Shown: in pieces, positions 1-64,000 of the stretch
Layout: every line of letters begins with the position of its first letter
Position numbering within the stretch: the first letter of the stretch is position 1
Source of the DNA: an uncultured Bacilli bacterium
GTDB taxonomy: Bacteria > Bacillota_I > Bacilli_A > RF39 > UBA660
Length of the DNA: 64,000 bases
Assembly (NCBI GenBank): GCA_944329365.1
Contig: CALVIC010000003.1
Span: forward strand, 8,437-72,436
Direction of reading: 5' to 3'
Position numbers and translations under genes: made by a program
The notes under the pieces: model-generated
Database searches by the model: none
What the model was told of the DNA's origin: nothing
The model's input: the letters and a program-made list of their open reading frames with translations, nothing else

Positions 1-131
1 TACTACATTTAGAAGGTGAGAATAGAAATATGATGAAGGATTGTGATGCATGTGATGATATATTAAAATGTGCAAATGAAGCATATAGGAAGGCAAAACT
101 TAATGGTAAAAAATACCCCAAAATTTTATAA
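1..131 (+). CDS. 3' end of an ORF entering from the left edge, or a 33-aa Cys-rich micro-ORF starting at ATG 30; hypothetical
   Basis: Frame 3 is open from nt 3 to TAA at 129-131. ATG at 30-32 is preceded by AGGTGAG (14-20). Peptide is MMKDCDACDDILKCANEAYRKAKLNGKKYPKIL. No family recognised. Confidence 0.2.
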   Translation, partial: LHLEGENRNMMKDCDACDDILKCANEAYRKAKLNGKKYPKIL

Positions 132-257
132 AACATGTAAAAGAAAGAGACAAAAAGTTAAATAAAAAAATCAGTCATTATAGAGAGAATCGTCTAATAA
201 GTCTCAAAATAACTGATTTTATCATGTGTGTTAAGAGAAGAATATAATTGAATATAC

Positions 258-3200
258 TTAGCAAATGTTTTCTAATACTTTTTTTATAATTTCTAATGCA
301 TATTTTCTCTTCAACCTATGGTGAAAAGCTTGATTATTATAATTTCGTAGACAATTATAACAAGAAGTGTTTTCGTCACAACAATTCTGATTAACTTTGT
401 TTTTAGCACATTTAAATACTTCTATAAACATACTCTTATCCATGATTCTTTTTACATGGCCTGCTCCGCCAGGAACATTATCAAAAACAATTAAGTCATA
501 ATTATTATATTTATTCTTTACCACTAAACCATCTATGTCTTTCCTTTCAATAGAAAATTCTTGACTAATTCCTTCTAAAATGGCATATAAAGTGGATAAA
601 GCTTTATCTTTATCGTTTAGATTTTTAATTGATATTTTGGCAACATCTGTTTTAAATTTATGTCCTAATGAAATATGCCATAAATCTTCATCCGGACAAT
701 TAAATCCCTTGAAATCTACATGATTCATTTTTATTTTTTCACTTCCATATGCCGTTTTATCAATTTTTGTATATCCACACGTTTTACACATATAGAATGG
801 ATTTTTGTTGAGAATAAGCAATTCATCATCAGAGGATGTTTCAATTGTTATATAATTATTAGCACCAATCATTAATTTGTTTTCATCTTTTTTTCCGTTC
901 CCAATGTATGATGTCATTCCTGTATAAGTTTTTTTAGGTTTTTTCCTTGTACTTTCATTGGTTTTTCCTGTTTTAAATCCATATATTGGCTCAATAAAGA
1001 AGTTGTTAATAATTTCTTCGTTAGGTGCTTCACAATATTGACATTTCTTTAATTTTTCTGGAAATAAACTTATATTTTCTCTTTCGCAAAATGGACAAGT
1101 GTAATAATAATTTCTAGCAAATTCTTGTGTTTTTGGGAGAGAAATATATCTCGATGTATACTTTATTTTATCAACAATTATTTCTGATTCGGGTGCATAT
1201 TCTGAAATAGCTATACTTAAGTCTCTACTTAGATCATAATCATTATTTATTTTACCATTATCCCATATTTCTAAATTTACTAAATCTATTGGAAATCCAT
1301 ATTTTGGTATAACATTATATTTTGTTAAATTTTTTATTACACTATCTTTTTTTATTTCGTTTACTTGTGTTTGATAATAATCTGCATTTTTAAAATCATT
1401 TTCTTCTTTAGCTTTTTCTATTTCAAAATTATATTTATTTATTGTATCAATTATATTTGTGTAAAATCCTTCTAAATAATCTCCATTATTTTTTATTTCA
1501 TCTATCCATTTATAATCAGAATACTTATTATATGTATTTGAATCTAAAATTTTTGTATTAATAAACTCGTTCAGATCATCTGGATTTTGCTCAATATATT
1601 TTTTAAATTCCTTAATTCCGTCATGGCATACTAAACTATCAATATTTTTAAAATATTCTGGATACTTTCTAAAAAAATACCCAAATGCCGTTGCCATCAA
1701 GTGTCTTAAAATAATTTTTTCATTTGTATTATTAAATTTTGGAGGTTTTATTATTCCTGAAATCATTTTATTTGGATCATCGAAATATGTATAATCATGT
1801 GATGAATAACCACAATATGTTAGTATAAAAGCAGAACTATCTTTACTTCTTCCCGCTCTTCCCGCTCTTTGAACATAATTAGCAGGTGTAGGTGGAACAT
1901 TTCTCATAAAAACCGTTTCTAGTGAGCCTATATCAATGCCCATTTCAAATGTGGTTGAACAACTAAGAATATTTATTTTTTTATCTTTAAATTCTTTTTG
2001 ATATTCTTTTGCCGTTGCTTGTGATAATTGGGCGGTATGCTCTTTAATGTTGATTCTTTCTATTTTTTTAGTCTGATATTCTTTACGATAATAATTATTT
2101 TCAAATATTTTGTCAGGGTCACATTCTTTCAATATTCCATTACAATCCTTGTTTGTACAAACATTATGAACATTATATATTGTTAATTGACCACAATTTG
2201 AACATATATAGTATTGAGTATTTTTGTAGTTATCAAGTTTATATTTACTTGCAGATATTTGATAGACTTCATCACTTATTGAATTACCACTTTCACATAT
2301 ATTACCTTCTACTCCTATTTCATTAAAGATAATCTCTATAATATTACACGCTTCTTCGTGAGAACATTGAGCAACTTTCATTATATATTTTGTATACATA
2401 TTATCTCTGGATGAATAAACAGGTAATAAACTTCTTATATTATTATATTTAGTTTCAGTCTCATTTCTTTTGGATGATGGCTGCTTTTTTAACTTTATAT
2501 AATTATCAAATCTTCTATATGAAAGATATTCTTGTTTTTCAGAATTATTTAATCCAGAAATATTATATTCAATTGCGGGCGTAGTTCTAAAAATATTAAA
2601 TAATACATTAATAATGTTTTTTAAATCGGTTTTATTAATATTATATTTTCCAAATTCATTACTGATATCTTCTTCAGAAATTTCTTCAAAGAGATCATCT
2701 AAATCTAAGGTAAAGTGAAATAATCCTAATCCTTCAGCACTATAATTTCCGTCAATATTTAATAATTCATATAATGCCGTGATCCAAGCTTGTTTATTAC
2801 TTGATATTTTTTTGTTTGTGAACAAATTATATTTTCTAATTAAAGCATCTAATTGAGATAATAAATTATCAAATTTTATAGTTTGATAGTTATTATTTTT
2901 TATAATTTCCCATATTATTCTTTTTCTTAAAAATCTTTCATGGTTTCCTTCAAAAAAGCTTGCAAAAAAACTTGCTTGTTGTCTACTATCTGAAAAAGTA
3001 ATGAATTGTTTTACATATGGTTCTTTTGCCATTTTTAAAGTTTCGTTTCTCTTAAAAAGTACTGTTTTATAATCAGTTGTTTTTTCTGGTTCGTTGTTAT
3101 CAATGGCTTTGTATAATAATTGTGCTAGAATAGCTGTTGCTTCATCTTTTCCTATATTAATACTTCTTACTATTCCATTTTTTTGATGATGTAGACAATT

Positions 3201-4934
3201 AGGACATTCATTAATATTATTTTTCATGGAGTTAGATTTAACTTTGTAAACTGTTATTTTATATTTTTCGTCACATTTACATTTGTTATTATTTATTTTT
3301 TCAGAACTACATAGATAACCACACTTGCCACATAATTCATATTCTTCACAGTTGCTTTTATCAATATTTTCTGTTTCAGCACTATTTGGAATCATATAAT
3401 AATCTACTTCTTTTATTTTATTATCACCATAATTTTCATAAATATCAACATCATCATTTTTTCTTAAATAACCATCTATTTCTTTTCCAAAAAGGAACGA
3501 AGTATTACAATACCGACATGTACCAAGTTCAAATGTATTTAATTCATTTATCTTATTTGTAGGCGTCAAAGTTAAATATTTTTTCGGATCAATAGTAACA
3601 AATGCTCCAGATAAAGTTCTAATAAACGTATGATATTTTATATCATATAAATATTTATTATTCTTTTTTGCAACATTTATTAAATGAATTAATGAAACCA
3701 AATCTTGATCTTTATCAAAACCATTATCTTTTAGTTGTTTTATTATATCCTTAAATTGGCGATTTTTACTTGCTAGAAGATTATACAAATCATAAATGTT
3801 TTTATCTTTAATTAAAAGTTCATAGAGTATTCCCTCTATATCATTACTATTTGTTAATGTATATTTATGGGCAATGTTTTCTATTATATTTTTATTTTCT
3901 AAGTTTTCTTCTAATTCGCAATATATATCTGGATTTATTTGATATTCAATGTTTGAATCATCCAAATTTTTTCTAGTAGAAAAAATTATATCTGACTCCG
4001 AATAATTACTAGAAGTAAGTGATTTTGCAAATTCAATGATTGTTTGTTCATCTTTTCCCTTTTCACCTAATGTAGCACTAGTTAATATAAATTGCGGCTT
4101 TTTTTCAATTAGTCCAGTCAGTCTTTTTAGTAAATATGAAACTTCAATTCCTAAAGCCCCGCTATATGTATGTGCTTCATCTAATACAATAAATTTCCAA
4201 TGTCTCAAATATTCTTTATTAAAAATTTTAAAGTCGTTGGGTCTAATCAGGAGATATTCTAACATGGAATAATTTGTAAATAATAAGTGTGGAGGATTAT
4301 TTCTTATTTCTTCCCTACTTATTACCTCGTTTTGTGGTATTTTTGTGCCAAATTTTTTGAATAATTCTTCACGCGTGTTTTTATATTCTTCTTCTGTTTC
4401 TCCAGTAAAAAATCCAAATCTTATTTCAGTATAATTCATTAATATATTTCTTAGTCTATCCATTTGATCATTTACTAACGCATTCATTGGATATAATAGA
4501 ATAGCTCTTATTCCTGGCCCGTTATCTCCTTTTTCTATATCACGTAGTATTGAATTTAATATTGGATATAAAAAACTTTCTGTTTTACCTGATCCAGTGC
4601 CAGTTGTAATGACAACATTTCTACCATTTGTAATTTTTCTTAATGCTTGTTCCTGATGATAATATAATTTTTGATTAAAATCAATGTTATTAAGTTTTTT
4701 AAATAAAGGACTAACAGTTCCTTCCTCAATCAAATCATTAATTGATTTGGATGAAACAAATGGCAAGCTGATATTTAAAAAAGGACCTTTGTATAATACT
4801 TGTTTATCTAACTCCCTTTCAAACTCTGTTTTATATTCGTTATCTTTAAACGAAAATGTATCTTTTAAATATTCGCGAAATTCACTTTCAATGAATTTGG
4901 CTTCTTCTATAGGATTTAACTTTTTTTCTTTCAT
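258..4934 (-). CDS. Giant SF2 DExH helicase with a C-terminal DUF1998/MrfA-type zinc-binding domain (DruE-like)
   Basis: 1558 aa. Helicase motifs: motif I VVITTGTGSGKTESF, motif II FIVLDEAHTYSG, motif III LTSATLG, motif VI YVQRAGRAGRS near aa 1022. The C-terminus NVPGGAGHV...CCDENTSCYNCLRNYNNQAFHHRLKRKYA fits the DUF1998 signature. Several CxxC zinc-ribbon pairs are present. The ATG lies 3 nt after the stop of the upstream ORF. Confidence 0.6.
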   Translation of the reverse strand: MKEKKLNPIEEAKFIESEFREYLKDTFSFKDNEYKTEFERELDKQVLYKGPFLNISLPFVSSKSINDLIEEGTVSPLFKKLNNIDFNQKLYYHQEQALRKITNGRNVVITTGTGSGKTESFLYPILNSILRDIEKGDNGPGIRAILLYPMNALVNDQMDRLRNILMNYTEIRFGFFTGETEEEYKNTREELFKKFGTKIPQNEVISREEIRNNPPHLLFTNYSMLEYLLIRPNDFKIFNKEYLRHWKFIVLDEAHTYSGALGIEVSYLLKRLTGLIEKKPQFILTSATLGEKGKDEQTIIEFAKSLTSSNYSESDIIFSTRKNLDDSNIEYQINPDIYCELEENLENKNIIENIAHKYTLTNSNDIEGILYELLIKDKNIYDLYNLLASKNRQFKDIIKQLKDNGFDKDQDLVSLIHLINVAKKNNKYLYDIKYHTFIRTLSGAFVTIDPKKYLTLTPTNKINELNTFELGTCRYCNTSFLFGKEIDGYLRKNDDVDIYENYGDNKIKEVDYYMIPNSAETENIDKSNCEEYELCGKCGYLCSSEKINNNKCKCDEKYKITVYKVKSNSMKNNINECPNCLHHQKNGIVRSINIGKDEATAILAQLLYKAIDNNEPEKTTDYKTVLFKRNETLKMAKEPYVKQFITFSDSRQQASFFASFFEGNHERFLRKRIIWEIIKNNNYQTIKFDNLLSQLDALIRKYNLFTNKKISSNKQAWITALYELLNIDGNYSAEGLGLFHFTLDLDDLFEEISEEDISNEFGKYNINKTDLKNIINVLFNIFRTTPAIEYNISGLNNSEKQEYLSYRRFDNYIKLKKQPSSKRNETETKYNNIRSLLPVYSSRDNMYTKYIMKVAQCSHEEACNIIEIIFNEIGVEGNICESGNSISDEVYQISASKYKLDNYKNTQYYICSNCGQLTIYNVHNVCTNKDCNGILKECDPDKIFENNYYRKEYQTKKIERINIKEHTAQLSQATAKEYQKEFKDKKINILSCSTTFEMGIDIGSLETVFMRNVPPTPANYVQRAGRAGRSKDSSAFILTYCGYSSHDYTYFDDPNKMISGIIKPPKFNNTNEKIILRHLMATAFGYFFRKYPEYFKNIDSLVCHDGIKEFKKYIEQNPDDLNEFINTKILDSNTYNKYSDYKWIDEIKNNGDYLEGFYTNIIDTINKYNFEIEKAKEENDFKNADYYQTQVNEIKKDSVIKNLTKYNVIPKYGFPIDLVNLEIWDNGKINNDYDLSRDLSIAISEYAPESEIIVDKIKYTSRYISLPKTQEFARNYYYTCPFCERENISLFPEKLKKCQYCEAPNEEIINNFFIEPIYGFKTGKTNESTRKKPKKTYTGMTSYIGNGKKDENKLMIGANNYITIETSSDDELLILNKNPFYMCKTCGYTKIDKTAYGSEKIKMNHVDFKGFNCPDEDLWHISLGHKFKTDVAKISIKNLNDKDKALSTLYAILEGISQEFSIERKDIDGLVVKNKYNNYDLIVFDNVPGGAGHVKRIMDKSMFIEVFKCAKNKVNQNCCDENTSCYNCLRNYNNQAFHHRLKRKYALEIIKKVLENIC

Positions 4935-4937
4935 TTG

Positions 4938-7900
4938 CTACCTTCTTTCTACAATTAATAAACAAGAAAATATATCTGTTGCTCTATTACTTTCGATTTT
5001 ATCTAAAACTGTTCTATTGTCGAAGTCAATAAATAATCCATCACCATCTTTTGTAATACTTGCTTCTATAAGTCCATCGTTAATATCACTTGTAAAGTCA
5101 ATTTCTATCGGGTTTAAATTATTAAACATATGTTTTTGACCTTTTTTAAAAGTATAAATGTTTCCGATAAAATAAGTGTCACTTATTCTTTTTGTTATTT
5201 CAATATATGTATCATAAAGTTTATAGGTTTTGCGGGTAAAATTATTACCAATCATTTGATCAAAATCAACTGTATATATTTTAAAATACCTTCCAACAAA
5301 GTCGTCTAATGATATGTAAGAAAAATTTTCTTTATATAGAATTCTTTCTTTTCCTAATAATCCTGTTTTATCTTCTTTGATTAAAATTAAATATGTTTTA
5401 AATGAAGTTAAACCATTTACTATAAATTGTGTTTCACTACTTTCTATTTTTTTGTTAAAAATTATTTGTTTTTTTTCGTCTAATATCTCATAAGAGATAT
5501 TTCCTCGACCATAAATTGATACATTAGCTTTTAAATTCTTTGCTATTGGGTCATATTTTAAATTAGTTTTTTTTGCATTTACAAAACATTTGTTATAACA
5601 TTGTATAAGTCCTTTTACGTTATCTCCATCAAGAAATTTTAAATAAAAAATGTCTTCTTTATTATACGAAATTAACGTTCCTACATCCAATTCTTTACAA
5701 AATAAATTGTCTTTGGAATATAATGTTGTTAAAACTGTTCCATCTTTTTTTACTATATATACCTTATCATAAGCAATGCCATTTGTGACTATTTTACTTG
5801 AAAATTTAATATCTTTTGTCCAAATATATTCATTGCATCTTTTCCACATATTATTATCTATACGATATATTGGAATATTAATCGGAATTATAAATCCAAA
5901 CTCATATTTATCAAAATATATTTTATTTATGTCATTCGAATTTAAATTAATTATTTTTTCAAAAATATTTTTAGTAAAAGAAGTGCTTATTTTGACATAT
6001 AATTCATTATCAGAATATTCATCAACTAAGTAATTAAAGTCTTTGTCAACAACAACTTTAAAAACATTTGTTTTATACATTTGATTGTTTTTATGTTCCT
6101 CTATCGTAATCGTGTGAATGCCTTTTTTTAAATTGTTTATATTTATAACAAACTGCGTGCTTGCATTTTTATGTTTTTCAGTATAATTTAAATGTGTTAA
6201 TTTGTTTCTTACTCCATCTATATTTATAATGATATCATCACATGATAATTTTGTTTCATAGATTAAATATTTAATATACTTATAAATTTTCAACTTTTCT
6301 TTATTGTTGAAATAAAAAGCATTGGCTTCCACGCCGATTAAACCTGTTTTTTGTAGTGAAGAAAAACTAAATATATCATTACCAATTTTAACAGTATCTC
6401 CTTTTTTTACGTTTAAATATAAAATTTGATAATTTTTGTTTAGTAACTTATTTCTCCATGAATTTTCAATGTTAACACCATTAACGCAAAAAATAGCTAA
6501 GCCTTCATAGTCATTATTATTTTTGATTTCTCGTCCTTCTGAATTAAAAACAATATAATCTCTATATAATAAATTTTTACTATCATAAATGGTCTGATTT
6601 CCACATAATAACTTATATTCTAATTTTCCTAGAGGATTTTCAATCAATATATTCGAACATTCAATACGATATCCTCCTATAATATCGTATACATCCAAGT
6701 CTTCTTTTGAAATGATTTCATCACCATTTGAAATAACAAGTTTGAGTTTTGTATAATCATATGAGTTTTTTATTTTATGATTTGGTATTGATAAATAGAT
6801 ATTGGAACTATTTAGAAGAAATTTAGGCTCCCATCTTGATGATAATTCGATTTTTCGTTTGCTTTTCTCTTTAATCTCTTTGTTAACTTTTCTTTGCCAG
6901 ATTTCAAATCCGTAATTATAATATTTGTTATTTATAGAAGGAATTTGATTTTTCCAATAATATTCATCAATTATTTTCAAAACATTGCCACTTAATTTTA
7001 TTAAATCATTAATTCCTTTCTCATCAGTAATTAAATCTTTTGTTGTTTTAATTAATTTGTATGTTTTGTTTGTTACTTTTAAATCGATTTGATCATTTTC
7101 AAAATTATTCCCCTTAATTCCCTCATAAACAAATAATAATTCTTCTGATAAGTTTGTTTTTTCGGATATTGAATAATCAAAGTTTAGTTTATAAACATCA
7201 TATAAAAAATCAAAAAATGATGGCAAGTATTTTTGAGGTACTATGTCATTCTTTAATACAACCGAAATTATTCTTTCAGTTATTTCTTTTTGAGTATTAT
7301 ATATACTAATAATATTTCTAATTTGTCCTTCTATTTTTTGCTCTGAAAAATTATTATATATATATTTATAGATTTTTCTAACATGGTTGTAAAAATTTCC
7401 GTCATAATTAATTAATCCAATTATCGTCAAAGAAATAAATATAATGTCATAATCTATATCATATATTGAGCATTTGGTTTGCAATAATGACTGCAATTCT
7501 TCTTGTGCTTTATAGTGTATTTTATTGACTAATTTTGCATCATTAATTATATCTATTATGTCATTTCCTATTATTTCGTTATTTTTTAATTTGTACTTAA
7601 TTAGCCTTAGTTTTTTTAGATTACCATTTTCATATAATATTTCTTTAAAAGATAATATGATTTCTTTTTGTTCTTCTTTGCTCAAATAATTGTCTTTTAA
7701 GTATTTATCAATTATTTCATTAACTTTTGAAAAAAATGAATTTTCTAAATTTGATTGATTATTTTTTAACCATTTCTTTAATTTTATAATTTCTTGAAAA
7801 TTAATGATATCATCTGCTTCAATTCCTTGGATTATACCAATTAGTTCACTTTCATTATCTATTTTATTTTTAATATTATTATAATAGTTAGTAAACTTAA

Positions 7901-8111
7901 TTATTTTTTCTTTTTCTTGATTTGTTATTAAGTTATCTTTTAAAATTTGATTTAACAATTTTATAATTTTAATACAATAAATATTATTATCATTGTTGTT
8001 TTCTGTGATCCATTTTTTTAACATTTGAATTTCTTTTTCATTTATAATATTATCGTAATTTATTGAATTTAAGATTCCAAGTAATTCAGAAAATTTATTA
8101 TAATACTTCAT
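4938..8111 (-). CDS. Large protein of unknown function; DruH-like by size and position only
   Basis: 1057 aa. The N-terminus has two ~58-aa helical repeats (aa 17-73 and 97-155). The rest is Asn/Lys/Ile-rich and looks beta-rich. No catalytic motif recognised. GGGAG RBS about 10 nt upstream of the ATG. Stop TAG at 4938-4940 lies 3 nt before the helicase ATG. Confidence 0.4.
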   Translation of the reverse strand: MKYYNKFSELLGILNSINYDNIINEKEIQMLKKWITENNNDNNIYCIKIIKLLNQILKDNLITNQEKEKIIKFTNYYNNIKNKIDNESELIGIIQGIEADDIINFQEIIKLKKWLKNNQSNLENSFFSKVNEIIDKYLKDNYLSKEEQKEIILSFKEILYENGNLKKLRLIKYKLKNNEIIGNDIIDIINDAKLVNKIHYKAQEELQSLLQTKCSIYDIDYDIIFISLTIIGLINYDGNFYNHVRKIYKYIYNNFSEQKIEGQIRNIISIYNTQKEITERIISVVLKNDIVPQKYLPSFFDFLYDVYKLNFDYSISEKTNLSEELLFVYEGIKGNNFENDQIDLKVTNKTYKLIKTTKDLITDEKGINDLIKLSGNVLKIIDEYYWKNQIPSINNKYYNYGFEIWQRKVNKEIKEKSKRKIELSSRWEPKFLLNSSNIYLSIPNHKIKNSYDYTKLKLVISNGDEIISKEDLDVYDIIGGYRIECSNILIENPLGKLEYKLLCGNQTIYDSKNLLYRDYIVFNSEGREIKNNNDYEGLAIFCVNGVNIENSWRNKLLNKNYQILYLNVKKGDTVKIGNDIFSFSSLQKTGLIGVEANAFYFNNKEKLKIYKYIKYLIYETKLSCDDIIINIDGVRNKLTHLNYTEKHKNASTQFVININNLKKGIHTITIEEHKNNQMYKTNVFKVVVDKDFNYLVDEYSDNELYVKISTSFTKNIFEKIINLNSNDINKIYFDKYEFGFIIPINIPIYRIDNNMWKRCNEYIWTKDIKFSSKIVTNGIAYDKVYIVKKDGTVLTTLYSKDNLFCKELDVGTLISYNKEDIFYLKFLDGDNVKGLIQCYNKCFVNAKKTNLKYDPIAKNLKANVSIYGRGNISYEILDEKKQIIFNKKIESSETQFIVNGLTSFKTYLILIKEDKTGLLGKERILYKENFSYISLDDFVGRYFKIYTVDFDQMIGNNFTRKTYKLYDTYIEITKRISDTYFIGNIYTFKKGQKHMFNNLNPIEIDFTSDINDGLIEASITKDGDGLFIDFDNRTVLDKIESNRATDIFSCLLIVERR

Positions 8112-8237
8112 TTTATAATACTCCCATCACACAAACACTTCTCATAATACATTTATTATACAATGAATCGTTATTATTTTATATATTTTCAATAGAAATT
8201 ATTGCTTTTTTTCAACCAGTGTGTTATAAATAATTTT

Positions 8238-10730
8238 TTATTTTAAACATTTCATTATTTTTTCTTCGTCAGGTATTTCATCTGTTTTGCATCTTATTAA
8301 TGGAAGACAAGCTTTTTCAAATATTTTATTTTTTAACTCATCATTATGAACTTGATGAATATTTTCTTTGTTAAATGGATTATGATAACCACCATCTACT
8401 TCGATGGCTAAACGATATTCAGAAGATGCTCTATCATATATTAAAAAGTCAACATGGGAATGAATGTTCTTTTTGAATTTCATTTCTTCTTTTGTTAGTG
8501 AATCTAAGTCTTCAATGATTTCATCTAATGGTACATGAGTTATGATATCATAACCATCTATATGATTTTTGTTTAATATTTTTAATAATTCTTCATAAAA
8601 TATATCTTCACTTATAATTCCTGTCCTTTTAGCTATTTTTTGTCTTTCTCTATAATACTCTTTATATAGCAAATCAAAACAACTGTGTAGTTTACTGTTT
8701 ACTATTTTACCATCTTGATACTTTATGTACTTAATTAGATCTTGGATATTACCATTTGTATTAGTTATGGCAGAGTCATTGACTACTAGAATAAACTTAT
8801 TTATAGCTCTTGAAACAACAACATTTAATCTATTAGGTTGATCAGTAAAACTCTTGATTTTATTGTCGACACTTGAAAATATAATTATATTTTTTTCTCT
8901 TCCTTGAAATTTATCTACTGTGTCAGCCTGAACGTTAGAATAGTTTTTGAATTCTTGTTTTAATAGATTACTTTGATTTACATATGGAGAAATAATACCA
9001 ATCGATTCATCATTATATGTTGAAGGAAGTATTTCTTCTCTGATTATATCTAATTGTCTTCTATTTACGTGATCTCGAGCGTGGTTACCAACGCTTGTAA
9101 CATACATTTGTAATGTATCTTTAGATGGTTTTGAATTAGATAAAATAATTAATTCATTATTATAAAATTTTAAGTTACAAAAGTTTATTATTTTTGGATT
9201 GCACCGGTAATGTTCTTTTAACATAGTTTTGGTTATATCAGGATAAAGTTCTATAACTGAAGATAATAGGTTATGATTTCGATAACGATATTCGTTTGAT
9301 ATTTTATACTTTAACCAGATTTGATCACTTGTAATGGCATTTTCATTTGTAACAACGTTGGATAGCTGTTTTAAATCACCAACAATAACAACATTTTTCG
9401 CACATGATAGTGATAATACCGCAGTTACTAAGTCTACCTGTGATGATTCATCGACAATTATATAATCATACATAATATTTTTTGATAAGCTTGATACTAA
9501 AGAATAGGTTGTACTTAAAATAACAGGATAATCTTTAAGAAACTCATTTGATATTCTTTTTAAATCAGATTTTTCATATTTATTTCGCTTAGCCTTTTTA
9601 TATCTTTTGGCAAGTCTATGTTTAAATATTTGCATCGATATTTCTGTATAATGTTTCATTTCTTCTTTAATATTATAGTTATTTAAACTTGTTTTTAATC
9701 TGTTAATTTCTTTTGTTAGATTAGTAATACTTTTTTTATAATAAAGATTTTTTAATTCTAAAATTATATCATTTAAGTTATTGTCAAAAATATCAAATGG
9801 TAAAAGTCCATATTTAATAAAATATTTTATTTTTGAATATATAGAGATTGTCGATTTGTTTTCTAATTCAAGCCATAATTTTAGTATGTTTTTATAATTT
9901 GGATTACGCCACCATTTTATAGTAATATTTTTTGTTCTTGTTTTATAATATTTTGTAAATTGTTTTGATTCTAATTTTATGGCTTCTAGATGCTGAATAT
10001 CTTTGGCAAGTTTATTTTGATCTTCTAGTTTTCTATTTAACTCATATTCTTTATTGTTTAGAAAATTTATTTTGTTTTCAGCTTCTTCATCAGTTAGTAA
10101 CCATGCATCTAAGTTTGGTAAATCTTTTTGATTTTCAATAAATTCTGTTTTGTTTTTTTCTTTGCCAAGAAAAGCAACCAGAAAATCTAAATTATTGCTT
10201 TTTAACTTATCATAAACATTTTGAATAGCTGCATTATTATTGGAAACAACGGCAACCGTTTCTCCATTCATAACTAAATTAGAAATAATATTTAAGATTG
10301 TTTGAGTTTTTCCTGTTCCTGGAGGACCTTCTATAACGCTTATTCTATTTGTAATTGCTCTTTCTGTAGCCAGTTTTTGGCTTTGATTAAAGCCGAAGGG
10401 AAACCTTACATGTCTAACCATTCTATATGCTGGTGGTAAAGTACCTTTTAAATAACAATTTAAAATACTATCTTTATTTAAGTTATCTAACTTTTTATAT
10501 CTTGAACCAAGAACATTATATTCACCAACCACTATGCTTATTTTTTCAGCTAATTCTTTAAAATATTTTAGATTGTTTTCAAAATTATTGTTTTCTATTT
10601 TTATTCTTTCATTTGAATAATTATATTGTTTATCACTGCTTTTAAATTTAATAATATAGTTTTTATTATTTAATTTTATACTTTCAATCTCTTTTGTTTT
10701 ATCTACATCGTCAATTAAAATTCTTCTCAT
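8238..10730 (-). CDS. SF1 (Upf1/DNA2-like, COG1112-type) helicase fused to a C-terminal DUF559/Vsr-like restriction-endonuclease-fold domain
   Basis: Helicase motifs: Walker [14 protein letters not shown], motif II YIIVDESSQVD, VVIVGDLKQL, EHYRCNPKI, DKFQGREKNIIIFS, LNVVVSRA. The C-terminal ~130 aa contain HVDFLIYDR...YRLAIEVDGGYH. The ORF-track start at 10736 is TTG. ATG at 10730 with GGAG 7 nt upstream is preferred. Confidence 0.65.
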   Translation of the reverse strand: MRRILIDDVDKTKEIESIKLNNKNYIIKFKSSDKQYNYSNERIKIENNNFENNLKYFKELAEKISIVVGEYNVLGSRYKKLDNLNKDSILNCYLKGTLPPAYRMVRHVRFPFGFNQSQKLATERAITNRISVIEGPPGTGKTQTILNIISNLVMNGETVAVVSNNNAAIQNVYDKLKSNNLDFLVAFLGKEKNKTEFIENQKDLPNLDAWLLTDEEAENKINFLNNKEYELNRKLEDQNKLAKDIQHLEAIKLESKQFTKYYKTRTKNITIKWWRNPNYKNILKLWLELENKSTISIYSKIKYFIKYGLLPFDIFDNNLNDIILELKNLYYKKSITNLTKEINRLKTSLNNYNIKEEMKHYTEISMQIFKHRLAKRYKKAKRNKYEKSDLKRISNEFLKDYPVILSTTYSLVSSLSKNIMYDYIIVDESSQVDLVTAVLSLSCAKNVVIVGDLKQLSNVVTNENAITSDQIWLKYKISNEYRYRNHNLLSSVIELYPDITKTMLKEHYRCNPKIINFCNLKFYNNELIILSNSKPSKDTLQMYVTSVGNHARDHVNRRQLDIIREEILPSTYNDESIGIISPYVNQSNLLKQEFKNYSNVQADTVDKFQGREKNIIIFSSVDNKIKSFTDQPNRLNVVVSRAINKFILVVNDSAITNTNGNIQDLIKYIKYQDGKIVNSKLHSCFDLLYKEYYRERQKIAKRTGIISEDIFYEELLKILNKNHIDGYDIITHVPLDEIIEDLDSLTKEEMKFKKNIHSHVDFLIYDRASSEYRLAIEVDGGYHNPFNKENIHQVHNDELKNKIFEKACLPLIRCKTDEIPDEEKIMKCLK

Positions 10731-10864
10731 ACACAAACTCCATTACTTTCTTAGTATATCATAATAAAAATAAAACACCAATTTTGATATGATGTTTTGA
10801 ATATTATATTAATTAAAATTTATATGATAAAAAGATTATATTCTAATTAAAGAATTTTTTCTTT

Positions 10865-13800
10865 TTAAATTTCTGATAATTCTTTACTAATTTCTCTCAT
10901 TGAACCAATTTGCTTTGAAAACATTTTATCCCATGCATCTAAACATTTTACTATTATATCTTCTTGATTAGTTTCATACACAGCATCAAATAATTTTATT
11001 ATGAGATAATTTAAATCATTATATTTATAATAATGTGATGATGGATTGTTTATGTCATATTGTTCTATAGTGATATTTATAACGTTAAATATTAAATCAC
11101 TATATTTAATAACGTTGTTAAATTTCTTTGTTAAAATATGAATAAATTTCTCTATAAATTCCTGTGAATCTAATGTTTTAAGTAATTCTATAATAAACTC
11201 ACTATCTTCCGATAAGCTTAATCCATTTTCTCCAAACAATTTATATGGATTTATTCTAACATCTTTGTATGTCGCAAATATTTTTATGATTTGTTTTATT
11301 TTCTCTTTATATTTATCGTATTTTATGTAAACCAATAACATGTCTATAACTGATTCTTTTATGATTTTATCATTACTCTTATTTAATATATCATCTTCGA
11401 ATTTACTATAAAAAAGATAAAAATCAACGAGTAGATAAGAATAAATTCTTTTTATATATTCACTATTAATATTTATTCCATGTAAAATTATTTTTATTAT
11501 GTCTTCTTTATAAGTTACACTCTTTTTGTATATAAAATGAAGAATATTCCTACTTGAATTATATCCATAAATATAATCATTAGAATATAGAGAAATTATA
11601 TTTCTGCTTGCAAAATCAAAATCATATTTTAAAAGCCAGCTTAAAATCGTCATACTTGAATATTTGATAACTTCATCTTTTGACATAATCATATCTTCAG
11701 CTACTTCAATAAATTCACTTGCATATTTTAAACTGTTTGATAATATATTACCAATGGCTGAGGCAAGCTTATAAATAGACGAATTTATTACTTTCACTTC
11801 TAATACTTCAGCTTTATCTCTATAACCATTATCGTTATCAAGAATATAATTACTATCAATTTTATTTTCTTTTATATCACTATATATTTGCATTAACATT
11901 TTTATTGTTCCTTTGTTCCAATTGACTTCTTCTTTTTTAGCAATGATTTCACAAATAAATGGTGCATATTTGTAATTGTCATTATATTTAAAAGTATTAA
12001 ATAGTATTTCCAACTTATCAATAGAAATCTCATCCAATACATTAGATGAAGCTAATGTGCTATATAATGTAATAACATATTCCGTAATAATAACAGAAGA
12101 ATTTATTATAAACAAGTCAATAAATGCATTAGGATTTTGCTGTATATTTATTGATAATGACGACTGAAATTCATATAAACTTCTATCTATGAATACGCCT
12201 TTTTTGCTATCATATATAGATTCATGATTATTTATTATTTTTTTATTTGTTAATATTTTAAGCCAACTTTGCATACTAATTTCTTTGTCCGCAATTGGTG
12301 ATATAACACTGCCATATTCAAAATGTTTTAAATCAAAAATCGAAAATTTTATATTATAAAATTTTCTATTCAAGACTTGTTTTAGCTGTTGAGCTTTGCT
12401 ATTTAAATATTTATCAGGTATTACATTTAATATTTCATATTGAAAATCTCCCCAATAGCTTATATAATTAGCATTACTGAAATCTTTTTTCTTTAGTTCA
12501 ATACCTTTTTTACATCTTTCAATTATATCTTCTGGCTTATAATTTATAACATTAGTCATCATTTTGTCTAAGGTATCTTTGTCAATATGATTTATAAATT
12601 TTTTTATTATTTTTTTTAGTATACTTATTGACTGTTTTTCTTTGCTAGTATATTCAAAACAGTTATTATTAATATCATTAAATAAATAACTAATTACTTC
12701 ATTTGCAGCTTTTAATGGCATACATAAAAATCCATATAAAATCAACTCATTACAAATATAAAATCCTTTATTAAGATAACACTTAAATAACTTCCAAAAT
12801 TCTTTATAGTCTGTCTCCACTATATTTTTAGTTGCTTCTTTTAACAATGAAATTATAATTCTCTGGACTGTCACTTCATTCCAATCATTGTTATTCCAGT
12901 CGTATAAATTAAACTTTTCTTTTGTTTTTGGAATTAATGGTAATAATGTATTAATAATTGTTATATTTTCTTTAACATTATGTTTTCCTTCATAATCAAT
13001 AAGATGCTTTTCAGAATATATTATATTTTGCTTTTTTAATTGCAGATGTTTTCCTAAAAATTCAATATATTTAATAGCTCTATATTCATTACATTTTATT
13101 AGTTCATCCAAATCCAAATATGAATTTATTAATAAATCGCTATACTTTTCATATATTTTTAAGCGTAGTTTGAATAATTCGTCAGTATCATATACTACGT
13201 CAATAGGTAATACTTCATATAATTCTTTATCAATTTGGTTATCTATAAAAAGATATTTTTTTATGAAATTTGTTTCAATTTTGTCATAATTATGATTAAT
13301 ACTTTTTAATAAATCAATCACATATTTTTTCTTTAAATGGTCTTGAATCCATTTATCAAAAACTCCGTTCGTTATTAATAGTTCAATCATTTCTTGATGA
13401 TTCATAAAGACTGTGTTTATAAAAATTTCAAACAAAGCTTTTTTATTATAATTATCAAGTATATATTGTTTGATTTTACCAGATAAATTCGTAGAAAGTC
13501 CTAACACTTCAAATGCAACATACTTCATATATGTTCGAATATTTTTACTATTAATAATTGAGTTTATACAATTCAAAAATTTCTCATCATCAATTTCATA
13601 TATTCGTTCTAAAAACATCTGTAATTGATATCTCTTATTTGGTAATTGCTTATTATAATCACCTATAAGAGATTCTATTGGTTTTTCTTCAAAATACTCT
13701 TCTATCATTTTTTCTACTGAAAAATAATCTAATAAACTTTGATGAGAAAAGGATATCATATTATCACTGCGTATTAAAAATGATTGTGAAAGTAAAAATT

Positions 13801-15400
13801 CAATAGAATGAGTATAATTACTTAATAAAAACTCTGGTAATGATATTTTACCTAATTTATTCATTTTATTAACTATTTCATTTTTTAAATTCGATAAATT
13901 GCATTCAGAAATACCTTTTTTTTCTCCTTCTTTTATAAGCTGTTGCCACCAGCTTGATATTAAATCACAGGTTGTACGAATGCCAGTTATATCATTTTCT
14001 TTTTTTATTTTCATAAAGATAAATAAATTGCTCGGAATTTTCAATAATTTTTTTAATTTAGAATTATAATTTTTATATTCTGGTCCAACAATAGAATTTA
14101 CGCAATCATCATTTAAACTATTAATATTGATTTTGACCCAGTTTTTTCTATTCTTTTCTATCATTCCTATAAACGACGGGTCGTTTTCAACATCAAAAGT
14201 TCTGCATACTAATATAATAGAAATTTTAATTTTTCTATCAAAATTGATATTTCTAATTTCTTCAATAATATCATTGCAAATATCTATGGAACTTCGACTA
14301 TGTATAGTAGTCCATCTTAATGCATCTAATTGATCAAATATTAAAACACATTTTTTGTTATTTGAAAATTTATCTAAAATTGTTGAAAGATATGTAGAAA
14401 ATCCTAATTTTTTACTCCATTCTAAACTATTATATTCTGGCATATATTTATCTAATTTAATTGCTAAATATTGATAGTCATTGGTTTCTAAGAAATTAAT
14501 TAATCCATATATTATTCCACTTTTACCATATCCTGCTTTGCCTGATATCATGATTGATTTTTCGTTATTAATGTTTGCAATTATATTTTCTAATTCTGGT
14601 CTATTTATATAATTATTATTTATTAATTTTATGCTTTCTTTAAATTTTTCATTTAATCTTTTTATAATATTAAAATTTGAGTCATCATTAGCTAGAGTGT
14701 TTAAAAGCATTTTATTTGTTTTAAAAAAAGAATACAAAAATGATTTGTCAATCTCTTTACCCATTATATCTTCGTTACATACCAAATCCACAATTTTTCT
14801 ATAGTTATCTTTTGGGTTTCCATGAAATAGCATCTTAATTTGCATTAATATGAATTCTGTTATTGTATCATCAGGCATATTATTTACTTCTGTTCTTCGA
14901 AGATAATCCATTGCTTTTTTAACGTCTTCCATATTATTGTAATCAAGTTCAAGTTCATGACAATATTTTTTAAAATCAGAAAAAGTTGTTGTGCTTTTTT
15001 TTATCTGCTCATTATAAAATAATTTAACATCTCCATTGTTGTTTTTTGCTCTGCTTATTAAATCTGATAGACTTATAAAGGATATTGGAGATTCAAGAAC
15101 TACAACATTATCTTTAGACCTGTCTAAGTGAAATTTCCATTTTTTTAGTAAATCGTAGGATTTTAGTCCAGAAAAAGTCCAATTATTATTACTTCCATTA
15201 CGAAATTTACACTGAATATATTTTTTAGTACCATCAAAATTTGTAATGACTATATCAGTTGCTACTTCGTTATCACCTAAGCCTTCAAACATACAGCTAC
15301 TAACTTTTTCTTCAACAACATCTAATAATGACTTTATAATGCAATTTCTTTCATATCTATTTCCTAATTTATCTGCCCTTCCAGCTGGTTCACTAGCCAT
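10865..15400 (-). CDS. Nuclease-NTPase-repeat giant: N-terminal Cap4/DUF4297-like PD-(D/E)xK nuclease, central P-loop STAND-like NTPase, about 1000-aa alpha-helical repeat C-terminus (Avs-like)
   Basis: 1511 aa. N-terminus reads LGNRYERNCI...FEGLG...ATDIVITNFDGTKKYIQCKF. Walker A ISGKAGYGKSG (aa 286-294). Walker B-like CVLIFDQLDAL. The remainder is leucine/isoleucine-rich helical sequence. AGGAGG RBS upstream of the ATG. Confidence 0.55.
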   Translation of the reverse strand: MASEPAGRADKLGNRYERNCIIKSLLDVVEEKVSSCMFEGLGDNEVATDIVITNFDGTKKYIQCKFRNGSNNNWTFSGLKSYDLLKKWKFHLDRSKDNVVVLESPISFISLSDLISRAKNNNGDVKLFYNEQIKKSTTTFSDFKKYCHELELDYNNMEDVKKAMDYLRRTEVNNMPDDTITEFILMQIKMLFHGNPKDNYRKIVDLVCNEDIMGKEIDKSFLYSFFKTNKMLLNTLANDDSNFNIIKRLNEKFKESIKLINNNYINRPELENIIANINNEKSIMISGKAGYGKSGIIYGLINFLETNDYQYLAIKLDKYMPEYNSLEWSKKLGFSTYLSTILDKFSNNKKCVLIFDQLDALRWTTIHSRSSIDICNDIIEEIRNINFDRKIKISIILVCRTFDVENDPSFIGMIEKNRKNWVKININSLNDDCVNSIVGPEYKNYNSKLKKLLKIPSNLFIFMKIKKENDITGIRTTCDLISSWWQQLIKEGEKKGISECNLSNLKNEIVNKMNKLGKISLPEFLLSNYTHSIEFLLSQSFLIRSDNMISFSHQSLLDYFSVEKMIEEYFEEKPIESLIGDYNKQLPNKRYQLQMFLERIYEIDDEKFLNCINSIINSKNIRTYMKYVAFEVLGLSTNLSGKIKQYILDNYNKKALFEIFINTVFMNHQEMIELLITNGVFDKWIQDHLKKKYVIDLLKSINHNYDKIETNFIKKYLFIDNQIDKELYEVLPIDVVYDTDELFKLRLKIYEKYSDLLINSYLDLDELIKCNEYRAIKYIEFLGKHLQLKKQNIIYSEKHLIDYEGKHNVKENITIINTLLPLIPKTKEKFNLYDWNNNDWNEVTVQRIIISLLKEATKNIVETDYKEFWKLFKCYLNKGFYICNELILYGFLCMPLKAANEVISYLFNDINNNCFEYTSKEKQSISILKKIIKKFINHIDKDTLDKMMTNVINYKPEDIIERCKKGIELKKKDFSNANYISYWGDFQYEILNVIPDKYLNSKAQQLKQVLNRKFYNIKFSIFDLKHFEYGSVISPIADKEISMQSWLKILTNKKIINNHESIYDSKKGVFIDRSLYEFQSSLSINIQQNPNAFIDLFIINSSVIITEYVITLYSTLASSNVLDEISIDKLEILFNTFKYNDNYKYAPFICEIIAKKEEVNWNKGTIKMLMQIYSDIKENKIDSNYILDNDNGYRDKAEVLEVKVINSSIYKLASAIGNILSNSLKYASEFIEVAEDMIMSKDEVIKYSSMTILSWLLKYDFDFASRNIISLYSNDYIYGYNSSRNILHFIYKKSVTYKEDIIKIILHGININSEYIKRIYSYLLVDFYLFYSKFEDDILNKSNDKIIKESVIDMLLVYIKYDKYKEKIKQIIKIFATYKDVRINPYKLFGENGLSLSEDSEFIIELLKTLDSQEFIEKFIHILTKKFNNVIKYSDLIFNVINITIEQYDINNPSSHYYKYNDLNYLIIKLFDAVYETNQEDIIVKCLDAWDKMFSKQIGSMREISKELSEI

Positions 15401-15695
15401 ATTTTACCTCCTACAGCAAAAGATAGTATAGTATTATGTTATCTTGTGCGTCATAATAGTTAATAAGTTTATCTGATTTTTTTAAATAATCTTCACTATG
15501 CCATAATATTGTTTTATAAAAGATAAACTGAAATCATCTAATATTTCTCATTTTTTACAATATTTATTTTTATCTATAACTAAAAAACGCAGCACAAAAA
15601 CATAAAGCCTGTACTAGCGCTCTTTTATATATAATATAATATTTTAGAACTGATTGTCAGATAAACTAATGAATTTATCAAAAAAAATTATGATT

Positions 15696-17570
15696 TTATT
15701 GATTAATTTTACTTTTAAAATAATATTGTAATTTTTTGTTTGTACAGTACACATAACAACCTTTCATTCCTCTTGTCATAAGTGTTCTATATGTGTTTTT
15801 TATAATTTTATCTGCTATTTCATTTGCTACCTCTTGTCCTTGCTCTTTTGCAATTTTATGTATTCCTTTCAATGATTGATCAGTTTTAGCTCTTTTTGTA
15901 TAATCAGTAACAATATGACCATCTTCATACCTAATATCATCCCCAATTATTACTCCAACATAATCAAATTCTAATCCCTGACAAGTGTGAATACAACCAA
16001 CTTCATTTACTGATGTTGAATCAATTGCCCAGGTTTGAGAATTACCTAAATTCCAGCTCATTTCAAAATTATATTCTGGGATTACTATATCGTGAACATT
16101 AGAATTATTTTTACCATTGCTAATCCAATTCCAACAATATCCTGCAACCAATCTTGATTTATTATTTATTTTATTTTTTTCTTCTATTAATCTTCTTAAT
16201 TCATTTGGATTATCTATTACTTTAAAATCATAATCAAAATCCATACCATCGAAGTTTGCTGTTTTTCTTATTTCTAAAACGTTATCTAGCCAAGCAAGAT
16301 AACCATCTGACCCATTACATCTAAATTGACTTTCTAATTCAACTACTTTAATTCCGGCGTTTAATTCTTTAGCAAATTTTTTTATTTCATCTACTGACCC
16401 AATATCTTTTAATGTAACTTTTTGGTCTTCATCAATGAAAAATATTGAAAAATTTGAAGCATTAATAATTTCTTTAATTTGATTTTCTCCTAGATTTTGG
16501 AACATTCCTGATTTTGCATTTAATCTATGTGCTTCATCGACAATTAAGCAATCAACTTCATTGCTTTCGGCTTCTGTAAAATTTCCTGAACCTTGAAATA
16601 AATTGTTAATATATGACATTTTGAAAGAACCTTTTAATTTATCTCTAAATACTGCTCTTGGAGCAGCGTTCTTTGTTACATAAAAACATGTCATATTTCG
16701 GCTAGTAAGTTCTACTAATAAGTTAATTGCTAAAACTGATTTTCCAGTTCCCGGTCCTCCTTGTACTACCAATACATTTTTCTCATTTGCAGATAAAGTA
16801 TCGATTGCCATTCTAATAGCATCTTCATAAATGACCTTTTGCTCATCAATCATATTAAATTCTTTGTTGCCCTGTAACATTTTTGTAAGAGAGTCTTGAA
16901 GTCGTTTTGATGGTCTTATTTTTCCATTTTCAATTTTATATAGAGTTTCTCTATCGTCTCCTTCAAGAATATATTTTTTTATAAAATTTCTTAATTTTAT
17001 AAAATCATTTGCTCCAAACATAGGTGCTTCATTTATATATTCTTGATATTGACTACTACAAATCGGGTCATCTTTACTTAATACATAGTTATGTAAAAAG
17101 GCACAAGGATATAGGCCTATATCTTCTAATTGTACAGTTTCATTAAAATCTCTAATTAAATTTGCATAACTCATAGCTTGATAGGAAGGATGAGTCACTT
17201 CTCTTATGGCATGGCCAGTAAATGTTGAAACTATTCCGTCTTTACCTTCAACTGCTTCACATTTTTCCCACTGCTTTAATTCTATAATAATAACCGAATT
17301 TTTTTTATTTTTATCTCTTCCTGATAAAATAAAGTCTATTCTTTTAGATGTTGTTGGAATATTAAATTCGATTGCTACACCTGCATTATCTGGTATTTCT
17401 TTGTCATCTAAGACTCCTCTCATATATTGCATAGAATTCTTCCAAGAATTTAATTGGGGATCACTTGCTCTTCCAAAATACTTTTGATACTTTTCATATA
17501 TTTTATTTACAATTAAATTTAAATTTACATCATTAATGAATCCTGATTTTACTCCTTCATACACCAACAT
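15696..17570 (-). CDS. DUF2075 family protein (Schlafen-group-III-like ATPase/helicase with an N-terminal nuclease-like module)
   Basis: 624 aa. The N-terminus is typical of the family: SWKNSMQYM...IEFNIPTTSKRIDFILSG...VIIIELKQWE. Walker A VVQGGPGTGKSVLA, Walker B CLIVDEAHRL, then FFIDEDQKV. AAGGAG RBS. Start lies 28 nt after the MazG stop. Confidence 0.75.
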   Translation of the reverse strand: MLVYEGVKSGFINDVNLNLIVNKIYEKYQKYFGRASDPQLNSWKNSMQYMRGVLDDKEIPDNAGVAIEFNIPTTSKRIDFILSGRDKNKKNSVIIIELKQWEKCEAVEGKDGIVSTFTGHAIREVTHPSYQAMSYANLIRDFNETVQLEDIGLYPCAFLHNYVLSKDDPICSSQYQEYINEAPMFGANDFIKLRNFIKKYILEGDDRETLYKIENGKIRPSKRLQDSLTKMLQGNKEFNMIDEQKVIYEDAIRMAIDTLSANEKNVLVVQGGPGTGKSVLAINLLVELTSRNMTCFYVTKNAAPRAVFRDKLKGSFKMSYINNLFQGSGNFTEAESNEVDCLIVDEAHRLNAKSGMFQNLGENQIKEIINASNFSIFFIDEDQKVTLKDIGSVDEIKKFAKELNAGIKVVELESQFRCNGSDGYLAWLDNVLEIRKTANFDGMDFDYDFKVIDNPNELRRLIEEKNKINNKSRLVAGYCWNWISNGKNNSNVHDIVIPEYNFEMSWNLGNSQTWAIDSTSVNEVGCIHTCQGLEFDYVGVIIGDDIRYEDGHIVTDYTKRAKTDQSLKGIHKIAKEQGQEVANEIADKIIKNTYRTLMTRGMKGCYVYCTNKKLQYYFKSKINQ

Positions 17571-17598
17571 TTTTCATACTCCTTACTACATTAATAAT

Positions 17599-17916
17599 TT
17601 ATTGTAATTTTGTATATTTTGTACTTACTCCCTTAGCTTTATCTATGGGATATTTTTTAGCAGTAATTTTCATCTTATCTAAAATAATTTGTTCGGGGTC
17701 TGCTCCCAATTTATCTGCAAGCAATAATGAATAATTAAGTACATCAGCAAGTTCTGATTTTACCTCATCAATATTATAATTAGAGTTCCATTGAAAGCAT
17801 TCTAATAGTTCGCCTGCCTCTATAGAAATTGATTTTGCTAAATTCTCTGGACTATGAAATTGATCCCAGTCTCGTTCTTCAGTAAATTGTTTTATCTCTT
17901 TTATAAGATTTTTCAT
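17599..17916 (-). CDS. MazG-like nucleotide pyrophosphohydrolase
   Basis: 105 aa. ERDWDQFHSPENLAKSISIEAGELLECFQW with the ExxE metal motif is typical of small MazG-like pyrophosphohydrolases. Confidence 0.8.
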   Translation of the reverse strand: MKNLIKEIKQFTEERDWDQFHSPENLAKSISIEAGELLECFQWNSNYNIDEVKSELADVLNYSLLLADKLGADPEQIILDKMKITAKKYPIDKAKGVSTKYTKLQ

Positions 17917-18123
17917 TTTTACATCTCCTAAAATAACTTTTTCATAATTAAGTTTTATTTTCTTATTCTATATAGTAATGTTTTAAATCCTTTTTACTTC
18001 ATCAATCATTAGTTTTCCTAATTCGTTCTCTTTTTATGACTTTTTCACTCATATAATCACCACTGATATTTATGATTTATTATAGCATGTTAATTTATAA
18101 TTAGTAAATCAATATATCAATGA

Positions 18124-18684
18124 TTACTTTTTATTTAGCTCATTTTTTACCCATCCAAGTAGTTCAGTTAATACTTTCTCTCTATTAACTGATGTATTTA
18201 CAAATTTTAGCTTATATTTTTTTGAATCTTTTTCAAATTGTTGGCTTTTAGCAATTTCTCTTTCAGCTTTTTCTAAAAGTGTTTCATCTGATATATTTCT
18301 AGTCCAATCTTTTAATCTTTGATAAGTTCTCCAGTTAGAAAGGCATTCTTCTTTAGTTAAGTCCGGGTAACCAAAAACTATAATAATATTATTTTCAAAC
18401 AATTTATAATCTTCCGGTTTAAAATCGACGGTATCTAGAATAACGTATAAACTTTCACTATATTTAACACTATAATCAAAATACGATTTTAAGAATTTTC
18501 GATACTCAAGGATTTCTTTCATAAGCCCTGTTTTTACTGTTTTATCTTTGTATATTTCATCTCTGTATGCAAGTCTTACTAAATCACCTGATATAATCTG
18601 ACATGACTTAAGTTCTTTCATTAATATTTGTGAAAACGTACTTTTACCTGCTCTAGAGGCACCAATTAAAACTATTCCTTTCAC
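18124..18684 (-). CDS. Small P-loop NTPase/kinase-like protein
   Basis: 186 aa. Walker A at the extreme N-terminus (VLIGASRAGKSTF). GTG start lies 1 nt after the TAA of the upstream ORF, which suggests translational coupling. Confidence 0.5.
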   Translation of the reverse strand: MKGIVLIGASRAGKSTFSQILMKELKSCQIISGDLVRLAYRDEIYKDKTVKTGLMKEILEYRKFLKSYFDYSVKYSESLYVILDTVDFKPEDYKLFENNIIIVFGYPDLTKEECLSNWRTYQRLKDWTRNISDETLLEKAEREIAKSQQFEKDSKKYKLKFVNTSVNREKVLTELLGWVKNELNKK

Positions 18685-18685
18685 G

Positions 18686-19600
18686 TTAGATTCCTTTCAT
18701 ATAATTTTTTAGCTTTTCAAATATCGGAAGATTACCTTTATAACTTTTTGGAGAAATTGGACTAGGGTGATATATGGGCAATACTTTATATCCATTTACT
18801 TCATAAATGTTACCTACAACTTCAGAAAACTTTTTAAATTTAAAGCTTAATAGATTTCTAGTTGGAAACTCTCCTAAAGTAATTATTAATTTGGGGTTTA
18901 ATATTTCTAATTGTTTAAGCATTATGTTTTTACAGTTAGTAGAACATATTTTTAGGCTTTTTCTTTCTATTGGATAACATTTTACTGATTCTATAAAAGT
19001 AGTTTCAAATATATCTTTATTTATAATATCAAATAGTTTTTGTAATATAACTCCGCTAGGTAATATTTTACCATTTATATCTTTCCATAACATGTGACTT
19101 TTTCGCCATCCATTGTTTGCTGGAGCTTCTCCGATTAAAACAATATCATTATTTTTACCCAAAAATACAGTTGATGAGTTTGGAAACTTTTCAACTAAGG
19201 CTCCACATTTATGACACTTATATACTTCTTTATCTACTTCTTCTAATAACTTCTTTTTAACTTTATTTTTTAGTGTTTGATATCTATTATTTGTATCTTC
19301 CGTCAAAATTTTTTCTTTATCAATTATTTTGTAATCTTCGCAGTTTATTTCTTTAGCAAATTGTTCTTTTGTTAAATCAACTATTTGATTATTTATTAAA
19401 TTAAAGTAATGACTGATCCCATCAACTTTTGTTTTGGCTATTTCTCCACCAAAATAATCATTTACTACTAACGAAGTGATTGCACACATGCCTAAAGTTT
19501 TATTTGATTCATTCCATCGATTTTGTACTTTTATGTAACATAAATCTTTAGAATAACATTTTAATAAAGATTTCTTTAATTTTTCTATTGTCATAAACAT
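18686..19600 (-). CDS. Fusion of a YunG-like N-terminal domain with a uracil-DNA glycosylase superfamily (family 4/5-like) domain
   Basis: 304 aa. N-terminal LGMCAITSLVVNDYFGGEI...HYFNLINNQIVDLTKEQF resembles B. subtilis YunG. C-terminal half has VLIGEAPANNGWRKS, VKCYP and LPIYHPSPISP, which are UDG-superfamily motifs. Confidence 0.6.
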   Translation of the reverse strand: MFMTIEKLKKSLLKCYSKDLCYIKVQNRWNESNKTLGMCAITSLVVNDYFGGEIAKTKVDGISHYFNLINNQIVDLTKEQFAKEINCEDYKIIDKEKILTEDTNNRYQTLKNKVKKKLLEEVDKEVYKCHKCGALVEKFPNSSTVFLGKNNDIVLIGEAPANNGWRKSHMLWKDINGKILPSGVILQKLFDIINKDIFETTFIESVKCYPIERKSLKICSTNCKNIMLKQLEILNPKLIITLGEFPTRNLLSFKFKKFSEVVGNIYEVNGYKVLPIYHPSPISPKSYKGNLPIFEKLKNYMKGI

Positions 19601-19731
19601 ACACCCGTTACAAATATTATAACAGATTTAATTTTGATTGTCTTTTTTATTAGAAAATTCTATATGTTTATCCTTTTGTTTTAGATTAAAGAAGTGTTAT
19701 AATAGAATTAAATGAAGGTGAGGTTTTTATT

Positions 19732-20178
19732 ATGATAGATAGAGTTTTAATGGAATTATACGATGAATATGAAAAAGGTAATATGGAAAGTATTATAGAA
19801 TTTACTAATAAAACATTCCCTAATGATGGTACTGGTAAGCTTTTTATAGGCTGCCTTTTAATACTTTTCTCTAATGATGTCGGAGCTTATAAACCGAGAT
19901 ATTTTGCAACAAGAGAACGTTTATATTCAATTGTTTTGGCCGCCAAAGAAAAGATTGGAAACACTAATTTACTCGCGTTTTATATCGATAGAATAAATAG
20001 AAGTAAAGGAATAAGTAAGTACTTAGCTGATATTGTCAAAGATAAAAATATAGACAAATATGCAGATTTAATTATAGAATACTTAGATCAGTTTAAACCA
20101 AACTTCGTTTCAAATATTAAAAAGAATTATTCTGATAAGATTGAAGAATATATTAAAAATAATGAACAAAAAAACTAG
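19732..20178 (+). CDS. Hypothetical protein
   Basis: 148-aa ORF with GGTGAGG RBS, followed by a terminator. No recognisable motif. Confidence 0.45.
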   Translation: MIDRVLMELYDEYEKGNMESIIEFTNKTFPNDGTGKLFIGCLLILFSNDVGAYKPRYFATRERLYSIVLAAKEKIGNTNLLAFYIDRINRSKGISKYLADIVKDKNIDKYADLIIEYLDQFKPNFVSNIKKNYSDKIEEYIKNNEQKN

Positions 20179-20208
20179 GATTTTCAAATGAATTTCCTAG
20201 TCTTTTTT
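20174..20208 (+). terminator. Rho-independent terminator
   Basis: Stem ACTAGGA (20174-20180) pairs with TCCTAGT (20195-20201). A T-run follows at 20203-20208. The structure overlaps the TAG stop. Confidence 0.55.
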
Positions 20209-20240
20209 ATTATAAAACCATATGGTTTATCTTTCAAAAA

Positions 20241-20317
20241 TGGGGCGGAATATCGGATTCGAACCGATGCATAATGGAACCACAATCCACCGTGTTAACC
20301 CCTTCACCAATTCCGCC
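20241..20317 (-). tRNA. tRNA-His (anticodon GUG)
   Basis: Reverse complement is GGCGGAATTGGTGAAGGGGTTAACACGGTGGATTGTGGTTCCATTATGCATCGGTTCGAATCCGATATTCCGCCCCA. Acceptor stem GCGGAAT/ATTCCGC. An extra G-1 pairs with C73, the His hallmark. Anticodon loop TTGTGGT, T-loop TTCGAAT, encoded CCA. Confidence 0.95.
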
Positions 20318-20371
20318 ATGTGAAAGACATATATATTTTATCAATAAATACATCTTTTTTCAAGTAGTTTT

Positions 20372-23300
20372 TTAATTTTTGTCCATTGAAAGTAACATTT
20401 TAATGTCATCTTCAGTAAGCTTAGAAAACTCATTTTCACTATGTCCTTCACCGTCGATAAGCATATCAGCTAGTTTTCGCTTTTTATTTTGAAGTTCTAA
20501 TATACGTTCTTCAATAGTTCCTTTAGTGATTAATCTAATAACTTCAACTTTATTTTTCTGGCCAATACGGTGAGCTCTGTCGGTGGCTTGATTTTCTACT
20601 TGCGGATTCCACCATAAATCTAGATGAATAACGACCGTTGCGGAGGTTAAGTTTAAACCGGTCCCACCAGCTTTTAAAGTTATAACAAAGACATCGGTAT
20701 CATCATTATTAAATTTGTCGACTAGTTCCATTCTCTTTTTAGAAGATACTGATCCATCGATGTAGTAAGATGAGATACCAATATTATTTAATTTTGGAAT
20801 AATCATGTCTAAAGCTTTTTTGTAGGTTGTAAAAATAAGCATTTTATGACCGTTGGCTTTGGTTTCTTCGACTATTCTTAGAAGCTCTTCAATTTTAGCT
20901 GATCCACCTTTATAATTTTCATAAACTAAAGATGGGTCAACACATATTTCTCTAAGTTTTGTAAGTAGTTGTAAGATTTTAAACTTAGCTTTGGTAAAGC
21001 CTTCTTCTCTAACCATTTCATTTAAACTATCTTTTGTTTTTTGAACTTCAGCGGCGTATATTTCTTTTTGTTTTTGACCTAAATCGATATAGATATTGTT
21101 TTCGATTTTTTCAGGTAGATCTTTGACAACGTCTTTCTTTTTACGTCTTAGGATAAAGTATTTGATTTGGGTGTTTAGTTTATCTAGGTTGTTTTTCTCA
21201 TTATCCATGTCTTTGACGTTATAGATTCTTTGGAATTTATCTTTGGTTGCGAGGTATCCCGGCATGATGAAGTCAAAGATACTCCAGAGTTCTAAGATAT
21301 TGTTTTCAATCGGGGTTCCAGTGAGTGCTAGTTTGATATCGGCTTTTAAATCTTTAACGGCTTTGGTTATACCAGCATTAGGATTTTTTATGTTTTGAGC
21401 TTCATCAATGGCTATTAAATTAAAGTTATATTTACTATAAGCTTCATAATCGTTTCTGATTAAACCATACGAGGTTATCATGACGTTAACTTCACTATTT
21501 TCAATATCATTTAATCTTTGTTCTTTGTTTTCGGCAAATACTTTATAATTTAATTCAGGTCCAAACTTATCAAATTCTTTTTTCCAATTATATATGAGGG
21601 AAGTAGGGGCGACAATGAGAACTTTAGCATCTTTATTTTCTTTGATAATAAGTTTGATTAAATAGATTAATTGTATTGATTTTCCAAGGCCCATTTCGTC
21701 GGCAAGGATACCACCAAAACCAGTTTTATAAATATTATATAGCCATTTTACACCAGTAAGTTGATAATCTCTTAAGGTTTTTAATTCATCTTTGGAAAGA
21801 TTTATTTCTTCATCTTTATATTTATAGAAGTTTGATATTAGATTATCAAAGAGGTTATTAGTTTTAATGAGTTTATGATATTTTCCTTTTCGTAAGCTGT
21901 CTAAATAAATAGCTTCATATTTAGGAATTGTTCCTTTTCCCATTAAAATATCTTTGTTAGTAAGTCCAAGGGTGTCTGCAAGTTCTTCAATTTGATTTAG
22001 GTTTTCATCTTTATCTAGGTTAATTAAATTACCATTTTTAAGTCTATGATAGTGTTTGCGCTGGCGAAGAGAAGAGAGGACATCGGCTAATTCTCCTTGA
22101 TTTAAGCCATCTAAATTAAAATTATATGATAAGATGTTATCTTGTCCAATAGAGAAACTAACACTATTAGAAGTGTTTTTAACAATCTGGGTGGCTTTGA
22201 TTTTTTCAGATGTAAATACTTCATATTCTTCGCTTAGATTCATAATTCCTTCTTCTAAAAAAGCTCCAATGTCATCAACGTCTTCTAAGTAAATTGTTTT
22301 GTTTACATAGTCGATTTCAAAACCGTTTTCTGATAATTTTTCGATTAAATTACTTTCGTATTCGTTATCACGGGCTATTCCTGGAGTGTTTAAAAAGTAG
22401 TCAATTTCCCTGTCACCATATTTTAACTTTATTTGACACTCGACTGAGTTATAATAAAAATCAAAGTACAACTTAGCACTAGGGGCAGTTGGGATAACGA
22501 CTTCGGTAATATCTTCAGAAAGGCTTATATTATCTTTAATAATGTTTAAAAGTCCTCCAGTAAACTTTTGTAAATCTTTATTTTTAAATACTAAACTATC
22601 GATGTTATTTTCGTATAACTCATTATATAGTTTAGCTATTTCTGGGGTTAATTCATAAACTTTTTCACTATCATAAAGGAATTTGCTTCCTTCAATTAAT
22701 GGGGTTAGAGTTTCAAAGTTATCGACAGTAAGGGTATATAAATCATTATCTTTAGTTAAGGTTGTTTTAAGCGGGTTTTCTTTATAGTATCCATGATATG
22801 GCCCGCGATATTTTATTTTGTAGTCTTTGTCTTTTAATAATTCCATAAAATTATTTAAATTGTTTTTATAAATAACATCACCTTGATTATTACGTGTTTG
22901 ACTAAGATAGCTTTCAGAAAAGTCAAATATTTTTTTATCTTCTTTATTTATATAATAAACTTGTGGATCATATTCAAAGTTTTTAGAAAACTGGAGTTTA
23001 TGGTGATTTTGATAGGCGTCTTGAAATTTATAATATTTATTGGTTAGAGTATATGTCTTGTCATGACCAATACGATATTCGGTTTGAATATAGCTTCCCC
23101 TGACATAGTCTTCGTCGGGCAAGAGGTTAATTTCTAAATGCAATTCTTTTTTTATTTTATTGTTTTTTGGAACATAAAATTTATTCAAGATTTCATCTGA
23201 CAATTCTAATTTATAATCAGCAATATTTAAATTTTCATTATCGGTAAACAGCTCATATTCATATTTTAAAATGCAGGCAGTTATATGTTTACAACTTGAG

Positions 23301-23542
23301 GTTGAGCGATACTGCGGGCATGTACAAAAGCATTCTTCGATAAATTTATTTTTTTTATTGATGCTTACTTCAACATGATAATTTTCATATGTTCTTTCAG
23401 AGCGAACAAAAAATGTCCCAAAGCGATTATATTCATCTTCTTCCATTTTGATTAATTTAACGTATTTGGAATTATAATTTAACCCTTTAATGAAATCACT
23501 TGGTCCAAATGTGTTGATTACTTCGTTATAAATTTTACTCAT
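20372..23542 (-). CDS. SNF2-family helicase with an N-terminal SWIM zinc finger (YwqA-like)
   Basis: SWIM motif CTCPQYRSTSSCKHITAC. Motif I GGILADEMGLGKSIQ, motif II LIAIDEAQNIKN, LALTGTPIEN, motif VI QATDRAHRIGQ. The track start is GTG. ATG at 23542 with GAGGTG 6 nt upstream is preferred. Confidence 0.8.
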   Translation of the reverse strand: MSKIYNEVINTFGPSDFIKGLNYNSKYVKLIKMEEDEYNRFGTFFVRSERTYENYHVEVSINKKNKFIEECFCTCPQYRSTSSCKHITACILKYEYELFTDNENLNIADYKLELSDEILNKFYVPKNNKIKKELHLEINLLPDEDYVRGSYIQTEYRIGHDKTYTLTNKYYKFQDAYQNHHKLQFSKNFEYDPQVYYINKEDKKIFDFSESYLSQTRNNQGDVIYKNNLNNFMELLKDKDYKIKYRGPYHGYYKENPLKTTLTKDNDLYTLTVDNFETLTPLIEGSKFLYDSEKVYELTPEIAKLYNELYENNIDSLVFKNKDLQKFTGGLLNIIKDNISLSEDITEVVIPTAPSAKLYFDFYYNSVECQIKLKYGDREIDYFLNTPGIARDNEYESNLIEKLSENGFEIDYVNKTIYLEDVDDIGAFLEEGIMNLSEEYEVFTSEKIKATQIVKNTSNSVSFSIGQDNILSYNFNLDGLNQGELADVLSSLRQRKHYHRLKNGNLINLDKDENLNQIEELADTLGLTNKDILMGKGTIPKYEAIYLDSLRKGKYHKLIKTNNLFDNLISNFYKYKDEEINLSKDELKTLRDYQLTGVKWLYNIYKTGFGGILADEMGLGKSIQLIYLIKLIIKENKDAKVLIVAPTSLIYNWKKEFDKFGPELNYKVFAENKEQRLNDIENSEVNVMITSYGLIRNDYEAYSKYNFNLIAIDEAQNIKNPNAGITKAVKDLKADIKLALTGTPIENNILELWSIFDFIMPGYLATKDKFQRIYNVKDMDNEKNNLDKLNTQIKYFILRRKKKDVVKDLPEKIENNIYIDLGQKQKEIYAAEVQKTKDSLNEMVREEGFTKAKFKILQLLTKLREICVDPSLVYENYKGGSAKIEELLRIVEETKANGHKMLIFTTYKKALDMIIPKLNNIGISSYYIDGSVSSKKRMELVDKFNNDDTDVFVITLKAGGTGLNLTSATVVIHLDLWWNPQVENQATDRAHRIGQKNKVEVIRLITKGTIEERILELQNKKRKLADMLIDGEGHSENEFSKLTEDDIKMLLSMDKN

Positions 23543-23659
23543 GAAACCCACCTCACTTAGATATAATACTAATTTTTTCCTATTTTGGCAAGTTGTATGG
23601 TTATTTTGCCTATAACATTTTTTACTATTTTCATAGGATAAAAACGGAGGAGGAGTTTA

Positions 23660-24166
23660 ATGAATAATTATTTGAATGATGGTTTTAATATGGTTACGGG
23701 ACTTCCAATGGGAAATTTTGAACAAGAGATGCCTAGAGACAATAATCTTTCACTAAAACTAGCAAAACAAGCAGGGGATAATATGAATTTTAACAAGTGT
23801 GGATATAATGGAAATAGCAATCCAAATAATTTATATGATATATATAATGGTTTTATTAGAGGAAATATGTTTCCCGATTTATATAATCAATATAAGATTA
23901 CAAAGCCGTTTGATGTTAGACCAATGAACGAGCAAGCAGAACTTTTAACTAAAGTCGACGCTTATTGTTTTGCGGCTCATGATGTTGCTTTATATTTAGA
24001 TACACATCCAAATGATCAAGAAATGATTAGACTTTACGATTCGCTTAATGGTGAGGTTAAAAAGGTAACAAGAGAATATGAAAATAAGTTTGGACCACTT
24101 TTAAAAAACGGGGCAACTGGTTATCCTTGGACATGGAATAATTCACCATGGCCTTGGGAAAAATAA
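23660..24166 (+). CDS. cotJB: Spore-coat-associated CotJA/CotJB-like fusion protein
   Basis: The middle segment NGFIRGNMFPDLYNQY is CotJA-like. MNEQAELLTKVDAYCFAAHDVALYLDTHPND is CotJB-like. It sits upstream of cotJC. Confidence 0.65.
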   Translation: MNNYLNDGFNMVTGLPMGNFEQEMPRDNNLSLKLAKQAGDNMNFNKCGYNGNSNPNNLYDIYNGFIRGNMFPDLYNQYKITKPFDVRPMNEQAELLTKVDAYCFAAHDVALYLDTHPNDQEMIRLYDSLNGEVKKVTREYENKFGPLLKNGATGYPWTWNNSPWPWEK

Positions 24167-24184
24167 TTTTATGAGGGGGTTTAT

Positions 24185-24742
24185 ATGTGGAAATATGAAA
24201 AAAGATTACAGTATCCAGTAAATATTCGTAAAAAAAATTTGAAACTAGCAAAATGTATACTGACACAATATGGCGGTCCGGCGGGAGAACTGGCAGCGGC
24301 ATGGCAATATTTAGATCAAAGATATAATATGCCAGATGATAGGGGAAAGGCTTTGCTTACGGATATTGGAACTGAGGAATTTGCTCATGTCGAAATTATT
24401 TCGGCAATGCTTTATCAACTTATGGAAGGAGCTACTATTGAAGAACTTAAAGAGGCCGGTTTAGATGGACAATACGCTCAATTTGGAAGAGATTTGTTCC
24501 CATCAGATAGTTTTGGTAATCCATTTAATATGACATATATTAAGGTTTCTGGAGATTATATTGCTGACATTGAAAGTGATATGGGTGCGGAACAAAGAGC
24601 TAGAGCAACTTACGAACACCTTATGGATCTGACGGATGATCCTGATGTTTTAGGACCACTTTCATTTTTAAGAGAACGAGAAATTATTCATTATCAAAGG
24701 TTTAAAGAGCTTAGGGATTATTATTTAAAAATGAAAAAATAA
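24185..24742 (+). CDS. cotJC: CotJC, manganese-catalase-family spore coat protein
   Basis: LQYPVNIRKKNLKLAKCILTQYGGPAGELAAAWQYLDQRY and EEFAHVEII match the ferritin-like di-metal motifs of CotJC. Confidence 0.8.
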   Translation: MWKYEKRLQYPVNIRKKNLKLAKCILTQYGGPAGELAAAWQYLDQRYNMPDDRGKALLTDIGTEEFAHVEIISAMLYQLMEGATIEELKEAGLDGQYAQFGRDLFPSDSFGNPFNMTYIKVSGDYIADIESDMGAEQRARATYEHLMDLTDDPDVLGPLSFLREREIIHYQRFKELRDYYLKMKK

Positions 24743-24796
24743 TACAATTTAGTATTATTTTTTTAATTATTTTTCATAATAAAAATAGGTGATTTT

Positions 24797-25462
24797 ATGC
24801 GAAAATTGATAATTTTTTTATTTGTTTTGCTATTTACAGGATGCGGAGTTAAACCGAATATAGAAGGTAACATTTTGGAGGTTAAGTATAATAATATTTA
24901 CCTTGTTAGCAGTGATTATAATAAGGTTAAGGATATGGTTTCTAATCACACTTATTTAAATGAAGAAAAAAAGCTACAAAATAGTTTAATTATTAAAACA
25001 GATAAAGATATTTATAATTTTAAACTAGCAGATGATTATATAAGTTATAATGGAAAGATGACTAAAGATAGTAAGATTAACAAATATTTACAAGATTTAA
25101 CGAAAAAATATCAGAATAGAGATTTTTATGAGATAAATTATGTTAAAGATTTTGATAAGGCGAATAGCGAAATTATTTCTTTGGACAAGACATCTAATTA
25201 TATCATTATAAAGTTTAATAGAAAGGTAACAAATTTTAAAATTAACGAAATTTCAAGTAGCGGTGATGATTTTAGCGATGTTGACTTGCTTTATAGTAAA
25301 GAAAACGTAAATAAAGAGGTGATTATTAGAAAAAGCATTAACTATAAAGTACCGGATATTAGGATTTCTTTCACTAATGAATATGGTTTTAGATTTTCGA
25401 TTATTCCAAGGTATAATGATGATAGATTAGAATTTGTAACGACAATTAAACAAGAGGTATGA
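24797..25462 (+). CDS. Lipoprotein, unknown function
   Basis: Signal peptide with lipobox LFTGC (MRKLIIFLFVLLFTGCG). Confidence 0.6.
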   Translation: MRKLIIFLFVLLFTGCGVKPNIEGNILEVKYNNIYLVSSDYNKVKDMVSNHTYLNEEKKLQNSLIIKTDKDIYNFKLADDYISYNGKMTKDSKINKYLQDLTKKYQNRDFYEINYVKDFDKANSEIISLDKTSNYIIIKFNRKVTNFKINEISSSGDDFSDVDLLYSKENVNKEVIIRKSINYKVPDIRISFTNEYGFRFSIIPRYNDDRLEFVTTIKQEV

Positions 25463-25495
25463 AAAAATTAGCTTTGATTTTAAAGCTAATTTTTA
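25462..25495. terminator. Bidirectional rho-independent terminator between the lipoprotein gene and typA
   Basis: ATTAGCTTT (25467-25475) pairs with AAAGCTAAT (25482-25490). It is flanked by an A-run and a T-run. Confidence 0.6.
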
Positions 25496-27307
25496 TTTTG
25501 ATTTTTTACTATCGTATTTCTTACGTTCGTTAGTATTTAATATTTTCTTTCTTAAACGATAATTTAGTGGAGTTACTTCGACTAATTCGTCTTCATTAAT
25601 ATAGTCTAGGCATACTTCTAAACTCATCTCTCTTGGACGTTTTAGGACTACAGTGTGGTCTTTAGTCGCACTACGAGTATTGGTTAATTGTTTTCCCTTA
25701 ACGACATTAACAGCTAAATCGTTTTCGTGTGAGTGTTCACCAACAATCATTCCCTCGTAAACATCGGTTCCAGGTTCGATAAACATTTCACCACGGTCTT
25801 CTAACGAACCTAAGGCATAAGCGGTTGCTTTACCGCTTTCCATAGCTACTAAGACTCCAGCTTTTCTTTCACCTATGTTGCTTGTAGACATCGGTTCATA
25901 TGATTTGAATGAATGACTTAAGATTCCATATCCTTTAGTTAGAGTCATAAATTCAGTTGTGAATCCGATTAATCCACGTGATGGAACAGTATAAAGTAAT
26001 TTGGTTTGATTATCAAACGGATGCATGTTTTCCATAGTTCCACCGCGGTTACCTAAGGCTTCGATTACTGGACCAACATACTCTTCTGGAACTTCGATTT
26101 CAACGTCTTCATATGGTTCACATTTTACACCATCTATTTCTTTAATGATGATTTGTGGTTTAGATACTTGCATTTCATATCCTTCACGACGCATTGTTTC
26201 AATTAATATAGATAAATGAAGTTCCCCTCGACCTGAGACCATCCAGTTTTCGGAATCGATTTGGCTTACTTTTAAAGATACATCTTTTTCAGTTTCTTTC
26301 ATAAGTCTTTCTTCTATTTTTCTGGCAGTTAAAAATTTTCCTTCTTTACCGGCAAATGGACTTGTATTAACACCAAAAGTCATTTGAAGAGTTGGCTCAT
26401 CAATTCTTAGTTTTGGAAGAGCTTCTTCATGACCAACTTCACAAACTGTTTCTCCTACTGATATATCAGGAAGTCCAGCAATGGCAACGATGTCACCGGC
26501 ATGGGCTTCATCAATTTCAATTTTGTTTAATCCATAAAAGCCAAATATTTTTTGAATCCTAAATTGTTTGGTACTACCATCTAATCTAATACATGATACA
26601 GTTGTATTTACTTTAATATGCCCTCTTTTAACAACGCCTATTCCGATACGACCAACAAAGTCATTATAGTCAAGTAAAGCTGGTTGAAATTGGAATGGAC
26701 CATTTTCATCAACTTTTGGTTCAGGAATGTTTTCAATTACAGCATCTAGGATTGGGTCCATAGTTTTCTTTTGGGTTGTAATGTCTGGGTCTGTACTTGA
26801 TGTTCCATTTAAAGCAGATGCATATAAAACTGGGAAGTCTAACTGTTCAAGACTCGCACCTAATTCGATAAATAAATCCATAACTTCATCAACGACAACA
26901 GCCGGACGAGCAGATGGTTTATCAATTTTATTAACAACGACTATTGGAACAACTCCAGCTTCTAAAGCTTTTTTTAAAACAAATCTCGTTTGAGGCATTG
27001 TTCCTTCATAAGCGTCAACGACTAATAATACTCCGTCGACCATATTCATGATACGTTCAACTTCACCACCAAAGTCTGCATGACCTGGGGTATCTAAGAT
27101 ATTAATTCTATATCCTTTATAATGAATAGCTGTGGTTTTAGCAAGAATTGTAATTCCACGTTCTCTTTCTAAATCATTTGAATCCATAGCTCTTGTTTGA
27201 ACTTCTTCATTTTCTCTAAATGTTCCTGATTGTTTAAGCAACTGATCAACTAGTGTAGTTTTTCCATGGTCAACATGGGCGATTATTGCAATATTTCTTT
27301 GTTTCAT
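25493..27307 (-). CDS. typA: Translational GTPase TypA/BipA
   Basis: 604 aa. AIIAHVDHGKTTLVDQLL, DTPGHADF and NKID GTPase motifs, with full-length EF-G-like architecture. Confidence 0.95.
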   Translation of the reverse strand: MKQRNIAIIAHVDHGKTTLVDQLLKQSGTFRENEEVQTRAMDSNDLERERGITILAKTTAIHYKGYRINILDTPGHADFGGEVERIMNMVDGVLLVVDAYEGTMPQTRFVLKKALEAGVVPIVVVNKIDKPSARPAVVVDEVMDLFIELGASLEQLDFPVLYASALNGTSSTDPDITTQKKTMDPILDAVIENIPEPKVDENGPFQFQPALLDYNDFVGRIGIGVVKRGHIKVNTTVSCIRLDGSTKQFRIQKIFGFYGLNKIEIDEAHAGDIVAIAGLPDISVGETVCEVGHEEALPKLRIDEPTLQMTFGVNTSPFAGKEGKFLTARKIEERLMKETEKDVSLKVSQIDSENWMVSGRGELHLSILIETMRREGYEMQVSKPQIIIKEIDGVKCEPYEDVEIEVPEEYVGPVIEALGNRGGTMENMHPFDNQTKLLYTVPSRGLIGFTTEFMTLTKGYGILSHSFKSYEPMSTSNIGERKAGVLVAMESGKATAYALGSLEDRGEMFIEPGTDVYEGMIVGEHSHENDLAVNVVKGKQLTNTRSATKDHTVVLKRPREMSLEVCLDYINEDELVEVTPLNYRLRKKILNTNERKKYDSKKSK

Positions 27308-27338
27308 AATATAACTCTCCCTTTTTTCACTAGGCTTG

Positions 27339-27367
27339 ATTATAACATTTTTTTTATGTTTTGTAAA
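27339..27367 (-). promoter_or_regulatory. Sigma-A-type promoter of typA
   Basis: Minus strand reads TTTACA, a 17-nt spacer, then TGtTATAAT (extended -10). It lies about 30 nt upstream of the GGGAG RBS and ATG. Confidence 0.5.
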
Positions 27368-27692
27368 TAAAATGACTATATTTAAGCTTTATGGTATTAT
27401 TTTCATTTTATACATTCTATTATTTTATACACGCCGGTTGATGGATTTGCGAATGTTGTTTGAATGCTTCTTACGGTTTTTAGATGATATTTTTTCGGCG
27501 GAAACACGCAATATATTTTATTGCCTTCTTCGACTTTTTTCTTGATATTCCATTTGTTTGATTAAACTTTTTACTAGATTAATAGGATTCATGTAATTAC
27601 TTTTGATCACAATAATATTAAATGGCTTATCTCGATTATTAAAATGTTTAAAATATAATGATTCGGTGGCATCTTTTCTTCAATTTTGTTTT

Positions 27693-28289
27693 TCAATGTT
27701 TATAAATGTGTTTTCTTACGTAATAAAATCCATATAACCATCTTATTACAATTCTGATTGTCCAAAGAAGAATACTACCGATATAAAGATCAAATAAAAC
27801 TGATTCTCGCTTTGAAAAATATGACGATCTTATTATATGTCTTTGTCTTCTAGTTAAAACTTTTAATAAATTTAAATCTTCAAATTTAATAACTGGGCAT
27901 CTTTTTTGAACTTCAGAACAAGTAAACAATTTACAAGTAAGATTTCTAGTTTGGCATCCTTTTGTACTTTGAAATGGGCAGAGGCGACAACAACCATTAA
28001 TATTTCCATTCCCAAGTTGCTCTTGAACTAGGCATTTATTATTTTTAAAATGGCATATGTCTTTATGACCATAGAAATCATCTATCTTTTTACAGCAAGT
28101 ATCATATATAAATTCAAGTCTTTGTTTTCTTTTTTTTATGTTTAAGGCATTAATGATATCGGTAATGTTATATTTATCTTTTTCCACAGTAAAAGTTACT
28201 TTCTTATAAAGAAATGAACGATAGATAAATAGTCTTTTATAAAATTTATTTAAATCTTTTTGATTGTTTATTTCAATATTTTTGATCAT
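27693..28289 (-). CDS. Cysteine-rich protein with a C-terminal TM helix, unknown function
   Basis: 198 aa with about 15 Cys (CC...C..C; GCCRLCPF...CQTRNLTCKLFTC) and a hydrophobic C-terminus. Confidence 0.45.
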   Translation of the reverse strand: MIKNIEINNQKDLNKFYKRLFIYRSFLYKKVTFTVEKDKYNITDIINALNIKKRKQRLEFIYDTCCKKIDDFYGHKDICHFKNNKCLVQEQLGNGNINGCCRLCPFQSTKGCQTRNLTCKLFTCSEVQKRCPVIKFEDLNLLKVLTRRQRHIIRSSYFSKRESVLFDLYIGSILLWTIRIVIRWLYGFYYVRKHIYKH

Positions 28290-28312
28290 ACATTAATCTT
28301 TTTAACTATTGT

Positions 28313-29032
28313 TTAGCGATGATTTTCATTCACAGCTTGATATCCTGTTATCGAAGCATATGCTTTTTGACAATATTCAGCACTGCATATTTCATTAAAT
28401 ATTTTAGGGGCCTTCTCATAGCAGTCTTCTACTGATTTAATGGAATTATTAGCTTTGTTATCGTCTTTATAATCACATATGCATACTATATCAGGAAGGA
28501 CAGATGATTTTTTCAGTTCTTTTTTAGTCATGCCATCGCAAACTTCGTAGGCTCTTTTATATGGCGGATTATGGGTTTTATCATCAGGAATAATTTCTGG
28601 TAATACATTAACTGGAAAATTTTCAATATTTTCTTTAACTTCGCAAAATTTTTCAAATCCTGGTTTGGGGTTATAATCACCAAACAAGCCAGAACCGCAA
28701 AAGGCAAATTCATTAATCCAAGAAATTATATAGAAAAATATAAGAGTGAGAAAAGTTAGTAAAAATTTTTTCCACAGTTTTATTCTTAAAAGAGCGAATA
28801 TTATTAAGCATATTATTAGGTAAAAAGATATTCCAACATAATTTTCTCCCTCAAAAAGGTTATAAATTAAATTTAAAAATTTTAAATCAAAACGAAAATA
28901 ACAAATTATAAATGAAATTAAAATTGAACAAATTAAGGATATGGGAATTGAAATTATTTTCTTTTTAGGAAAATACTGCATAATGATGATTAAAGCAAAA
29001 GCGAATAAATACAAAATAATAAAAATAAACAT
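28313..29032 (-). CDS. Polytopic membrane protein with a Cys-containing C-terminal domain
   Basis: 239 aa. About four N-terminal TM helices followed by a soluble Cys-rich tail. Confidence 0.45.
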   Translation of the reverse strand: MFIFIILYLFAFALIIIMQYFPKKKIISIPISLICSILISFIICYFRFDLKFLNLIYNLFEGENYVGISFYLIICLIIFALLRIKLWKKFLLTFLTLIFFYIISWINEFAFCGSGLFGDYNPKPGFEKFCEVKENIENFPVNVLPEIIPDDKTHNPPYKRAYEVCDGMTKKELKKSSVLPDIVCICDYKDDNKANNSIKSVEDCYEKAPKIFNEICSAEYCQKAYASITGYQAVNENHR

Positions 29033-29069
29033 AGTTACTCCTCCTATGTTTATTTTAGCACATTTTAGT

Positions 29070-29801
29070 TTAACTTAAAAGGTCAGGGTCATGGTTGTTT
29101 ATTATTTTTGGAAAGACGGTAAATTTTTCATTTAAATCTATGGTGGCTAGAAGAACGTCGTCTTGATTAATTCCCTTGACTTTAAGTTCATGGCTTAACC
29201 ATTTTTCATCTTTATGAACAATTTTTAAGGCTTCATGCATAATGATACCATCGATAATTAGATTAATGCATAGTCCGGCTTGATTTTTGTTTATGTTTAA
29301 ATCTTTATTAGTTGGTGTTTGGTAATCAGGTTTGGCTAGAAAACTTACTTTACCATTGGCTTCCATGACTGCATAGTCAATATCCGAGAGGTCAAAGTAA
29401 CCATTGCTTCTGGCTTCTTCTAAGAGATCGTTTATATCAAATTTATTTTTTTGAAGACTTTTATAAAGTATTTTACCGTTTTCAATTAAAAGGGTGGGCT
29501 GGCCTATGAAAAACTGTCTTATTTTAAGGTTTTTCATCGTTATAAGGTTTACGAGGTAGGCAACTATTCCAAAGAGAACAACGGCAACTATTCCATGAAG
29601 GTATTCTGATTCAAGGTTTAAGGCAAGTTCAGCGGCAAAGTTACCTATGGAGATGCCAATTACATAATCAAATAGACTAAACTGAGATACTTGTTTTTTT
29701 CCAATCATTTTAGTTACTAAAAATAAGGTTACTAAAGATACTAAGCTTCTTAAGATTACGTCTAATAATTCAATTATTTCTTTTTCCATAAGTATCACCA
29801 T
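29070..29801 (-). CDS. DUF421/YetF-family membrane protein
   Basis: MIGKKQVSQFSLFDYVIGISIGNFAAE is typical of the YetF/YrbG (DUF421) family. Confidence 0.7.
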   Translation of the reverse strand: MVILMEKEIIELLDVILRSLVSLVTLFLVTKMIGKKQVSQFSLFDYVIGISIGNFAAELALNLESEYLHGIVAVVLFGIVAYLVNLITMKNLKIRQFFIGQPTLLIENGKILYKSLQKNKFDINDLLEEARSNGYFDLSDIDYAVMEANGKVSFLAKPDYQTPTNKDLNINKNQAGLCINLIIDGIIMHEALKIVHKDEKWLSHELKVKGINQDDVLLATIDLNEKFTVFPKIINNHDPDLLS

Positions 29802-29840
29802 TTTTAGTATGAGACATAAAAAAATAATTATGCGAGATAA

Positions 29841-30911
29841 TTATTTTTTCTTTTTATGGATTTTTTCTGCTAAGGCATGGGTATCAACGACAATATCGGT
29901 TTTTAGGACAAAGGTTAAAACGATAACTGTAAGAATAGCATATAATATGTATCCTAGTTTTTGGTCGTGAAGAACGTAAACAATTGAGGCGGCTGAAAAT
30001 AGGATACTTATTCCATATATTATTAAAACGGTAGTTAGGTGAGAGAAGTTTTTATTAAGAAGTTGATGATGAAGATGGGATTTGTCTGGTTTAGATATTT
30101 TTTCACCTTTAAGTAGTCTTCTAATAATCGCAAATACTGTATCTAATATTGGAATAGCAAGGATTAAAACAGGAATAATTAGTGATGTTAGAGTAACGCT
30201 TTTGAAGCCAAGCAGGGCAATTACAGCTATCATGAACCCCATGAATAATGATCCAGAGTCTCCGGCAAAGATAGATGCCGGATGGAAGTTATGGACTAAA
30301 AAACCTAAAACTGAACCTAGCATGATAAAAGTTAAAACAAATTCAAGGCCTAGTTTGCCCATAATTATGGAAATTATACCAATGGTGGCAAAGTAGATGG
30401 CACTTATACCTGTACATAGGCCATCTAAGCCGTCGATTAGGTTAATGCAGTTTAAACAGCCTAAGATAAAGAAGATTGTTATTGGATAGGCAAAGATACC
30501 AAAATTGATATAAAAACCAAAGGCAGAAATATCCTGAATTAAAAGGCCACCATAAATTGTAACAACGCAAGCAGCGGCTAACTGGGCAATAAATTTTACT
30601 GAAGCTTTTAGGGGTTTTATATCATCTATCGCACCGATTAGGACAATGATAAAGCTGCCAATTAAAACTGAGTTCATAATACTACTTGGTTCGCCAAATA
30701 TCATGTATCCTAAAAGGAAGCCAAAGAATATAGCCAAACCACCTAGTCTTGGCATAGGTTTGCTATGAACTTTTCTTTTGTTTGGGATATCGAGGGCCCC
30801 AACGTGAATAGCTATTTTTTTGATAAATGGAACGATTAGGGCAACAAAGAAAAAGGTTGTCATAACCATTAGAAAGATTCTCGTAATTTCACTTTGCATC
30901 TTAAAACTCAC
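29841..30911 (-). CDS. Glycosyltransferase family 4 undecaprenyl-phosphate sugar-1-phosphate transferase (TagO/WecA-like)
   Basis: 356 aa, polytopic. PNKRKVHSKPMPRLGGLAIF, NLIDGLDGL and FAGDSGSLFMGF are MraY/WecA motifs. Confidence 0.8.
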   Translation of the reverse strand: MSFKMQSEITRIFLMVMTTFFFVALIVPFIKKIAIHVGALDIPNKRKVHSKPMPRLGGLAIFFGFLLGYMIFGEPSSIMNSVLIGSFIIVLIGAIDDIKPLKASVKFIAQLAAACVVTIYGGLLIQDISAFGFYINFGIFAYPITIFFILGCLNCINLIDGLDGLCTGISAIYFATIGIISIIMGKLGLEFVLTFIMLGSVLGFLVHNFHPASIFAGDSGSLFMGFMIAVIALLGFKSVTLTSLIIPVLILAIPILDTVFAIIRRLLKGEKISKPDKSHLHHQLLNKNFSHLTTVLIIYGISILFSAASIVYVLHDQKLGYILYAILTVIVLTFVLKTDIVVDTHALAEKIHKKKK

Positions 30912-30948
30912 CTCTGTTTATAATTTTAACATATTTTTTTGAATAATA

Positions 30949-31470
30949 CTAATTTTCTGGACTGTTTTTGAATTGGAATAATACTGTTACAACAGTTAAG
31001 ATGATGGAAGCAATGGTGACTAGGGCGCTACTTTGAATACTTAATAAGTCAGCGATTGTTTCAATAAAAGTAAATGAGCCAAAGAGGCTGGTAGCTAAAA
31101 TGATTATCGGTCTTTGGAAGCTCATGCCGAGGAAGCCAGCTAGAACACCAATAATGGCTCCAATTATATATGTTTGAAACTGTCCTATTTCTACACTGCC
31201 AATTTGAACTGTTCCAAAAAAGTTATAGGCAGTAAAGAAGCATAGTAGGAAAATTCCTATTTGATATATTCTGAATGAAAGTAAGCCTAATAATATGGCA
31301 ATGACAATTGATAAGACATAAACCATATTACTATCAGTTATATACATTGGTAATATTTGACTTCCAAGGTTATAACCAACAAATAGCCCTATTACGGCGA
31401 TTAAATATTTGCTTAAACGATATCCAAATAAAGCAGATATTGCAGATATTATTAAATTTATAAAGTTCAT
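30949..31470 (-). CDS. Membrane protein (about five TM helices)
   Basis: 173 aa, hydrophobic throughout. Confidence 0.5.
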   Translation of the reverse strand: MNFINLIISAISALFGYRLSKYLIAVIGLFVGYNLGSQILPMYITDSNMVYVLSIVIAILLGLLSFRIYQIGIFLLCFFTAYNFFGTVQIGSVEIGQFQTYIIGAIIGVLAGFLGMSFQRPIIILATSLFGSFTFIETIADLLSIQSSALVTIASIILTVVTVLFQFKNSPEN

Positions 31471-31482
31471 TTTTATTTCTCC

Positions 31483-32391
31483 TTATCTTTTTATATTTTT
31501 AGTTAAAACTAAGACGGCTGTGGCGTTATCTTTGCCGGGGTCTGTTTCATGAAATGGAGTCCCAGTAATATTTTCAATACGTTTTAAGGCATCGTCCGAT
31601 ATTTCTTCTTGATGATTTATGGAATCAAAAACTAATTTATAGACTATACTGCTTGGAAGTGATATGTAATTTTTGATAACTTCTTCCATGTACGAATCTG
31701 ATAAAATATCATGAACACCATCTGATGTTAATAGGAGCATGTCATATTTTTCTTTTTTGACTATTTTATATTTAGGATGAATCTCATATGGTAAACCATC
31801 TAGAGCTTCATTCATAATATTATTTCCACTAATAAATCTAATGTCATCTTTGTAAATTTTACCAGCTTTGTATAATGGCCAAAGGTATGAATCGTCATCT
31901 GTTAATTGGGTTAATTTATCTTTATAACCATAAGTTCTAGAATCACCAATATTAAAAGTTAGAATGTCGTTTTCATTTATGACGGCTCCGGTTAAGGTTG
32001 TACCCCCGGTTTTTAAGTTTTTATTTATTTCTTTGATTTTTTGATCTAAATATTTTTGATAATTATTCGTATTGTTGATTTCCTTAGCAGAGCTTTGTTT
32101 AAATGCTTTACCTATTTCGGTTATGGCAAAGTTTGAGGCTTTATCGCCATTTTCATATCCTCCCATGCCATCTGCTAGGGTGGCAAGGACAAGATTTCTA
32201 TTTTCTGGATGGGTAAAGATGCCATAGAAGTCTTCGTTATTTTTTCTTTTTAGACCAATGTCACTTTTGACAAAGGCAATATATTTTTTTCCTCGAAATA
32301 ATTTCCAACGGTCATTTATTGTCCCTTTGGTTGGGAGAATTTCGCCGGTTACTTCTCTATCGATGTAAGGATACATAGGGTACTGAAACAT
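31483..32391 (-). CDS. PP2C-family Ser/Thr protein phosphatase
   Basis: NEDFYG, LADGMGGYENGDKAS and LLTSDGVHD motifs. Confidence 0.75.
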   Translation of the reverse strand: MFQYPMYPYIDREVTGEILPTKGTINDRWKLFRGKKYIAFVKSDIGLKRKNNEDFYGIFTHPENRNLVLATLADGMGGYENGDKASNFAITEIGKAFKQSSAKEINNTNNYQKYLDQKIKEINKNLKTGGTTLTGAVINENDILTFNIGDSRTYGYKDKLTQLTDDDSYLWPLYKAGKIYKDDIRFISGNNIMNEALDGLPYEIHPKYKIVKKEKYDMLLLTSDGVHDILSDSYMEEVIKNYISLPSSIVYKLVFDSINHQEEISDDALKRIENITGTPFHETDPGKDNATAVLVLTKNIKR

Positions 32392-32433
32392 AAAACCACT
32401 CCTTTACCTTATTATAGCACAAAAAAAGAAACA

Positions 32434-33846
32434 TTAGTCTTTAAATGTTTCTGCGTTCTGATAAAACGTTTGATAACCTAAATAGGCGTTATATAGATCG
32501 AATTTACTAGTTATTTCATATGGAGAGTGCATGGAAAGAAGAGAGATTCCACAATCGACAACGTTCATTCCACGGTTAGCTAGAATATAGGAGATAGTTC
32601 CTCCGCCACCAACGCCAATTTTACCCATTTCACTGTTTTGATAGGCAATGTTTTTTTCTTCAAACATTTTTCTGACAAATCCAATGTATTCGGCATTGGC
32701 ATCAGAGGCTCCACCTTTAGAAGCACTACCGGTGTATTTAATAAGTGATAGACCACTACCTAAATATGATTCGTTATTTTTTTCATATATGTCTTGATAA
32801 TTTGGATTATAAGCGGCTGTAACATCAGCTGATAATACTAGGGTATTTTTATAAATTTCGTGAATACTTGCTTTGGTATTTGTTTTTTCGATAAGTTTTT
32901 GAATGAAGTATTCAAAGTTGTGAGATGACATTCCGGTGTTTCCCATACTGCCAACTTCTTCCTTATCTGCTAAAATACAGATAGATGTTCTGGTTAAGTT
33001 TTTCTGTTTTAATAAAGCGGTTAAGCTAGGGTAGGCACATGCTTTATCATCTTGACCATAACCGGCAACCATACTGCGATCAAAGCCGAGGCTTCTAGCT
33101 TTAAAAGCTGGTACAAATTCAATTTCACTACTGACAAAGTCTCTTTCGACAATTCCATATTTTTGATTTAGAATACTTAAGACGTTAAGTTTTACGTTGT
33201 CCTTTTCGTCTTCGGTTGTATATGGCATACTACCAACTAGGATATTGAATTTTTCAGGGTCAATAGCCTCTGATAGTTTTTTCTTTTCTTGCCAGTTTGA
33301 GAGATGTGGAAGGAGGTCAGCAATAGTGAAAATTGGATCGTTTTCGTCTTCACCAATGTTTACTTCGACTTTTTGACCATCTTTTTTGATGAAGACACCA
33401 TGCATACTTAAAGGGATGTTTAACCATTGATATTTTTTTATTCCACCATAATAATGGGTTTTAAGCATAGCAAGAGATGTATCTTCATATAAAGGGTTTG
33501 GTTTTAAGTCAAGTCTCGGACTATCGATATGAGCACCTATGATATTAAATCCTTCTTTGAAGTCTTCACTTCCTATTATAGCTGCATAGATGTTCTTGTG
33601 ATGATTAATATAGTAAACTTTATCTCCTGGTGTGAGAGTTTCTATTTCACATATATCTTGAAAACCATTTTCATCTAATTTTTGTTTGAAGTATTTAACG
33701 GCTTCTCTTTCAGTTTTGGAGTGATTTAAGAAGTCGATATAGCCTTCTGCATAGTCAAAAATCTCATCTAGATTAGGACTAGTGTACCAACCGCTTTCTG
33801 ATTTTCTAAATAGTTTTTCTTTTAAGATTTTTGTTTTTTCTTCCAT
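32434..33846 (-). CDS. M18-family aminopeptidase
   Basis: 470 aa. IGAHIDSPRLDLKPNPL and LADKEEVGS motifs. Confidence 0.75.
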   Translation of the reverse strand: MEEKTKILKEKLFRKSESGWYTSPNLDEIFDYAEGYIDFLNHSKTEREAVKYFKQKLDENGFQDICEIETLTPGDKVYYINHHKNIYAAIIGSEDFKEGFNIIGAHIDSPRLDLKPNPLYEDTSLAMLKTHYYGGIKKYQWLNIPLSMHGVFIKKDGQKVEVNIGEDENDPIFTIADLLPHLSNWQEKKKLSEAIDPEKFNILVGSMPYTTEDEKDNVKLNVLSILNQKYGIVERDFVSSEIEFVPAFKARSLGFDRSMVAGYGQDDKACAYPSLTALLKQKNLTRTSICILADKEEVGSMGNTGMSSHNFEYFIQKLIEKTNTKASIHEIYKNTLVLSADVTAAYNPNYQDIYEKNNESYLGSGLSLIKYTGSASKGGASDANAEYIGFVRKMFEEKNIAYQNSEMGKIGVGGGGTISYILANRGMNVVDCGISLLSMHSPYEITSKFDLYNAYLGYQTFYQNAETFKD

Positions 33847-33876
33847 TTTATTCTTCCTTTCTAGTTTTATTATGGT

Positions 33877-34884
33877 CTAATAATTTTTATTTAAACCACT
33901 TTCTAGTAAAGGAATATTATCTAATAAGACACCTGTTCCCTCAACAACGCATGTAAGCGGACTTTCAGCGACGAATACAGGTACTTTTAATTCATGATTT
34001 AAAAGTTCGGCAAAACCATCTAATAAAGCTCCTCCTCCAGTGATAACTATTCCTTTATCAACAATATCTGCTGATAATTCTGGAGGTGTTTGTTCTAATA
34101 CGCTTTTAGCAGTGTTTACAATGATATAAACACTTTCTCTTAGTGCTTCTTCGACTTCGTCGGAAGTCATAGTTATAGTATGAGGAAGTCCAGTTACTAA
34201 GTCACGACCACGAACTTCCATTTTTTCTTGTTTTGATCCTGGATAAACTGTACCGATTTTAAATTTAATATCTTCAGCTGTTACATCACCGATTAATAGT
34301 TTATATTTTTCTCTAATATATTTAATTATATCGTTATCAAAAGTATTTCCAGCAACTTTAATTGAAGAGGAATTTACAATTCCACCTAAAGATAATACGG
34401 CAACATCTGTTGTTCCACCACCGATATCGATAACCATATTTCCACTTGGTTTAGATATATCTAGTCCAGCTCCGATAGCAGCAACTTTCGGTTCTTCTTC
34501 AAGGTATACTTTTCTAGCTCCAGTTTTTTCAGCAGCTTCTCTGATAGCGTTTTTTTCTACTTGGGTAATGTTTGAAGGGCAACAGATTAAAATTCTAGGT
34601 CTAGCAAAGAAACTTTTACCATTTACTTTTCTAATAAAATAGTTAAGCATTATTTCGGTAGTTTCAAAATCAGCGATAACTCCATCTTTCATTGGTCTAA
34701 TTGCTTTTACTTGTCCAGGTGTTCTTCCAAGCATTTCTTTGGCCATTGTTCCAACAGCTAGCGGTCTTTTAGTATCTTCGTCAATTGCCACAACACTAGG
34801 CTCATTTAAAACAATTCCTTGTCCTTTAATATAAATAAGAACGTTAGCCGTTCCTAAATCTATTCCAATATCTTTTGAAAACAT
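33877..34884 (-). CDS. mreB: Rod-shape-determining actin homologue MreB/Mbl
   Basis: IGIDLGTANVLIY, DIGGGTTDVAVLSLGG and GIVITGGGALL motifs. Confidence 0.95.
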   Translation of the reverse strand: MFSKDIGIDLGTANVLIYIKGQGIVLNEPSVVAIDEDTKRPLAVGTMAKEMLGRTPGQVKAIRPMKDGVIADFETTEIMLNYFIRKVNGKSFFARPRILICCPSNITQVEKNAIREAAEKTGARKVYLEEEPKVAAIGAGLDISKPSGNMVIDIGGGTTDVAVLSLGGIVNSSSIKVAGNTFDNDIIKYIREKYKLLIGDVTAEDIKFKIGTVYPGSKQEKMEVRGRDLVTGLPHTITMTSDEVEEALRESVYIIVNTAKSVLEQTPPELSADIVDKGIVITGGGALLDGFAELLNHELKVPVFVAESPLTCVVEGTGVLLDNIPLLESGLNKNY

Positions 34885-35129
34885 AAAATCACCTTTTTTC
34901 CTTTTAATATTATATCATACAAAAATAGTATTTTATAGATTAAGATATGTTTTTTTATGACTTTTTTTGCACATAAAAATCGACAAATTATTAGATAAAA
35001 ATATTTTAAAATTAAAATTAATAGATTTTAAAAAAAGGTTAACGTAAAATTATTGAAAACAGGAAATGTGCAGTTGTATACGATTATAATTGTGTGTTAT
35101 AATTTAAATAAGATAGGAGTGAAATATTT

Positions 35130-36512
35130 ATGAGACAAAGATTTAATACAAGACAAAGGAATTATATAATCTTAGGTCTATGTAGTATACTTTTAGTAAT
35201 GGCCGCCGGATATGCGGCATTTAGGTCACAGCTTACAATAAATGGAACAAGTAATATAACAAGTGACTGGAAAGTATTAATAACTGATATTCAAAGTAGG
35301 AATGTAGTAGGAAGGGCAGAGAATGCCGAAGAGCCGAGTCATACAGAGACAACTGCAACATTTAAAACAAACTTGTATTTACCAGGAGATTCAATCACAT
35401 ATGATGTGACAGTAGAGAATCAAGGATCAATAGATGCAGTATTAAAAACAATTCAAAAAAGCGATAGTAATAATAATGCGATAATATTTGAGACAAGTGG
35501 GATACAAGAAGGGGAAATATTAAAAGCAAGTGAAAGTACAGTATTTAGTGTAACAGTATCATATAATGCGAGTACGACAAGTCAGCCAAGTAATATAACA
35601 AGTGATTTGGAAGTAACACTTGATTATGAACAAGCAACAGGAGAAGAAGGACCAGCAGGTAATACTGCATTAATCGGAGGAAACACAGTTTCAGTAGCTG
35701 ACAGTGGAGATGGATTATATGCAGATGAATATACATCAGGAAGATATGTATATAGAGGAAGTAATCCAGATAACTATATAGAGTTTAATGGCGAGTTATG
35801 GAGAATAATATCAAAAGAGACGAATGGAACATATAAGATACTCAGAAATGAAGTACTACCAGATCAAATGGCATTTGATAGTCAAGGAGCAAGAACAACA
35901 GGATATTGTTCAAATATGAGTTCATATGGATGTAACGCATGGAGTTCAACCGCAAATATGGTGGGGAGTCCAAGTGAATTTACAAATGGAAAATATACTG
36001 GAAGTGTCGATGCGGATAGTGAGATGCTAACATATTTAAACGGAGAATATTATAATAGTTTGAGTAGCGGAGCACAAGGATTAATAGTAAATAATACATG
36101 GAATGTAGGAGGAATATTTGGAGAAGAAAGTAATCCAAATGGAGAAATAGAATTAGCTTTAGAAGAAGAGAAATCATATAAATGGAATGGTAAAGTAGCA
36201 TTAGCAAGTGCGAGTGATTATTTAGATGCAAATAGTAATCAAAGCTTGTGCAATAGTGTAATGTTACAATCAACAAATTTAGAGACATGTGTAACTACGA
36301 ATTGGATGTATATTCCAGGGACATGGTGGTGGCTTGTTTCGCCTTATGCGTATTCTGACTATGCGAGCCATGAGTTCAATGTCAACGCTGACGGCATCCT
36401 CGGCGCCTTCAATGCACGTCTTTCCGGCAGCGTCCGTCCCGCAATATTCCTAAGCTCTAGTCTCAGTTTTAGTGGAAGTGGGACACAAAGTGATCCATAT
36501 AGAATAAATTAG
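35130..36512 (+). CDS. Secreted or cell-surface protein, unknown function (N-terminal signal anchor, Ser/Thr/Asn/Gly-rich)
   Basis: 460 aa. The N-terminal TM segment ends AAGYAAFRSQLTINGTS, resembling TasA/camelysin-type signals. The C-terminus ends SGSGTQSDPYRIN. AGGAG RBS. Confidence 0.5.
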   Translation: MRQRFNTRQRNYIILGLCSILLVMAAGYAAFRSQLTINGTSNITSDWKVLITDIQSRNVVGRAENAEEPSHTETTATFKTNLYLPGDSITYDVTVENQGSIDAVLKTIQKSDSNNNAIIFETSGIQEGEILKASESTVFSVTVSYNASTTSQPSNITSDLEVTLDYEQATGEEGPAGNTALIGGNTVSVADSGDGLYADEYTSGRYVYRGSNPDNYIEFNGELWRIISKETNGTYKILRNEVLPDQMAFDSQGARTTGYCSNMSSYGCNAWSSTANMVGSPSEFTNGKYTGSVDADSEMLTYLNGEYYNSLSSGAQGLIVNNTWNVGGIFGEESNPNGEIELALEEEKSYKWNGKVALASASDYLDANSNQSLCNSVMLQSTNLETCVTTNWMYIPGTWWWLVSPYAYSDYASHEFNVNADGILGAFNARLSGSVRPAIFLSSSLSFSGSGTQSDPYRIN

Positions 36513-36542
36513 AAGAAAAAATAATGGATTCAACACATTCGC

Positions 36543-36588
36543 AAAACTCCAAAGGAGTTTTGAAAAACTCGCGTAGGCGAGTTTTTTT
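36543..36588. terminator. Tandem hairpins forming a bidirectional terminator
   Basis: First hairpin: AAAACTCC-AAA-GGAGTTTT (36543-36561). Second hairpin: ACTCGC-GTAG-GCGAGT (36567-36582), flanked by A5 and T7 runs. It sits between convergent genes. Confidence 0.7.
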
Positions 36589-36624
36589 GGTTATTAACAA
36601 AACTTTGTTTGTGTATCATTAACA

Positions 36625-37263
36625 TTAATTGGTTGTTAATTTATCTATAGATGTTTCATAACAGTTTTCTGGATTTAAGTATGTTCCGTCTTTCATAACT
36701 TCAAATGAAACGTGATTTCCTAGGTCTTTATTGATGTTATTTTCTCCGGCTTTACCAATAACTGTTCCTTGGACTACTTGATCGTTTTCTTTAACAGTAA
36801 CTTCACTTAAGCTTTGATATACTGTTGTTATTCCATTTTTATGGGTTATGGTTACGACTTTACCTAGGAGGTTATCGTCTTTGACGCTGGTAACAGTTCC
36901 GTCTAAGGTTGCAAGTACGTCAAAGGTTTCATTAATACCACCATAGGCAACTCCATTATTTTGAAGATATGTTGTGTCATAATTTATGATGGAGTTTTCT
37001 TGGTCTTTTTCTTTACCTTTATAATCATAGAAGTTTTGAACTACTTTAATATTTTCATTATTGTATGGTCTTATCATATACTGGTTATCGTTAACTACTG
37101 GTTCTATTTGTTCGTCAAACAGTTTTGAAACATAGGTATAATCTTCTTTTTCTTTTAATTTATTTTGAGAGTAGACTCCGTAATATGCGGCAATAACGAT
37201 AATTAATAAAGTAGTACTTAGTCCAATGATGTAAACGAGATTTTTATTTAGTTTTTTTTCCAT
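36625..37263 (-). CDS. Membrane-anchored degenerate LytM/M23 domain protein (SpoIIQ-like)
   Basis: N-terminal TM helix. The M23 core is GTVTSVKDD...VTITHKNGITTVYQSL...GTVIGKAG...GNHVSFEV. The HxH motif reads HVS, so the second His is missing. The gene is adjacent to spoIID. Confidence 0.45.
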   Translation of the reverse strand: MEKKLNKNLVYIIGLSTTLLIIVIAAYYGVYSQNKLKEKEDYTYVSKLFDEQIEPVVNDNQYMIRPYNNENIKVVQNFYDYKGKEKDQENSIINYDTTYLQNNGVAYGGINETFDVLATLDGTVTSVKDDNLLGKVVTITHKNGITTVYQSLSEVTVKENDQVVQGTVIGKAGENNINKDLGNHVSFEVMKDGTYLNPENCYETSIDKLTTN

Positions 37264-37310
37264 GTTTTTTCACCTCTAATATAAGTTTTTACTAAAAAAC
37301 AAAAAATATA

Positions 37311-38219
37311 CTAAAATTTTGTAATTTTAGTATTGCTATAGTAATGTTTTAAAATTTTTTTATAATCATATCCTTCTTTGGCCATTCCGTTGGCTCCGTA
37401 CTGGCTCATACCGACACCGTGACCAAATCCTTTAGTGGTAATGGTTATGTTTTGTTCATTTTGAGAGATTGTGAAGCAATTAGATCTTAATGATAGTTTT
37501 GAAGCAAAATCTCGTCCATTAAATTCGGTTCCATTTATTTTTAAAGTTTTTATGCGTCCAGTAGCTGTTTGTGAGGTTATTTCAACAGTTAGGGTTTCAT
37601 TATATGGTAACGATAGTTTGTTATAGAAGTCTTGAAGAGATATGGTAGCTGTATCAGTATATACTGGTGACTTTTCATCCCAAGTACTTGCGACACTTCT
37701 TAGGTAGGGAAGGGCAGTGACAAAAACATCTTCACTATTTTCGGTTTGACCTGTGCTTGTGGAAAAGAACATGGCATTTATTACTTTACCGTCGTATGTG
37801 AGGTATTCTCCTTTGGTTTCGGCGACTGCTTTTTTTATTTTATTTATTTTTTCTGGATATTCTTCTTTCCAATTGTTTTTTAGTTCTTCATCTGTTAGGT
37901 ATACTTGGTTAGTGGTTGTATCTAAGACATCATAATCTTTATCTTTGCTTCCTTCCATTTGATACATGGCATAGCTTCTAGAGGCGACTGCTTGAGCTTT
38001 TAAAGCTTCTTCTTCAAAGGTGGCTGGCATTTCACCGGCTACTACGCCTTTTACATATTCTTCGAATGGTATTTCGGTAATATTTCCCTGTTCATCTTTG
38101 ACTCTAATTATATTATTGGTCATGTTTTTGAATTTTATTTCATCGATGGGAACAAATATTTTGACAACTAAAAAAGGTATTATGATTACTAATAGTGTAA
38201 CTATAATGAGCTTTTTCAT
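37311..38219 (-). CDS. spoIID: Stage II sporulation protein D (SpoIID/LytB domain lytic transglycosylase)
   Basis: EEALKAQAVASRSYA, FFSTSTGQTE and GHGVGMSQYGANGMA motifs. Confidence 0.85.
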   Translation of the reverse strand: MKKLIIVTLLVIIIPFLVVKIFVPIDEIKFKNMTNNIIRVKDEQGNITEIPFEEYVKGVVAGEMPATFEEEALKAQAVASRSYAMYQMEGSKDKDYDVLDTTTNQVYLTDEELKNNWKEEYPEKINKIKKAVAETKGEYLTYDGKVINAMFFSTSTGQTENSEDVFVTALPYLRSVASTWDEKSPVYTDTATISLQDFYNKLSLPYNETLTVEITSQTATGRIKTLKINGTEFNGRDFASKLSLRSNCFTISQNEQNITITTKGFGHGVGMSQYGANGMAKEGYDYKKILKHYYSNTKITKF

Positions 38220-38239
38220 ACGGTTAGTTTCCTTTCTAG

Positions 38240-38434
38240 TTATACGATTTTAGTAACACTCCAAAAATCATATAAGAAATTAACTACTAAGTACGATAAA
38301 GCCATGGCAACTATTAGATATAATACCCTTGGTGCATAATATCTATTTTTTTTAAATATTCCTGTTATATTAACGCTTTCTAAGGCCCAAACTGTTGTAA
38401 CAAAGATTATGATGTATAAAAAGGCTTTAATCAT
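38240..38434 (-). CDS. DUF1146 (YwzB-like) small membrane protein
   Basis: 64 aa, two TM helices. WALESVNITGIFKKNRYYAPRVLYL resembles B. subtilis YwzB. Confidence 0.55.
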   Translation of the reverse strand: MIKAFLYIIIFVTTVWALESVNITGIFKKNRYYAPRVLYLIVAMALSYLVVNFLYDFWSVTKIV

Positions 38435-38963
38435 AATTGTTAAGCATATCTATTCTTCTTTGGTGACGTTCTTCATTACTGAAGTTTGTTTTTAGAAAGA
38501 CATCTAATATATCTTTGGCCCGGTAAACTGGCATGTCGCCACTTAAGGCGATCGCATTAGCGTCGTTATCAAGTCTTGTATATTTGGCCTCCTTGATATT
38601 GTCAACTTTAGCGCATCTAACGCCTTTGACTTTATTACAAGCGATGCTTATGCCTATTCCACTTCCACAGATGGCAATTCCTTTTTCAACTTTTCCATCG
38701 CGAATTGCTTCTCCTAGTTTAAAACCAAATTCAGGATAGTCATGACTATTTTTATCGTCACATCCATAGTCTATTACAGTATATCCTTTTTTGATTAAAT
38801 ATTTTGTAAGTTTTTGTTTTAAATTATATCCACGATGATCTGAGGCAACGCCAATTTTTTTAGTTGGAATATTTAATTCAACAATGGTGGCTCCTTGATA
38901 ATCATTTTTGACGATATCTTCTAAGGTTGCTTCTTTTTCTTCTTCATTTATTTTCTTTTCCAT
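38427..38963 (-). CDS. rpiB: Ribose-5-phosphate isomerase B (RpiB/LacAB family) with a ~35-aa N-terminal extension
   Basis: IGVASDHRGYNLK and GIAICGSGIGISIACNKVKGVRCA motifs. Confidence 0.85.
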   Translation of the reverse strand: MEKKINEEEKEATLEDIVKNDYQGATIVELNIPTKKIGVASDHRGYNLKQKLTKYLIKKGYTVIDYGCDDKNSHDYPEFGFKLGEAIRDGKVEKGIAICGSGIGISIACNKVKGVRCAKVDNIKEAKYTRLDNDANAIALSGDMPVYRAKDILDVFLKTNFSNEERHQRRIDMLNNYD

Positions 38964-39056
38964 TTTCTATCCTCCTTTGATTTATTATTTACATTATAAC
39001 ACGGTTTTATGAAATGTTTAAGAAGTCCATGAAAAAAGAAAGTTATTTTAAACTTT

Positions 39057-40103
39057 CTAATTTTGTGGGTCAGTTGGAGTACTTGTTGGCATTGATGAGA
39101 AAATATCATAAGGTTCGCTAGGTTGCGTATTTGGCTGAGCAACTGGAGTAGGTGATACACTTGGAGTAGCTACTGGAGTTACCGGAGTATTTACTGGAGT
39201 TTCTACTGGTGTAGCTACTGAAGCTACCGGAGTACTTACTGGAGTTTCAACAGGTGTATCAAATATACTATTTGTATTATTTGGTACAGTTTCTGAAGTA
39301 ACTGGAGTTTCTTCCGGAGTTACTTGTGTATTTACTACCATTGGTGTTGGTTCTTCAGTAATTACTTCTTGAGTTTGCGCTGTTTGAGCTGTTTGGAAAA
39401 CATTTTGTGGAACGTTTGGTTCTGGTGAAACTTTCTCAATTCCTGGTGTTTGTGGAACTCCTTGAACAGCTACATTATTATTTATTTGTGACTCAGGTAT
39501 TGGTTCAGCACTTATTTGATTATTTTCTACTGGCTGAGTCAATGACTCAGGTACATCAAAGCTTTCAGCAACGTTTGGAGTTTGACCAGGAACAACTGGT
39601 TGCTCAGTAACTGGAGCTGGTGATCCAATTGGTGGTGTTGGCATTGTTACATTAGGTGTTTCTGTTTCCATTGGAGTTACACGATTTTTCTTTAATTTAA
39701 AGTATTTTACAACTGCCAATACAAAGATAACTAAGCATATTAATGAATATACTAGTAAAAGTATTGTATTTAATGAAGTACTTGTACTTACTGTTGTTTG
39801 TACACCGTTTTGAACTGTTGTATGAGTGTTAGATATGTCAGCACCCGGTATGAAACTAATTATAAATGGAATTATAACCAAGATTATTCCGAATACTTTA
39901 CCAACAACAAGTTTTCCCATTAAATAAGTATTTAGAAGTGGAATCCAAGCCATTGGTGTTCCTTTTCCATAAATTAATTTGTTTAGTTTTCCTAAGAAAA
40001 CTCCCATAAAGACATACATAATAATTATAAGTATTAAAATTGCGATTAAGAATGCACCGATAAATGCAAATCCTGAAAAAATAACGCTTTCCATTTTTTT
40101 CAT
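39057..40103 (-). CDS. Membrane protein with a long Pro/Thr/Val-rich low-complexity C-terminal region
   Basis: 348 aa. Three to four TM helices, then an ETPV/TPV-rich tail (TPVETPVSTPVASVATPVETPVNTPVTPVATP). Confidence 0.55.
   Translation of the reverse strand: MKKMESVIFSGFAFIGAFLIAILILIIIMYVFMGVFLGKLNKLIYGKGTPMAWIPLLNTYLMGKLVVGKVFGIILVIIPFIISFIPGADISNTHTTVQNGVQTTVSTSTSLNTILLLVYSLICLVIFVLAVVKYFKLKKNRVTPMETETPNVTMPTPPIGSPAPVTEQPVVPGQTPNVAESFDVPESLTQPVENNQISAEPIPESQINNNVAVQGVPQTPGIEKVSPEPNVPQNVFQTAQTAQTQEVITEEPTPMVVNTQVTPEETPVTSETVPNNTNSIFDTPVETPVSTPVASVATPVETPVNTPVTPVATPSVSPTPVAQPNTQPSEPYDIFSSMPTSTPTDPQN
39130..39330. repeat. Imperfect tandem coding repeats (ACTGGAGT-type units encoding TPV/ETPV)
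   Basis: The plus strand shows reiterated units such as ggagtagctactggagttaccggagtatttactggagtttctactggtgtagctactgaagctaccggagtacttactggagtttc. Confidence 0.7.
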
Positions 40104-40191
40104 CCCCTTATTCTAATTAATATTATATCATATATATTTATTGTTTTTTTATTAAATTGTTTTTTTTTAGTTATTTTATATCTAAAAGTGT

Positions 40192-40217
40192 AAAAAAATA
40201 GAGATTTTTCTCTATTT
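40192..40217 (-). terminator. Rho-independent terminator of the rpsF-ssb-rpsR operon
   Basis: AAATAGAGA (40196-40204) pairs with TCTCTATTT (40209-40217) around a 4-nt loop. A T-run follows on the minus strand. The rpsR TAG stop lies inside the stem. Confidence 0.65.
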
Positions 40218-40427
40218 AACAAATGGTAACAAAGCAATAAATCTAGCTTTTTTTACTTCACCAGCAATATATCTTTGATGTCTTGCACAGGTACCTGTAA
40301 TTCTTCTTGGTAAGATTTTACCTTTATCATTGCTGATGTATTTTTTTAAATTTTCATCTTTATAATCTACATGTTTACCAGCACATAATTGGCAAACTTT
40401 TTTCTTTTTTCTACGATATTCAGCCAT
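40212..40427 (-). CDS. rpsR: 30S ribosomal protein S18
   Basis: 71 aa. [32 protein letters not shown]. Confidence 0.95.
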
Positions 40428-40443
40428 GTTTATCCTCCTTTTT

Positions 40444-40911
40444 CTATTCTAGAAAATTATCGTCTATTGATACATTATCACCAAAATCAGCAAAAGGATC
40501 ATCTTCGACATTAACATCGTTTTGTGGGGCAGGTGAACTTGCAGGAGCATCTTGATAATCATATGGTGTTGAGGTTGCACGAGCTTCGGCTTGTCTTCTA
40601 CTATCTAGGAATTGAACGTTATCAGCAACAACGTCTGTTGTATAACGGCGATTACCAGATTGATCTGTATAACTTCCTGTTTGAATTCTTCCTTCGATAG
40701 AAACTTGACTACCTTTATCTAAATAATTAACAATATTTTCTGCTTGTCTACGCCAAACAACAATATTAATGAAGTCAGCTTCTCTTTCGCCTTGGGCATT
40801 ATTAAATGTACGGTTAACTGCTAAACTAAAACGAGTATATGGAATATTAGTTCCTGTGTAACGAAGTTCTGGCTTGGCAGTAATTCTACCGACTAAACAA
40901 ACTCTATTCAT
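40444..40911 (-). CDS. ssb: Single-stranded DNA-binding protein
   Basis: [19 protein letters not shown] forms the OB fold. Acidic C-terminal tail DDNFLE. Confidence 0.95.
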
Positions 40912-40930
40912 TTTTTGTACCTCTCTTTTC

Positions 40931-41221
40931 TTATCCTTCTATTTTAGTAATTAAATGACGGACAATATTTTTGTTGATACGTGATAGACGGTCAAATTCT
41001 TTAATTGCTTTATCATCTTCTGATTCAAGATTAAACAAGAAATAGTAACCACTCTTGAAATCATTAATTTCATAAGCTAATTCTCTTTGTCCTAAATTGT
41101 CTTGTTTAGTTAATTTACCACCATTATCAGTAATGATTTTTGCACATTCATCGGCAACTTTTTTTACTTCGTCCTCGCTTAATGTTGGTTTAACGATAAA
41201 CATGATTTCATAGTTTCTCAT
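40931..41221 (-). CDS. rpsF: 30S ribosomal protein S6
   Basis: MRNYEIMFIVKPTLSE...GQRELAYEI. Confidence 0.95.
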   Translation of the reverse strand: MRNYEIMFIVKPTLSEDEVKKVADECAKIITDNGGKLTKQDNLGQRELAYEINDFKSGYYFLFNLESEDDKAIKEFDRLSRINKNIVRHLITKIEG

Positions 41222-41282
41222 TTTTACACCTCCTTATGGTCTTTTGGCTTCTTTTTGAAGCAAGGAGTAATTAAATTACTCG
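41222..41282 (-). promoter_or_regulatory. Structured 5' leader of rpsF (candidate S6:S18 autoregulatory leader)
   Basis: Two hairpins in the predicted leader: GAGTAAT-TTA-ATTACTC (41265-41281) and GCTTC-5nt-GAAGC (41247-41261). Assignment to the known rpsF leader motif is unverified. Confidence 0.3.
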
Positions 41283-41288
41283 TTTATG

Positions 41289-41317
41289 ATTATAACAAAT
41301 TATATTTTAAAAGTAAA
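41289..41317 (-). promoter_or_regulatory. Sigma-A-type promoter of rpsF
   Basis: Minus strand reads TTTACT, a 17-nt spacer, then TGtTATAAT. Confidence 0.45.
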
Positions 41318-41433
41318 GTTTTCATGTGTATTTTTCGTTTTATTCAATGTTTGTTTTATAAAAATTTCTAATTTTAATTCAGTCTTTTAAAAAAAATGTC
41401 AACAGTTTAAATTCGTCAAAATTTGATATCATT

Positions 41434-41937
41434 TTATTTTAGATTGGCAATTAAGGTTATTACTGAATCTATTAAATATAATATTATTAAAATTACGGTT
41501 ATTATTTTTGGAATTTTGAGTTTTATTTTATCAACTATTGGTTTGATTAAATAAACTAAAATAAATGCTAATTGAGCCCAAAAAAGCGATATTTCTAAAG
41601 CAATATATTTTCCAATATGAAATTTATAGTTTTTATAATTCCATAATGTTTCATGAAATATATTTTCTAGAAATATTCCACCTAACCATTCAAGGGCGGT
41701 TAGAGTTATAATTATGGCTATAAAAAACATTAAATTTTTGACAAATTTATTTTGATTTGATTTTTCAAATATAGATTTATGAATTTGTATTGTCAGTATG
41801 GCTCCTATTCCATATATGGGCGTCCATGGTCCATACATTATTCCACTTGAAAAATGATTTGAAGTAATTAAGTTATATGTTGCTTCAAAGAAAAAACCTA
41901 GTACTGAATAAATAAAAAAACAATTAATTATAGGCAT
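41434..41937 (-). CDS. Polytopic membrane protein (possibly the 'putative ABC-transporter type IV' family)
   Basis: 167 aa, four to five TM helices. The N-terminus is FIYSVLGFFFEATYNLI. Confidence 0.4.
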   Translation of the reverse strand: MPIINCFFIYSVLGFFFEATYNLITSNHFSSGIMYGPWTPIYGIGAILTIQIHKSIFEKSNQNKFVKNLMFFIAIIITLTALEWLGGIFLENIFHETLWNYKNYKFHIGKYIALEISLFWAQLAFILVYLIKPIVDKIKLKIPKIITVILIILYLIDSVITLIANLK

Positions 41938-41974
41938 ATTATCACCATTATTAATATGCTTTTTTTAATTGTTT

Positions 41975-43072
41975 TTAAACATTAAATCTAAAGTGACAGA
42001 TATCTCCATCTTGCATAACATATTCTTTTCCTTCAAGTCTTAGCTTTCCAGCTTCTTTGACTTTAAGTTCACTTCCATATTTTTTTAGGTCATCGAAGCT
42101 CATGATTTCAGCTTTAATAAATCCTTTTTGAAAATCCGTGTGGATTATTCCAGCACATTCGGGAGCTTTCATGCCTTGTTTGTATGTCCACGCTCTTACT
42201 TCGTCTGGGCCAGCAGTTAGGTAAGTGGATAAACCTAGCAATTTATATGAGGCTTTGACTAATTTATCTAGGCCACTTTCATTAATTCCTAGGTCGTTTA
42301 AGAATTCTTTTTTCTCTTCATCATCTAGGTCACTTAGTTCTTCTTCGATTTTAGCGCATATAACTACTACTTCGGCATTTTCTTTAGATGCGTATTCTTT
42401 TAAATCTTTGACGTATTTATTTTCGTTTGTAAGTGATTCTTCATTTACGTTAGCTACATAAATAATCGGCTTTAATGTAAGGAAGTGGAACGGTTTTAGA
42501 ATTAAAAGTTCTTCTTCGTCAAATTCCAAATTACGAAGACATATTTCTTTAGTTAGAGCGTCTTTTATTTTTTCTAATAGTTCAGCTTCTTTTTTTGCTT
42601 CTTTATCAGAAGACATTCTAGCTTTTTTGCCCATTTTGTTTAATCTGTTTTCAGCTACTTCTAAGTCGGCAAGAATAAGTTCGAGATTTATATCTTCGAC
42701 ATCTCTTATTGGGTCGACTTTGCCTGAGACATGGGTTATATTATCGTCATCAAAACACCTAACGACTTCACAGATGGCATCGACTTCTCTAATATGTGAT
42801 AGAAATTTATTGCCTAGTCCTTCTCCTTTAGATGATCCTTTTACTAATCCAGCTATATCAGTAAATTCAAATGTAGCGGGTATTGTTTTTTTAGGTTTAT
42901 ATAAATCACTTAAAAATTTTACTCGTTCGTCAGGAACCGTAACAATTCCAACGTTTGGTTCGATTGTCGCAAAAGGATAATTTGCGGCTAAGATATTTTG
43001 CTTGGTTATTGCGTTAAATAGGGTAGACTTACCAACATTTGGCAGTCCAACTAAACCTGCAGTTAAACTCAT
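41975..43072 (-). CDS. ychF: Ribosome-binding ATPase YchF
   Basis: GLVGLPNVGKSTLFNAIT, DIAGLVKGSSKGEGLGN and a C-terminal TGS-like domain. Confidence 0.95.
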   Translation of the reverse strand: MSLTAGLVGLPNVGKSTLFNAITKQNILAANYPFATIEPNVGIVTVPDERVKFLSDLYKPKKTIPATFEFTDIAGLVKGSSKGEGLGNKFLSHIREVDAICEVVRCFDDDNITHVSGKVDPIRDVEDINLELILADLEVAENRLNKMGKKARMSSDKEAKKEAELLEKIKDALTKEICLRNLEFDEEELLILKPFHFLTLKPIIYVANVNEESLTNENKYVKDLKEYASKENAEVVVICAKIEEELSDLDDEEKKEFLNDLGINESGLDKLVKASYKLLGLSTYLTAGPDEVRAWTYKQGMKAPECAGIIHTDFQKGFIKAEIMSFDDLKKYGSELKVKEAGKLRLEGKEYVMQDGDICHFRFNV

Positions 43073-43130
43073 TTACATCACCGATACATATTATACTATA
43101 AATTTCTTTAATTTAAAAGACAAAGCGTGA

Positions 43131-43994
43131 CTACTTTGTCTTTAGATTTTCGATAAAATTCGGGTCATATTTATTTTGGAAGATACTTTGGTCATATAAG
43201 AACAAAGATATACTTCCTATATATTTTGCTTCTTCAGGAATTGAGTCATTTGTATTTGGTGTTTCATCTCTTCTTCGATTAAGGTGTCTTTCTTCTTGAA
43301 GTGATAATTCATAGCGGTATTTATAGATTCCATTTATGATGCAAAGTAGAACTGTATCTTCACTGTCTAGGGCATAAATATCGGCACCACTAAACATTTT
43401 TCGGTCACCACAATCATAGATTGAAATTAATGTGTTTTCTTTATATATACAATAAGCATAACCACTTGCTGTTTCTACTTGATACATATAGTAATTAGAA
43501 CCTTTCCAATTTATAACATCATAATAGTAATTAGCTTTGGTATTGATATCGACAAATTCATATTTACGCATTATACCAACTACAGTATTATTTAAACTTA
43601 TATGAATTTCTGTACGGTCGAAATAGTTATATGTAGTTTGGCCTGTTTGATAAGCATAAAATGGACCGTCTTGATATCCTGATGGGGTAGCTACTTTGAC
43701 TGTTTCAATTTTATATGTTTGGTTAGATTGTTCATCTTCATATTCAGCATTGATATTTATCATATTATCATTGAAGCCTTTGGCATTTTTGATGTTTTTA
43801 ATTATTTCTATAAGATTACTATTATCTTTTAATTCTACTTCAAGTTTTCCTATCTTTTTGCCATTTGATTTAAAGGTTGTAATATTTTTAGGTTTGGTTT
43901 TAAAAATCGGTATTGGAATTCCATTGATACCAATAGAACCAGTTGTTCCTGAATTAGTGTGGCCATTACTAACGTTAATTATCACAATTATCAT
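43131..43994 (-). CDS. Hypothetical protein (start uncertain)
   Basis: 287-aa ORF that is Tyr/Asn-rich. No motif recognised. Confidence 0.4.
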   Translation of the reverse strand: MIIVIINVSNGHTNSGTTGSIGINGIPIPIFKTKPKNITTFKSNGKKIGKLEVELKDNSNLIEIIKNIKNAKGFNDNMININAEYEDEQSNQTYKIETVKVATPSGYQDGPFYAYQTGQTTYNYFDRTEIHISLNNTVVGIMRKYEFVDINTKANYYYDVINWKGSNYYMYQVETASGYAYCIYKENTLISIYDCGDRKMFSGADIYALDSEDTVLLCIINGIYKYRYELSLQEERHLNRRRDETPNTNDSIPEEAKYIGSISLFLYDQSIFQNKYDPNFIENLKTK

Positions 43995-44075
43995 CTCCTG
44001 TTTTTATTTTATCATAGGCATAAGTGTTTTGGTTTTATAAATATAGCTTGTTTACAACAATATACAGAAATTTAC

Positions 44076-44101
44076 AAAAAAAAGAAGTTTTTAAACTTCT
44101 T
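44076..44101 (-). terminator. Rho-independent terminator of the AbgT-like gene
   Basis: AAGAAGTTT (44082-44090) pairs with AAACTTCTT (44093-44101). A T8 run follows on the minus strand. The stop codon sits at the stem edge. Confidence 0.6.
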
Positions 44102-45626
44102 AGATAGTTGGAGTTGCGCCTGGTCCAAGAGGCAAACCTAATACTAACCAACCGATTAGGATAATTGCCCAAACAATTGTAAATATAATAACTGTCGGTC
44201 TTAGTAAGTTTAAAGTCCCAAAAACGGTTATCTTATGACTTTCTTTACTGTTATATTTTTCAAGAAAGGCAAGCATGACAATAAAGTAAACAAAGAATGG
44301 AGTTATACCTTTTCCGACACTGTCAGCAGCTTTGAATATGAACTGAGTAAAGTCTGGTGTCATGTTGGCTTTCATAAATAGTGGAACTAAGATAGGTGAG
44401 GCAAGGGTCCATTTAGTTATTGCGTCTGGGACTAAGAATGACATGATAATTATTACAAAGAACATCGTAATAACTAGTGGGATTCCAGTAAACTCGAGGC
44501 TACTCATAAATGAGATTAACCATGAAGCAACTACTGTTCCTAGGTTAGTCCAATTTAAGATACTAACCATTAGTGAGGCAAAGAACATTAGAATGAACAT
44601 ATAGCCTAAGTTATCAAATTCTTTGGAGAGGCCAACACTAAAGTCATTAGTATTTTTTAAGTTTTTAGAGATAAATCCATATATACCTGAGCAAATCATC
44701 ATAATAATTAAGAAGACAAAGGCAAAGGCATCTCTGAATGGAGCATCTTCACCAAGAAGCTGTGCGACGTAGTCACTGGCATCTTGATCTAGAAGGATTC
44801 CTGATCCTGGTAGTCCTGGTATAATCATGTATATGAATATTAAGATACAAATAAAGAATGATATTAAACTAATTACTAAACCTCTTTTAGAGGTTCTAAA
44901 TTCCTCTTCCTCTTTAATTGATTCACCAACTTTTGGTTTTAAGAAATTTTCAATAATGATTGTTCCTATTATCGATAGGATAAAGGTTGAGGCAATCATT
45001 ATGTATATATTCGACCAAGCATTAAAGACGTAATCTTCATCGACATCGATAATGGCAGCTTGTCTAGTAAGCAGTCCTAATTGATAGTCATCAAAGTTAA
45101 AGACTAATCCGGCTCCATAACCCATTGTTAAACCGACAAAAGCGGTTAAAATTCCTAGCATTGAATTTCGACCTAAATACTGATAAACTACGGCAGCCAT
45201 TGGAAGAACTAGAATTAAACCGTATTCACCGAGAAATGATGAAACGATTCCCGTAAATAGGGTAAGGAAAGTTACAATTCCTGGTTTTAATCTTTTGAAC
45301 GGTGTAAAGATTGCTTTAAATAAGCCACTTGCTTTGCCAATGGAAACAGCCATTAGTGAGATTATCAACAAAACTAGAGGTTCAAAGGTTTTAAAGGTAT
45401 CAACTGGTGAAGAAAAGAAATATTTCAGTCCTTCTTCGGAGAAGATGTTTCTAACGGCAACTGCTGATGTTTCCAAGCTATTATTAGTAATTCTAGTTAC
45501 TTCACCTTCAACGCCTAAAAGAGAACAGATGGCACTAATAACCATTATTAATAGGGTTAAGATAATTATTGTGATGACGGGTCCAAGTCGTTTTTTATTT
45601 TTCTTCTTCATGACTATCCTCCTCAA
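44100..45626 (-). CDS. AbgT-family (p-aminobenzoyl-glutamate-type) transporter
   Basis: 508 aa, about 12 TM helices. The N-terminal layout VRNIFSEEGLKYFF parallels E. coli AbgT, which is also 508 aa by my recollection. Confidence 0.6.
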   Translation of the reverse strand: MRRIVMKKKNKKRLGPVITIIILTLLIMVISAICSLLGVEGEVTRITNNSLETSAVAVRNIFSEEGLKYFFSSPVDTFKTFEPLVLLIISLMAVSIGKASGLFKAIFTPFKRLKPGIVTFLTLFTGIVSSFLGEYGLILVLPMAAVVYQYLGRNSMLGILTAFVGLTMGYGAGLVFNFDDYQLGLLTRQAAIIDVDEDYVFNAWSNIYIMIASTFILSIIGTIIIENFLKPKVGESIKEEEEFRTSKRGLVISLISFFICILIFIYMIIPGLPGSGILLDQDASDYVAQLLGEDAPFRDAFAFVFLIIMMICSGIYGFISKNLKNTNDFSVGLSKEFDNLGYMFILMFFASLMVSILNWTNLGTVVASWLISFMSSLEFTGIPLVITMFFVIIIMSFLVPDAITKWTLASPILVPLFMKANMTPDFTQFIFKAADSVGKGITPFFVYFIVMLAFLEKYNSKESHKITVFGTLNLLRPTVIIFTIVWAIILIGWLVLGLPLGPGATPTI

Positions 45627-45801
45627 TAACTGATTTTAATTTTTTATTAAATTCAACGCGGGGAAGCATTATACTGCGACCACAGTTTAAGCATTTTATT
45701 TTAATATCGGCACCAACTCTGATTATTTCCCATTTATTAGCTCCACAAGGATGGGCTTTTTTCATAACGACAATACTTCCTAAATTATATGTTTTATTCA
45801 T
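45595..45801 (-). CDS. DUF951 (YyzM-like) small protein
   Basis: GSIVVMKKAHPCGANKWEIIRVGADIKIKCLNCGRSIMLPRVEF. ATG at 45801 is preferred over the longer track ORF. Confidence 0.75.
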   Translation of the reverse strand: MNKTYNLGSIVVMKKAHPCGANKWEIIRVGADIKIKCLNCGRSIMLPRVEFNKKLKSVIEEDSHEEEK

Positions 45802-46582
45802 TGTTAATATCCAATCTAGTATAGGGTGTTGTAAGTTTGCCTTCTTCAAATTGTTTTTTTATCTCTTTTAGAACTATACGGTTGAATTCAAAATTTTTAA
45901 GTGATTTTACTTCGGCTTCTAATCTATATGTTACAGTTCCAGAAGCAAGTCTTTCAATTCCAAGGACTTTTAATGGGGTTTTAATATATTTGACTTCACG
46001 GTTAATTTTTTGACATATTTCGTTTAAAACTGATTCGATTTTTTCTGAACTATCGTGGCAAGAAAATTCAACATCGATATCACAAATAGATGGTTTTATA
46101 CTGTAATTTACTACTTCAGTAATGTTACGATTGGAAATCATTTTTATTTCTCCACTGGCCGCTCTAATGCTAGTTGTGCGCATACCTAAGGCGGTTACAG
46201 TTCCTCTAAAGCTTCCTATTTGGACATTGTCGCCAACTTTAAATTGACTTTCAGTTAAAATTGTCGTCCCACTAATTAGATCTTTAAGGGTATCTTGCAT
46301 AGCAAGTCCACCAACGACACCAACTACTCCTAAGGATGCGACAAGAGCTTTGGTATCTACTCCCCAGACATCGAGAATCATTAGGAAAGCAACTATTAAA
46401 ATAATATATTTTAGAATATTTGTCACTAATGTTAAGATAGTAAGGGCTTTTCGGTTATCTTTGTCTTTAGCTTTAGCCACTAAAAATCTATTGACTAGTT
46501 TTTTTATAATTATATATACAAAGAAGGAAAAAATGGCAATGCATATTGTCGAGATTACTTCTTTGGTTAATATTTGTTCCAT
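45794..46582 (-). CDS. MscS-family mechanosensitive channel
   Basis: Three TM helices, then LISGTTILTESQFKVGDNVQIGSFRGTVTALGMRTTSIR. Confidence 0.8.
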   Translation of the reverse strand: MEQILTKEVISTICIAIFSFFVYIIIKKLVNRFLVAKAKDKDNRKALTILTLVTNILKYIILIVAFLMILDVWGVDTKALVASLGVVGVVGGLAMQDTLKDLISGTTILTESQFKVGDNVQIGSFRGTVTALGMRTTSIRAASGEIKMISNRNITEVVNYSIKPSICDIDVEFSCHDSSEKIESVLNEICQKINREVKYIKTPLKVLGIERLASGTVTYRLEAEVKSLKNFEFNRIVLKEIKKQFEEGKLTTPYTRLDINNE

Positions 46583-46586
46583 ATAA

Positions 46587-47462
46587 CTACTCCTTTATAT
46601 TTAATATTTCAAGAATACGGTTTAAATCGGCTTCATTATTAAACGATATTTCAATTTTTTTATCTTTTATTTTAACTTTGGTATCAAGTTTTTCACGCAT
46701 TAGATCTTGAACATAGTCGTATTCGGTATGTTTAGGATGACGGGTGACTTTAACTTTTTTAGGAGCTTCTTCTGTTTTGGTTTCGATATCTCTAACTGTA
46801 AGTTTGCTGTCGACAACTTCATTGGCCATTTTTATTACTTCTTCTTCGTCATCGATTTTAGATAAAGCTCTGGCATGTCCCATGGTTATTTTATTATCCA
46901 TGACCATATCTTGGACTTCGTTTGGAAGTCTTAACAAACCAAGCATATTGGTAATATGGCTACGGCTTTTGCTTACTTTTTTCGCAAGTTCTTCTTGAGT
47001 TAAGTGAAGTTTATCAATTAGGCTTTTATAAGCTTTGGCTTCTTCTAGAGAGTTTAAGTTTTCTCTTTGAAGGTTTTCAAGTAGGGCTATTTCGGCCATT
47101 TTTTCATCACTTAGTTGTCTGATAATAGCTGGGATGGTTTTAAGTCCAGCTATTTTACTAGCTCTAAGTCGTCTCTCACCGGCAATTACATCATATCCTT
47201 TGATACTTTTTTTAACAATTATAGGTTGGAAGACTCCATTTTCTTTAATTGATTCAGCAAGTTCATTTAAGGCATCTTCATCAAAGACGGTTCTTGGCTG
47301 ATAAGGGTTTGGTCTTAATTCGTTTATTGGAATTTCGACTATTTCTTCAGTTTTGACGTCTTCATACATTTTCTTTTCAAAATCACTAACGTTATTAACG
47401 TTTAGGTTTTCTAAGTCAAATAATTGTTCTAATCCTTTTCCTAAAGCTCTTCTACTTTCCAT
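46587..47462 (-). CDS. parB: Chromosome partitioning protein ParB/Spo0J
   Basis: NPYQPRTVFDEDAL, VIAGERRLRASKIAGL and an HTH segment (LTQEELAKKVSKSRSHITN). Confidence 0.9.
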   Translation of the reverse strand: MESRRALGKGLEQLFDLENLNVNNVSDFEKKMYEDVKTEEIVEIPINELRPNPYQPRTVFDEDALNELAESIKENGVFQPIIVKKSIKGYDVIAGERRLRASKIAGLKTIPAIIRQLSDEKMAEIALLENLQRENLNSLEEAKAYKSLIDKLHLTQEELAKKVSKSRSHITNMLGLLRLPNEVQDMVMDNKITMGHARALSKIDDEEEVIKMANEVVDSKLTVRDIETKTEEAPKKVKVTRHPKHTEYDYVQDLMREKLDTKVKIKDKKIEISFNNEADLNRILEILNIKE

Positions 47463-48237
47463 TTCGACTGATCACCTCTTTGGCTAAATTTATATAAGCT
47501 TCGGCCCCACGACTTTTAGGGTCGTAAGCGATTATCGGTTTTCCATGACTAGGAGCTTCAGATAATCTTACTAGTCTTGGAATTATCGTATCATACACTC
47601 TTTCTTTGAAATAACTTTTGATATCTTGAACTACTTCTAGTCCGAGATTAGTTCGGTTATCGAGCATCGTCAGTAAAACTCCTTCAATATCAAGCCCAGG
47701 GTTTAATGTTTTCTGGGCAAGCATAATTGAATTTAACAACTGCATAATTCCTTCGAGGGCAAAAAACTCACATTGAACAGGGATTATGACTGAGTTTGCG
47801 GCTGTTAAGGCATTTGTGGTTAAAATACCTAGTGATGGTGGACAATCAATGATTATATAATCAAAGATGTCCTTGACTGTATCTAAGTTGTTTTTAAGTT
47901 GTTTACTTTTTGAAAATTCAGGGTCTAGACGAGAGTGCTCCATAAGTTCGATATCGACACCCGCTAAACTGATTGTTGCAGGTATGATATAGAGGTTTTT
48001 AAATTTGGTTTTTTTGATAACTTCTTTTATGGTTGCTTCGCCTATAAGCAAGTCATAGATGCTTTTCTTGACGTCACCTTTATCTAAACCTAATCCTGTT
48101 GTTGTATTTCCTTGTGGGTCTAAATCAATAAGTAAAACCTTTTTACCTAGATAGCCTAAAGAAGCCGCAAGATTTATACTTGAGGTTGTTTTACCAACTC
48201 CTCCTTTTTGATTAACAAGTGCGATTATTTTCCCCAT
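47452..48237 (-). CDS. parA: Chromosome partitioning ATPase ParA/Soj
   Basis: NQKGGVGKTTSSINLA is the deviant Walker A. IIIDCPPSLG follows. Confidence 0.9.
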   Translation of the reverse strand: MGKIIALVNQKGGVGKTTSSINLAASLGYLGKKVLLIDLDPQGNTTTGLGLDKGDVKKSIYDLLIGEATIKEVIKKTKFKNLYIIPATISLAGVDIELMEHSRLDPEFSKSKQLKNNLDTVKDIFDYIIIDCPPSLGILTTNALTAANSVIIPVQCEFFALEGIMQLLNSIMLAQKTLNPGLDIEGVLLTMLDNRTNLGLEVVQDIKSYFKERVYDTIIPRLVRLSEAPSHGKPIIAYDPKSRGAEAYINLAKEVISRNGK

Positions 48238-48331
48238 TTTACCACCATATTTCTATTCATTAAAACTATCTATATTTTATCACAATATATGACATAAATC
48301 TATGGAAAATATTTAAGAAGATTAAAAAAGC

Positions 48332-48667
48332 CTAGTTTTTATTTGATTTTTCAAGGCTTTTCATTTGGTCGTATTGTTTATATAGGTACTGAACATGATT
48401 TTCTAGGAAAAAATAGTGACGAACGTAAAAAACTAATATAATGGTTATTAATAAAGTTACAATTGTAAAGATAAAATTGCTTAGGCTAATAATAACCGAT
48501 AAGAATAGAAAGATGCCATAAAACAAGGTAACTAACAGATGAATTAGTCTTTCATGTTTAAAAAATGATATTTTTATTAAATGGTCATCAATATTTTGTT
48601 TGGTTATTTTTTTAGTTTTGATTAAATCGTCAATTTCTTTCGTGTATTCTTCTAAATATTTTCTCAT
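48332..48667 (-). CDS. Small membrane protein
   Basis: 111 aa with two central TM helices. Confidence 0.45.
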   Translation of the reverse strand: MRKYLEEYTKEIDDLIKTKKITKQNIDDHLIKISFFKHERLIHLLVTLFYGIFLFLSVIISLSNFIFTIVTLLITIILVFYVRHYFFLENHVQYLYKQYDQMKSLEKSNKN

Positions 48668-48768
48668 ATTATCACCATTATTATTGTAACACAGAAATGT
48701 AAAATTGATTATTTTAAACTAGTATATTTTTCATTTTAAGTATATAATTAGGGTAGGGGTGATGATAT

Positions 48769-49263
48769 ATGGAAACACTTGAAGCGATTAAGAAAAGGGT
48801 TTCAGTTAGAGGTTATTTGGATAAGCAAATAACAGATGCAGATTTAGATAAGGTTTTGAAGGCCGGGATGCAGGCACCAATTGGTAGGGGAAAGTATTAT
48901 GATATGCATATTACGGTTATTCAAAATAAGGATTTTTTAGAGAAAATCGATAATTTAACTGATAGGCTTATTTTTTATAAAGCACCAACTTTGATTATCG
49001 TTTCAGCACGTGATGATGGTCATGGCCTTGATAAAGAAAATTCAGCTTGCGTGATGGAGAATATGACTTTAGCTGCAACCGATCTTGGTCTTGGTTCAAT
49101 TTACTTAAATTTAGTTATCGGTCTTATTAAAGATAACAAAGATATTTTAAAGGAACTAAATTTGGAAGAAGGTTTTGTTCCAGTTGCTGCTTTGGGTATC
49201 GGTTATACTGATGGTGAATTTGAACCAAAAGATCATATTATTGAAGTTACTTATATTAAATAG
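48769..49263 (+). CDS. Nitroreductase-family protein (paralogue 1)
   Basis: EAIKKRVSVRGY and a nitroreductase-fold length of 164 aa. Confidence 0.7.
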   Translation: METLEAIKKRVSVRGYLDKQITDADLDKVLKAGMQAPIGRGKYYDMHITVIQNKDFLEKIDNLTDRLIFYKAPTLIIVSARDDGHGLDKENSACVMENMTLAATDLGLGSIYLNLVIGLIKDNKDILKELNLEEGFVPVAALGIGYTDGEFEPKDHIIEVTYIK

Positions 49264-49274
49264 GAGGTTTTTTT

Positions 49275-49784
49275 ATGGAAACAAGAGATGTGATTAAAAA
49301 AAGAAATTCAATTAGAAAATTTAAAGATGAAACAATTAATAAAGATGAACTTAGTAAATTATTAGAGGCAGCAGAATGTGCGTCTGTTGGTCATGGATAT
49401 TATGATAAGATGCATTTAACTGTTGTTCAAAATAAAGAAGTATTTGATAAGTTTAACGAAGTTATCAAAGAAGATACTGGTAAAGAGAACAGTTTATTTT
49501 ATAACGCACCAACGTTGATTGTTATGTCAACAAACATCGAAGAAGATTTACTTGCTGGTCAGTGTGTTGGAACAATGGGTGAAAATATGTTACTTATGGC
49601 AACGGATTTAAATTTAGGATGCGTATATATAGATACATTCTTAGAGTCTATTAAGAAAGATGAAAATGCATTAAAATTATTAGATTTACCAGAAGGATTT
49701 AGACCTATTGCTGCTATTGCCGTAGGTTATATGGATATGCCAAGTGTGCCTAAAAATCATAAGATTGAAGTAAATTATATTTAA
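49275..49784 (+). CDS. Nitroreductase-family protein (paralogue 2)
   Basis: DVIKKRNSIRKF. It aligns with the upstream paralogue along its whole length. Confidence 0.7.
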   Translation: METRDVIKKRNSIRKFKDETINKDELSKLLEAAECASVGHGYYDKMHLTVVQNKEVFDKFNEVIKEDTGKENSLFYNAPTLIVMSTNIEEDLLAGQCVGTMGENMLLMATDLNLGCVYIDTFLESIKKDENALKLLDLPEGFRPIAAIAVGYMDMPSVPKNHKIEVNYI

Positions 49785-49827
49785 GCTACCGAAAGGTAAC
49801 TTTTTTTATAAAAAAATAAATCAGATT

Positions 49828-51852
49828 TTATTGTTCTGATTTATTTTCTTTTTTAGGTCTTCTTTTTTTCTTTTGTAGTGAACTTATTAATTCTTCTTTA
49901 GTCATTTCTTCATAGTTTTCAATGCCTTTTTCTTTAGCTTTGGTTTGTAACTCATCTAATGATAAATCTTCTAATTTAGGAGCTTTACCAAAAGCCTCAT
50001 CAGAAGTTAAAGCTTCATCTGGCATATGACCATTTTTAACTAAATAATCAATTTGTTCTTTAGTAATTGTTTCATACTCTAGAAGGGTTTCAGCTATTAA
50101 TTTTAACAAGTCCATGTTTTCACTAATTATTTTTTTAGCTACTTCGTATTGTTTGTTGATTATTTTACGAACTTCTTCATCTATTTGTTTAGCAACTTCA
50201 TGAGAGAAGTTTTGAGTTTTATTATAGTCCCTACCTAAGAAGACACTAGATTCACGTTCTTCAAATTGGATTGGGCCTAAGTCACTCATTCCATATTCAG
50301 TAACCATGGCTCTAGCAATTTTAGTTGCTTTTTCAAAGTCATCAGAAGCACCTGTAGTTATATCTTTGAAGACTATTTCTTCGGCAACACGTCCTCCTAA
50401 GAATCCACTTATTGAATCAAGTAATTGCTCTTTAGTTTGTAAATAAGTTTCTTCTTTTGGAAGCATCAAGTTATATCCACCAGCACGACCACGTGGAATA
50501 ATTGTAATTTTTTGAACGTCATTAGCACCTTCTAGTTTAAGCCCAACAACAGCGTGTCCTGCTTCATGGAAGGCAACTGTACGTTTTTCTTTCTCGGTAT
50601 ATTTGTGACTCTTCTTAGCAGGTCCCATTAGAACTCTATCGTGAGCTTCGTCTATTTCAGCCATACCGATGGCATTTTTATTACGTCTTACAGCTAAGAG
50701 GGCAGCTTCATTAAGTAGGTTTTCAAGGTCAGCACCACTAAATCCAACTGTTCTTTTAGCAATGTTTTTAAGGGTAACTCCATCTTCGAATTTTTTATCT
50801 TTGGCGTGAACGCTTAAGATTTCTTCTCTTCCTTTGGCATCAGGATAGTTAACTGTTACTTGTCTATCGAAACGACCAGGACGAAGAAGAGCTGGGTCTA
50901 AGACATCAGGACGGTTTGTTGCTGCGATAATGATAATTCCCTCATTAGCTCCAAATCCATCCATTTCGGTTAGTAATTGGTTTAATGTTTGTTCACGTTC
51001 ATCATGACCTCCACCAAGGCCAGCTCCTCTTTGACGACCAACGGCATCAATTTCATCGATAAAGATTAAGCAAGGAGCGCTTTGTTTTGCTTGTTTGAAC
51101 ATATCACGTACACGTGAGGCTCCAACTCCGACGAATAATTCAACGAATTCAGAACCACTGATGAAGTAAAATGGAACGTTAGCTTCACCAGCAACGGCTT
51201 TGGCAAGTAATGTTTTACCTGTTCCTGGAGGCCCAACTAATAAGACACCTTTTGGAATTCTAGCTCCCATTTTTTGGAATTTCTTAGGGTTCTTTAAGAA
51301 GTCAATTAGTTCTTCCATTTCTTCTTTTTCTTCATCTAATCCAGCAACATCTTTAAATGTTACTTTTTTACCACCTGTACTTAGGCGGGCTTTAGAACGA
51401 CCGAAGTCAAATGATTTATTACCGCCACCCATTTGTTTAGTGATAAAGTAAAATGCTAGTCCAATTAATAATAGGGTTGGTAAAACATTTATTAGGAACA
51501 ATAAGAATACACTAGATCCTGGGTCAACGGCTGTATTTAAAGTAAAGTTACTTTCTTCTTCAGCGTCTAATAATTTTACCATTGTTTCATTGGTTAGTGG
51601 CATATTGAAACTAAATGATTCGTTTTTATCATAATCTTTTAAGGTACCAGAAATGTTATAAACGCTTTCTCTACTTCTTGGCGTTACAACGATTTCTTCA
51701 ACTTCTTTATTGGCCACTTTATCCATGAACTCACCATAAGTCATTTCATGAACTGTTTGGTTCATTGTACCAACGGCAATCATGATGGCAATTAAGAAAA
51801 TGAATAGTAGGGCATAAGATATTAATCCTCTTTTTACAACTTTTTTATTCAT
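49828..51852 (-). CDS. ftsH: ATP-dependent zinc metalloprotease FtsH
   Basis: [27 protein letters not shown] and the HEAGHAVVG zinc motif. Confidence 0.97.
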
Positions 51853-51866
51853 TAAAAACTTCCTTT

Positions 51867-53210
51867 CTAACGATACCTAATTATTATATCATAGTTTTCG
51901 TGTTTTTGTTTATCAAATTTAGATTTTTTAAGGCCCGGAAGCCAAATTATTTGGTTATTTTGATCAGTTAGGATTGGCCAGCTATTTCTAGCTGTTTCAG
52001 AAATTTTTTCATTGATAAAAATATCTTTGATTTTTTTGTGGCCATTTAGGTTTTTTATTTCCATTTTATCACCGTTTTGTCTAGTTCTAACTATAAGGGG
52101 CAGAGAGAGTTCTTTGGAGTTTAATCTTATTGTATAGTTAGATGTATCTTCCGTTTCTTCTTTAATTAAAATTTTATCGTTTGGAAGAATTACTTTGTCT
52201 TCAAAAGTAAAACTATATGGTTTTATTTCGGTGTTTTGAGTAAAGTATAAATTTTGATAATTTTTAATTACCAACACTTTACTTGGTAAGTTTATTTTTA
52301 AGTTTGGTCTTGAACTTTCAATAATATTTAAAATAAGTTCGACGTGATTATCGGTAATTAATGAGATATTTTTATAGTATAGATTGTTTAAAATTTGATA
52401 TAGGATCTTTCTTTTTATAAGTTCATCTTCGTTTTCAAACAATTTTAAGTTTAAATTATTGTTTTGATAAACTTTATTTAACTTTTCGTTTGCTTCTTTA
52501 TTTATATGATCATCATATAGTTTTAGGGTTTCACTGAATTTTAAGAATTTTAGATGAACTGATTTGTTTTCTTTTTTTAAAATAGGTAAGATATTTAAAC
52601 GATAACGATTACGAGTATATTCTTCACTAAAGTTAGTTTTATCAACAGCGTATGGAATATTATTTGTTTTTACGTAATTTAATAATTCGTCTTTGGTTTT
52701 AGTAATTAGAGGCCGATATATTTTATAGGTTTCTTTATCAGTTATTTCTTGGAATCCAGAGTATCCTTTTAGACTAGATCCTCTGACTATTCTCATTAGA
52801 ATAGTTTCGGTTAGGTCATCACCATGATGAGCGGTTAATAGATAAGTGGCATTATATTTTTTTATTAATTTTTCAAAAAAATTATACCTTTGCGTGCGAG
52901 CATAGTTTTCAGTATTTCCCTTATAATGGTTTATTTCCATTTTTTCAAAGATCAAATTATTTTCATTCGCATATTTTTCAACCATTATAGCTTCTTCTTG
53001 GCTTTCTTTTCTTAAGTTATGGTTAACATGGGCACAGATGATGGTTATTTTTTTGGTTTTCGAAAGTTTAATTAGTAAACTAAGTAGGGCCATAGAATCA
53101 GGTCCACCCGAAGTGGCAGTAATTAGTGTTTCGTTTTCTTTTAAGGTTTTATCTAGTTTTTTTAAAATATCATCCAAATTAATCACCCCATTTAATAGGT
53201 TTAATACCAT
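51867..53210 (-). CDS. tilS: tRNA(Ile)-lysidine synthase TilS (start uncertain)
   Basis: The SGGPDSMALL PP-loop. The track start overlaps ung by 32 nt. GTG at 53186 or TTG at 53177 are alternative starts. Confidence 0.85.
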   Translation of the reverse strand: MVLNLLNGVINLDDILKKLDKTLKENETLITATSGGPDSMALLSLLIKLSKTKKITIICAHVNHNLRKESQEEAIMVEKYANENNLIFEKMEINHYKGNTENYARTQRYNFFEKLIKKYNATYLLTAHHGDDLTETILMRIVRGSSLKGYSGFQEITDKETYKIYRPLITKTKDELLNYVKTNNIPYAVDKTNFSEEYTRNRYRLNILPILKKENKSVHLKFLKFSETLKLYDDHINKEANEKLNKVYQNNNLNLKLFENEDELIKRKILYQILNNLYYKNISLITDNHVELILNIIESSRPNLKINLPSKVLVIKNYQNLYFTQNTEIKPYSFTFEDKVILPNDKILIKEETEDTSNYTIRLNSKELSLPLIVRTRQNGDKMEIKNLNGHKKIKDIFINEKISETARNSWPILTDQNNQIIWLPGLKKSKFDKQKHENYDIIIRYR

Positions 53211-53835
53211 GACTTACTAAGAAATTATTAGCTTTAGAGAATGGTTTACTGCCAAAGAACCCACGACTTGCGGATAGTGGGGAAGGGTGGGCACTTTCAA
53301 TGATGTAGTGATTTGGGTTAGTAATTAGGACTTTTTTACTTCGGGCATAGCTTCCCCACAATATAAAGACAATAGGCTTTTCTCTTTTATTTAAAAGTTT
53401 AATTACATCATCAGTAAATGTTTCCCAGCCTTTTCCTTTGTGAGAAAGCGGGGTATCTTTGACAACCGTCATTATAGAATTTAATAAGAATACTCCTTGT
53501 TTGGCCCAGTCAGTTAAGGTATTGTTTGTTCTGGTGACGCCGAGATCACTTTTTATTTCTTTAAATATATTATCAAGTGATGGTGGTCTTCTAACTCCTG
53601 GTTCAACAGAGAACGATAGGCCATGAGCTTCACCTTCACCGTGATACGGATCTTGACCTAGGATAACGACTTTTACTTCATCATAGTCGGTATATCTAAA
53701 GGCATTAAAAATATTTTTATACTGTGGATAAACTGTTTTATGCCCATATTCGTTTTTTACAAAGATTCCAAGTTCTTTAAAGTATGGTTTTCTCATTTCG
53801 TCTTTTAAGACTATATCCCATTTTTTATTAATCAT
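53179..53835 (-). CDS. ung: Family-1 uracil-DNA glycosylase
   Basis: VVILGQDPYHG, GVFLLN and AHPSPLSA motifs. Confidence 0.95.
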   Translation of the reverse strand: MINKKWDIVLKDEMRKPYFKELGIFVKNEYGHKTVYPQYKNIFNAFRYTDYDEVKVVILGQDPYHGEGEAHGLSFSVEPGVRRPPSLDNIFKEIKSDLGVTRTNNTLTDWAKQGVFLLNSIMTVVKDTPLSHKGKGWETFTDDVIKLLNKREKPIVFILWGSYARSKKVLITNPNHYIIESAHPSPLSASRGFFGSKPFSKANNFLVSHGIKPIKWGD

Positions 53836-53937
53836 TATAAATATCTCCTTCGGCTATATTTTAACATATTTTTAGGAAAAGTTTATAAAAATTATACTGT
53901 GGAAATAAAAAAAACTTAAGTTTCAATTTACTCAAGT

Positions 53938-54735
53938 TTAAAAATACATGTGGAATAGAGTAATACTGGGGATAACTCCAAATCTAGCGGGAATTCTAGT
54001 TGTACCAATACCTGAATTTACATATAATTTTCCGGCTTTGGTATTATAAAAGTCTTTGACATATTTAAATGAATGGTGGGAATTTTTTAAGAATTTGGTT
54101 ATAAAGATTGGAATAAAGTATAAAAATATTTGACCACCATGACTATGGCCGCTTAATATTAAATCATATTTTCCGTTTATTTTATCGACGGCTTCAGGTT
54201 CATGTGATAATAGTATTTTATAATCAGATTTTACTTCTGGAAGATTTAGTTTAGGATTATATTCTATATCGGGAAGACCAATAAAGGAAATAGTTTTATT
54301 ATAAACGGTTACCTTTTTTTCACTATTTTCTAGAAGAGTAAATCCTGACTGTTTCATAATATTTAAATATGTATTATAGTTACCATCAAAATAATCGTGA
54401 TTACCAGAGACTGCTAATTTAGTTCCCGCTTTAATTTGTTTTAATAAGTTTATAAGATTTTGATCATCGTGATATTTTGAATAATTATCATATAAGTCAC
54501 CGGTAAAGATAACGACATCGGGATCTTGCTCATTTATTTTATCGATTATTTTCTTTAAGTGGTCTAAATTAAAATGCTTTTTAATGTGGATATCTGATAA
54601 GTGGAGTATTTTTAATTCATTATTTGTCTTTTTATTTAAATCAAAGTTTCTAACTTGTAACAAGTATGGTTCAATAAAAAATGAATAGATTAAAAAGATT
54701 ACAATTAAAACGACTATTATATATATTATAATCAT
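53938..54735 (-). CDS. Membrane-anchored metallophosphoesterase (YkuE/YaeI-like)
   Basis: HLSDIHI, GDLYD, SGNHDY and SGHSHGGQ motifs. Confidence 0.8.
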   Translation of the reverse strand: MIIIYIIVVLIVIFLIYSFFIEPYLLQVRNFDLNKKTNNELKILHLSDIHIKKHFNLDHLKKIIDKINEQDPDVVIFTGDLYDNYSKYHDDQNLINLLKQIKAGTKLAVSGNHDYFDGNYNTYLNIMKQSGFTLLENSEKKVTVYNKTISFIGLPDIEYNPKLNLPEVKSDYKILLSHEPEAVDKINGKYDLILSGHSHGGQIFLYFIPIFITKFLKNSHHSFKYVKDFYNTKAGKLYVNSGIGTTRIPARFGVIPSITLFHMYF

Positions 54736-55565
54736 TTATCTTCCTCCAAGTTATTCGCAATATCGACAAAAATTTCTAAAGGGAGAGCTTCGGCTCTGAC
54801 AGTCAAATCTAATTTATATTTTGATAATGTTTTAGATATGTTTTCCAAATCGTATCCTTTTAAATTATTTCTTAAGTTTTTTCTTTTTTGTTTAAAAGAG
54901 TCTTTTATTAATTTAAAGAATAGTTCTTCGTTATTTACTTTTAGTTTGTCCACTTTTTTAGTAAAACATACTACAATACTATCGACATTTGGTTTTGGCA
55001 TAAAGACATTACGGCTAACATCTAATATTTTAGTTATATTAAAGTAATAACTTAGGAATACAGATAGGGAATTATATTCTTTGGTTTTAGGTTTTGCTTT
55101 AAAACGGTCGCCAACTTCTTTTTGGACCATAACAACTATTTTATCAAAGTCTATTTTTGTATCAATTAGCTTGATTATAATCGGAGTTGTGATATAATAG
55201 GGCAAATTTGCGATGACGTATAACTTTTTATAGTTATATTTTTTTATATCTTCAGCTATATCGCGCTTTAAAAAATCTTCAAAAATTACTTCGGTGTTTG
55301 AAGTGATGTTTTTCTCTAGAATTGGTTTTAAAGTTTCATCTATTTCATAGGCGATGACATTTTTGGCATATTTACCAAGTTCGGATGTTAAAGAGCCGGC
55401 TCCTGGACCGATTTCGATGACTAGGGTTTCATCATCAATTTCAGATTTAACGATTATACTGTGGATTATGTTTTTGTCCACAATGAAGTTTTGTCCATAT
55501 TTTTTCTTGAAATTAAAGTGATTTTCTTCTATTTCTTGTTTCATTTTTGAGTTTAAGTATTCCAT
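54732..55565 (-). CDS. rsmA: 16S rRNA (adenine1518/1519-N6)-dimethyltransferase RsmA/KsgA
   Basis: YGQNFIVDKNII, IEIGPGAGSLT and ANLPYYITTPI motifs. Confidence 0.95.
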   Translation of the reverse strand: MEYLNSKMKQEIEENHFNFKKKYGQNFIVDKNIIHSIIVKSEIDDETLVIEIGPGAGSLTSELGKYAKNVIAYEIDETLKPILEKNITSNTEVIFEDFLKRDIAEDIKKYNYKKLYVIANLPYYITTPIIIKLIDTKIDFDKIVVMVQKEVGDRFKAKPKTKEYNSLSVFLSYYFNITKILDVSRNVFMPKPNVDSIVVCFTKKVDKLKVNNEELFFKLIKDSFKQKRKNLRNNLKGYDLENISKTLSKYKLDLTVRAEALPLEIFVDIANNLEEDK

Positions 55566-55583
55566 ATTGCGCCTCCTTCTTTC

Positions 55584-55611
55584 ATTATACTAAAATGAGA
55601 AGAAATGTCCA
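55584..55611 (-). promoter_or_regulatory. Sigma-A-type promoter of rsmA
   Basis: Minus strand reads TGGACA, a 16-nt spacer, then TATAAT. The GGAGG RBS lies downstream. Confidence 0.4.
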
Positions 55612-55781
55612 GAAATATTTTTTGCTGTGGAAAAGTAGATAAAGTGAATTGCGAAAAATTGATGTTTGCCTTTGAAAATAAAGGAAAAAGTTTAATTTGG
55701 GCATTCTGAAGATACAATTTGAATATTAAAATGATTTTTGATTTAAATTTTTTTACTGTGGAAAAACCAAAATTGTGGATT

Positions 55782-55804
55782 AAAAAAGAAGCTAAAGCAG
55801 CTTC
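55782..55804 (-). terminator. Rho-independent terminator of the two-component operon
   Basis: GAAGCT (55788-55793) pairs with AGCTTC (55799-55804). A T6 run follows on the minus strand. Confidence 0.6.
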
Positions 55805-55814
55805 CTAATGTATT

Positions 55815-56897
55815 TTATTTTGGCAATGTAATTTTAAAGGTTGTCTTATTATTCTCGCTTTGAACTGTAATGGTTCCTCCATGGAGAGTAATTATTTCTT
55901 TAGCAATAGCAAGGCCTAGTCCAGTTCCACCTTTCTTGCTATTTCTAGATGAATCGGCCCGGTAAAATTTTTCAAATATTTTATTTAAATCTTCTTTAGA
56001 AATAGTGTCTCCTTGATTAGTTATCTCAGTTATGATATTTTTTTCTGTCTCTTTTGTATTAATGGTTATCTCAGTGTTTTTATAACTATAGTTAATCGCA
56101 TTTTTTATAACGTTATTAAAGGCTCTGGCGAGTTTATCAGAATCGCCGATGATTTTTAAATTTTCCTTATGGTGGAAAAGAATTTTTTTATTTTGTTTTT
56201 TTAGGGCTGGATAGAACTCATCGATGATTTGGTCTAGTAACATGGTTAAATTTATTTTTTCTTTGTTTATTTCAATGGTATGGGAATTATATTTAGTGAT
56301 TTCAAATAGTTCGTTAACTAAGTCTTCAAGTTTATATGATTTGTTTAGGGCAATAGAGGCAAACTTTTTTTGTTGTTTTGGGCTTAGGGTATCTTCGTCT
56401 TTTAATATTGAAAGATAACCGATTACAGAGGTTAGGGGAGTTTTGATATCATGGGCTAAATAGACAATTAGGTCATTTTTCTTTTGTTCGTTTTCTTTGG
56501 CAAGTTTGAGGTTTTTCTGAGATTCTTTTTTAAGGTTATTCATTTTTATTTCAACTTCTTTTAAATCTTGTGGAAGAGATACTTCTTTATCATTTTCTTC
56601 AATAAGGAGACTACTTTGGTCTATGATTTGATCGATATAGGAAAGCGATTTCATAAGAAGATAGATAAAGATGATAACTATACCTATTAGGTAGAGAAAG
56701 AACATAATTGTTTGGTTATAAGCGATGCTTGTCAAAAGAAGATATGTTTCATCATTTGGATACCAGGTTGTATACTGCGCGAGGCGGTAGAGAAGGTAGT
56801 ATAGGGTAAAGAACGATACTGTATAGATTACTGAGATAATAAATAGTTTTTTAATAAATTTAACGGTTAATTTTTTAGAGTATTTATTCGATTTCAT
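55815..56897 (-). CDS. Sensor histidine kinase (VanS/EnvZ-type)
   Basis: Two TM helices. H-box LAHDIKTPLTSVIGY, N-box NVIKNAINYS, G-box GGTGLGLAIAKEI. ATG at 56897 is preferred and overlaps the response-regulator stop by 14 nt. Confidence 0.85.
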   Translation of the reverse strand: MKSNKYSKKLTVKFIKKLFIISVIYTVSFFTLYYLLYRLAQYTTWYPNDETYLLLTSIAYNQTIMFFLYLIGIVIIFIYLLMKSLSYIDQIIDQSSLLIEENDKEVSLPQDLKEVEIKMNNLKKESQKNLKLAKENEQKKNDLIVYLAHDIKTPLTSVIGYLSILKDEDTLSPKQQKKFASIALNKSYKLEDLVNELFEITKYNSHTIEINKEKINLTMLLDQIIDEFYPALKKQNKKILFHHKENLKIIGDSDKLARAFNNVIKNAINYSYKNTEITINTKETEKNIITEITNQGDTISKEDLNKIFEKFYRADSSRNSKKGGTGLGLAIAKEIITLHGGTITVQSENNKTTFKITLPK

Positions 56898-57555
56898 AGC
56901 CGACCCCCCAAATTGTTTTGATATAGTAGTCATTTTTCTTATTTAGTTTTTCTCTTAGGTGTCTTATATGAACCATAATGGTATTATTACTTGCCGGAAT
57001 ATATGGTTCGTGCCAAACTTCTTCAAATAGTTTTTCGGTTTTAACGACTGTTCCTTTATGTTTAGCTAAAATCAGTAAAATAGAAAATTCCGTCGGTGTT
57101 AGGTTAATGGTTTGGTCTTTAATCGTTACGGTATGGTTTTGCGGATTAATTATTAAATCTTTGATAACGATTATTTCTTCTTTCGGATTATTGTAACTTG
57201 TGAATCTTCTTAACTGAGCTTTTACACGGGCAACTAATTCAAGCGGTTCGAATGGTTTAGTTATATAGTCATCGGCACCTTTGGTAAGGCCTGTTATCTT
57301 ATCAATTTTTTGAACTTTAGCAGTTACCATGATAATAGGAAAGTTATATTGTTTTCTAATTGTTTCACATAAAGTAAATCCATCGATATCTGGCATCATA
57401 ACGTCTAAGATGGCCAAAGATATTTGTCTTTTTTCAAGTATTTTTAAGGCGTCTTTACCATTATAAGCTTTATAGACGTGATAACCATTAGTGGTTAGGT
57501 AGAGTTCAATTAAATCAGCGATTTCGATTTCATCATCGACAACTAAGATGTTCAT
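56884..57555 (-). CDS. OmpR/PhoB-family response regulator (VanR-like)
   Basis: ILVVDDE, AILDVMMPDIDG, MVTAK and a winged-helix C-terminus ending WGVGYEIE. Confidence 0.9.
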   Translation of the reverse strand: MNILVVDDEIEIADLIELYLTTNGYHVYKAYNGKDALKILEKRQISLAILDVMMPDIDGFTLCETIRKQYNFPIIMVTAKVQKIDKITGLTKGADDYITKPFEPLELVARVKAQLRRFTSYNNPKEEIIVIKDLIINPQNHTVTIKDQTINLTPTEFSILLILAKHKGTVVKTEKLFEEVWHEPYIPASNNTIMVHIRHLREKLNKKNDYYIKTIWGVGYEIE

Positions 57556-57559
57556 AATA

Positions 57560-58192
57560 TCATCCTTTCAAATACTCTTCTAATGTGATGTTTTGGTTTG
57601 TTATTTCTTCGGCGGATTTTTTACCAACATAACGGAAGTGCCAGGGCTCATAGGATATTTTTGTTATATCTTCTTTGCCCGATGGATATCTTAAGATGAA
57701 GCCATATTTAAAGGCATTTGTTTTTAACCACTCCCACATTTGTTCATTTTCTTCGTAGTGTCCTTCGTTACTAAAGTCGATGGCAAGGCCTGTTTGGTGT
57801 TCGGAAAAGCCTGGTAATTGAACGGTTTCTTCGGCTTTAGAGGTGGCTCCTTCATAGGAATATCCTTGATCTAGATAGCTTTTTCGTTTACTATCAAACA
57901 TTTCTCTTTGGTCTTTGGCCGTTCTGTAGGTATTGTTTATTTTTAATGTTATTCCATCTTTTTTAGCGGCATTATACATATCGATTAAATCATTATATAT
58001 GATATCACAAACTTGAAAGCCATTAAAGTTAACGAGGTTTATTTCTGAATCATCTAAGGAGTTTTTATAGTTTACTAATATAAGTGGATCTATTGTACTT
58101 TGGGTTTCATTTATTTTATGGGGAGATTTAACAAAATTTATTCCACTGTATAAAATAAGCGAGATTAAAATCAAAGTTAAAAATTTTTTCAT
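57560..58192 (-). CDS. VanY/M15-family D-alanyl-D-alanine carboxypeptidase with a signal peptide
   Basis: SEHQTGLAIDF and EPWHFRYVG zinc-peptidase motifs. Confidence 0.8.
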   Translation of the reverse strand: MKKFLTLILISLILYSGINFVKSPHKINETQSTIDPLILVNYKNSLDDSEINLVNFNGFQVCDIIYNDLIDMYNAAKKDGITLKINNTYRTAKDQREMFDSKRKSYLDQGYSYEGATSKAEETVQLPGFSEHQTGLAIDFSNEGHYEENEQMWEWLKTNAFKYGFILRYPSGKEDITKISYEPWHFRYVGKKSAEEITNQNITLEEYLKG

Positions 58193-58231
58193 AAATAATC
58201 ACCTGATAACAGGTTATCACTTACTTGTTTA

Positions 58232-58281
58232 ATTATAGATTATTTTAATTGGTTTTTAAGGTTTCTTAAGAAAATATTAAG
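58232..58281 (-). promoter_or_regulatory. Candidate response-regulator-dependent promoter: TATAAT -10 plus three helically phased direct repeats
   Basis: The -10 TATAAT lies at 58232-58237 on the minus strand. TTAAG on the plus strand (CTTAA on the minus strand) recurs at 58256, 58266 and 58277, a spacing of 10 and 11 bp, overlapping the -35 position. Confidence 0.35.
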
Positions 58282-58293
58282 AAAAAAAGAGAT

Positions 58294-58686
58294 TTATTTT
58301 AATCTCCTTTGTTTATCTTCGATATTTTCTATTACTTCTTCAGTTTGAACAATTGCTTTTTCATTACGGTGTAGTTCAGCTTTTTTATTTGCTAAACGGC
58401 TACATATAGATAATGTAACTATAAAGTTCGGATTTATATCAATTATGTTCTGTTCAAGAAATGAACTTTCAATTTCTTCTTGAAAAGCTATTTTTTCTTC
58501 AATAGTTAAATCTTCATTAAAGTAGATTTGTTCAATTTTAATTAAAAATTCTTCTGGAATTTCTAGATATATTTTTATATTTTTTGTCGATAATCCAAGC
58601 TTTTCTACCTTTTCTCCAAATATAGCTACACTATGTAATTTTTCGATTTCCATAATATCCCCTCTTTCAGGGTGTTTATTATACAC
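58294..58686 (-). CDS. Hypothetical protein
   Basis: 130-aa acidic ORF. No motif recognised. Confidence 0.4.
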   Translation of the reverse strand: MYNKHPERGDIMEIEKLHSVAIFGEKVEKLGLSTKNIKIYLEIPEEFLIKIEQIYFNEDLTIEEKIAFQEEIESSFLEQNIIDINPNFIVTLSICSRLANKKAELHRNEKAIVQTEEVIENIEDKQRRLK

Positions 58687-58727
58687 TTATTATTTTTTTT
58701 GTCAAATTATAAAAAAATAGAGATGTT

Positions 58728-59435
58728 TTACCATCCCCATCTTTGAACACTATATTTAACATTACTACTTGTGGCTAAATAAAGACTTGGATCAGATTCA
58801 GATAAGAATGCTAAATCCATATGAACGATACCTTTGGCCCAGTCCCTTTGCATTGCACCACCAGTATCTAAAACAATAGCGGTAAACTCACCTAACGAGG
58901 GGTTATCAACATTGATAATTGTTCCACAAGGAAACTCTGATAGGTCAGCGGCAATTATACGGACGTTTCCATATTCATCGTCGTTATATGTTGTACCGTT
59001 ATTTTTAAGGCTATGAGATAATCCGTTTTTAGTTTTACATGAAACGGTTCCGGTACTAGAACATCCAGCACAGTCAGCACCATAGCCTGTCATTTTTCCT
59101 ACGTAATCGGCCTTTTTACCAGTTCCAATTTCGATTTCTGCATTTACCGGCTCACTTATGACGCCTAAAACATTACCGTTTTCGTCGACATAAGAAAGTC
59201 CGTCTTGCCCCTCTTCTTTTGTAATTGTTTGGCCTGTAGGAATTTTATTATTATAAGTTTCTATTGTTTCGTGTTTAATGACTTTCGTTAAAGCCACAGA
59301 GTTTTTAGTTTCATTCAAGTTTTCTACTTCAACTTTTTCTTTTGAAAACAGGTTCATTGAGTTTAATAGTGTTGCTAACGCGACAAAAGTGACAGATAAC
59401 CACTTGACTAGCCGCCCCAGCTTAGTTATTTTCAT
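58728..59435 (-). CDS. G5 + 3D (RlpA-like double-psi beta-barrel) domain cell-wall protein, YabE-like
   Basis: N-terminal TM helix. G5-like segment IETYNNKIPTGQTITKEEGQDGLSYV. The C-terminal 3D-like segment carries conserved Asp residues (VLDTGGAM). Its position between tatD and ksgA matches B. subtilis yabE. Confidence 0.65.
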   Translation of the reverse strand: MKITKLGRLVKWLSVTFVALATLLNSMNLFSKEKVEVENLNETKNSVALTKVIKHETIETYNNKIPTGQTITKEEGQDGLSYVDENGNVLGVISEPVNAEIEIGTGKKADYVGKMTGYGADCAGCSSTGTVSCKTKNGLSHSLKNNGTTYNDDEYGNVRIIAADLSEFPCGTIINVDNPSLGEFTAIVLDTGGAMQRDWAKGIVHMDLAFLSESDPSLYLATSSNVKYSVQRWGW

Positions 59436-59476
59436 AATTCACCTCATATTTCAAAATTGAAACCTTTTGAAGTATA

Positions 59477-60241
59477 TCATAGTTTATTTTTTAAGTCAAA
59501 TTGACGAATGGCATTCTCTGTTGTAATATCAAGGATTTTATCTAAATCTTCGTTTAATAGCTCCGCTAAAAATTTAGCTGTATACTTAACATATACGGGT
59601 TCATTGCGGTGTCCTCTAAGGGGAGTTGGAGTTAAGTATGGACAGTCGGTTTCAAGGACAAGGCTTGAAAGAGGAACGTTTTGGACGACGTTTTTCAAAC
59701 GTTTGTCATTTTTAAAGGTTAAAATTCCACCAATACCAAAGGTGACGTTAAGCTTTAATAATTTTTTTGCTTGATCTTCATTTCCTTCATAACAATGGAA
59801 GTCAACTTTGATATTTGGATCTTTGTATTCCTTTAAAATATTATATGTGTCTTCTAAGGCATCGCGAGTGTGAATTACGATAGTTTTATGGTAATTATTG
59901 GCAAGTCGGATTTGTTTAATTAGTAATTCTTTTTGTTTTTCCTTATTTTCTTCGGTATAGTGATAGTCTAAGCCAATTTCTCCTATGGCCACAACTTTAG
60001 GATGGGTTAGGTATTTTTCAAGTTTTTCTAGATGTTTTTCAGTATAAACATCGGCAAATTCAGGGTGAATTCCAATTGTTCCAAATATGTTATCGTGATT
60101 TTCACAGAGGTTTATAACTTCATCTATGTCATCTAATGTAGCTGTGCAGACGATCATAATGTTATTTTCCATATGACTAATTATTTCCTCGACGTCTTCA
60201 TAGTCTTCTTTGTCTAAATGACAATGTGTATCGATTATCAT
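59477..60241 (-). CDS. tatD: TatD-family metal-dependent DNase/hydrolase
   Basis: IIDTHCHLD, GEIGLDY, VIHTRDA and ETDCPYL motifs. Confidence 0.9.
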   Translation of the reverse strand: MIIDTHCHLDKEDYEDVEEIISHMENNIMIVCTATLDDIDEVINLCENHDNIFGTIGIHPEFADVYTEKHLEKLEKYLTHPKVVAIGEIGLDYHYTEENKEKQKELLIKQIRLANNYHKTIVIHTRDALEDTYNILKEYKDPNIKVDFHCYEGNEDQAKKLLKLNVTFGIGGILTFKNDKRLKNVVQNVPLSSLVLETDCPYLTPTPLRGHRNEPVYVKYTAKFLAELLNEDLDKILDITTENAIRQFDLKNKL

Positions 60242-60290
60242 TAAATCATCCTTTCAATAAAAAACATTATACCATAAAGGTTATAATGTT

Positions 60291-61232
60291 TTAAAGTTTA
60301 GATATATAGTAATCGTATGGATTATTTTTAATTGGAGTTTGTTCTTGATTGGATATCATTAAAACTAAAGCAATAATAACTCCAGCAAATATTCCGATTA
60401 CGGCATCATTAGTAATTCCGGTACTTAGTGGTTTTACTTTGACTTCACCTTTGATGTGAAGATAAAGGTTAGTTAATGATTCATAGGCATAGGGAAGAGA
60501 CCAAAGGTAGAGGATACCAAAGGTAAAGATGCTTAGAATAAACCAACCGTAGAAACTAATTACCATGGCATAGTATTCGATTCGATGCTTATGAGCAAGA
60601 CGAAAGCCATTTTTAATCAGGGTCATAACGTTTTCATCACGGACTTCTTGGTTTGCTGATTCGTAAATATAGAATTGAATGGCAGGGTAGAGATAGAAGT
60701 TTAATATGATGATAATTATCACACTTAAAGTTAAACATAAATCGTTGATATAATTATTCAGATATAAGTAGTCTATTAGATATATAATTAGAAGCATTAG
60801 GGCAAAATATAAGAAATAAATTATAAATGACAAAACTGATTTTCTACCATTTTTAAAAGTATTAGTGAATGTTTCTTTAAATGTAACTTTATTTCCCCGG
60901 GAAATATTTAGGGCAGAAGAGATGAAACTTTGATTAACAAAGGTGATTACAAGTAAGCAGAAGCCAGCAGCAGTAATAGATATGATTGTATCATCCTGCA
61001 TATTTTCGGAAATAAGTGAAAATATTATAAGCATTAATATAGTGATAATAACGACGATTAACAGGTTTAATCCAAGATTTTTCTTAGGCATTAAACGAGC
61101 CGCACTTTTTAATGTTTTTCTAATTCCTCCAGGATTAGTTTCTTCAAAAGTAATATTTTCGATAAGTTTTTGACCACATTCTTGACAAAAACGAGCTTTT
61201 TCAGGATTTTTAAATCCACATGAACATAACAT
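60291..61232 (-). CDS. Zinc-ribbon + polytopic membrane protein (DUF975-like)
   Basis: The N-terminus is CSCGFKNPEKARFCQECG, followed by about six TM helices. Confidence 0.5.
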   Translation of the reverse strand: MLCSCGFKNPEKARFCQECGQKLIENITFEETNPGGIRKTLKSAARLMPKKNLGLNLLIVVIITILMLIIFSLISENMQDDTIISITAAGFCLLVITFVNQSFISSALNISRGNKVTFKETFTNTFKNGRKSVLSFIIYFLYFALMLLIIYLIDYLYLNNYINDLCLTLSVIIIIILNFYLYPAIQFYIYESANQEVRDENVMTLIKNGFRLAHKHRIEYYAMVISFYGWFILSIFTFGILYLWSLPYAYESLTNLYLHIKGEVKVKPLSTGITNDAVIGIFAGVIIALVLMISNQEQTPIKNNPYDYYISKL

Positions 61233-61297
61233 AAATACACACCTCTTTATCTGTATTTTATCATATTAGATATTTTTTGGGTATAAAAAAATGAAAC

Positions 61298-61471
61298 TTA
61301 AACATGTGTTTCAATCTTGAGGTAAATGTATCTTATAAAACAACCTATAATAAATAACATATAAGCTAGATCTAAGTAGTTAAAATTTTTGGCGATATTA
61401 ATACCAAGATAGGTTATCACTCCCACAAACACCAATCCAACTGCAGTAATTGTTTTAATCTTAGTACGCAT
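61298..61471 (-). CDS. Unlisted 57-aa two-TM membrane micro-protein
   Basis: ATG at 61471 with AAAGGAAA about 8 nt upstream. Peptide is MRTKIKTITAVGLVFVGVITYLGINIAKNFNYLDLAYMLFIIGCFIRYIYLKIETHV. It falls below the 60-aa track cutoff. Confidence 0.4.
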   Translation of the reverse strand: MRTKIKTITAVGLVFVGVITYLGINIAKNFNYLDLAYMLFIIGCFIRYIYLKIETHV

Positions 61472-61579
61472 AAAAGTTTTCCTTTCTGATTACTGCTTTT
61501 CCTCTTTAACTATAACATCATATATACATTTATAGCAAGTTTTTTTAAACGACATTTTACAACAATTTACAATAATTTG

Positions 61580-61607
61580 GTAAAGAAAAGAAGCTTATGA
61601 GCTTCTT
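61580..61607. repeat. Direct repeat copy 1 (terminator hairpin including a stop codon)
   Basis: gtaaagaaaagaagcttatgagcttctt. Identical to 62273-62301 apart from one extra A in the second copy. Confidence 0.85.
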
Positions 61608-61610
61608 TTT
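61585..61610 (-). terminator. Rho-independent terminator of the 210-aa gene
   Basis: A 9-bp stem, AAAGAAGCT (61587-61595) pairing with AGCTTCTTT (61600-61608), around the loop TATG. U-rich tail on the minus strand. The TAA stop lies in the loop. Confidence 0.7.
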
Positions 61611-62227
61611 GTGGTTGATTCGATAAAATCTATGATTTCACCAGTTTCTTCATTTATTATTTCAATGCGGGAATATTCCTTATTTTTATTAAATATTTTA
61701 AAGGCAATTTGTAATATTTTTTTAGTTGAAGGTGGTTCTTCAATAAGTTTTTCATATTCTTTATACTCCATTTTATTTTCGAAAGAATTAATTAGAGAAG
61801 ATGGCTTTACGGCATGAATACTACTTAATTTTGTTTGGCCATTTTTTTTATAAAATTTAAAACAATATACTAAATTATTTGGATATTTTTGAGATTCAAA
61901 TTCTTCGGTTTCTTTTTTCATTTTTTCGATTAACTTTTTTCTCTTTTTATTTTCGGAAATTAAAGTTCCTTCTTCGATGTAATCTATGATTTTGCCAGTT
62001 TCTTCATTTATTATTTCAATGCGATTAAAATCTTTAAAAAAACCTTTATAAGCTCTTGTAGCTACTTCAAGAACTTCGTGTACTGATGGTTTTAATTTGT
62101 CAAAAGAATAATATTCATCCCAGTCTATTAGTCCATCGAAATCGATATACAATTCTTCGGGGGTAGTTGTTCCAGTACTATTAAAATCTGTGGTTCCATC
62201 TTTATAGTAAAATTTAAATTTATACAT
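61595..62227 (-). CDS. Hypothetical protein built from two homologous ~100-aa halves
   Basis: YKFKFYYKDGTT...RIEIINEETGKIIDYIEEG is repeated as YCFKFYKKNGQT...RIEIINEETGEIIDFIEST. Confidence 0.5.
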   Translation of the reverse strand: MYKFKFYYKDGTTDFNSTGTTTPEELYIDFDGLIDWDEYYSFDKLKPSVHEVLEVATRAYKGFFKDFNRIEIINEETGKIIDYIEEGTLISENKKRKKLIEKMKKETEEFESQKYPNNLVYCFKFYKKNGQTKLSSIHAVKPSSLINSFENKMEYKEYEKLIEEPPSTKKILQIAFKIFNKNKEYSRIEIINEETGEIIDFIESTTKRSS

Positions 62228-62272
62228 ATTTTTATTCTCCTTAAAAATATTATATACAATGCTTATTTTAAA

Positions 62273-62301
62273 GTAAAGAAAAAGAAGCTTATGAGCTTCT
62301 T
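62273..62301. repeat. Direct repeat copy 2 (metG terminator hairpin including the stop codon)
   Basis: gtaaagaaaaagaagcttatgagcttctt. Confidence 0.85.
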
Positions 62302-62302
62302 A
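62281..62302 (-). terminator. Rho-independent terminator of metG
   Basis: An 8-bp stem, AAGAAGCT pairing with AGCTTCTT, around the loop TATG. U-rich tail on the minus strand. Confidence 0.65.
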
Positions 62303-63923
62303 AACGGTTCTTTTCTTCTTCGATGACGCTTTTATCATATCTTTGATATAGTGGTTTTATATCTTCAGATAAGGTTAATTTTGAAAGTTTTTTATACTCC
62401 CATGTTTCAATTTGTTGATTTAGATAAGTATCAACTTTTTCACAAGAGAATGGGATGTATGGTTTTAATAGGTTGTTTACGTTGTAAATTATATTTGTAC
62501 AGTTGAATAATACTTTTTGACATTCTTCAGGATTTGTTTTAGCAAGTTCCCAAGGTTTTTGTTCATCAAAGTATTTATTAGCTTTACCAATAAAATCAAA
62601 GATTAAGTGGAGTCCTTCTTTAACGTTTCCATCGTTTATCGTGGTGCCTACTTCTTCATATAGGTTTTTCATTTGATTTTCAAGGTCACTGTTTATTTCA
62701 TATTCATTTAACTTGCCATCAAATGATTTGTTTATGAAGACTAGGGTACGGTTGATAAAGTTACCCCATTTGCCTAAAAGATCACTGTTTAGGGTATTGA
62801 TAAAGTCGGTCCAGGTAAAGTTAAAGTCTCTTTTTTCTGGGTCGTTAGTTAAGAAATAATATCTGATAGCATCGGCTGGATAACGCGATAATAGGTCTTT
62901 TAGGGCAATATAGTTGCCTTTACTTTTAGAGAGTTTTTCACCTTCGATTGTGATGTATTCATCGGATACTATTTTATTTGGCATGGTGTAGTTATCTTCG
63001 GTGGCCATCATTAGTGAAGGGAAGATAACCGTGTGGAAGGGAATATTATCTTTGGCATGAACTAAGTATATTTTATTGTTACTTCCTTTTTTCCAGTAAT
63101 TTTCCCAGTTTTCACCGCTTTCATCACAATATTTTTTACAAGCTGTAACATATCCCCAAACGTTTTCAAACCATCCATAGATTTTTTTATCTTCATAGCC
63201 TTCGATTGGAATTGGGATTCCCCATGTTAAGCTACGAGAAGCACATCTATCAGGTATTCCTTCATTTAGATATCTTTCAGTAAATAGAACGGCATTTTCG
63301 CGCCAATTATTTTTATTTTCCTCGACTAAATTTCTTAAGCTATCTTGGAATTTTGATAGAGCAAAATAAAGGTTTTTCGTTTCTTTGATAGAGGCTTTTT
63401 GATTACAAATCGCACATTTTGGATTTAAAACGTCCTTGATTTCAAGTAAGCTATTACATTTTTCACATTCATCACCTTTGATATCAGCCCCACATTTTGG
63501 ACAGGTTCCTAGGATGTAACGATCAGCTAGGAATAAATTACATTTTTCACAGTATAATTGGGTTTCTTTTTTCTCATAAAGATAACCTTTTTCATAATAT
63601 TTTTTGAACAAATTTTGAACAAATTCCTTATGGAATGGGTCATCGGTACGATTATATAAATCATAACTTAAACCGATATTTTTCCAGTCTTCAGAAAAAG
63701 AGTTATGGCAGGCATCGACGATTTCTTTGGGTGATTTGTTTTCTTTAAGTGCTTTTATATCGATTGGCGTTCCATGGCAATCAGTTCCTGAGACTAGAAC
63801 GACATGATTTCCTTTTAAGCGGTGGTATCTGGCGATTACATCACCAGGAAGAGAGCTGGCAACATGACCTAGGTGCAAATCTCCATTGGCAAATGGCCAA
63901 CTAATTCCAATTAATACGTACAT
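62289..63923 (-). CDS. metG: Methionyl-tRNA synthetase (short form, no C-terminal tRNA-binding domain)
   Basis: HLGHVAS is the HIGH-type motif and KLSKSKGN is the KMSKS motif. Zinc knuckles CEKCN...CPKCG...CEKCN are present. Confidence 0.95.
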   Translation of the reverse strand: MYVLIGISWPFANGDLHLGHVASSLPGDVIARYHRLKGNHVVLVSGTDCHGTPIDIKALKENKSPKEIVDACHNSFSEDWKNIGLSYDLYNRTDDPFHKEFVQNLFKKYYEKGYLYEKKETQLYCEKCNLFLADRYILGTCPKCGADIKGDECEKCNSLLEIKDVLNPKCAICNQKASIKETKNLYFALSKFQDSLRNLVEENKNNWRENAVLFTERYLNEGIPDRCASRSLTWGIPIPIEGYEDKKIYGWFENVWGYVTACKKYCDESGENWENYWKKGSNNKIYLVHAKDNIPFHTVIFPSLMMATEDNYTMPNKIVSDEYITIEGEKLSKSKGNYIALKDLLSRYPADAIRYYFLTNDPEKRDFNFTWTDFINTLNSDLLGKWGNFINRTLVFINKSFDGKLNEYEINSDLENQMKNLYEEVGTTINDGNVKEGLHLIFDFIGKANKYFDEQKPWELAKTNPEECQKVLFNCTNIIYNVNNLLKPYIPFSCEKVDTYLNQQIETWEYKKLSKLTLSEDIKPLYQRYDKSVIEEEKNRLRSS

Positions 63924-64000
63924 TTTATCACATTCCTTTCTTCAATAATTTTTGATATATCTTTTCTTTGGTAGGGTGGTTTTTGGTTATTTTGGATATT

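Follow-up and report, generated by a model that had tools for sequence, protein, structure and literature searches.

The window analysed here, a stretch of 64,000 nucleotides, contains a long open reading frame that a preliminary description had read as an Avs- or STAND-like sensor-effector, and the locus raises the question of whether this frame encodes a defence protein of a known kind and, if so, what that protein senses. The frame occupies positions 10865..15400 (1511 amino acids plus stop codon; like all features below, on the minus strand), and the ORF list, its translation, its homologues and a profile match to SeAvs7 mark it as the complete gene of a putative Avs7-like antiviral STAND protein. 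Because a homology search returned over 400 full-length homologues with 100% coverage, and 236 matched stretches in a collection of species-representative genomes encode a relative, the frame is a real gene and not a chance ORF. The homologues form a conserved family of ~1510-aa proteins, mainly from Bacillota and Fusobacterium, one of which, WP_105177080.1 of Clostridium cagae, is listed as seed 368 by Lee et al. (2026) in their survey of defence STAND proteins; we found no experimental work on any member of the family. The start codon is ATG, and this annotated start is correct, since the N-terminus MASEPAGRADK lines up with the N-termini of homologues. The ribosome-binding site and the 295-nt upstream region of the preliminary description are both confirmed: the Shine-Dalgarno sequence AGGAGG, read directly from the DNA, lies at 15407..15412, 6 nt before the ATG, and the upstream region spans 15401-15695.

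Relation to SeAvs7

One solved structure, that of SeAvs7 from Salmonella enterica (PDB 9N00), is strongly matched by the family profiles (SeAvs7: WP_079981830.1; PDB 9N00, 9N01 and 9YIX; Lee et al. 2026, bioRxiv 10.64898/2026.01.04.697583), with E = 1.6e-14 for a profile of 40 sequences and E = 6e-35 for one of 94. The match is collinear, with profile positions 49-642 falling on SeAvs7 46-625 and positions 1078-1486 on 1057-1486, and it spans the nuclease and the NTPase and, within the sensor, the first helices and the C-lobe. The two proteins have the same domain order (Cap4-type nuclease, STAND NTPase, large helical sensor), nearly equal lengths (1523 aa in SeAvs7, 1511 aa in the target) and a single-gene organisation. 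They also have in common the D...QCK motif, the P-loop lysine, the Walker B aspartate, an arginine and a winged-helix histidine, and D49, K293/S294, D356, R400 and H553 of the target map one-to-one on SeAvs7. However, identity is only ~12-25%, no similarity to SeAvs7 can be detected in the N-lobe of the target sensor (~aa 650-985), and the hosts differ (Bacillota and Fusobacteriota for the target family, Proteobacteria for SeAvs7). The target is a distant relative of Avs7 within a known kind of system, not a new system, and it probably belongs to the same lineage as Avs7. The earlier Avs-like reading is thus upheld as to the Avs lineage, but the nearest characterised relative is Avs7, not one of Avs1-4.

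Nuclease and STAND NTPase

The N-terminal effector, residues 1 to ~235 (14696..15400), appears from AF2, profile and Pfam comparisons to be a Cap4-type PD-(D/E)xK nuclease with a helical extension. Its AF2 model has an alpha-beta-beta-beta-alpha-beta core (H15-29, E35-38, E50-53, E59-64, H84-94 and E99-104; pLDDT ~90), and the E...D...QxK layout noted previously in the first ~70 residues is present in full, as E17, E39, D49 and Q63-C64-K65. These residues are invariant in 40 homologues (30-79% identity); in a wider set of 94 sequences, with identities as low as 22%, they are invariant or >90% conserved, Q63, C64 and K65 each reaching at least 90%. By conservation and alignment with SeAvs7, the active-site motif is D49 ... 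Q63-C64-K65 (15206..15256), D49 corresponding to SeAvs7 D46 and QCK 63-65 to QCK 60-62, and a search of the PDB with an N-domain profile returned the SeAvs7 N-domain as its only match (E = 7.3e-5). Judged by its sequence, the N-domain is a nuclease of the PD-(D/E)xK type and a homologue of the Cap4 domain of SeAvs7. The Cap4 identity claimed at the outset is reached by way of the SeAvs7 N-domain and of the Pfam Cap4_nuclease model, which matches 4 of 23 homologous N-domains, all divergent homologues (best E = 2.7e-7), but not the N-domain of the target itself. What had been taken for a 200-aa linker is instead confidently folded helical structure (pLDDT ~90), alignable with the N-domain of SeAvs7 as far as residue ~190-240. 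By the same transitive Pfam evidence, CBASS Cap4 and Lamassu LmuA have an effector domain of the target's type, whereas the rest of the target is STAND NTPase and sensor; the PADLOC CBASS and Lamassu models gave no match to it. Clostridium relatives combine this NTPase-sensor scaffold with the N-terminal nuclease domain of EcAvs4 (E = 2.7e-63), and further relatives carry other N-domains; to judge from this homology, the effector domain is swapped among relatives on a shared scaffold.

The central module, residues ~262-570 (13691..14617; located by Pfam, PADLOC, SeAvs7 alignment and Foldseek), is made up of nucleotide-binding, helical and winged-helix subdomains. This STAND NTPase is homologous to that of SeAvs7 (i-E = 4.9e-29 with the family profile), and Pfam nSTAND3 matches all 20 of 20 homologues scanned (best E = 1.3e-7). 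Walker A, GKAGYGKSG, is present as described, although at residues 287-295 (14516..14542) and not 287-294; none of G290, G292 and K293 varies among 94 sequences, and K293/S294 correspond to SeAvs7 K291/T292. Walker B is likewise confirmed, as VLIFDQLD at residues 352-359 (14324..14347), with D356, Q357 and D359 invariant in the same 94 sequences and D356 corresponding to SeAvs7 D358, which coordinates ATP and Mg (Lee et al. 2026). R400 (14201..14203; at least 90% conserved) is the counterpart of SeAvs7 R395, which contacts the nucleotide, and H553 in the winged-helix sequence FSHQSLLDYF (13742..13744; invariant in 94 sequences) is that of His545, whose conservation is displayed as a sequence logo in the SeAvs7 study (Lee et al. 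2026).

When the AF2 model of the N-terminal 600 aa (pLDDT 87.4) was compared by Foldseek with a library that lacks the SeAvs7 structure, the best match was SeAvs3 (E = 4e-13), with EcAvs4, NLRC4, EfAvs5 and NLRP9/3 following. SeAvs3 (Salmonella enterica, PDB 8DGC; Gao et al. 2022), aligned over 668 columns, likewise joins a Cap4-type nuclease to a STAND NTPase and a sensor of helical repeats, and it degrades dsDNA in tetrameric form. However, it has no match to the target at the sequence level, Avs3 is longer (~2000 aa vs. 1511 aa), and its terminase-binding sensor is absent from the top 50 structural matches of the target sensor. EcAvs4 (Escherichia coli, PDB 8DGF), which ranks second among the structural matches of the N-terminal half, differs in that the target N-domain is Cap4-type, not Avs4-type, and its portal-binding sensor is unrelated to that of the target. 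The only defence-database model matched above noise was PDC-M54A (PADLOC-DB v2.0.0; E = 2.3e-11, aa 270-565, the NTPase region); this match is partial and weak, and the model is also matched by 10 of 18 family sensors and by an SeAvs7 fragment (E = 1.7e-9).

The sensor and its possible ligand

The C-terminal sensor, residues 571-1511 (10868..13690; AF2, Foldseek and sensor search), is large and helical, as the earlier account of ~1000 aa of helical repeats implied, but it is a 940-aa alpha-solenoid that includes a small beta element (~aa 1031-1072). Its AF2 model (pLDDT 83.9, pTM 0.55) consists of helices nearly throughout. Foldseek, again with a library without SeAvs7, found generic HEAT/ARM solenoids only (TM <= 0.24), and the suggested comparison with the TPR sensors of Avs1-4 showed the target sensor to be unlike those. 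A search with the sensor alone returned 377 cluster representatives, nearly all of ~1500 aa and with the sensor equally placed. The effector-NTPase-sensor logic proposed earlier is thus supported layer by layer, by the Cap4-type N-domain, the STAND NTPase and the large helical sensor, and the target is very probably an Avs-type nuclease-STAND-sensor defence protein.

SeAvs7, with its Cap4 nuclease, STAND module and helical sensor, binds the major capsid protein of phages, forms tetramers and degrades dsDNA (Lee et al. 2026). What links the target to it is homology of sequence and fold, and each step of the following mechanism is borrowed from SeAvs7. In an uninfected cell, the target would be an ADP-bound, auto-inhibited monomer. 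Upon infection, its alpha-solenoid sensor would bind a phage-made protein (by analogy, the HK97-fold major capsid protein), the NTPase module would open and exchange ADP for ATP, and the ATP-bound protein would oligomerise through its NTPase and nuclease domains. The assembled Cap4-type PD-(D/E)xK nucleases would then degrade dsDNA indiscriminately, halting phage replication and sacrificing the cell.

Similarity to SeAvs7 is unevenly distributed along the sensor. The C-lobe, approximately aa 1070-1480 (10961..12193; profile positions 1078-1486, with pairwise phmmer matches to 37 family members), is homologous to SeAvs7 1057-1486 (i-E = 0.0057 across all PDB, as the second profile domain), and the family profile matches SeAvs7 1203-1506 with E = 1.2e-5. 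The segment aa 989-1119 (12044..12436), which lies where the diverged first half gives way to the C-lobe and is delimited by hhalign and conservation, holds the best-conserved sensor motifs (WGDxQxEL and SPI..K..S...W) and is collinear with residues ~986-1110 of SeAvs7-like proteins (hhalign local match E = 6e-5 to 3e-4, vs. 0.41 in a reversed-template control); G984, Q987, R1012, K1039 and W1046 are invariant in the sensor. The N-lobe shows no SeAvs7-like similarity by profile-sequence or profile-profile comparison, a sensor-only profile found no match in the PDB, and the PADLOC Dsr1 models gave none, although Dsr1 reportedly shares the Avs7 sensor. On these three grounds, a ligand shared with Avs7 is not established. 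The same observations could point to an Avs-type STAND nuclease whose diverged N-lobe senses a different phage protein, or some disturbance of the host, and at least 14 different phage proteins are known to be sensed by STAND scaffolds related to these (Lee et al. 2026). Against such a change of specificity, homology and collinearity with SeAvs7 extend over the first sensor helices, aa 989-1119 and the C-lobe, and the two proteins hardly differ in overall length or in where their domains begin and end. Moreover, both SeAvs7 lobes envelop the capsid protein more by shape complementarity than by specific contacts (bioRxiv 10.64898/2026.01.04.697583), so that the sequence can drift while the ligand stays unchanged. 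We consider a different ligand class rather unlikely, and tentatively propose, by analogy, the major capsid protein as a possible trigger; only the N-lobe may leave room for the novel recognition target suggested previously. D1059, the one EF-Tu contact residue of SeAvs7 inside the alignment (which covers SeAvs7 from 1057 on), falls on positions that are not conserved in the target family, hence there is no sign of EF-Tu use, and a role of EF-Tu as cofactor has a low likelihood.

Genomic neighbourhood and single-gene organisation

The target lies in a low-GC island together with a DruE homologue and three further helicase/ATPase genes that match defence models. Downstream of the preceding DUF2075 gene, a terminator-like hairpin followed by a U-run (15582..15625; RNA fold -17 kcal/mol, z = -2.6 vs. 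shuffles), which is not among the sites of a consensus terminator scan, suggests that the target gene is transcribed separately. The promoter of its own that had been postulated thus finds agreement in this hairpin but not in the promoter-like matches upstream, which are no commoner than chance; transcription of the target on its own is plausible.

The target might instead be a subunit of a multi-gene system, be it with the SF1 helicase-DUF2726 gene 128 nt downstream, in a DruE operon or as part of a PDC-M54 A+B pair: five large genes at 258-17570 share one strand with short gaps, no terminator-like site separates the target from the downstream helicase gene, and PADLOC lists PDC-M54A as one component of a multi-gene candidate. 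However, the neighbours in the window are absent from the 86 related loci searched, including those of relatives with 53-63% identity, the sole exception being a weak partial match to the SF1 helicase. Of 135 adjacent genes from 34 genomes, no more than 4 belong to any one neighbour family, the PDC-M54 models matched none of the four large neighbours scanned, no partner gene was found for the target, and the genes on either side of the Fusobacterium copies are housekeeping genes. Membership in a multi-gene system is therefore very improbable, and since no neighbour gene is conserved, the target is a single-gene system. From homology and modelling, it is very probably a stand-alone Avs protein of an Avs7-like lineage, and it would act as SeAvs7 does. 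Least credible of all is a STAND ATPase with no role in defence, serving as regulator or scaffold and carrying an inactive nuclease-like fold as its N-domain: it would accord with the Q that replaces the usual acidic residue of the (D/E)xK motif, with the target falling below the Pfam Cap4 model and with the many prokaryotic STANDs outside defence (Lee et al. 2026), but the same QCK belongs to an active nuclease required for defence in SeAvs7 (bioRxiv 10.64898/2026.01.04.697583), the nuclease motif residues are invariant across the family, relatives exchange the N-domain for an Avs4 nuclease, and the gene is located in a defence-type island.

Homology to Avs7

The open reading frame at 10865-15400 of the window (minus strand) comprises 1511 codons with an ATG start, which is preceded at a distance of 6 nt by an AGGAGG ribosome-binding site (15407-15412), and is separated from the previous gene by a measured gap of 295 nt, the site and the length of the gap being as the preliminary description had them. 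The motifs named there were likewise recovered, namely the nuclease-type motif GRADKLGNRYE(17)...E39...D49...Q63-C64-K65 at the N-terminus, Walker A (GKAGYGKSG, aa 287-295) and Walker B (VLIFDQLD, aa 352-359). More than 400 homologues came up in a word-index search; the 120 best are each about 1505-1544 aa long and align to the protein with 100% coverage and 30-79% identity. The named nuclease, Walker A and Walker B residues are all invariant in an alignment of 40 homologues. In a 94-sequence alignment of the family that extends down to 22% identity, E17, G290, G292, K293, D356, Q357, D359, D403, H553, Q585 and D1491 are invariant, and E39, Q63, C64, K65 and R400 are at least 90% conserved. 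Because the motifs are kept across these alignments, the reading frame and its start codon can be taken as genuine.

Scans of the protein itself gave only sub-threshold P-loop matches in Pfam, nothing in NCBIfam and a single, partial match in PADLOC, to the candidate model PDC-M54A (E = 2.3e-11, aa 270-565 against positions 307-609 of 1621). Comparison of the 40-homologue profile with all PDB sequences yielded essentially one entry, 9n00_A ('AAA family ATPase', 1523 aa; E = 1.6e-14), and a profile with 94 more diverse sequences matched 9N00 in two collinear pieces at E = 6e-35. Entries 9N00, 9N01 and 9YIX are Salmonella enterica Avs7 (SeAvs7), apo and bound to the major capsid protein of phage ZL19 and EF-Tu (Lee et al., bioRxiv 10.64898/2026.01.04.697583). 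According to these authors, SeAvs7 consists of a Cap4 nuclease, a STAND NTPase and a bilobed helical sensor that envelops the HK97-fold capsid protein; once the capsid protein is in place, SeAvs7 binds ATP and assembles, via its NTPase and Cap4 domains, into an asymmetric tetramer that degrades dsDNA. Inactivation of the nuclease abolishes defence and toxicity, and in one Avs7 clade EF-Tu serves as an enhancing cofactor (Lee et al.).

The family has already been catalogued, since Clostridium cagae WP_105177080.1, the NTPase of which (GKAGQGKSG, AIKLD, ILDQLDALRWT, VCRTYD) plainly belongs to it, is seed 368 of 656 in Table S1 of Lee et al. (SeAvs7 is the separate seed 299). The supplementary tables of that study list 3,272 curated Avs7 homologues (Table S7) and 9,097 Avs7-sensor proteins (Table S8), and no family accession was matched in the portion of the tables covered. 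The protein is a divergent new Avs-type protein and does not constitute a new system; its earlier reading as a STAND protein composed of nuclease effector, NTPase and sensor is confirmed by homology, fold and residue conservation.

Nuclease and NTPase domains

For aa 1-600, AlphaFold2 gave a model with a mean pLDDT of 87.4 from an alignment of 20 sequences. The N-terminal domain is modelled with the alpha-beta-beta-beta-alpha-beta core of PD-(D/E)xK enzymes, in which E17 lies in helix 1 (15-29), D49 lies at the start of or just before strand 2 (50-53), and strand 3 (59-64) carries Q63, with K65 directly following; these are the helix-1 Glu, the strand-2 Asp and the strand-3 (D/E/Q)xK of such a core. 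SeAvs7, with D46 and QCK at 60-62, has the same D...QCK arrangement, so that a glutamine where an acidic residue is usual does not speak against nuclease activity. A profile of 23 N-terminal domains matched only the N-terminal domain of SeAvs7 among PDB sequences (E = 7.3e-5), a domain termed Cap4 by its authors (Lee et al.). The likeness to Cap4 proposed from the sequence held for some relatives and not for the protein directly: the Pfam model Cap4_nuclease (PF14130, DUF4297) did not match the protein even at E up to 5, whereas it matched 4 of the 23 homologous N-terminal domains (best E = 2.7e-7). Because the homologous domains match where the protein fails, the predicted Cap4 assignment is transitive but sound. 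PADLOC models for CBASS (Cap4) and Lamassu (LmuA) gave no match to the protein at E up to 0.1; by contrast with Cap4 and LmuA, the nuclease is here followed by a STAND NTPase. The stretch of about 200 aa that had been described as a linker is modelled with confidence by AlphaFold2 as folded and helical, and it aligns with the SeAvs7 N-terminal domain.

The assignment of the central domain to the STAND NTPases was borne out by Pfam nSTAND3, which matched 20/20 homologues scanned (best E = 1.3e-7). Foldseek comparison of the aa 1-600 model with the PDB gave SeAvs3 as the best match (E = 4e-13), followed by EcAvs4, NLRC4, EfAvs5, NLRP9 and NLRP3. In the comparison of the family profile with SeAvs7, the first domain, which spans nuclease and NTPase, aligns positions 49-642 to 46-625 (i-E = 4.9e-29); an NTPase homologous to that of SeAvs7, one of the features by which Avs7 is defined, is present. 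When the protein and a reconstructed SeAvs7 fragment were both aligned to the family model, K291/T292 of the SeAvs7 P-loop corresponded to K293/S294, the Walker B residue D358 (ATP-Mg coordination) to D356, the nucleotide-contacting R395 to R400, and the winged-helix histidine H545 to H553. The mapped residues cover the ATP-Mg coordinators of SeAvs7 named by Lee et al. as well as the conserved winged-helix histidine, and the protein thus has the central STAND-type P-loop NTPase of Avs proteins, with Walker A and B, arginine and winged-helix histidine.

For this protein, homology, fold and residue conservation are established, and we infer all functional steps from SeAvs7, the mechanism of which is, by analogy, the best-supported one. 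The protein would persist as an auto-inhibited, ADP-bound monomer until its sensor binds a phage protein; nucleotide exchange and oligomerisation would follow, and the assembled Cap4-type nucleases would then cut dsDNA indiscriminately. As a candidate, the gene is single and well defined, with mutants of D49 or K65 (nuclease), K293 (ATP binding) and H553 (switch) as obvious choices.

The C-terminal sensor

The roughly 1000 aa of helical repeats noticed in the sequence appear in the model of aa 561-1511 (pLDDT 83.9, pTM 0.55) as a 940-aa alpha-solenoid that also contains a small beta element (aa ~1031-1072); its size is in the range of the large C-terminal repeat sensors of Avs proteins (at least 400 aa). 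Foldseek comparison of this model with the PDB, in a library evidently without the SeAvs7 entries, returned generic HEAT/ARM solenoids (importins, CAND1, condensin HEAT subunits) at TM-scores up to 0.24. The suggested likeness to the TPR sensors of Avs1-4 did not hold up, given that no Avs1-4 chain was among the top 50 Foldseek matches; in this comparison, the sensor differs from the terminase- and portal-binding TPR sensors of Avs1-4 (Gao et al. 2022).

Detectable similarity to SeAvs7 is confined to part of the sensor. Its C-lobe (aa ~1070-1480) and that of SeAvs7 are homologous, as judged from three sequence alignments: the profile matched the SeAvs7 chain at 1078-1486 to 1057-1486 in the search of all PDB sequences (i-E = 0.0057), the family profile matched SeAvs7 1203-1506 at E = 1.2e-5, and SeAvs7 gave pairwise C-lobe matches to 37 family members. 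In addition, aa 989-1119 showed a collinear local match to positions ~986-1110 of SeAvs7-like proteins in profile-profile comparison with hhalign in local mode (E = 6e-5 to 3e-4; reversed control, E = 0.41). The SeAvs7-like alignment used here was put together out of fragments plus a disrupted copy from Aeromonas; a full-length alignment of the SeAvs7 family was not possible because the word-index search with the reconstructed SeAvs7 fragment (46-558) returned only fragments shorter than 900 aa. The N-lobe (aa ~650-985) had no detectable similarity to SeAvs7-like proteins in profile-sequence or profile-profile comparison, a sensor-only profile matched nothing among PDB sequences, and a relationship to Dsr1 was rejected, as the PADLOC Dsr1 model matched none of 18 family sensors. 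Avs7, as defined by Lee et al., has a bilobed sensor that shares homology with those of SeAvs7 and Dsr1. With a homologous C-lobe, an undetectable N-lobe and negative sensor-only and Dsr1 searches, the protein is likely, but not proven, to be a strict-sense Avs7.

The alternatives to a close functional counterpart of SeAvs7 are, in decreasing weight, the same molecular machine responding to another trigger, a multi-gene system that includes the neighbours in the window, and, an unlikely reading, a STAND protein outside defence. The first, which is the main rival, draws on the divergence of the N-lobe from SeAvs7. A specific form of it we regard as tentative and rather improbable: the Avs7 chassis (nuclease, NTPase and C-lobe) would have been kept and the N-lobe changed, such that it recognises a conserved protein of Bacillota or Fusobacterium phages that is not the major capsid protein. 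If true, the family would represent a new specificity among Avs proteins, with the ligand re-targeted by swapping half of a bilobed sensor, and the N-lobe trigger, once found, would tell whether the Avs7-like chassis is re-targetable. The diverged N-lobe aside, the protein belongs to an ordinary, already catalogued class of defence genes.

Genomic neighbourhood and distribution of the family

The gene lies in the low-GC part of the window, where the GC content is 0.22-0.26 in the first 16 kb and 0.26-0.28 from 16 to 20 kb, compared to mostly 0.28-0.36 beyond. On the same strand, 128 nt downstream, is an 832-aa SF1 helicase (AAA_11/AAA_12; 8238-10736) with a C-terminal DUF2726 nuclease-like domain, for which the best defence models are Mokosh MkoC/MkoA and Hhe. 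A Druantia-like pair occupies 258-8111 (minus strand) and consists of a 1558-aa DruE homologue (PADLOC DruE1, E = 4.5e-181; DEAD, Helicase_C and MrfA Zn-binding domains) and a 1057-aa gene that precedes it by 3 nt. The latter had no PADLOC match (none of the DruA-D, DruH, DruM, DruF and DruG models), no Pfam match and only sub-threshold NCBIfam matches. Upstream, a 624-aa DUF2075/Schlafen group 3 helicase is encoded on the minus strand at 15696-17570 (E = 2.6e-107; weaker matches to PDC-S41, AbiO and Nhi), and a terminator-like hairpin (15582-15625; -17 kcal/mol, z = -2.6) lies after its gene. Promoter-like matches were at chance level in this AT-rich DNA (53 sites found, 54 expected). The inner edge of the low-GC stretch (17599-20316) holds genes for a MazG-like protein (105 aa), a P-loop protein (186 aa) and a YunG/UDG-family protein (304 aa), after which comes tRNA-His (20241-20316). 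The rise in GC beyond these small genes (from ~0.22-0.26 to mostly 0.28-0.36) suggests that the stretch is an acquired island adjoining the tRNA.

Three metagenome contigs encode an identical protein, and in each, for as much sequence as the contig covers, the neighbours are those of the window. Beside the 86 related loci searched (L004-L089), the window neighbours were absent, save one weak partial match to the SF1 helicase (L037). Among the 135 genes that directly flank family members in 34 genomes, the commonest family was seen 4 times, and recurring items were type I restriction subunits, PDC-S05, PbeA, mad2/mad5, serine recombinases and housekeeping genes such as Val-tRNA synthetase. On these counts and the absence of the window neighbours from the loci searched, a conserved partner gene was rejected, and a multi-gene system with the neighbours is largely excluded. 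PDC-M54 is a multi-gene candidate in PADLOC, and a partner gene from it was found neither among the four large neighbours scanned nor in the 25 commonest PADLOC families of the 135 flanking genes. Carriage by a phage or plasmid was also rejected, with no phage match and only distant, partial plasmid matches. Since neighbours vary and those of the window, one weak partial match apart, do not recur among the loci searched, the best reading of the gene is as a defence unit of one gene, mobile among variable loci. In Fusobacterium, it is set among housekeeping genes; the Fusobacterium polymorphum copy precedes a 430-aa AAA_14/DUF4143 ATPase (L004-L006:14683-15975), and the locus looks like a two-gene insertion in otherwise housekeeping surroundings.

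When 1.84 billion cluster representatives were searched with just the sensor, 377 relatives were found, nearly all of about 1500 aa with the sensor in unchanged position. In a collection of species-representative genomes, a relative is encoded in 236 matched stretches; the 80 loci retained come mostly from Clostridia, Lachnospiraceae, Bacilli, Paenibacillus, Streptococcus and Erysipelotrichaceae, with one Mycoplasmatota and one Thermoguttaceae, and the Fusobacterium copies come from the protein search. The nearest relatives in the genome scan are from uncultured gut Bacilli MAGs (53-63% identity). The range of the recently described Avs7-type capsid-sensing STAND nucleases would thereby be widened to low-GC Gram-positive and Fusobacterium genomes. 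Some sensor-bearing proteins are shorter (~960-1380 aa) and also matched PDC-M54A. An NTPase-less architecture was rejected for them, as 4 of the 7 proteins scanned have the NTPase near the N-terminus, and they would thus be truncated or without a full N-terminal effector; of the other three, one (1741 aa) has a longer N-terminus, and two have no match to the NTPase region.

The hallmark of Avs families is that effectors are swapped while the NTPase-sensor chassis stays constant, and the N-terminal effector of this family, which is of defence type, is likewise exchangeable between relatives. Homologues from Clostridium gasigenes (L077:8473-12843) and an uncultured Clostridium (L086:1554-5918) keep the family NTPase and sensor and carry the EcAvs4 nuclease domain at the N-terminus (8dgf_A residues 2-121, E = 2.7e-63), an architecture shared with the Clostridium cagae seed of Lee et al. 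In three Bacilli, from Sporosarcina, Neobacillus and Chungangia (L071:9464-13822, L072:9467-13852 and L075:9476-13849), the nuclease is replaced by an unassigned domain of ~175 aa, which is hydrophobic at its start and is matched significantly by no Pfam model. The N-terminal 237 aa of a distant representative (P0149, 1476 aa) contain TAKHV, DLVII and GLSGSG and look like a trypsin-type His/Asp/Ser protease, by motif reading only because nothing matched among PDB sequences. In Aeromonas caviae (CP120942.1; L009:5726-10638), a gene ~72% identical to SeAvs7 appears to have decayed: it is broken into reading frames of 108, 836 and 302 aa, after which comes an IS transposase gene.

Follow-up and report, generated by a model that had tools for sequence, protein, structure and literature searches.

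The stretch of DNA analyzed here (64,000 nt, hereafter the window) carries on its minus strand a small MazG-like gene followed by a gene for a DUF2075, or Schlafen group III, nuclease-helicase (Table 1). The initial annotation had placed the MazG stop at 17599 and the DUF2075 start at 17570, across a 28-nt gap without a terminator, and the sequence bears this out. It had also reported AAGGAG 9 nt upstream of the second gene; the motif is there, but it lies 8 nt before the ATG. Scanning revealed no terminator-like site on the minus strand between the two genes and none on the coding strand downstream of either, and an Rfam scan yielded no leader riboswitch or other RNA element, matching only a tRNA-His. 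The candidate promoter has 10 of 12 matches in a pattern scan and is weak, the count of such sites in the region being equal to that in shuffled AT-rich sequence.

Table 1. Features of the MazG/DUF2075 locus (window coordinates)
Feature	Position	Strand	Description
MazG-like gene, first of the operon	17599..17916	-	105 aa; DCTPP1/RS21-C6-type all-alpha NTP pyrophosphohydrolase
Intergenic spacer	17571..17598	-	28 nt; RBS AAGGAG at 17579..17584, 8 nt before the DUF2075-gene ATG
DUF2075 / Schlafen group III nuclease-helicase gene, second of the operon	15696..17570	-	624 aa
N-terminal PD-(D/E)xK nuclease domain	17091..17570	-	~aa 1-160; E68, D79, E97-x-K99, Q131-x-x-x-Y135
SF1B-type helicase/ATPase core and family-specific C-terminal region	15741..16781	-	aa 264-610; Walker A GPGTGKS, Walker B DEAH
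Candidate sigma-70-type promoter	18079..18108	-	TTTACT-18 nt-TATAAT, extended -10 TG; ~160 nt upstream of the MazG start

The larger protein had been read as an N-terminal PD-(D/E)xK module joined to a Schlafen-group-III helicase, and Pfam, invariant motifs and fold matches all agree with this. Residues 264-610 match PF09848 (SLFN-g3_helicase, formerly DUF2075) with an E value of 2.6e-107 and 359.6 bits against a cut-off of 24, covering model positions 1-353 of 354. The motifs quoted in the initial annotation are all present: RIDFILSG...IIIELKQWE at aa 77-102, and the intact P-loop ATPase motifs GPGTGKS (Walker A, aa 272-278) and DEAH (Walker B, aa 345-348). In an alignment of 57 orthologues of 30-87% identity, the invariant residues include G274, G276, K277, D345, E346, Q383, R417, Q531 and R600 of the helicase core, and E68, R77, D79, E97, K99, W101, H127, P128 and Y135 of the nuclease domain. 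A sequence search of the PDB returned nothing at E <= 0.01 for this protein, and we therefore turned to structure prediction. The AlphaFold2 model (pLDDT 91.8) has human SLFN11, DSH9, RecD2 and Dna2 as its top Foldseek matches; the fold of the helicase core matches SLFN11, RecD2, Dda, Dna2 and Upf1, with SLFN11 the best (7zel, E 3.1e-10). When the N-terminal domain is modeled alone (pLDDT 94.5), its best matches are all PD-(D/E)xK nucleases, namely Card1, EcoO109I, Shedu, EndoMS, SfsA, BstEII and HamA, at low TM scores of ~0.3 (Card1, the best, has probability 0.99, E 1.9e-3 and TM 0.34). The QxxxY motif suggests a nuclease of the RecB type; no RecB, Cas4 or AddB structure is among the 50 Foldseek matches listed for the isolated domain. 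These structural matches are coherent but weak, and we thus assign the domain to no specific nuclease subfamily. Many orthologues, in Proteobacteria, Verrucomicrobia and other groups, have in addition a C-terminal LexA/UmuD-like S24 peptidase domain.

The smaller protein is a member of PF12643 (E 5.7e-20, 71.8 bits versus a gathering cut-off of 27) and consists of a bare catalytic domain of 105 aa; neither its open reading frame nor Pfam reveals a sensor or regulatory module. Its closest solved structures are mouse RS21-C6 and human DCTPP1 (2a3q and 6sqw, E 5.7e-16). Eight residues, E33, E36, E55, D58, W17, W43, R15 and H21, are at least 90% conserved in 56 partner MazGs and identical in mouse RS21-C6. 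Four of these form the acidic motifs ExxE...ExxD, which are intact here and conserved in 98-100% of the 56 partners, and we take them to correspond to the RS21-C6 metal ligands E63, E66, E95 and D98. The tryptophans W47 and W73 of RS21-C6, whose identical counterparts the MazG partner retains, are presumably the ones that stack on the base. DCTPP1/RS21-C6 and the NUDIX enzyme Orf135/NudG are known specific hydrolases of 5-methyl-dCTP (PMC10742078). A preference of the MazG partner for 5-modified dCTP would follow only from its residue conservation with DCTPP1. The likeness to DCTPP1/RS21-C6, the mammalian dCTP pyrophosphatase 1, extends over a full-length alignment; the difference is that DCTPP1 does housekeeping work in eukaryotes and lacks a nuclease partner of its own. 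No PADLOC v2.0.0 model, those of nucleotide-depletion enzymes such as dCTP deaminase and dGTPase included, matches the protein at E <= 0.01.

The adjacency seen at this locus is conserved well beyond this genome and in many bacterial phyla. A MazG-like gene adjoins a DUF2075 orthologue on the same strand in 52 of 80 species-representative genomes (52 of the 72 in which this could be assessed). MazG-like genes number roughly one per genome, and against that figure the adjacency is more than would be expected by chance. The two genes overlap or lie within 40 nt of one another in 42 of the 52 adjacent pairs, many through a 4-nt ATGA overlap. Viewed from the MazG side, 43 metagenomic loci have the room to show a downstream gene (2.5 kb or more), and in 41 of them it is a DUF2075 gene. 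Loci that are similar in one of the two proteins tend to be similar in the other (Mantel r = 0.44 for the pairwise identities, a value reached in 0 of 2000 permutations), and the linkage is kept through a swap of gene order in 15 of 55 pairs, which is consistent within clades. The MazG and DUF2075 genes are thus linked, co-oriented and co-evolving across phyla, and adjacency, gene order and the survey from the MazG side uphold the earlier view that the two are a conserved unit, probably co-transcribed. The unit appears to be limited to two genes: the largest cluster of other neighbors occurs at 5 of 80 loci, which leaves no third conserved gene. Fusions of the two proteins, of the Rosetta stone kind, were not found among 390 proteins. 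At 20 assessable orthologue loci, which include all of the Bacillaceae, no MazG is adjacent. MazGs of this subfamily are found in addition beside DUF2075 proteins whose N-terminal region is different and gives weak, sub-threshold GIY-YIG hits, so that the partner nuclease can likely be a GIY-YIG enzyme in place of PD-(D/E)xK. The pair occurs in Bacillota, Pseudomonadota, Bacteroidota, Verrucomicrobiota, Chloroflexota, Bdellovibrionota, Saccharibacteria and Parcubacteria. Its chromosomal and plasmid locations are many and varied, a haloarchaeal plasmid carries it as well, and it turns up in the record of a Microcystis phage. Viral collections hold few matches (3 distant ones in IMG/VR and 4 in GenBank phages), and phages are thus not its main carriers.

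The pair sits in defense islands, both in the window and in its relatives, and on plasmids. In the window its neighbors are DruE (E 4.5e-181), a gene of DruH size, a helicase-DUF2726 gene and a 1511-aa P-loop NTPase with a weak PDC-M54A match; all of these, the Druantia-like genes included, lie in a low-GC block beside the tRNA-His gene. The relatives have as neighbors, among others, type IV restriction enzymes, methyltransferases, Fic/SoFic, AbiEi, PbeA and restriction endonucleases. Many defense families are represented among the 268 neighboring open reading frames, and on this listing of neighbors the pair may be enriched in defense islands. A DefensePredictor prediction that combines MazG with a MazG-C kinase and a uracil-DNA glycosylase led us to consider the genes just upstream (18124..19600), a YunG-UDG fusion and a P-loop kinase-like gene, as further members of the system. 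We rejected this, since in other lineages these genes do not adjoin the pair. Nor does the kinase-like gene have a MazG-C match in Pfam, and it is replaced at the same locus in a relative (L094) by a 124-aa gene and Shedu.

What the initial annotation missed is that the pair is a frame that receives other defense genes. Between the MazG and DUF2075 genes of gut Bacillota lie 36 inserted open reading frames of 24 unrelated families, and an insert longer than 140 nt is present in 28 of 62 MazG-anchored metagenomic loci; the inserts come almost only from this densely sampled group, and closely related strains may be counted among them. The inserts start 3-12 nt past the MazG stop codon and run up to where the DUF2075 gene begins, the very position of the 28-nt spacer of the window. 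Among them are a DRT UG13b reverse transcriptase (E 3e-112), a DUF3427 type IV enzyme (mREase_IV, E 5e-225), Helicase+DUF2290, a PtuA-like ATPase, HNH endonucleases, HEPN AbiU2, Hypoth_Ymh, NERD and a DpnII-like restriction endonuclease. Six loci have between the two genes a family of 279-aa proteins with no Pfam or PADLOC match. Hma, BREX, DISARM and type I RM systems are known hosts of embedded defense genes (Payne et al. 2024, bioRxiv 10.1101/2024.01.29.577857), in which, as here, unrelated defense genes are nested between components that stay linked; the MazG/DUF2075 frame differs in having only two genes. That paper does not list the frame as a host and makes no mention in its text of MazG, DUF2075 or Nhi. 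Pyrophosphatases of another family occupy a similar place beside related nucleases. NUDIX genes of the MutT/NudG family adjoin DUF3427 type IV enzymes at three loci (L015, L019 and L016) and a DUF2075 paralogue at a fourth (L033), and an adjacent 126-aa open reading frame at L160 clusters with the NUDIX gene of L016. The L015 protein scores 79 bits as NudG versus 49 as MutT, and that of L033 scores 63 versus 61.

The initial annotation had likened the larger protein to the staphylococcal Nhi, and here the kinship is real but remote. Three related proteins have been studied. Nhi itself (SERP2475 of Staphylococcus epidermidis) joins a PD-(D/E)xK nuclease to an SF1B helicase that overlaps DUF2075, and degrades phage DNA (Bari et al., bioRxiv 10.1101/776245). 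AbiO, an abortive-infection protein of Lactococcus lactis, has an N-terminal PD-(D/E)xK domain and an SF1B, Schlafen-group-3-like helicase (PMC13064643). Nhi-like, of Bacillus cereus FSL H8-0482, has been verified to act against phages (Millman et al. 2022, bioRxiv 10.1101/2022.05.11.491447), which escape it through mutations that inactivate their DNA methylase (bioRxiv 10.1101/2022.08.27.505566). The protein of the window resembles Nhi in domains and size and AbiO in domain order, but neither PADLOC model is matched over its full length. The Nhi model hits the helicase core only (aa 240-420 against model positions 183-332 of 470, E 1.4e-15), and the AbiO match is also partial (positions 174-405 of 468, E 1e-16), which makes the protein a remote relative of both and not an orthologue. 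The alignment with Nhi-like was made with the first 399 residues of the latter: hhalign gives a probability of 98.9% (E 2.9e-17) over 329 columns that span nuclease and helicase. Both proteins have the N-terminal nuclease signature E...D...ExK...QxxxY, with its motifs in register, followed by a DUF2075 helicase. Identity is nevertheless only ~20%, which places the two in different clades. All three relatives differ from the pair in gene number: Nhi stands by itself, without a pyrophosphatase partner, AbiO is a single plasmid gene without MazG, and Nhi-like was cloned and is active as a single gene, again without MazG. Together with the 20 assessable loci that have no MazG, this indicates that MazG is not essential to the nuclease-helicase family. 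The human Schlafens of group III, SLFN11 and SLFN14, have helicase domains of the same Pfam family, and SLFN11 is the best structural match, but the N-terminal effector here has a PD-(D/E)xK DNase fold and not that of the Schlafen tRNase. The bacterial Schlafens of PMC13056530 are defined by a Schlafen RNase domain and are a different group. Our literature search found nothing relevant that links MazG with DUF2075, Nhi or Schlafen and no paper that names the pair, in line with the earlier impression that no named system consists of it.

We consider it somewhat better than an even bet that the pair is a two-gene operon directed against phages or mobile elements, in which a clade of the AbiO/Nhi/Nhi-like family has acquired a dedicated nucleotide pyrophosphatase partner. 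The MazG/DUF2075 operon is probably a hitherto undescribed two-gene variant of a phage-defense family known from single genes. The DUF2075 protein would be the effector, loading on invading or replicating foreign DNA and translocating with ATP while its N-terminal nuclease degrades the DNA, as in Nhi. It probably prefers modified or otherwise non-self DNA, by analogy with Nhi-like, its ~20% identical relative, and the escape from that protein by loss of a DNA methylase. MazG would be catalytically active on non-canonical dNTPs, most likely 5-modified dCTPs, and would not empty the canonical pool. Such an activity could withhold modified precursors from phages that make their DNA with them. It could also keep modified nucleotides salvaged from degraded phage DNA out of the host chromosome, which they would otherwise mark for attack. 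Where the S24 domain is present, its kinship to LexA and UmuD suggests that the protein may be switched on by self-cleavage stimulated by RecA-ssDNA.

The initial annotation had divided the labor differently, into nucleotide depletion and the targeting of nucleic acid. In such a model MazG would be inducible and bring down the pool of canonical dNTPs (or of NTPs or alarmones) during infection, and the nuclease-helicase, attacking nucleic acid, would be a second and parallel killing arm. The MazG residues conserved with RS21-C6, presumed metal ligands included, are intact, and tight translational coupling could let the partner control the enzyme. Nucleotide depletion is moreover an established defense, as with dCTP deaminase and dGTPase (cited in bioRxiv 10.1101/2022.08.27.505566), and MazG is among the predicted but unvalidated defense domains of DefensePredictor (PMC13092281). 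What speaks against depletion is the enzyme itself, a minimal protein of the DCTPP1/RS21-C6 type that has no regulatory domain and no similarity to any PADLOC model, and whose closest characterized relatives have a house-cleaning role, act specifically on 5-modified dCTP and are known as 5-methyl-dCTP sanitizers (PMC10742078). A constitutive depleter of canonical dNTPs would be toxic, and the MutT/NudG-type NUDIX sanitizers that stand in the place of MazG beside related nucleases point to sanitation chemistry. We thus infer that pool sanitation fits the role of MazG better than bulk dNTP depletion, and regard the depletion reading as quite improbable.

Alternatively, the nuclease-helicase could act autonomously, as AbiO, Nhi and Nhi-like do, with MazG either a general housekeeping sanitizer or a conserved flank carried along at a recombination hotspot for defense cassettes, and in neither case part of immunity. 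The tested relatives are all single-gene (bioRxiv 10.1101/776245; bioRxiv 10.1101/2022.05.11.491447; PMC13064643), MazG is missing at the 20 loci mentioned above, and conserved flanks around variable cargo are what a hotspot looks like. But a passive passenger would not be expected to stay linked at identities from ~35% to 99% across at least eight phyla, nor to survive inversion of the gene order, keep 4-nt start/stop overlaps and co-vary with its partner. The use of one MazG subfamily with two classes of nuclease-DUF2075 protein looks like selection for the combination, and the many chromosomal and plasmid sites argue against a fixed hotspot of the core genome. A MazG with no immune part therefore seems unlikely to us. 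Less likely still, and in our judgment very much so, is a module for DNA repair or replication stress under SOS control, in which the helicase-nuclease processes stalled forks or damaged DNA and MazG removes damaged dNTPs. The S24 peptidase of many orthologues, the resemblance of the fold to Dna2 and RecD2, the action of eukaryotic SLFN11 at stressed replication forks (PMC6765204) and the housekeeping role of DCTPP1 as a sanitizer (PMC10742078) would all suit such a function. A repair module fits poorly, though, with a patchy distribution like that of horizontally transferred genes, which takes in CPR bacteria, archaeal plasmids and a phage record, or with neighborhoods that are highly variable. 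The pair of the window moreover lies inside a low-GC island, defense genes occur both around the operon and within it, and the nearest tested relatives are phage-resistance proteins.

The two-gene defense operon that we favor may have a more general counterpart, although we advance this only tentatively and think it rather doubtful. It would combine an unrecognized design rule, in which nucleases that act on modified or foreign DNA are joined to a small dNTP pyrophosphatase that polices the pool, with a frame that is mobile and takes up effectors of a second line, to be expressed along with its own two genes. Under the design rule, the partner would be a DCTPP1-type MazG here and a MutT/NudG-type NUDIX enzyme beside the DUF3427 type IV enzymes and the DUF2075 paralogue; in each case the pyrophosphatase would both starve phages that build modified DNA and protect the host from autoimmunity brought on by modified nucleotides that it has salvaged. 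The captured effectors would be the reverse transcriptases, HEPN RNases, and HNH and PLD nucleases, and they may guard the frame, as PrrC guards EcoprrI.

We know of no earlier role in immunity for a DCTPP1-type MazG enzyme, and confirmation of the operon would provide one. To date, MazG figures as a defense domain in predictions only, not in tests (PMC13092281). Confirmation would also add to the defense catalogue a widespread two-gene system, present in many bacterial phyla and on an archaeal plasmid, and would link policing of modified nucleotides at the level of the pool to restriction at the level of DNA. It would thereby bear on bacterial defense against phages whose genomes are hypermodified and on how nucleases that depend on modification spare their own chromosome. 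With its helicase a bacterial counterpart of the helicase domain of SLFN11, the mechanism may inform human Schlafen biology. The slot between the two genes, with its variable contents, is of practical use in its own right, in that guilt by embedding flags uncharacterized families, such as the 279-aa protein, as candidates for defense.

The adjacency of the MazG-like and DUF2075 genes, noticed in one genome by the initial annotation, is conserved beyond it, and the two genes are linked and have co-evolved. Taking one genome per GTDB species, we collected 80 loci encoding orthologues of the window's DUF2075 protein, with ORFs called by a simple script rather than a gene finder. They span Bacillota, Pseudomonadota, Bacteroidota, Verrucomicrobiota, Planctomycetota, Chloroflexota, Bdellovibrionota, Spirochaetes, Saccharibacteria, Parcubacteria and two archaeal lineages. 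A MazG-like ORF lies beside the DUF2075 gene on the same strand at 52 of the 80; contig ends cut 8 of the remaining 28, so the rate is 52/72 assessable loci. The two genes are at most 40 nt apart or overlapping in 42 of the 52, often through a 4-nt ATGA overlap. MazG precedes DUF2075 in about 40 pairs and follows it in 15; for 48 of the 55, the closest DUF2075 relative shows the same order. The pairwise identities of the two proteins are correlated (Mantel r = 0.44, with none of 2000 permutations as high). From the MazG side, we examined 80 metagenomic loci whose MazG is 66-82% identical to the window's; 43 of them extend 2.5 kb or more downstream, and 41 of these have a DUF2075 gene there. 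No other neighbour family accompanies the pair in more than 5 of the 80 species loci. In the window itself, the coordinates and motifs first assigned to the pair were all found (see the table), as was the terminator-free gap, with no terminator-like hairpin on the coding strand in a sequence scan; the AAGGAG upstream of the DUF2075 gene is present at a spacing of 8 nt, not the 9 nt claimed.

At 20 assessable orthologue loci (L014, L017, L018, L019, L021, L024 and 14 others) we found no MazG-like ORF within 6 kb. These include Methanobrevibacter and five Bacillaceae/Caryophanaceae genera (Rossellomorea, Bacillus, Virgibacillus, Kurthia and Saliterribacillus); other Bacillales, such as Paenibacillus (L028), have MazG beside DUF2075. 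On plasmid 1 of Halalkalicoccus jeotgali, a "nucleotide pyrophosphohydrolase" is annotated ahead of a "DUF2075 domain-containing protein." The pair is nearly absent from viral collections, apart from the record of Microcystis phage Mwe-JY31 (48% and 55% identity), a 22-kb entry deposited as a cyanophage genome with all genes annotated hypothetical. On a Hymenobacter plasmid, two DUF2075 genes lie in tandem after genes for a DNA methyltransferase and a DUF4747 protein, and the annotation shows no MazG.

In gut Bacillota, one to four extra genes often part MazG from DUF2075, exactly at the position of the window's spacer. Over all loci we counted 36 inserted ORFs in 24 unrelated families, a cargo that comes mainly from heavily sampled gut Bacillota. 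Defence genes are embedded here: Pfam and PADLOC, a collection of defence models, identify a DRT reverse transcriptase UG13b (E 3.3e-112), a DUF3427 type IV methyl-directed restriction enzyme (E 4.6e-225), Helicase+DUF2290, PbeA, PDC-S07, NERD, Hypoth_Ymh, DUF4145, NUDIX and PLD nucleases. A PtuA-like ATPase and HNH endonucleases also occur, not assigned to the same locus. Inserts start 3-12 nt past the MazG stop codon and run up to the start of DUF2075 or overlap it, a spacing that places them, by prediction, in the transcription unit of the pair. The slot resembles the "genetic embedding" of Hma, BREX, DISARM and type I RM in Payne et al. (bioRxiv 10.1101/2024.01.29.577857), whose text makes no mention of MazG, DUF2075 or Nhi. 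Embedding supports the view that the frame itself is a defence system. It also supports the view that MazG and DUF2075 belong together, since as much as 4.8 kb of cargo leaves them linked. The commonest insert, of 258-279 aa, is a candidate new defence gene through "guilt by embedding"; its 279-aa representative (L127) matches nothing in Pfam or PADLOC. A family of 74-aa ORFs fills the slot in L117, L132 and L137.

The catalytic motifs of the large protein are intact. Across 57 orthologues (30-87% identity), E68, R77, D79, E97, K99, W101, H127, P128 and Y135 are invariant in the N-terminal part and Q131 nearly so, a pattern that reads as the PD-(D/E)xK nuclease signature, E...D...ExK, with a QxxxY motif after it. 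Invariant in the ATPase are G274, G276 and K277 of Walker A, D345 and E346 of Walker B, and Q383, R417, Q531 and R600. The AlphaFold2 model (pLDDT 91.8) has human SLFN11, the deep-sea helicase DSH9, RecD2, Dna2, Dda and Upf1 as its best PDB matches, which points to a helicase of SF1B type. Modelled alone (pLDDT 94.5), the N-terminal 240 residues have among their top-ranked matches the Card1 nuclease domain, EcoO109I, Shedu, EndoMS, SfsA, BstEII and HamA, all PD-(D/E)xK folds and all weak matches (best E 1.9e-3, TM ~0.3).

The same architecture is found in tested single-gene defences. Nhi joins a PD-(D/E)xK nuclease to a DUF2075-overlapping SF1B helicase (bioRxiv 10.1101/776245), AbiO is built in the same way (PMC13064643), and Nhi-like, validated by Millman et al., has Nhi's architecture with no sequence identity to Nhi (bioRxiv 10.1101/2022.05.11.491447). 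The likeness to Nhi raised in the initial annotation holds for architecture, and a profile of the orthologue alignment matches the first 399 residues of Nhi-like with a probability of 98.9% (E 2.9e-17, ~20% identity), in an alignment that takes in the nuclease motifs and the helicase's first half. The PADLOC matches to Nhi (E 1.4e-15), AbiO (E 1e-16) and PDC-S41 (E 1e-17) are partial and confined to the helicase core. Together, the partial and profile matches mark the window protein as a predicted remote member of the Nhi/Nhi-like/AbiO nuclease-helicase superfamily and not an orthologue of any tested protein.

The closest solved relatives of the small protein are mouse RS21-C6 and human DCTPP1 (both E 5.7e-16), together with a pyrophosphatase from an archaeon; no PADLOC model matches it. 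Its catalytic motifs are intact as well: among 56 MazG partners of DUF2075 genes, F11, R15, W17, F20, H21, E33, E36, L37, E39, F41, W43, E55, D58, K81, K88, Y89, P90 and K100 reach 90% conservation or more and agree with the residues of mouse RS21-C6; A57 reaches this level too and is Ser in the mouse protein. In RS21-C6 we take E63, E66, E95 and D98 to be the metal ligands, and W47 and W73 presumably form the stack with the base. The known 5-methyl-dCTP hydrolases of high specificity are RS21-C6/DCTPP1 and, in E. coli, the NUDIX enzyme Orf135/NudG (PMC10742078).

Partners are also exchanged. A second DUF2075 class, of 556-595 aa, follows the same MazG subfamily at L098, L102 and about 19 metagenomic loci (e.g. 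L106, L108 and L110); its similarity to the window protein is limited to the helicase part (hhalign E 1.9e-38, aa 217-623), and its N-terminal GIY-YIG matches, at E 4e-4 and 9e-4, are weak and fall short of the Pfam cut-off. Conversely, small NUDIX genes of the MutT/NudG family (~130 aa, 35-36% identical to E. coli NudG) stand beside type IV restriction enzymes or a DUF2075 paralogue, a second, non-homologous pairing of dNTP pyrophosphatase and nuclease-helicase. That two unrelated pyrophosphatase folds are paired with related DNA-targeting nuclease-helicases suggests that the activity itself is what selection keeps.

The pair lies in a defence context. It belongs to a block of 22-28% GC that runs from position 1 to ~20,000 (the rest of the window has 29-36%) and is bounded by a tRNA, the signature of a genomic island; no integrase was found in the part of the island within the window. 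The 1057-aa gene and DruE have what we take to be the expected layout of Druantia type III (DruH-DruE). The 832-aa helicase-DUF2726 protein hits PADLOC's Mokosh helicase models, MkoA and MkoC, at E 1e-46 to 2e-47; no PLD domain turned up in it, and it could represent an independent single-gene defence candidate. The N-terminus of the 1511-aa protein resembles a D...QxK nuclease motif, and its gene also follows the pair in L001-L006 and L094-L096 and is absent from other lineages. At the corresponding locus in L094, a 124-aa gene and a Shedu (SduA_C) gene replace the kinase-like gene. A UDG and a nucleotide kinase are among the domains predicted as defence by DefensePredictor (PMC13092281). In other species the neighbours include type IV, II and I restriction enzymes, methyltransferases, Fic/SoFic, AbiEi, PbeA and PD-Lambda-5, and others had already noted that DUF2075 associates with modification-dependent enzymes of the DUF3427 type (PMC6765204).

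Features of the window (coordinates alone) and of related loci (L-numbers)
Feature	Location	Strand	Remarks
DruE helicase	258..4934	-	PADLOC DruE1 E 4.5e-181; DEAD, Helicase_C, MZB domains
Gene preceding DruE	4938..8111	-	1057 aa; no Pfam or PADLOC match
Upf1/Dna2-like SF1 helicase (AAA_11/AAA_12), C-terminal DUF2726 fusion	8238..10736	-	832 aa
P-loop protein directly downstream of DUF2075 gene	10865..15400	-	1511 aa; Walker A GKAGYGKSG; weak PDC-M54A match, E 2.3e-11
DUF2075 gene	15696..17570	-	624 aa; PF09848 SLFN-g3_helicase, aa 264-610, E 2.6e-107
Intergenic spacer	17571..17598	-	28 nt
AAGGAG in spacer	17579..17584	-	8 nt 5' of DUF2075 ATG
MazG-like gene	17599..17916	-	105 aa; PF12643 MazG-like, E 5.7e-20
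Promoter-like site, extended -10	18079..18108	-	pattern scan; such sites as frequent in shuffles of AT-rich DNA
P-loop kinase-like gene	18124..18684	-	186 aa; 1 nt after YunG-UDG fusion
YunG and uracil-DNA-glycosylase-superfamily fusion	18686..19600	-	
tRNA-His (GTG)	20241..20316		bounds low-GC block
DpnII/MboI-like nuclease insert	L007		
HEPN AbiU2 insert	L008-L010		
Reverse transcriptase insert	L094-L096		same chromosomal site as window
UvrD-like helicase and DUF2290 insert	L101		
Commonest insert	L113:1995-2789, L114:8324-9118, L116:8324-9118, L127:8324-9163, L129:3389-4183, L141:8327-9103		
Second DUF2075 class	L098:5327-7039, L102:5328-7112		
NUDIX gene directly beside PLD-helicase-DUF3427 type IV restriction enzyme	L015:2502-5667, L019:8396-11765, L016:1162-4698		
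126-aa ORF beside DUF3427 type IV enzyme	L160:8331-11848		clusters with L016 NUDIX gene
NUDIX gene beside 713-aa DUF2075 paralogue	L033:2854-5387		4-nt overlap
Pair in Mwe-JY31	L188 (PP438423.1):3657-5863		
Tandem DUF2075 genes, Hymenobacter plasmid	L187:4001-7987		

In our view the pair probably works as a defence unit, and we somewhat favour, from sequence and analogy, an operon with the DUF2075 nuclease-helicase as effector and a MazG that removes non-canonical dNTPs; of the exact role of MazG we are much less sure than of the defence role. The large protein would be an ATP-driven nuclease-helicase that destroys foreign DNA, like Nhi. Phages escape Nhi-like by inactivating their own DNA methylase (bioRxiv 10.1101/2022.08.27.505566), and by analogy the DUF2075 protein may prefer modified DNA. 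MazG would be an active DCTPP1-like enzyme acting on non-canonical dNTPs, probably 5-modified dCTPs, which would withhold precursors from phages whose genomes are modified and prevent salvaged modified nucleotides from entering the host chromosome.

The bulk dNTP depletion proposed in the initial annotation is improbable beside this; the nearest solved relatives of MazG include enzymes of high specificity. A little less improbable, and still unlikely, is that MazG is a passenger, or a hotspot flank, of an autonomous single-gene defence: the MazG-less loci and the tested single-gene proteins may be set beside that view, and against it the linkage that survives swaps of gene order and the co-variation of the two proteins. 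The idea of a repair or replication-stress module, which would take in the RecD2 and Dna2 fold matches and has the embedded and neighbouring defence genes against it, seems to us very improbable.

Nuclease-DUF2075 defences of one gene are already known. MazG has been predicted, not validated, as a defence domain in another architecture, fused to a MazG-C kinase (PMC13092281). The initial annotation knew of no named system made of this pair, and the literature searched, with most subscription journals outside it, likewise gave no description of the pair or of the pair as host of embedded systems.

Some versions of the large protein carry an additional domain. Orthologues of ~790-820 aa (P0121, P0124, P0126, P0129, P0133, P0186 and P0202) end in a LexA/UmuD-like Peptidase_S24 domain (up to E 2.4e-23), which suggests RecA-dependent activation, by RecA-stimulated self-cleavage, in the versions that bear it. 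Roughly twelve of the 80 species loci have ORFs of this fusion size (793-824 aa), and those in L029, L046-L049, L051, L054, L057, L058, L060, L061 and L065 are, by size, probable further fusions. In P0166, another orthologue, the fusion partner is a PIF1-like helicase.
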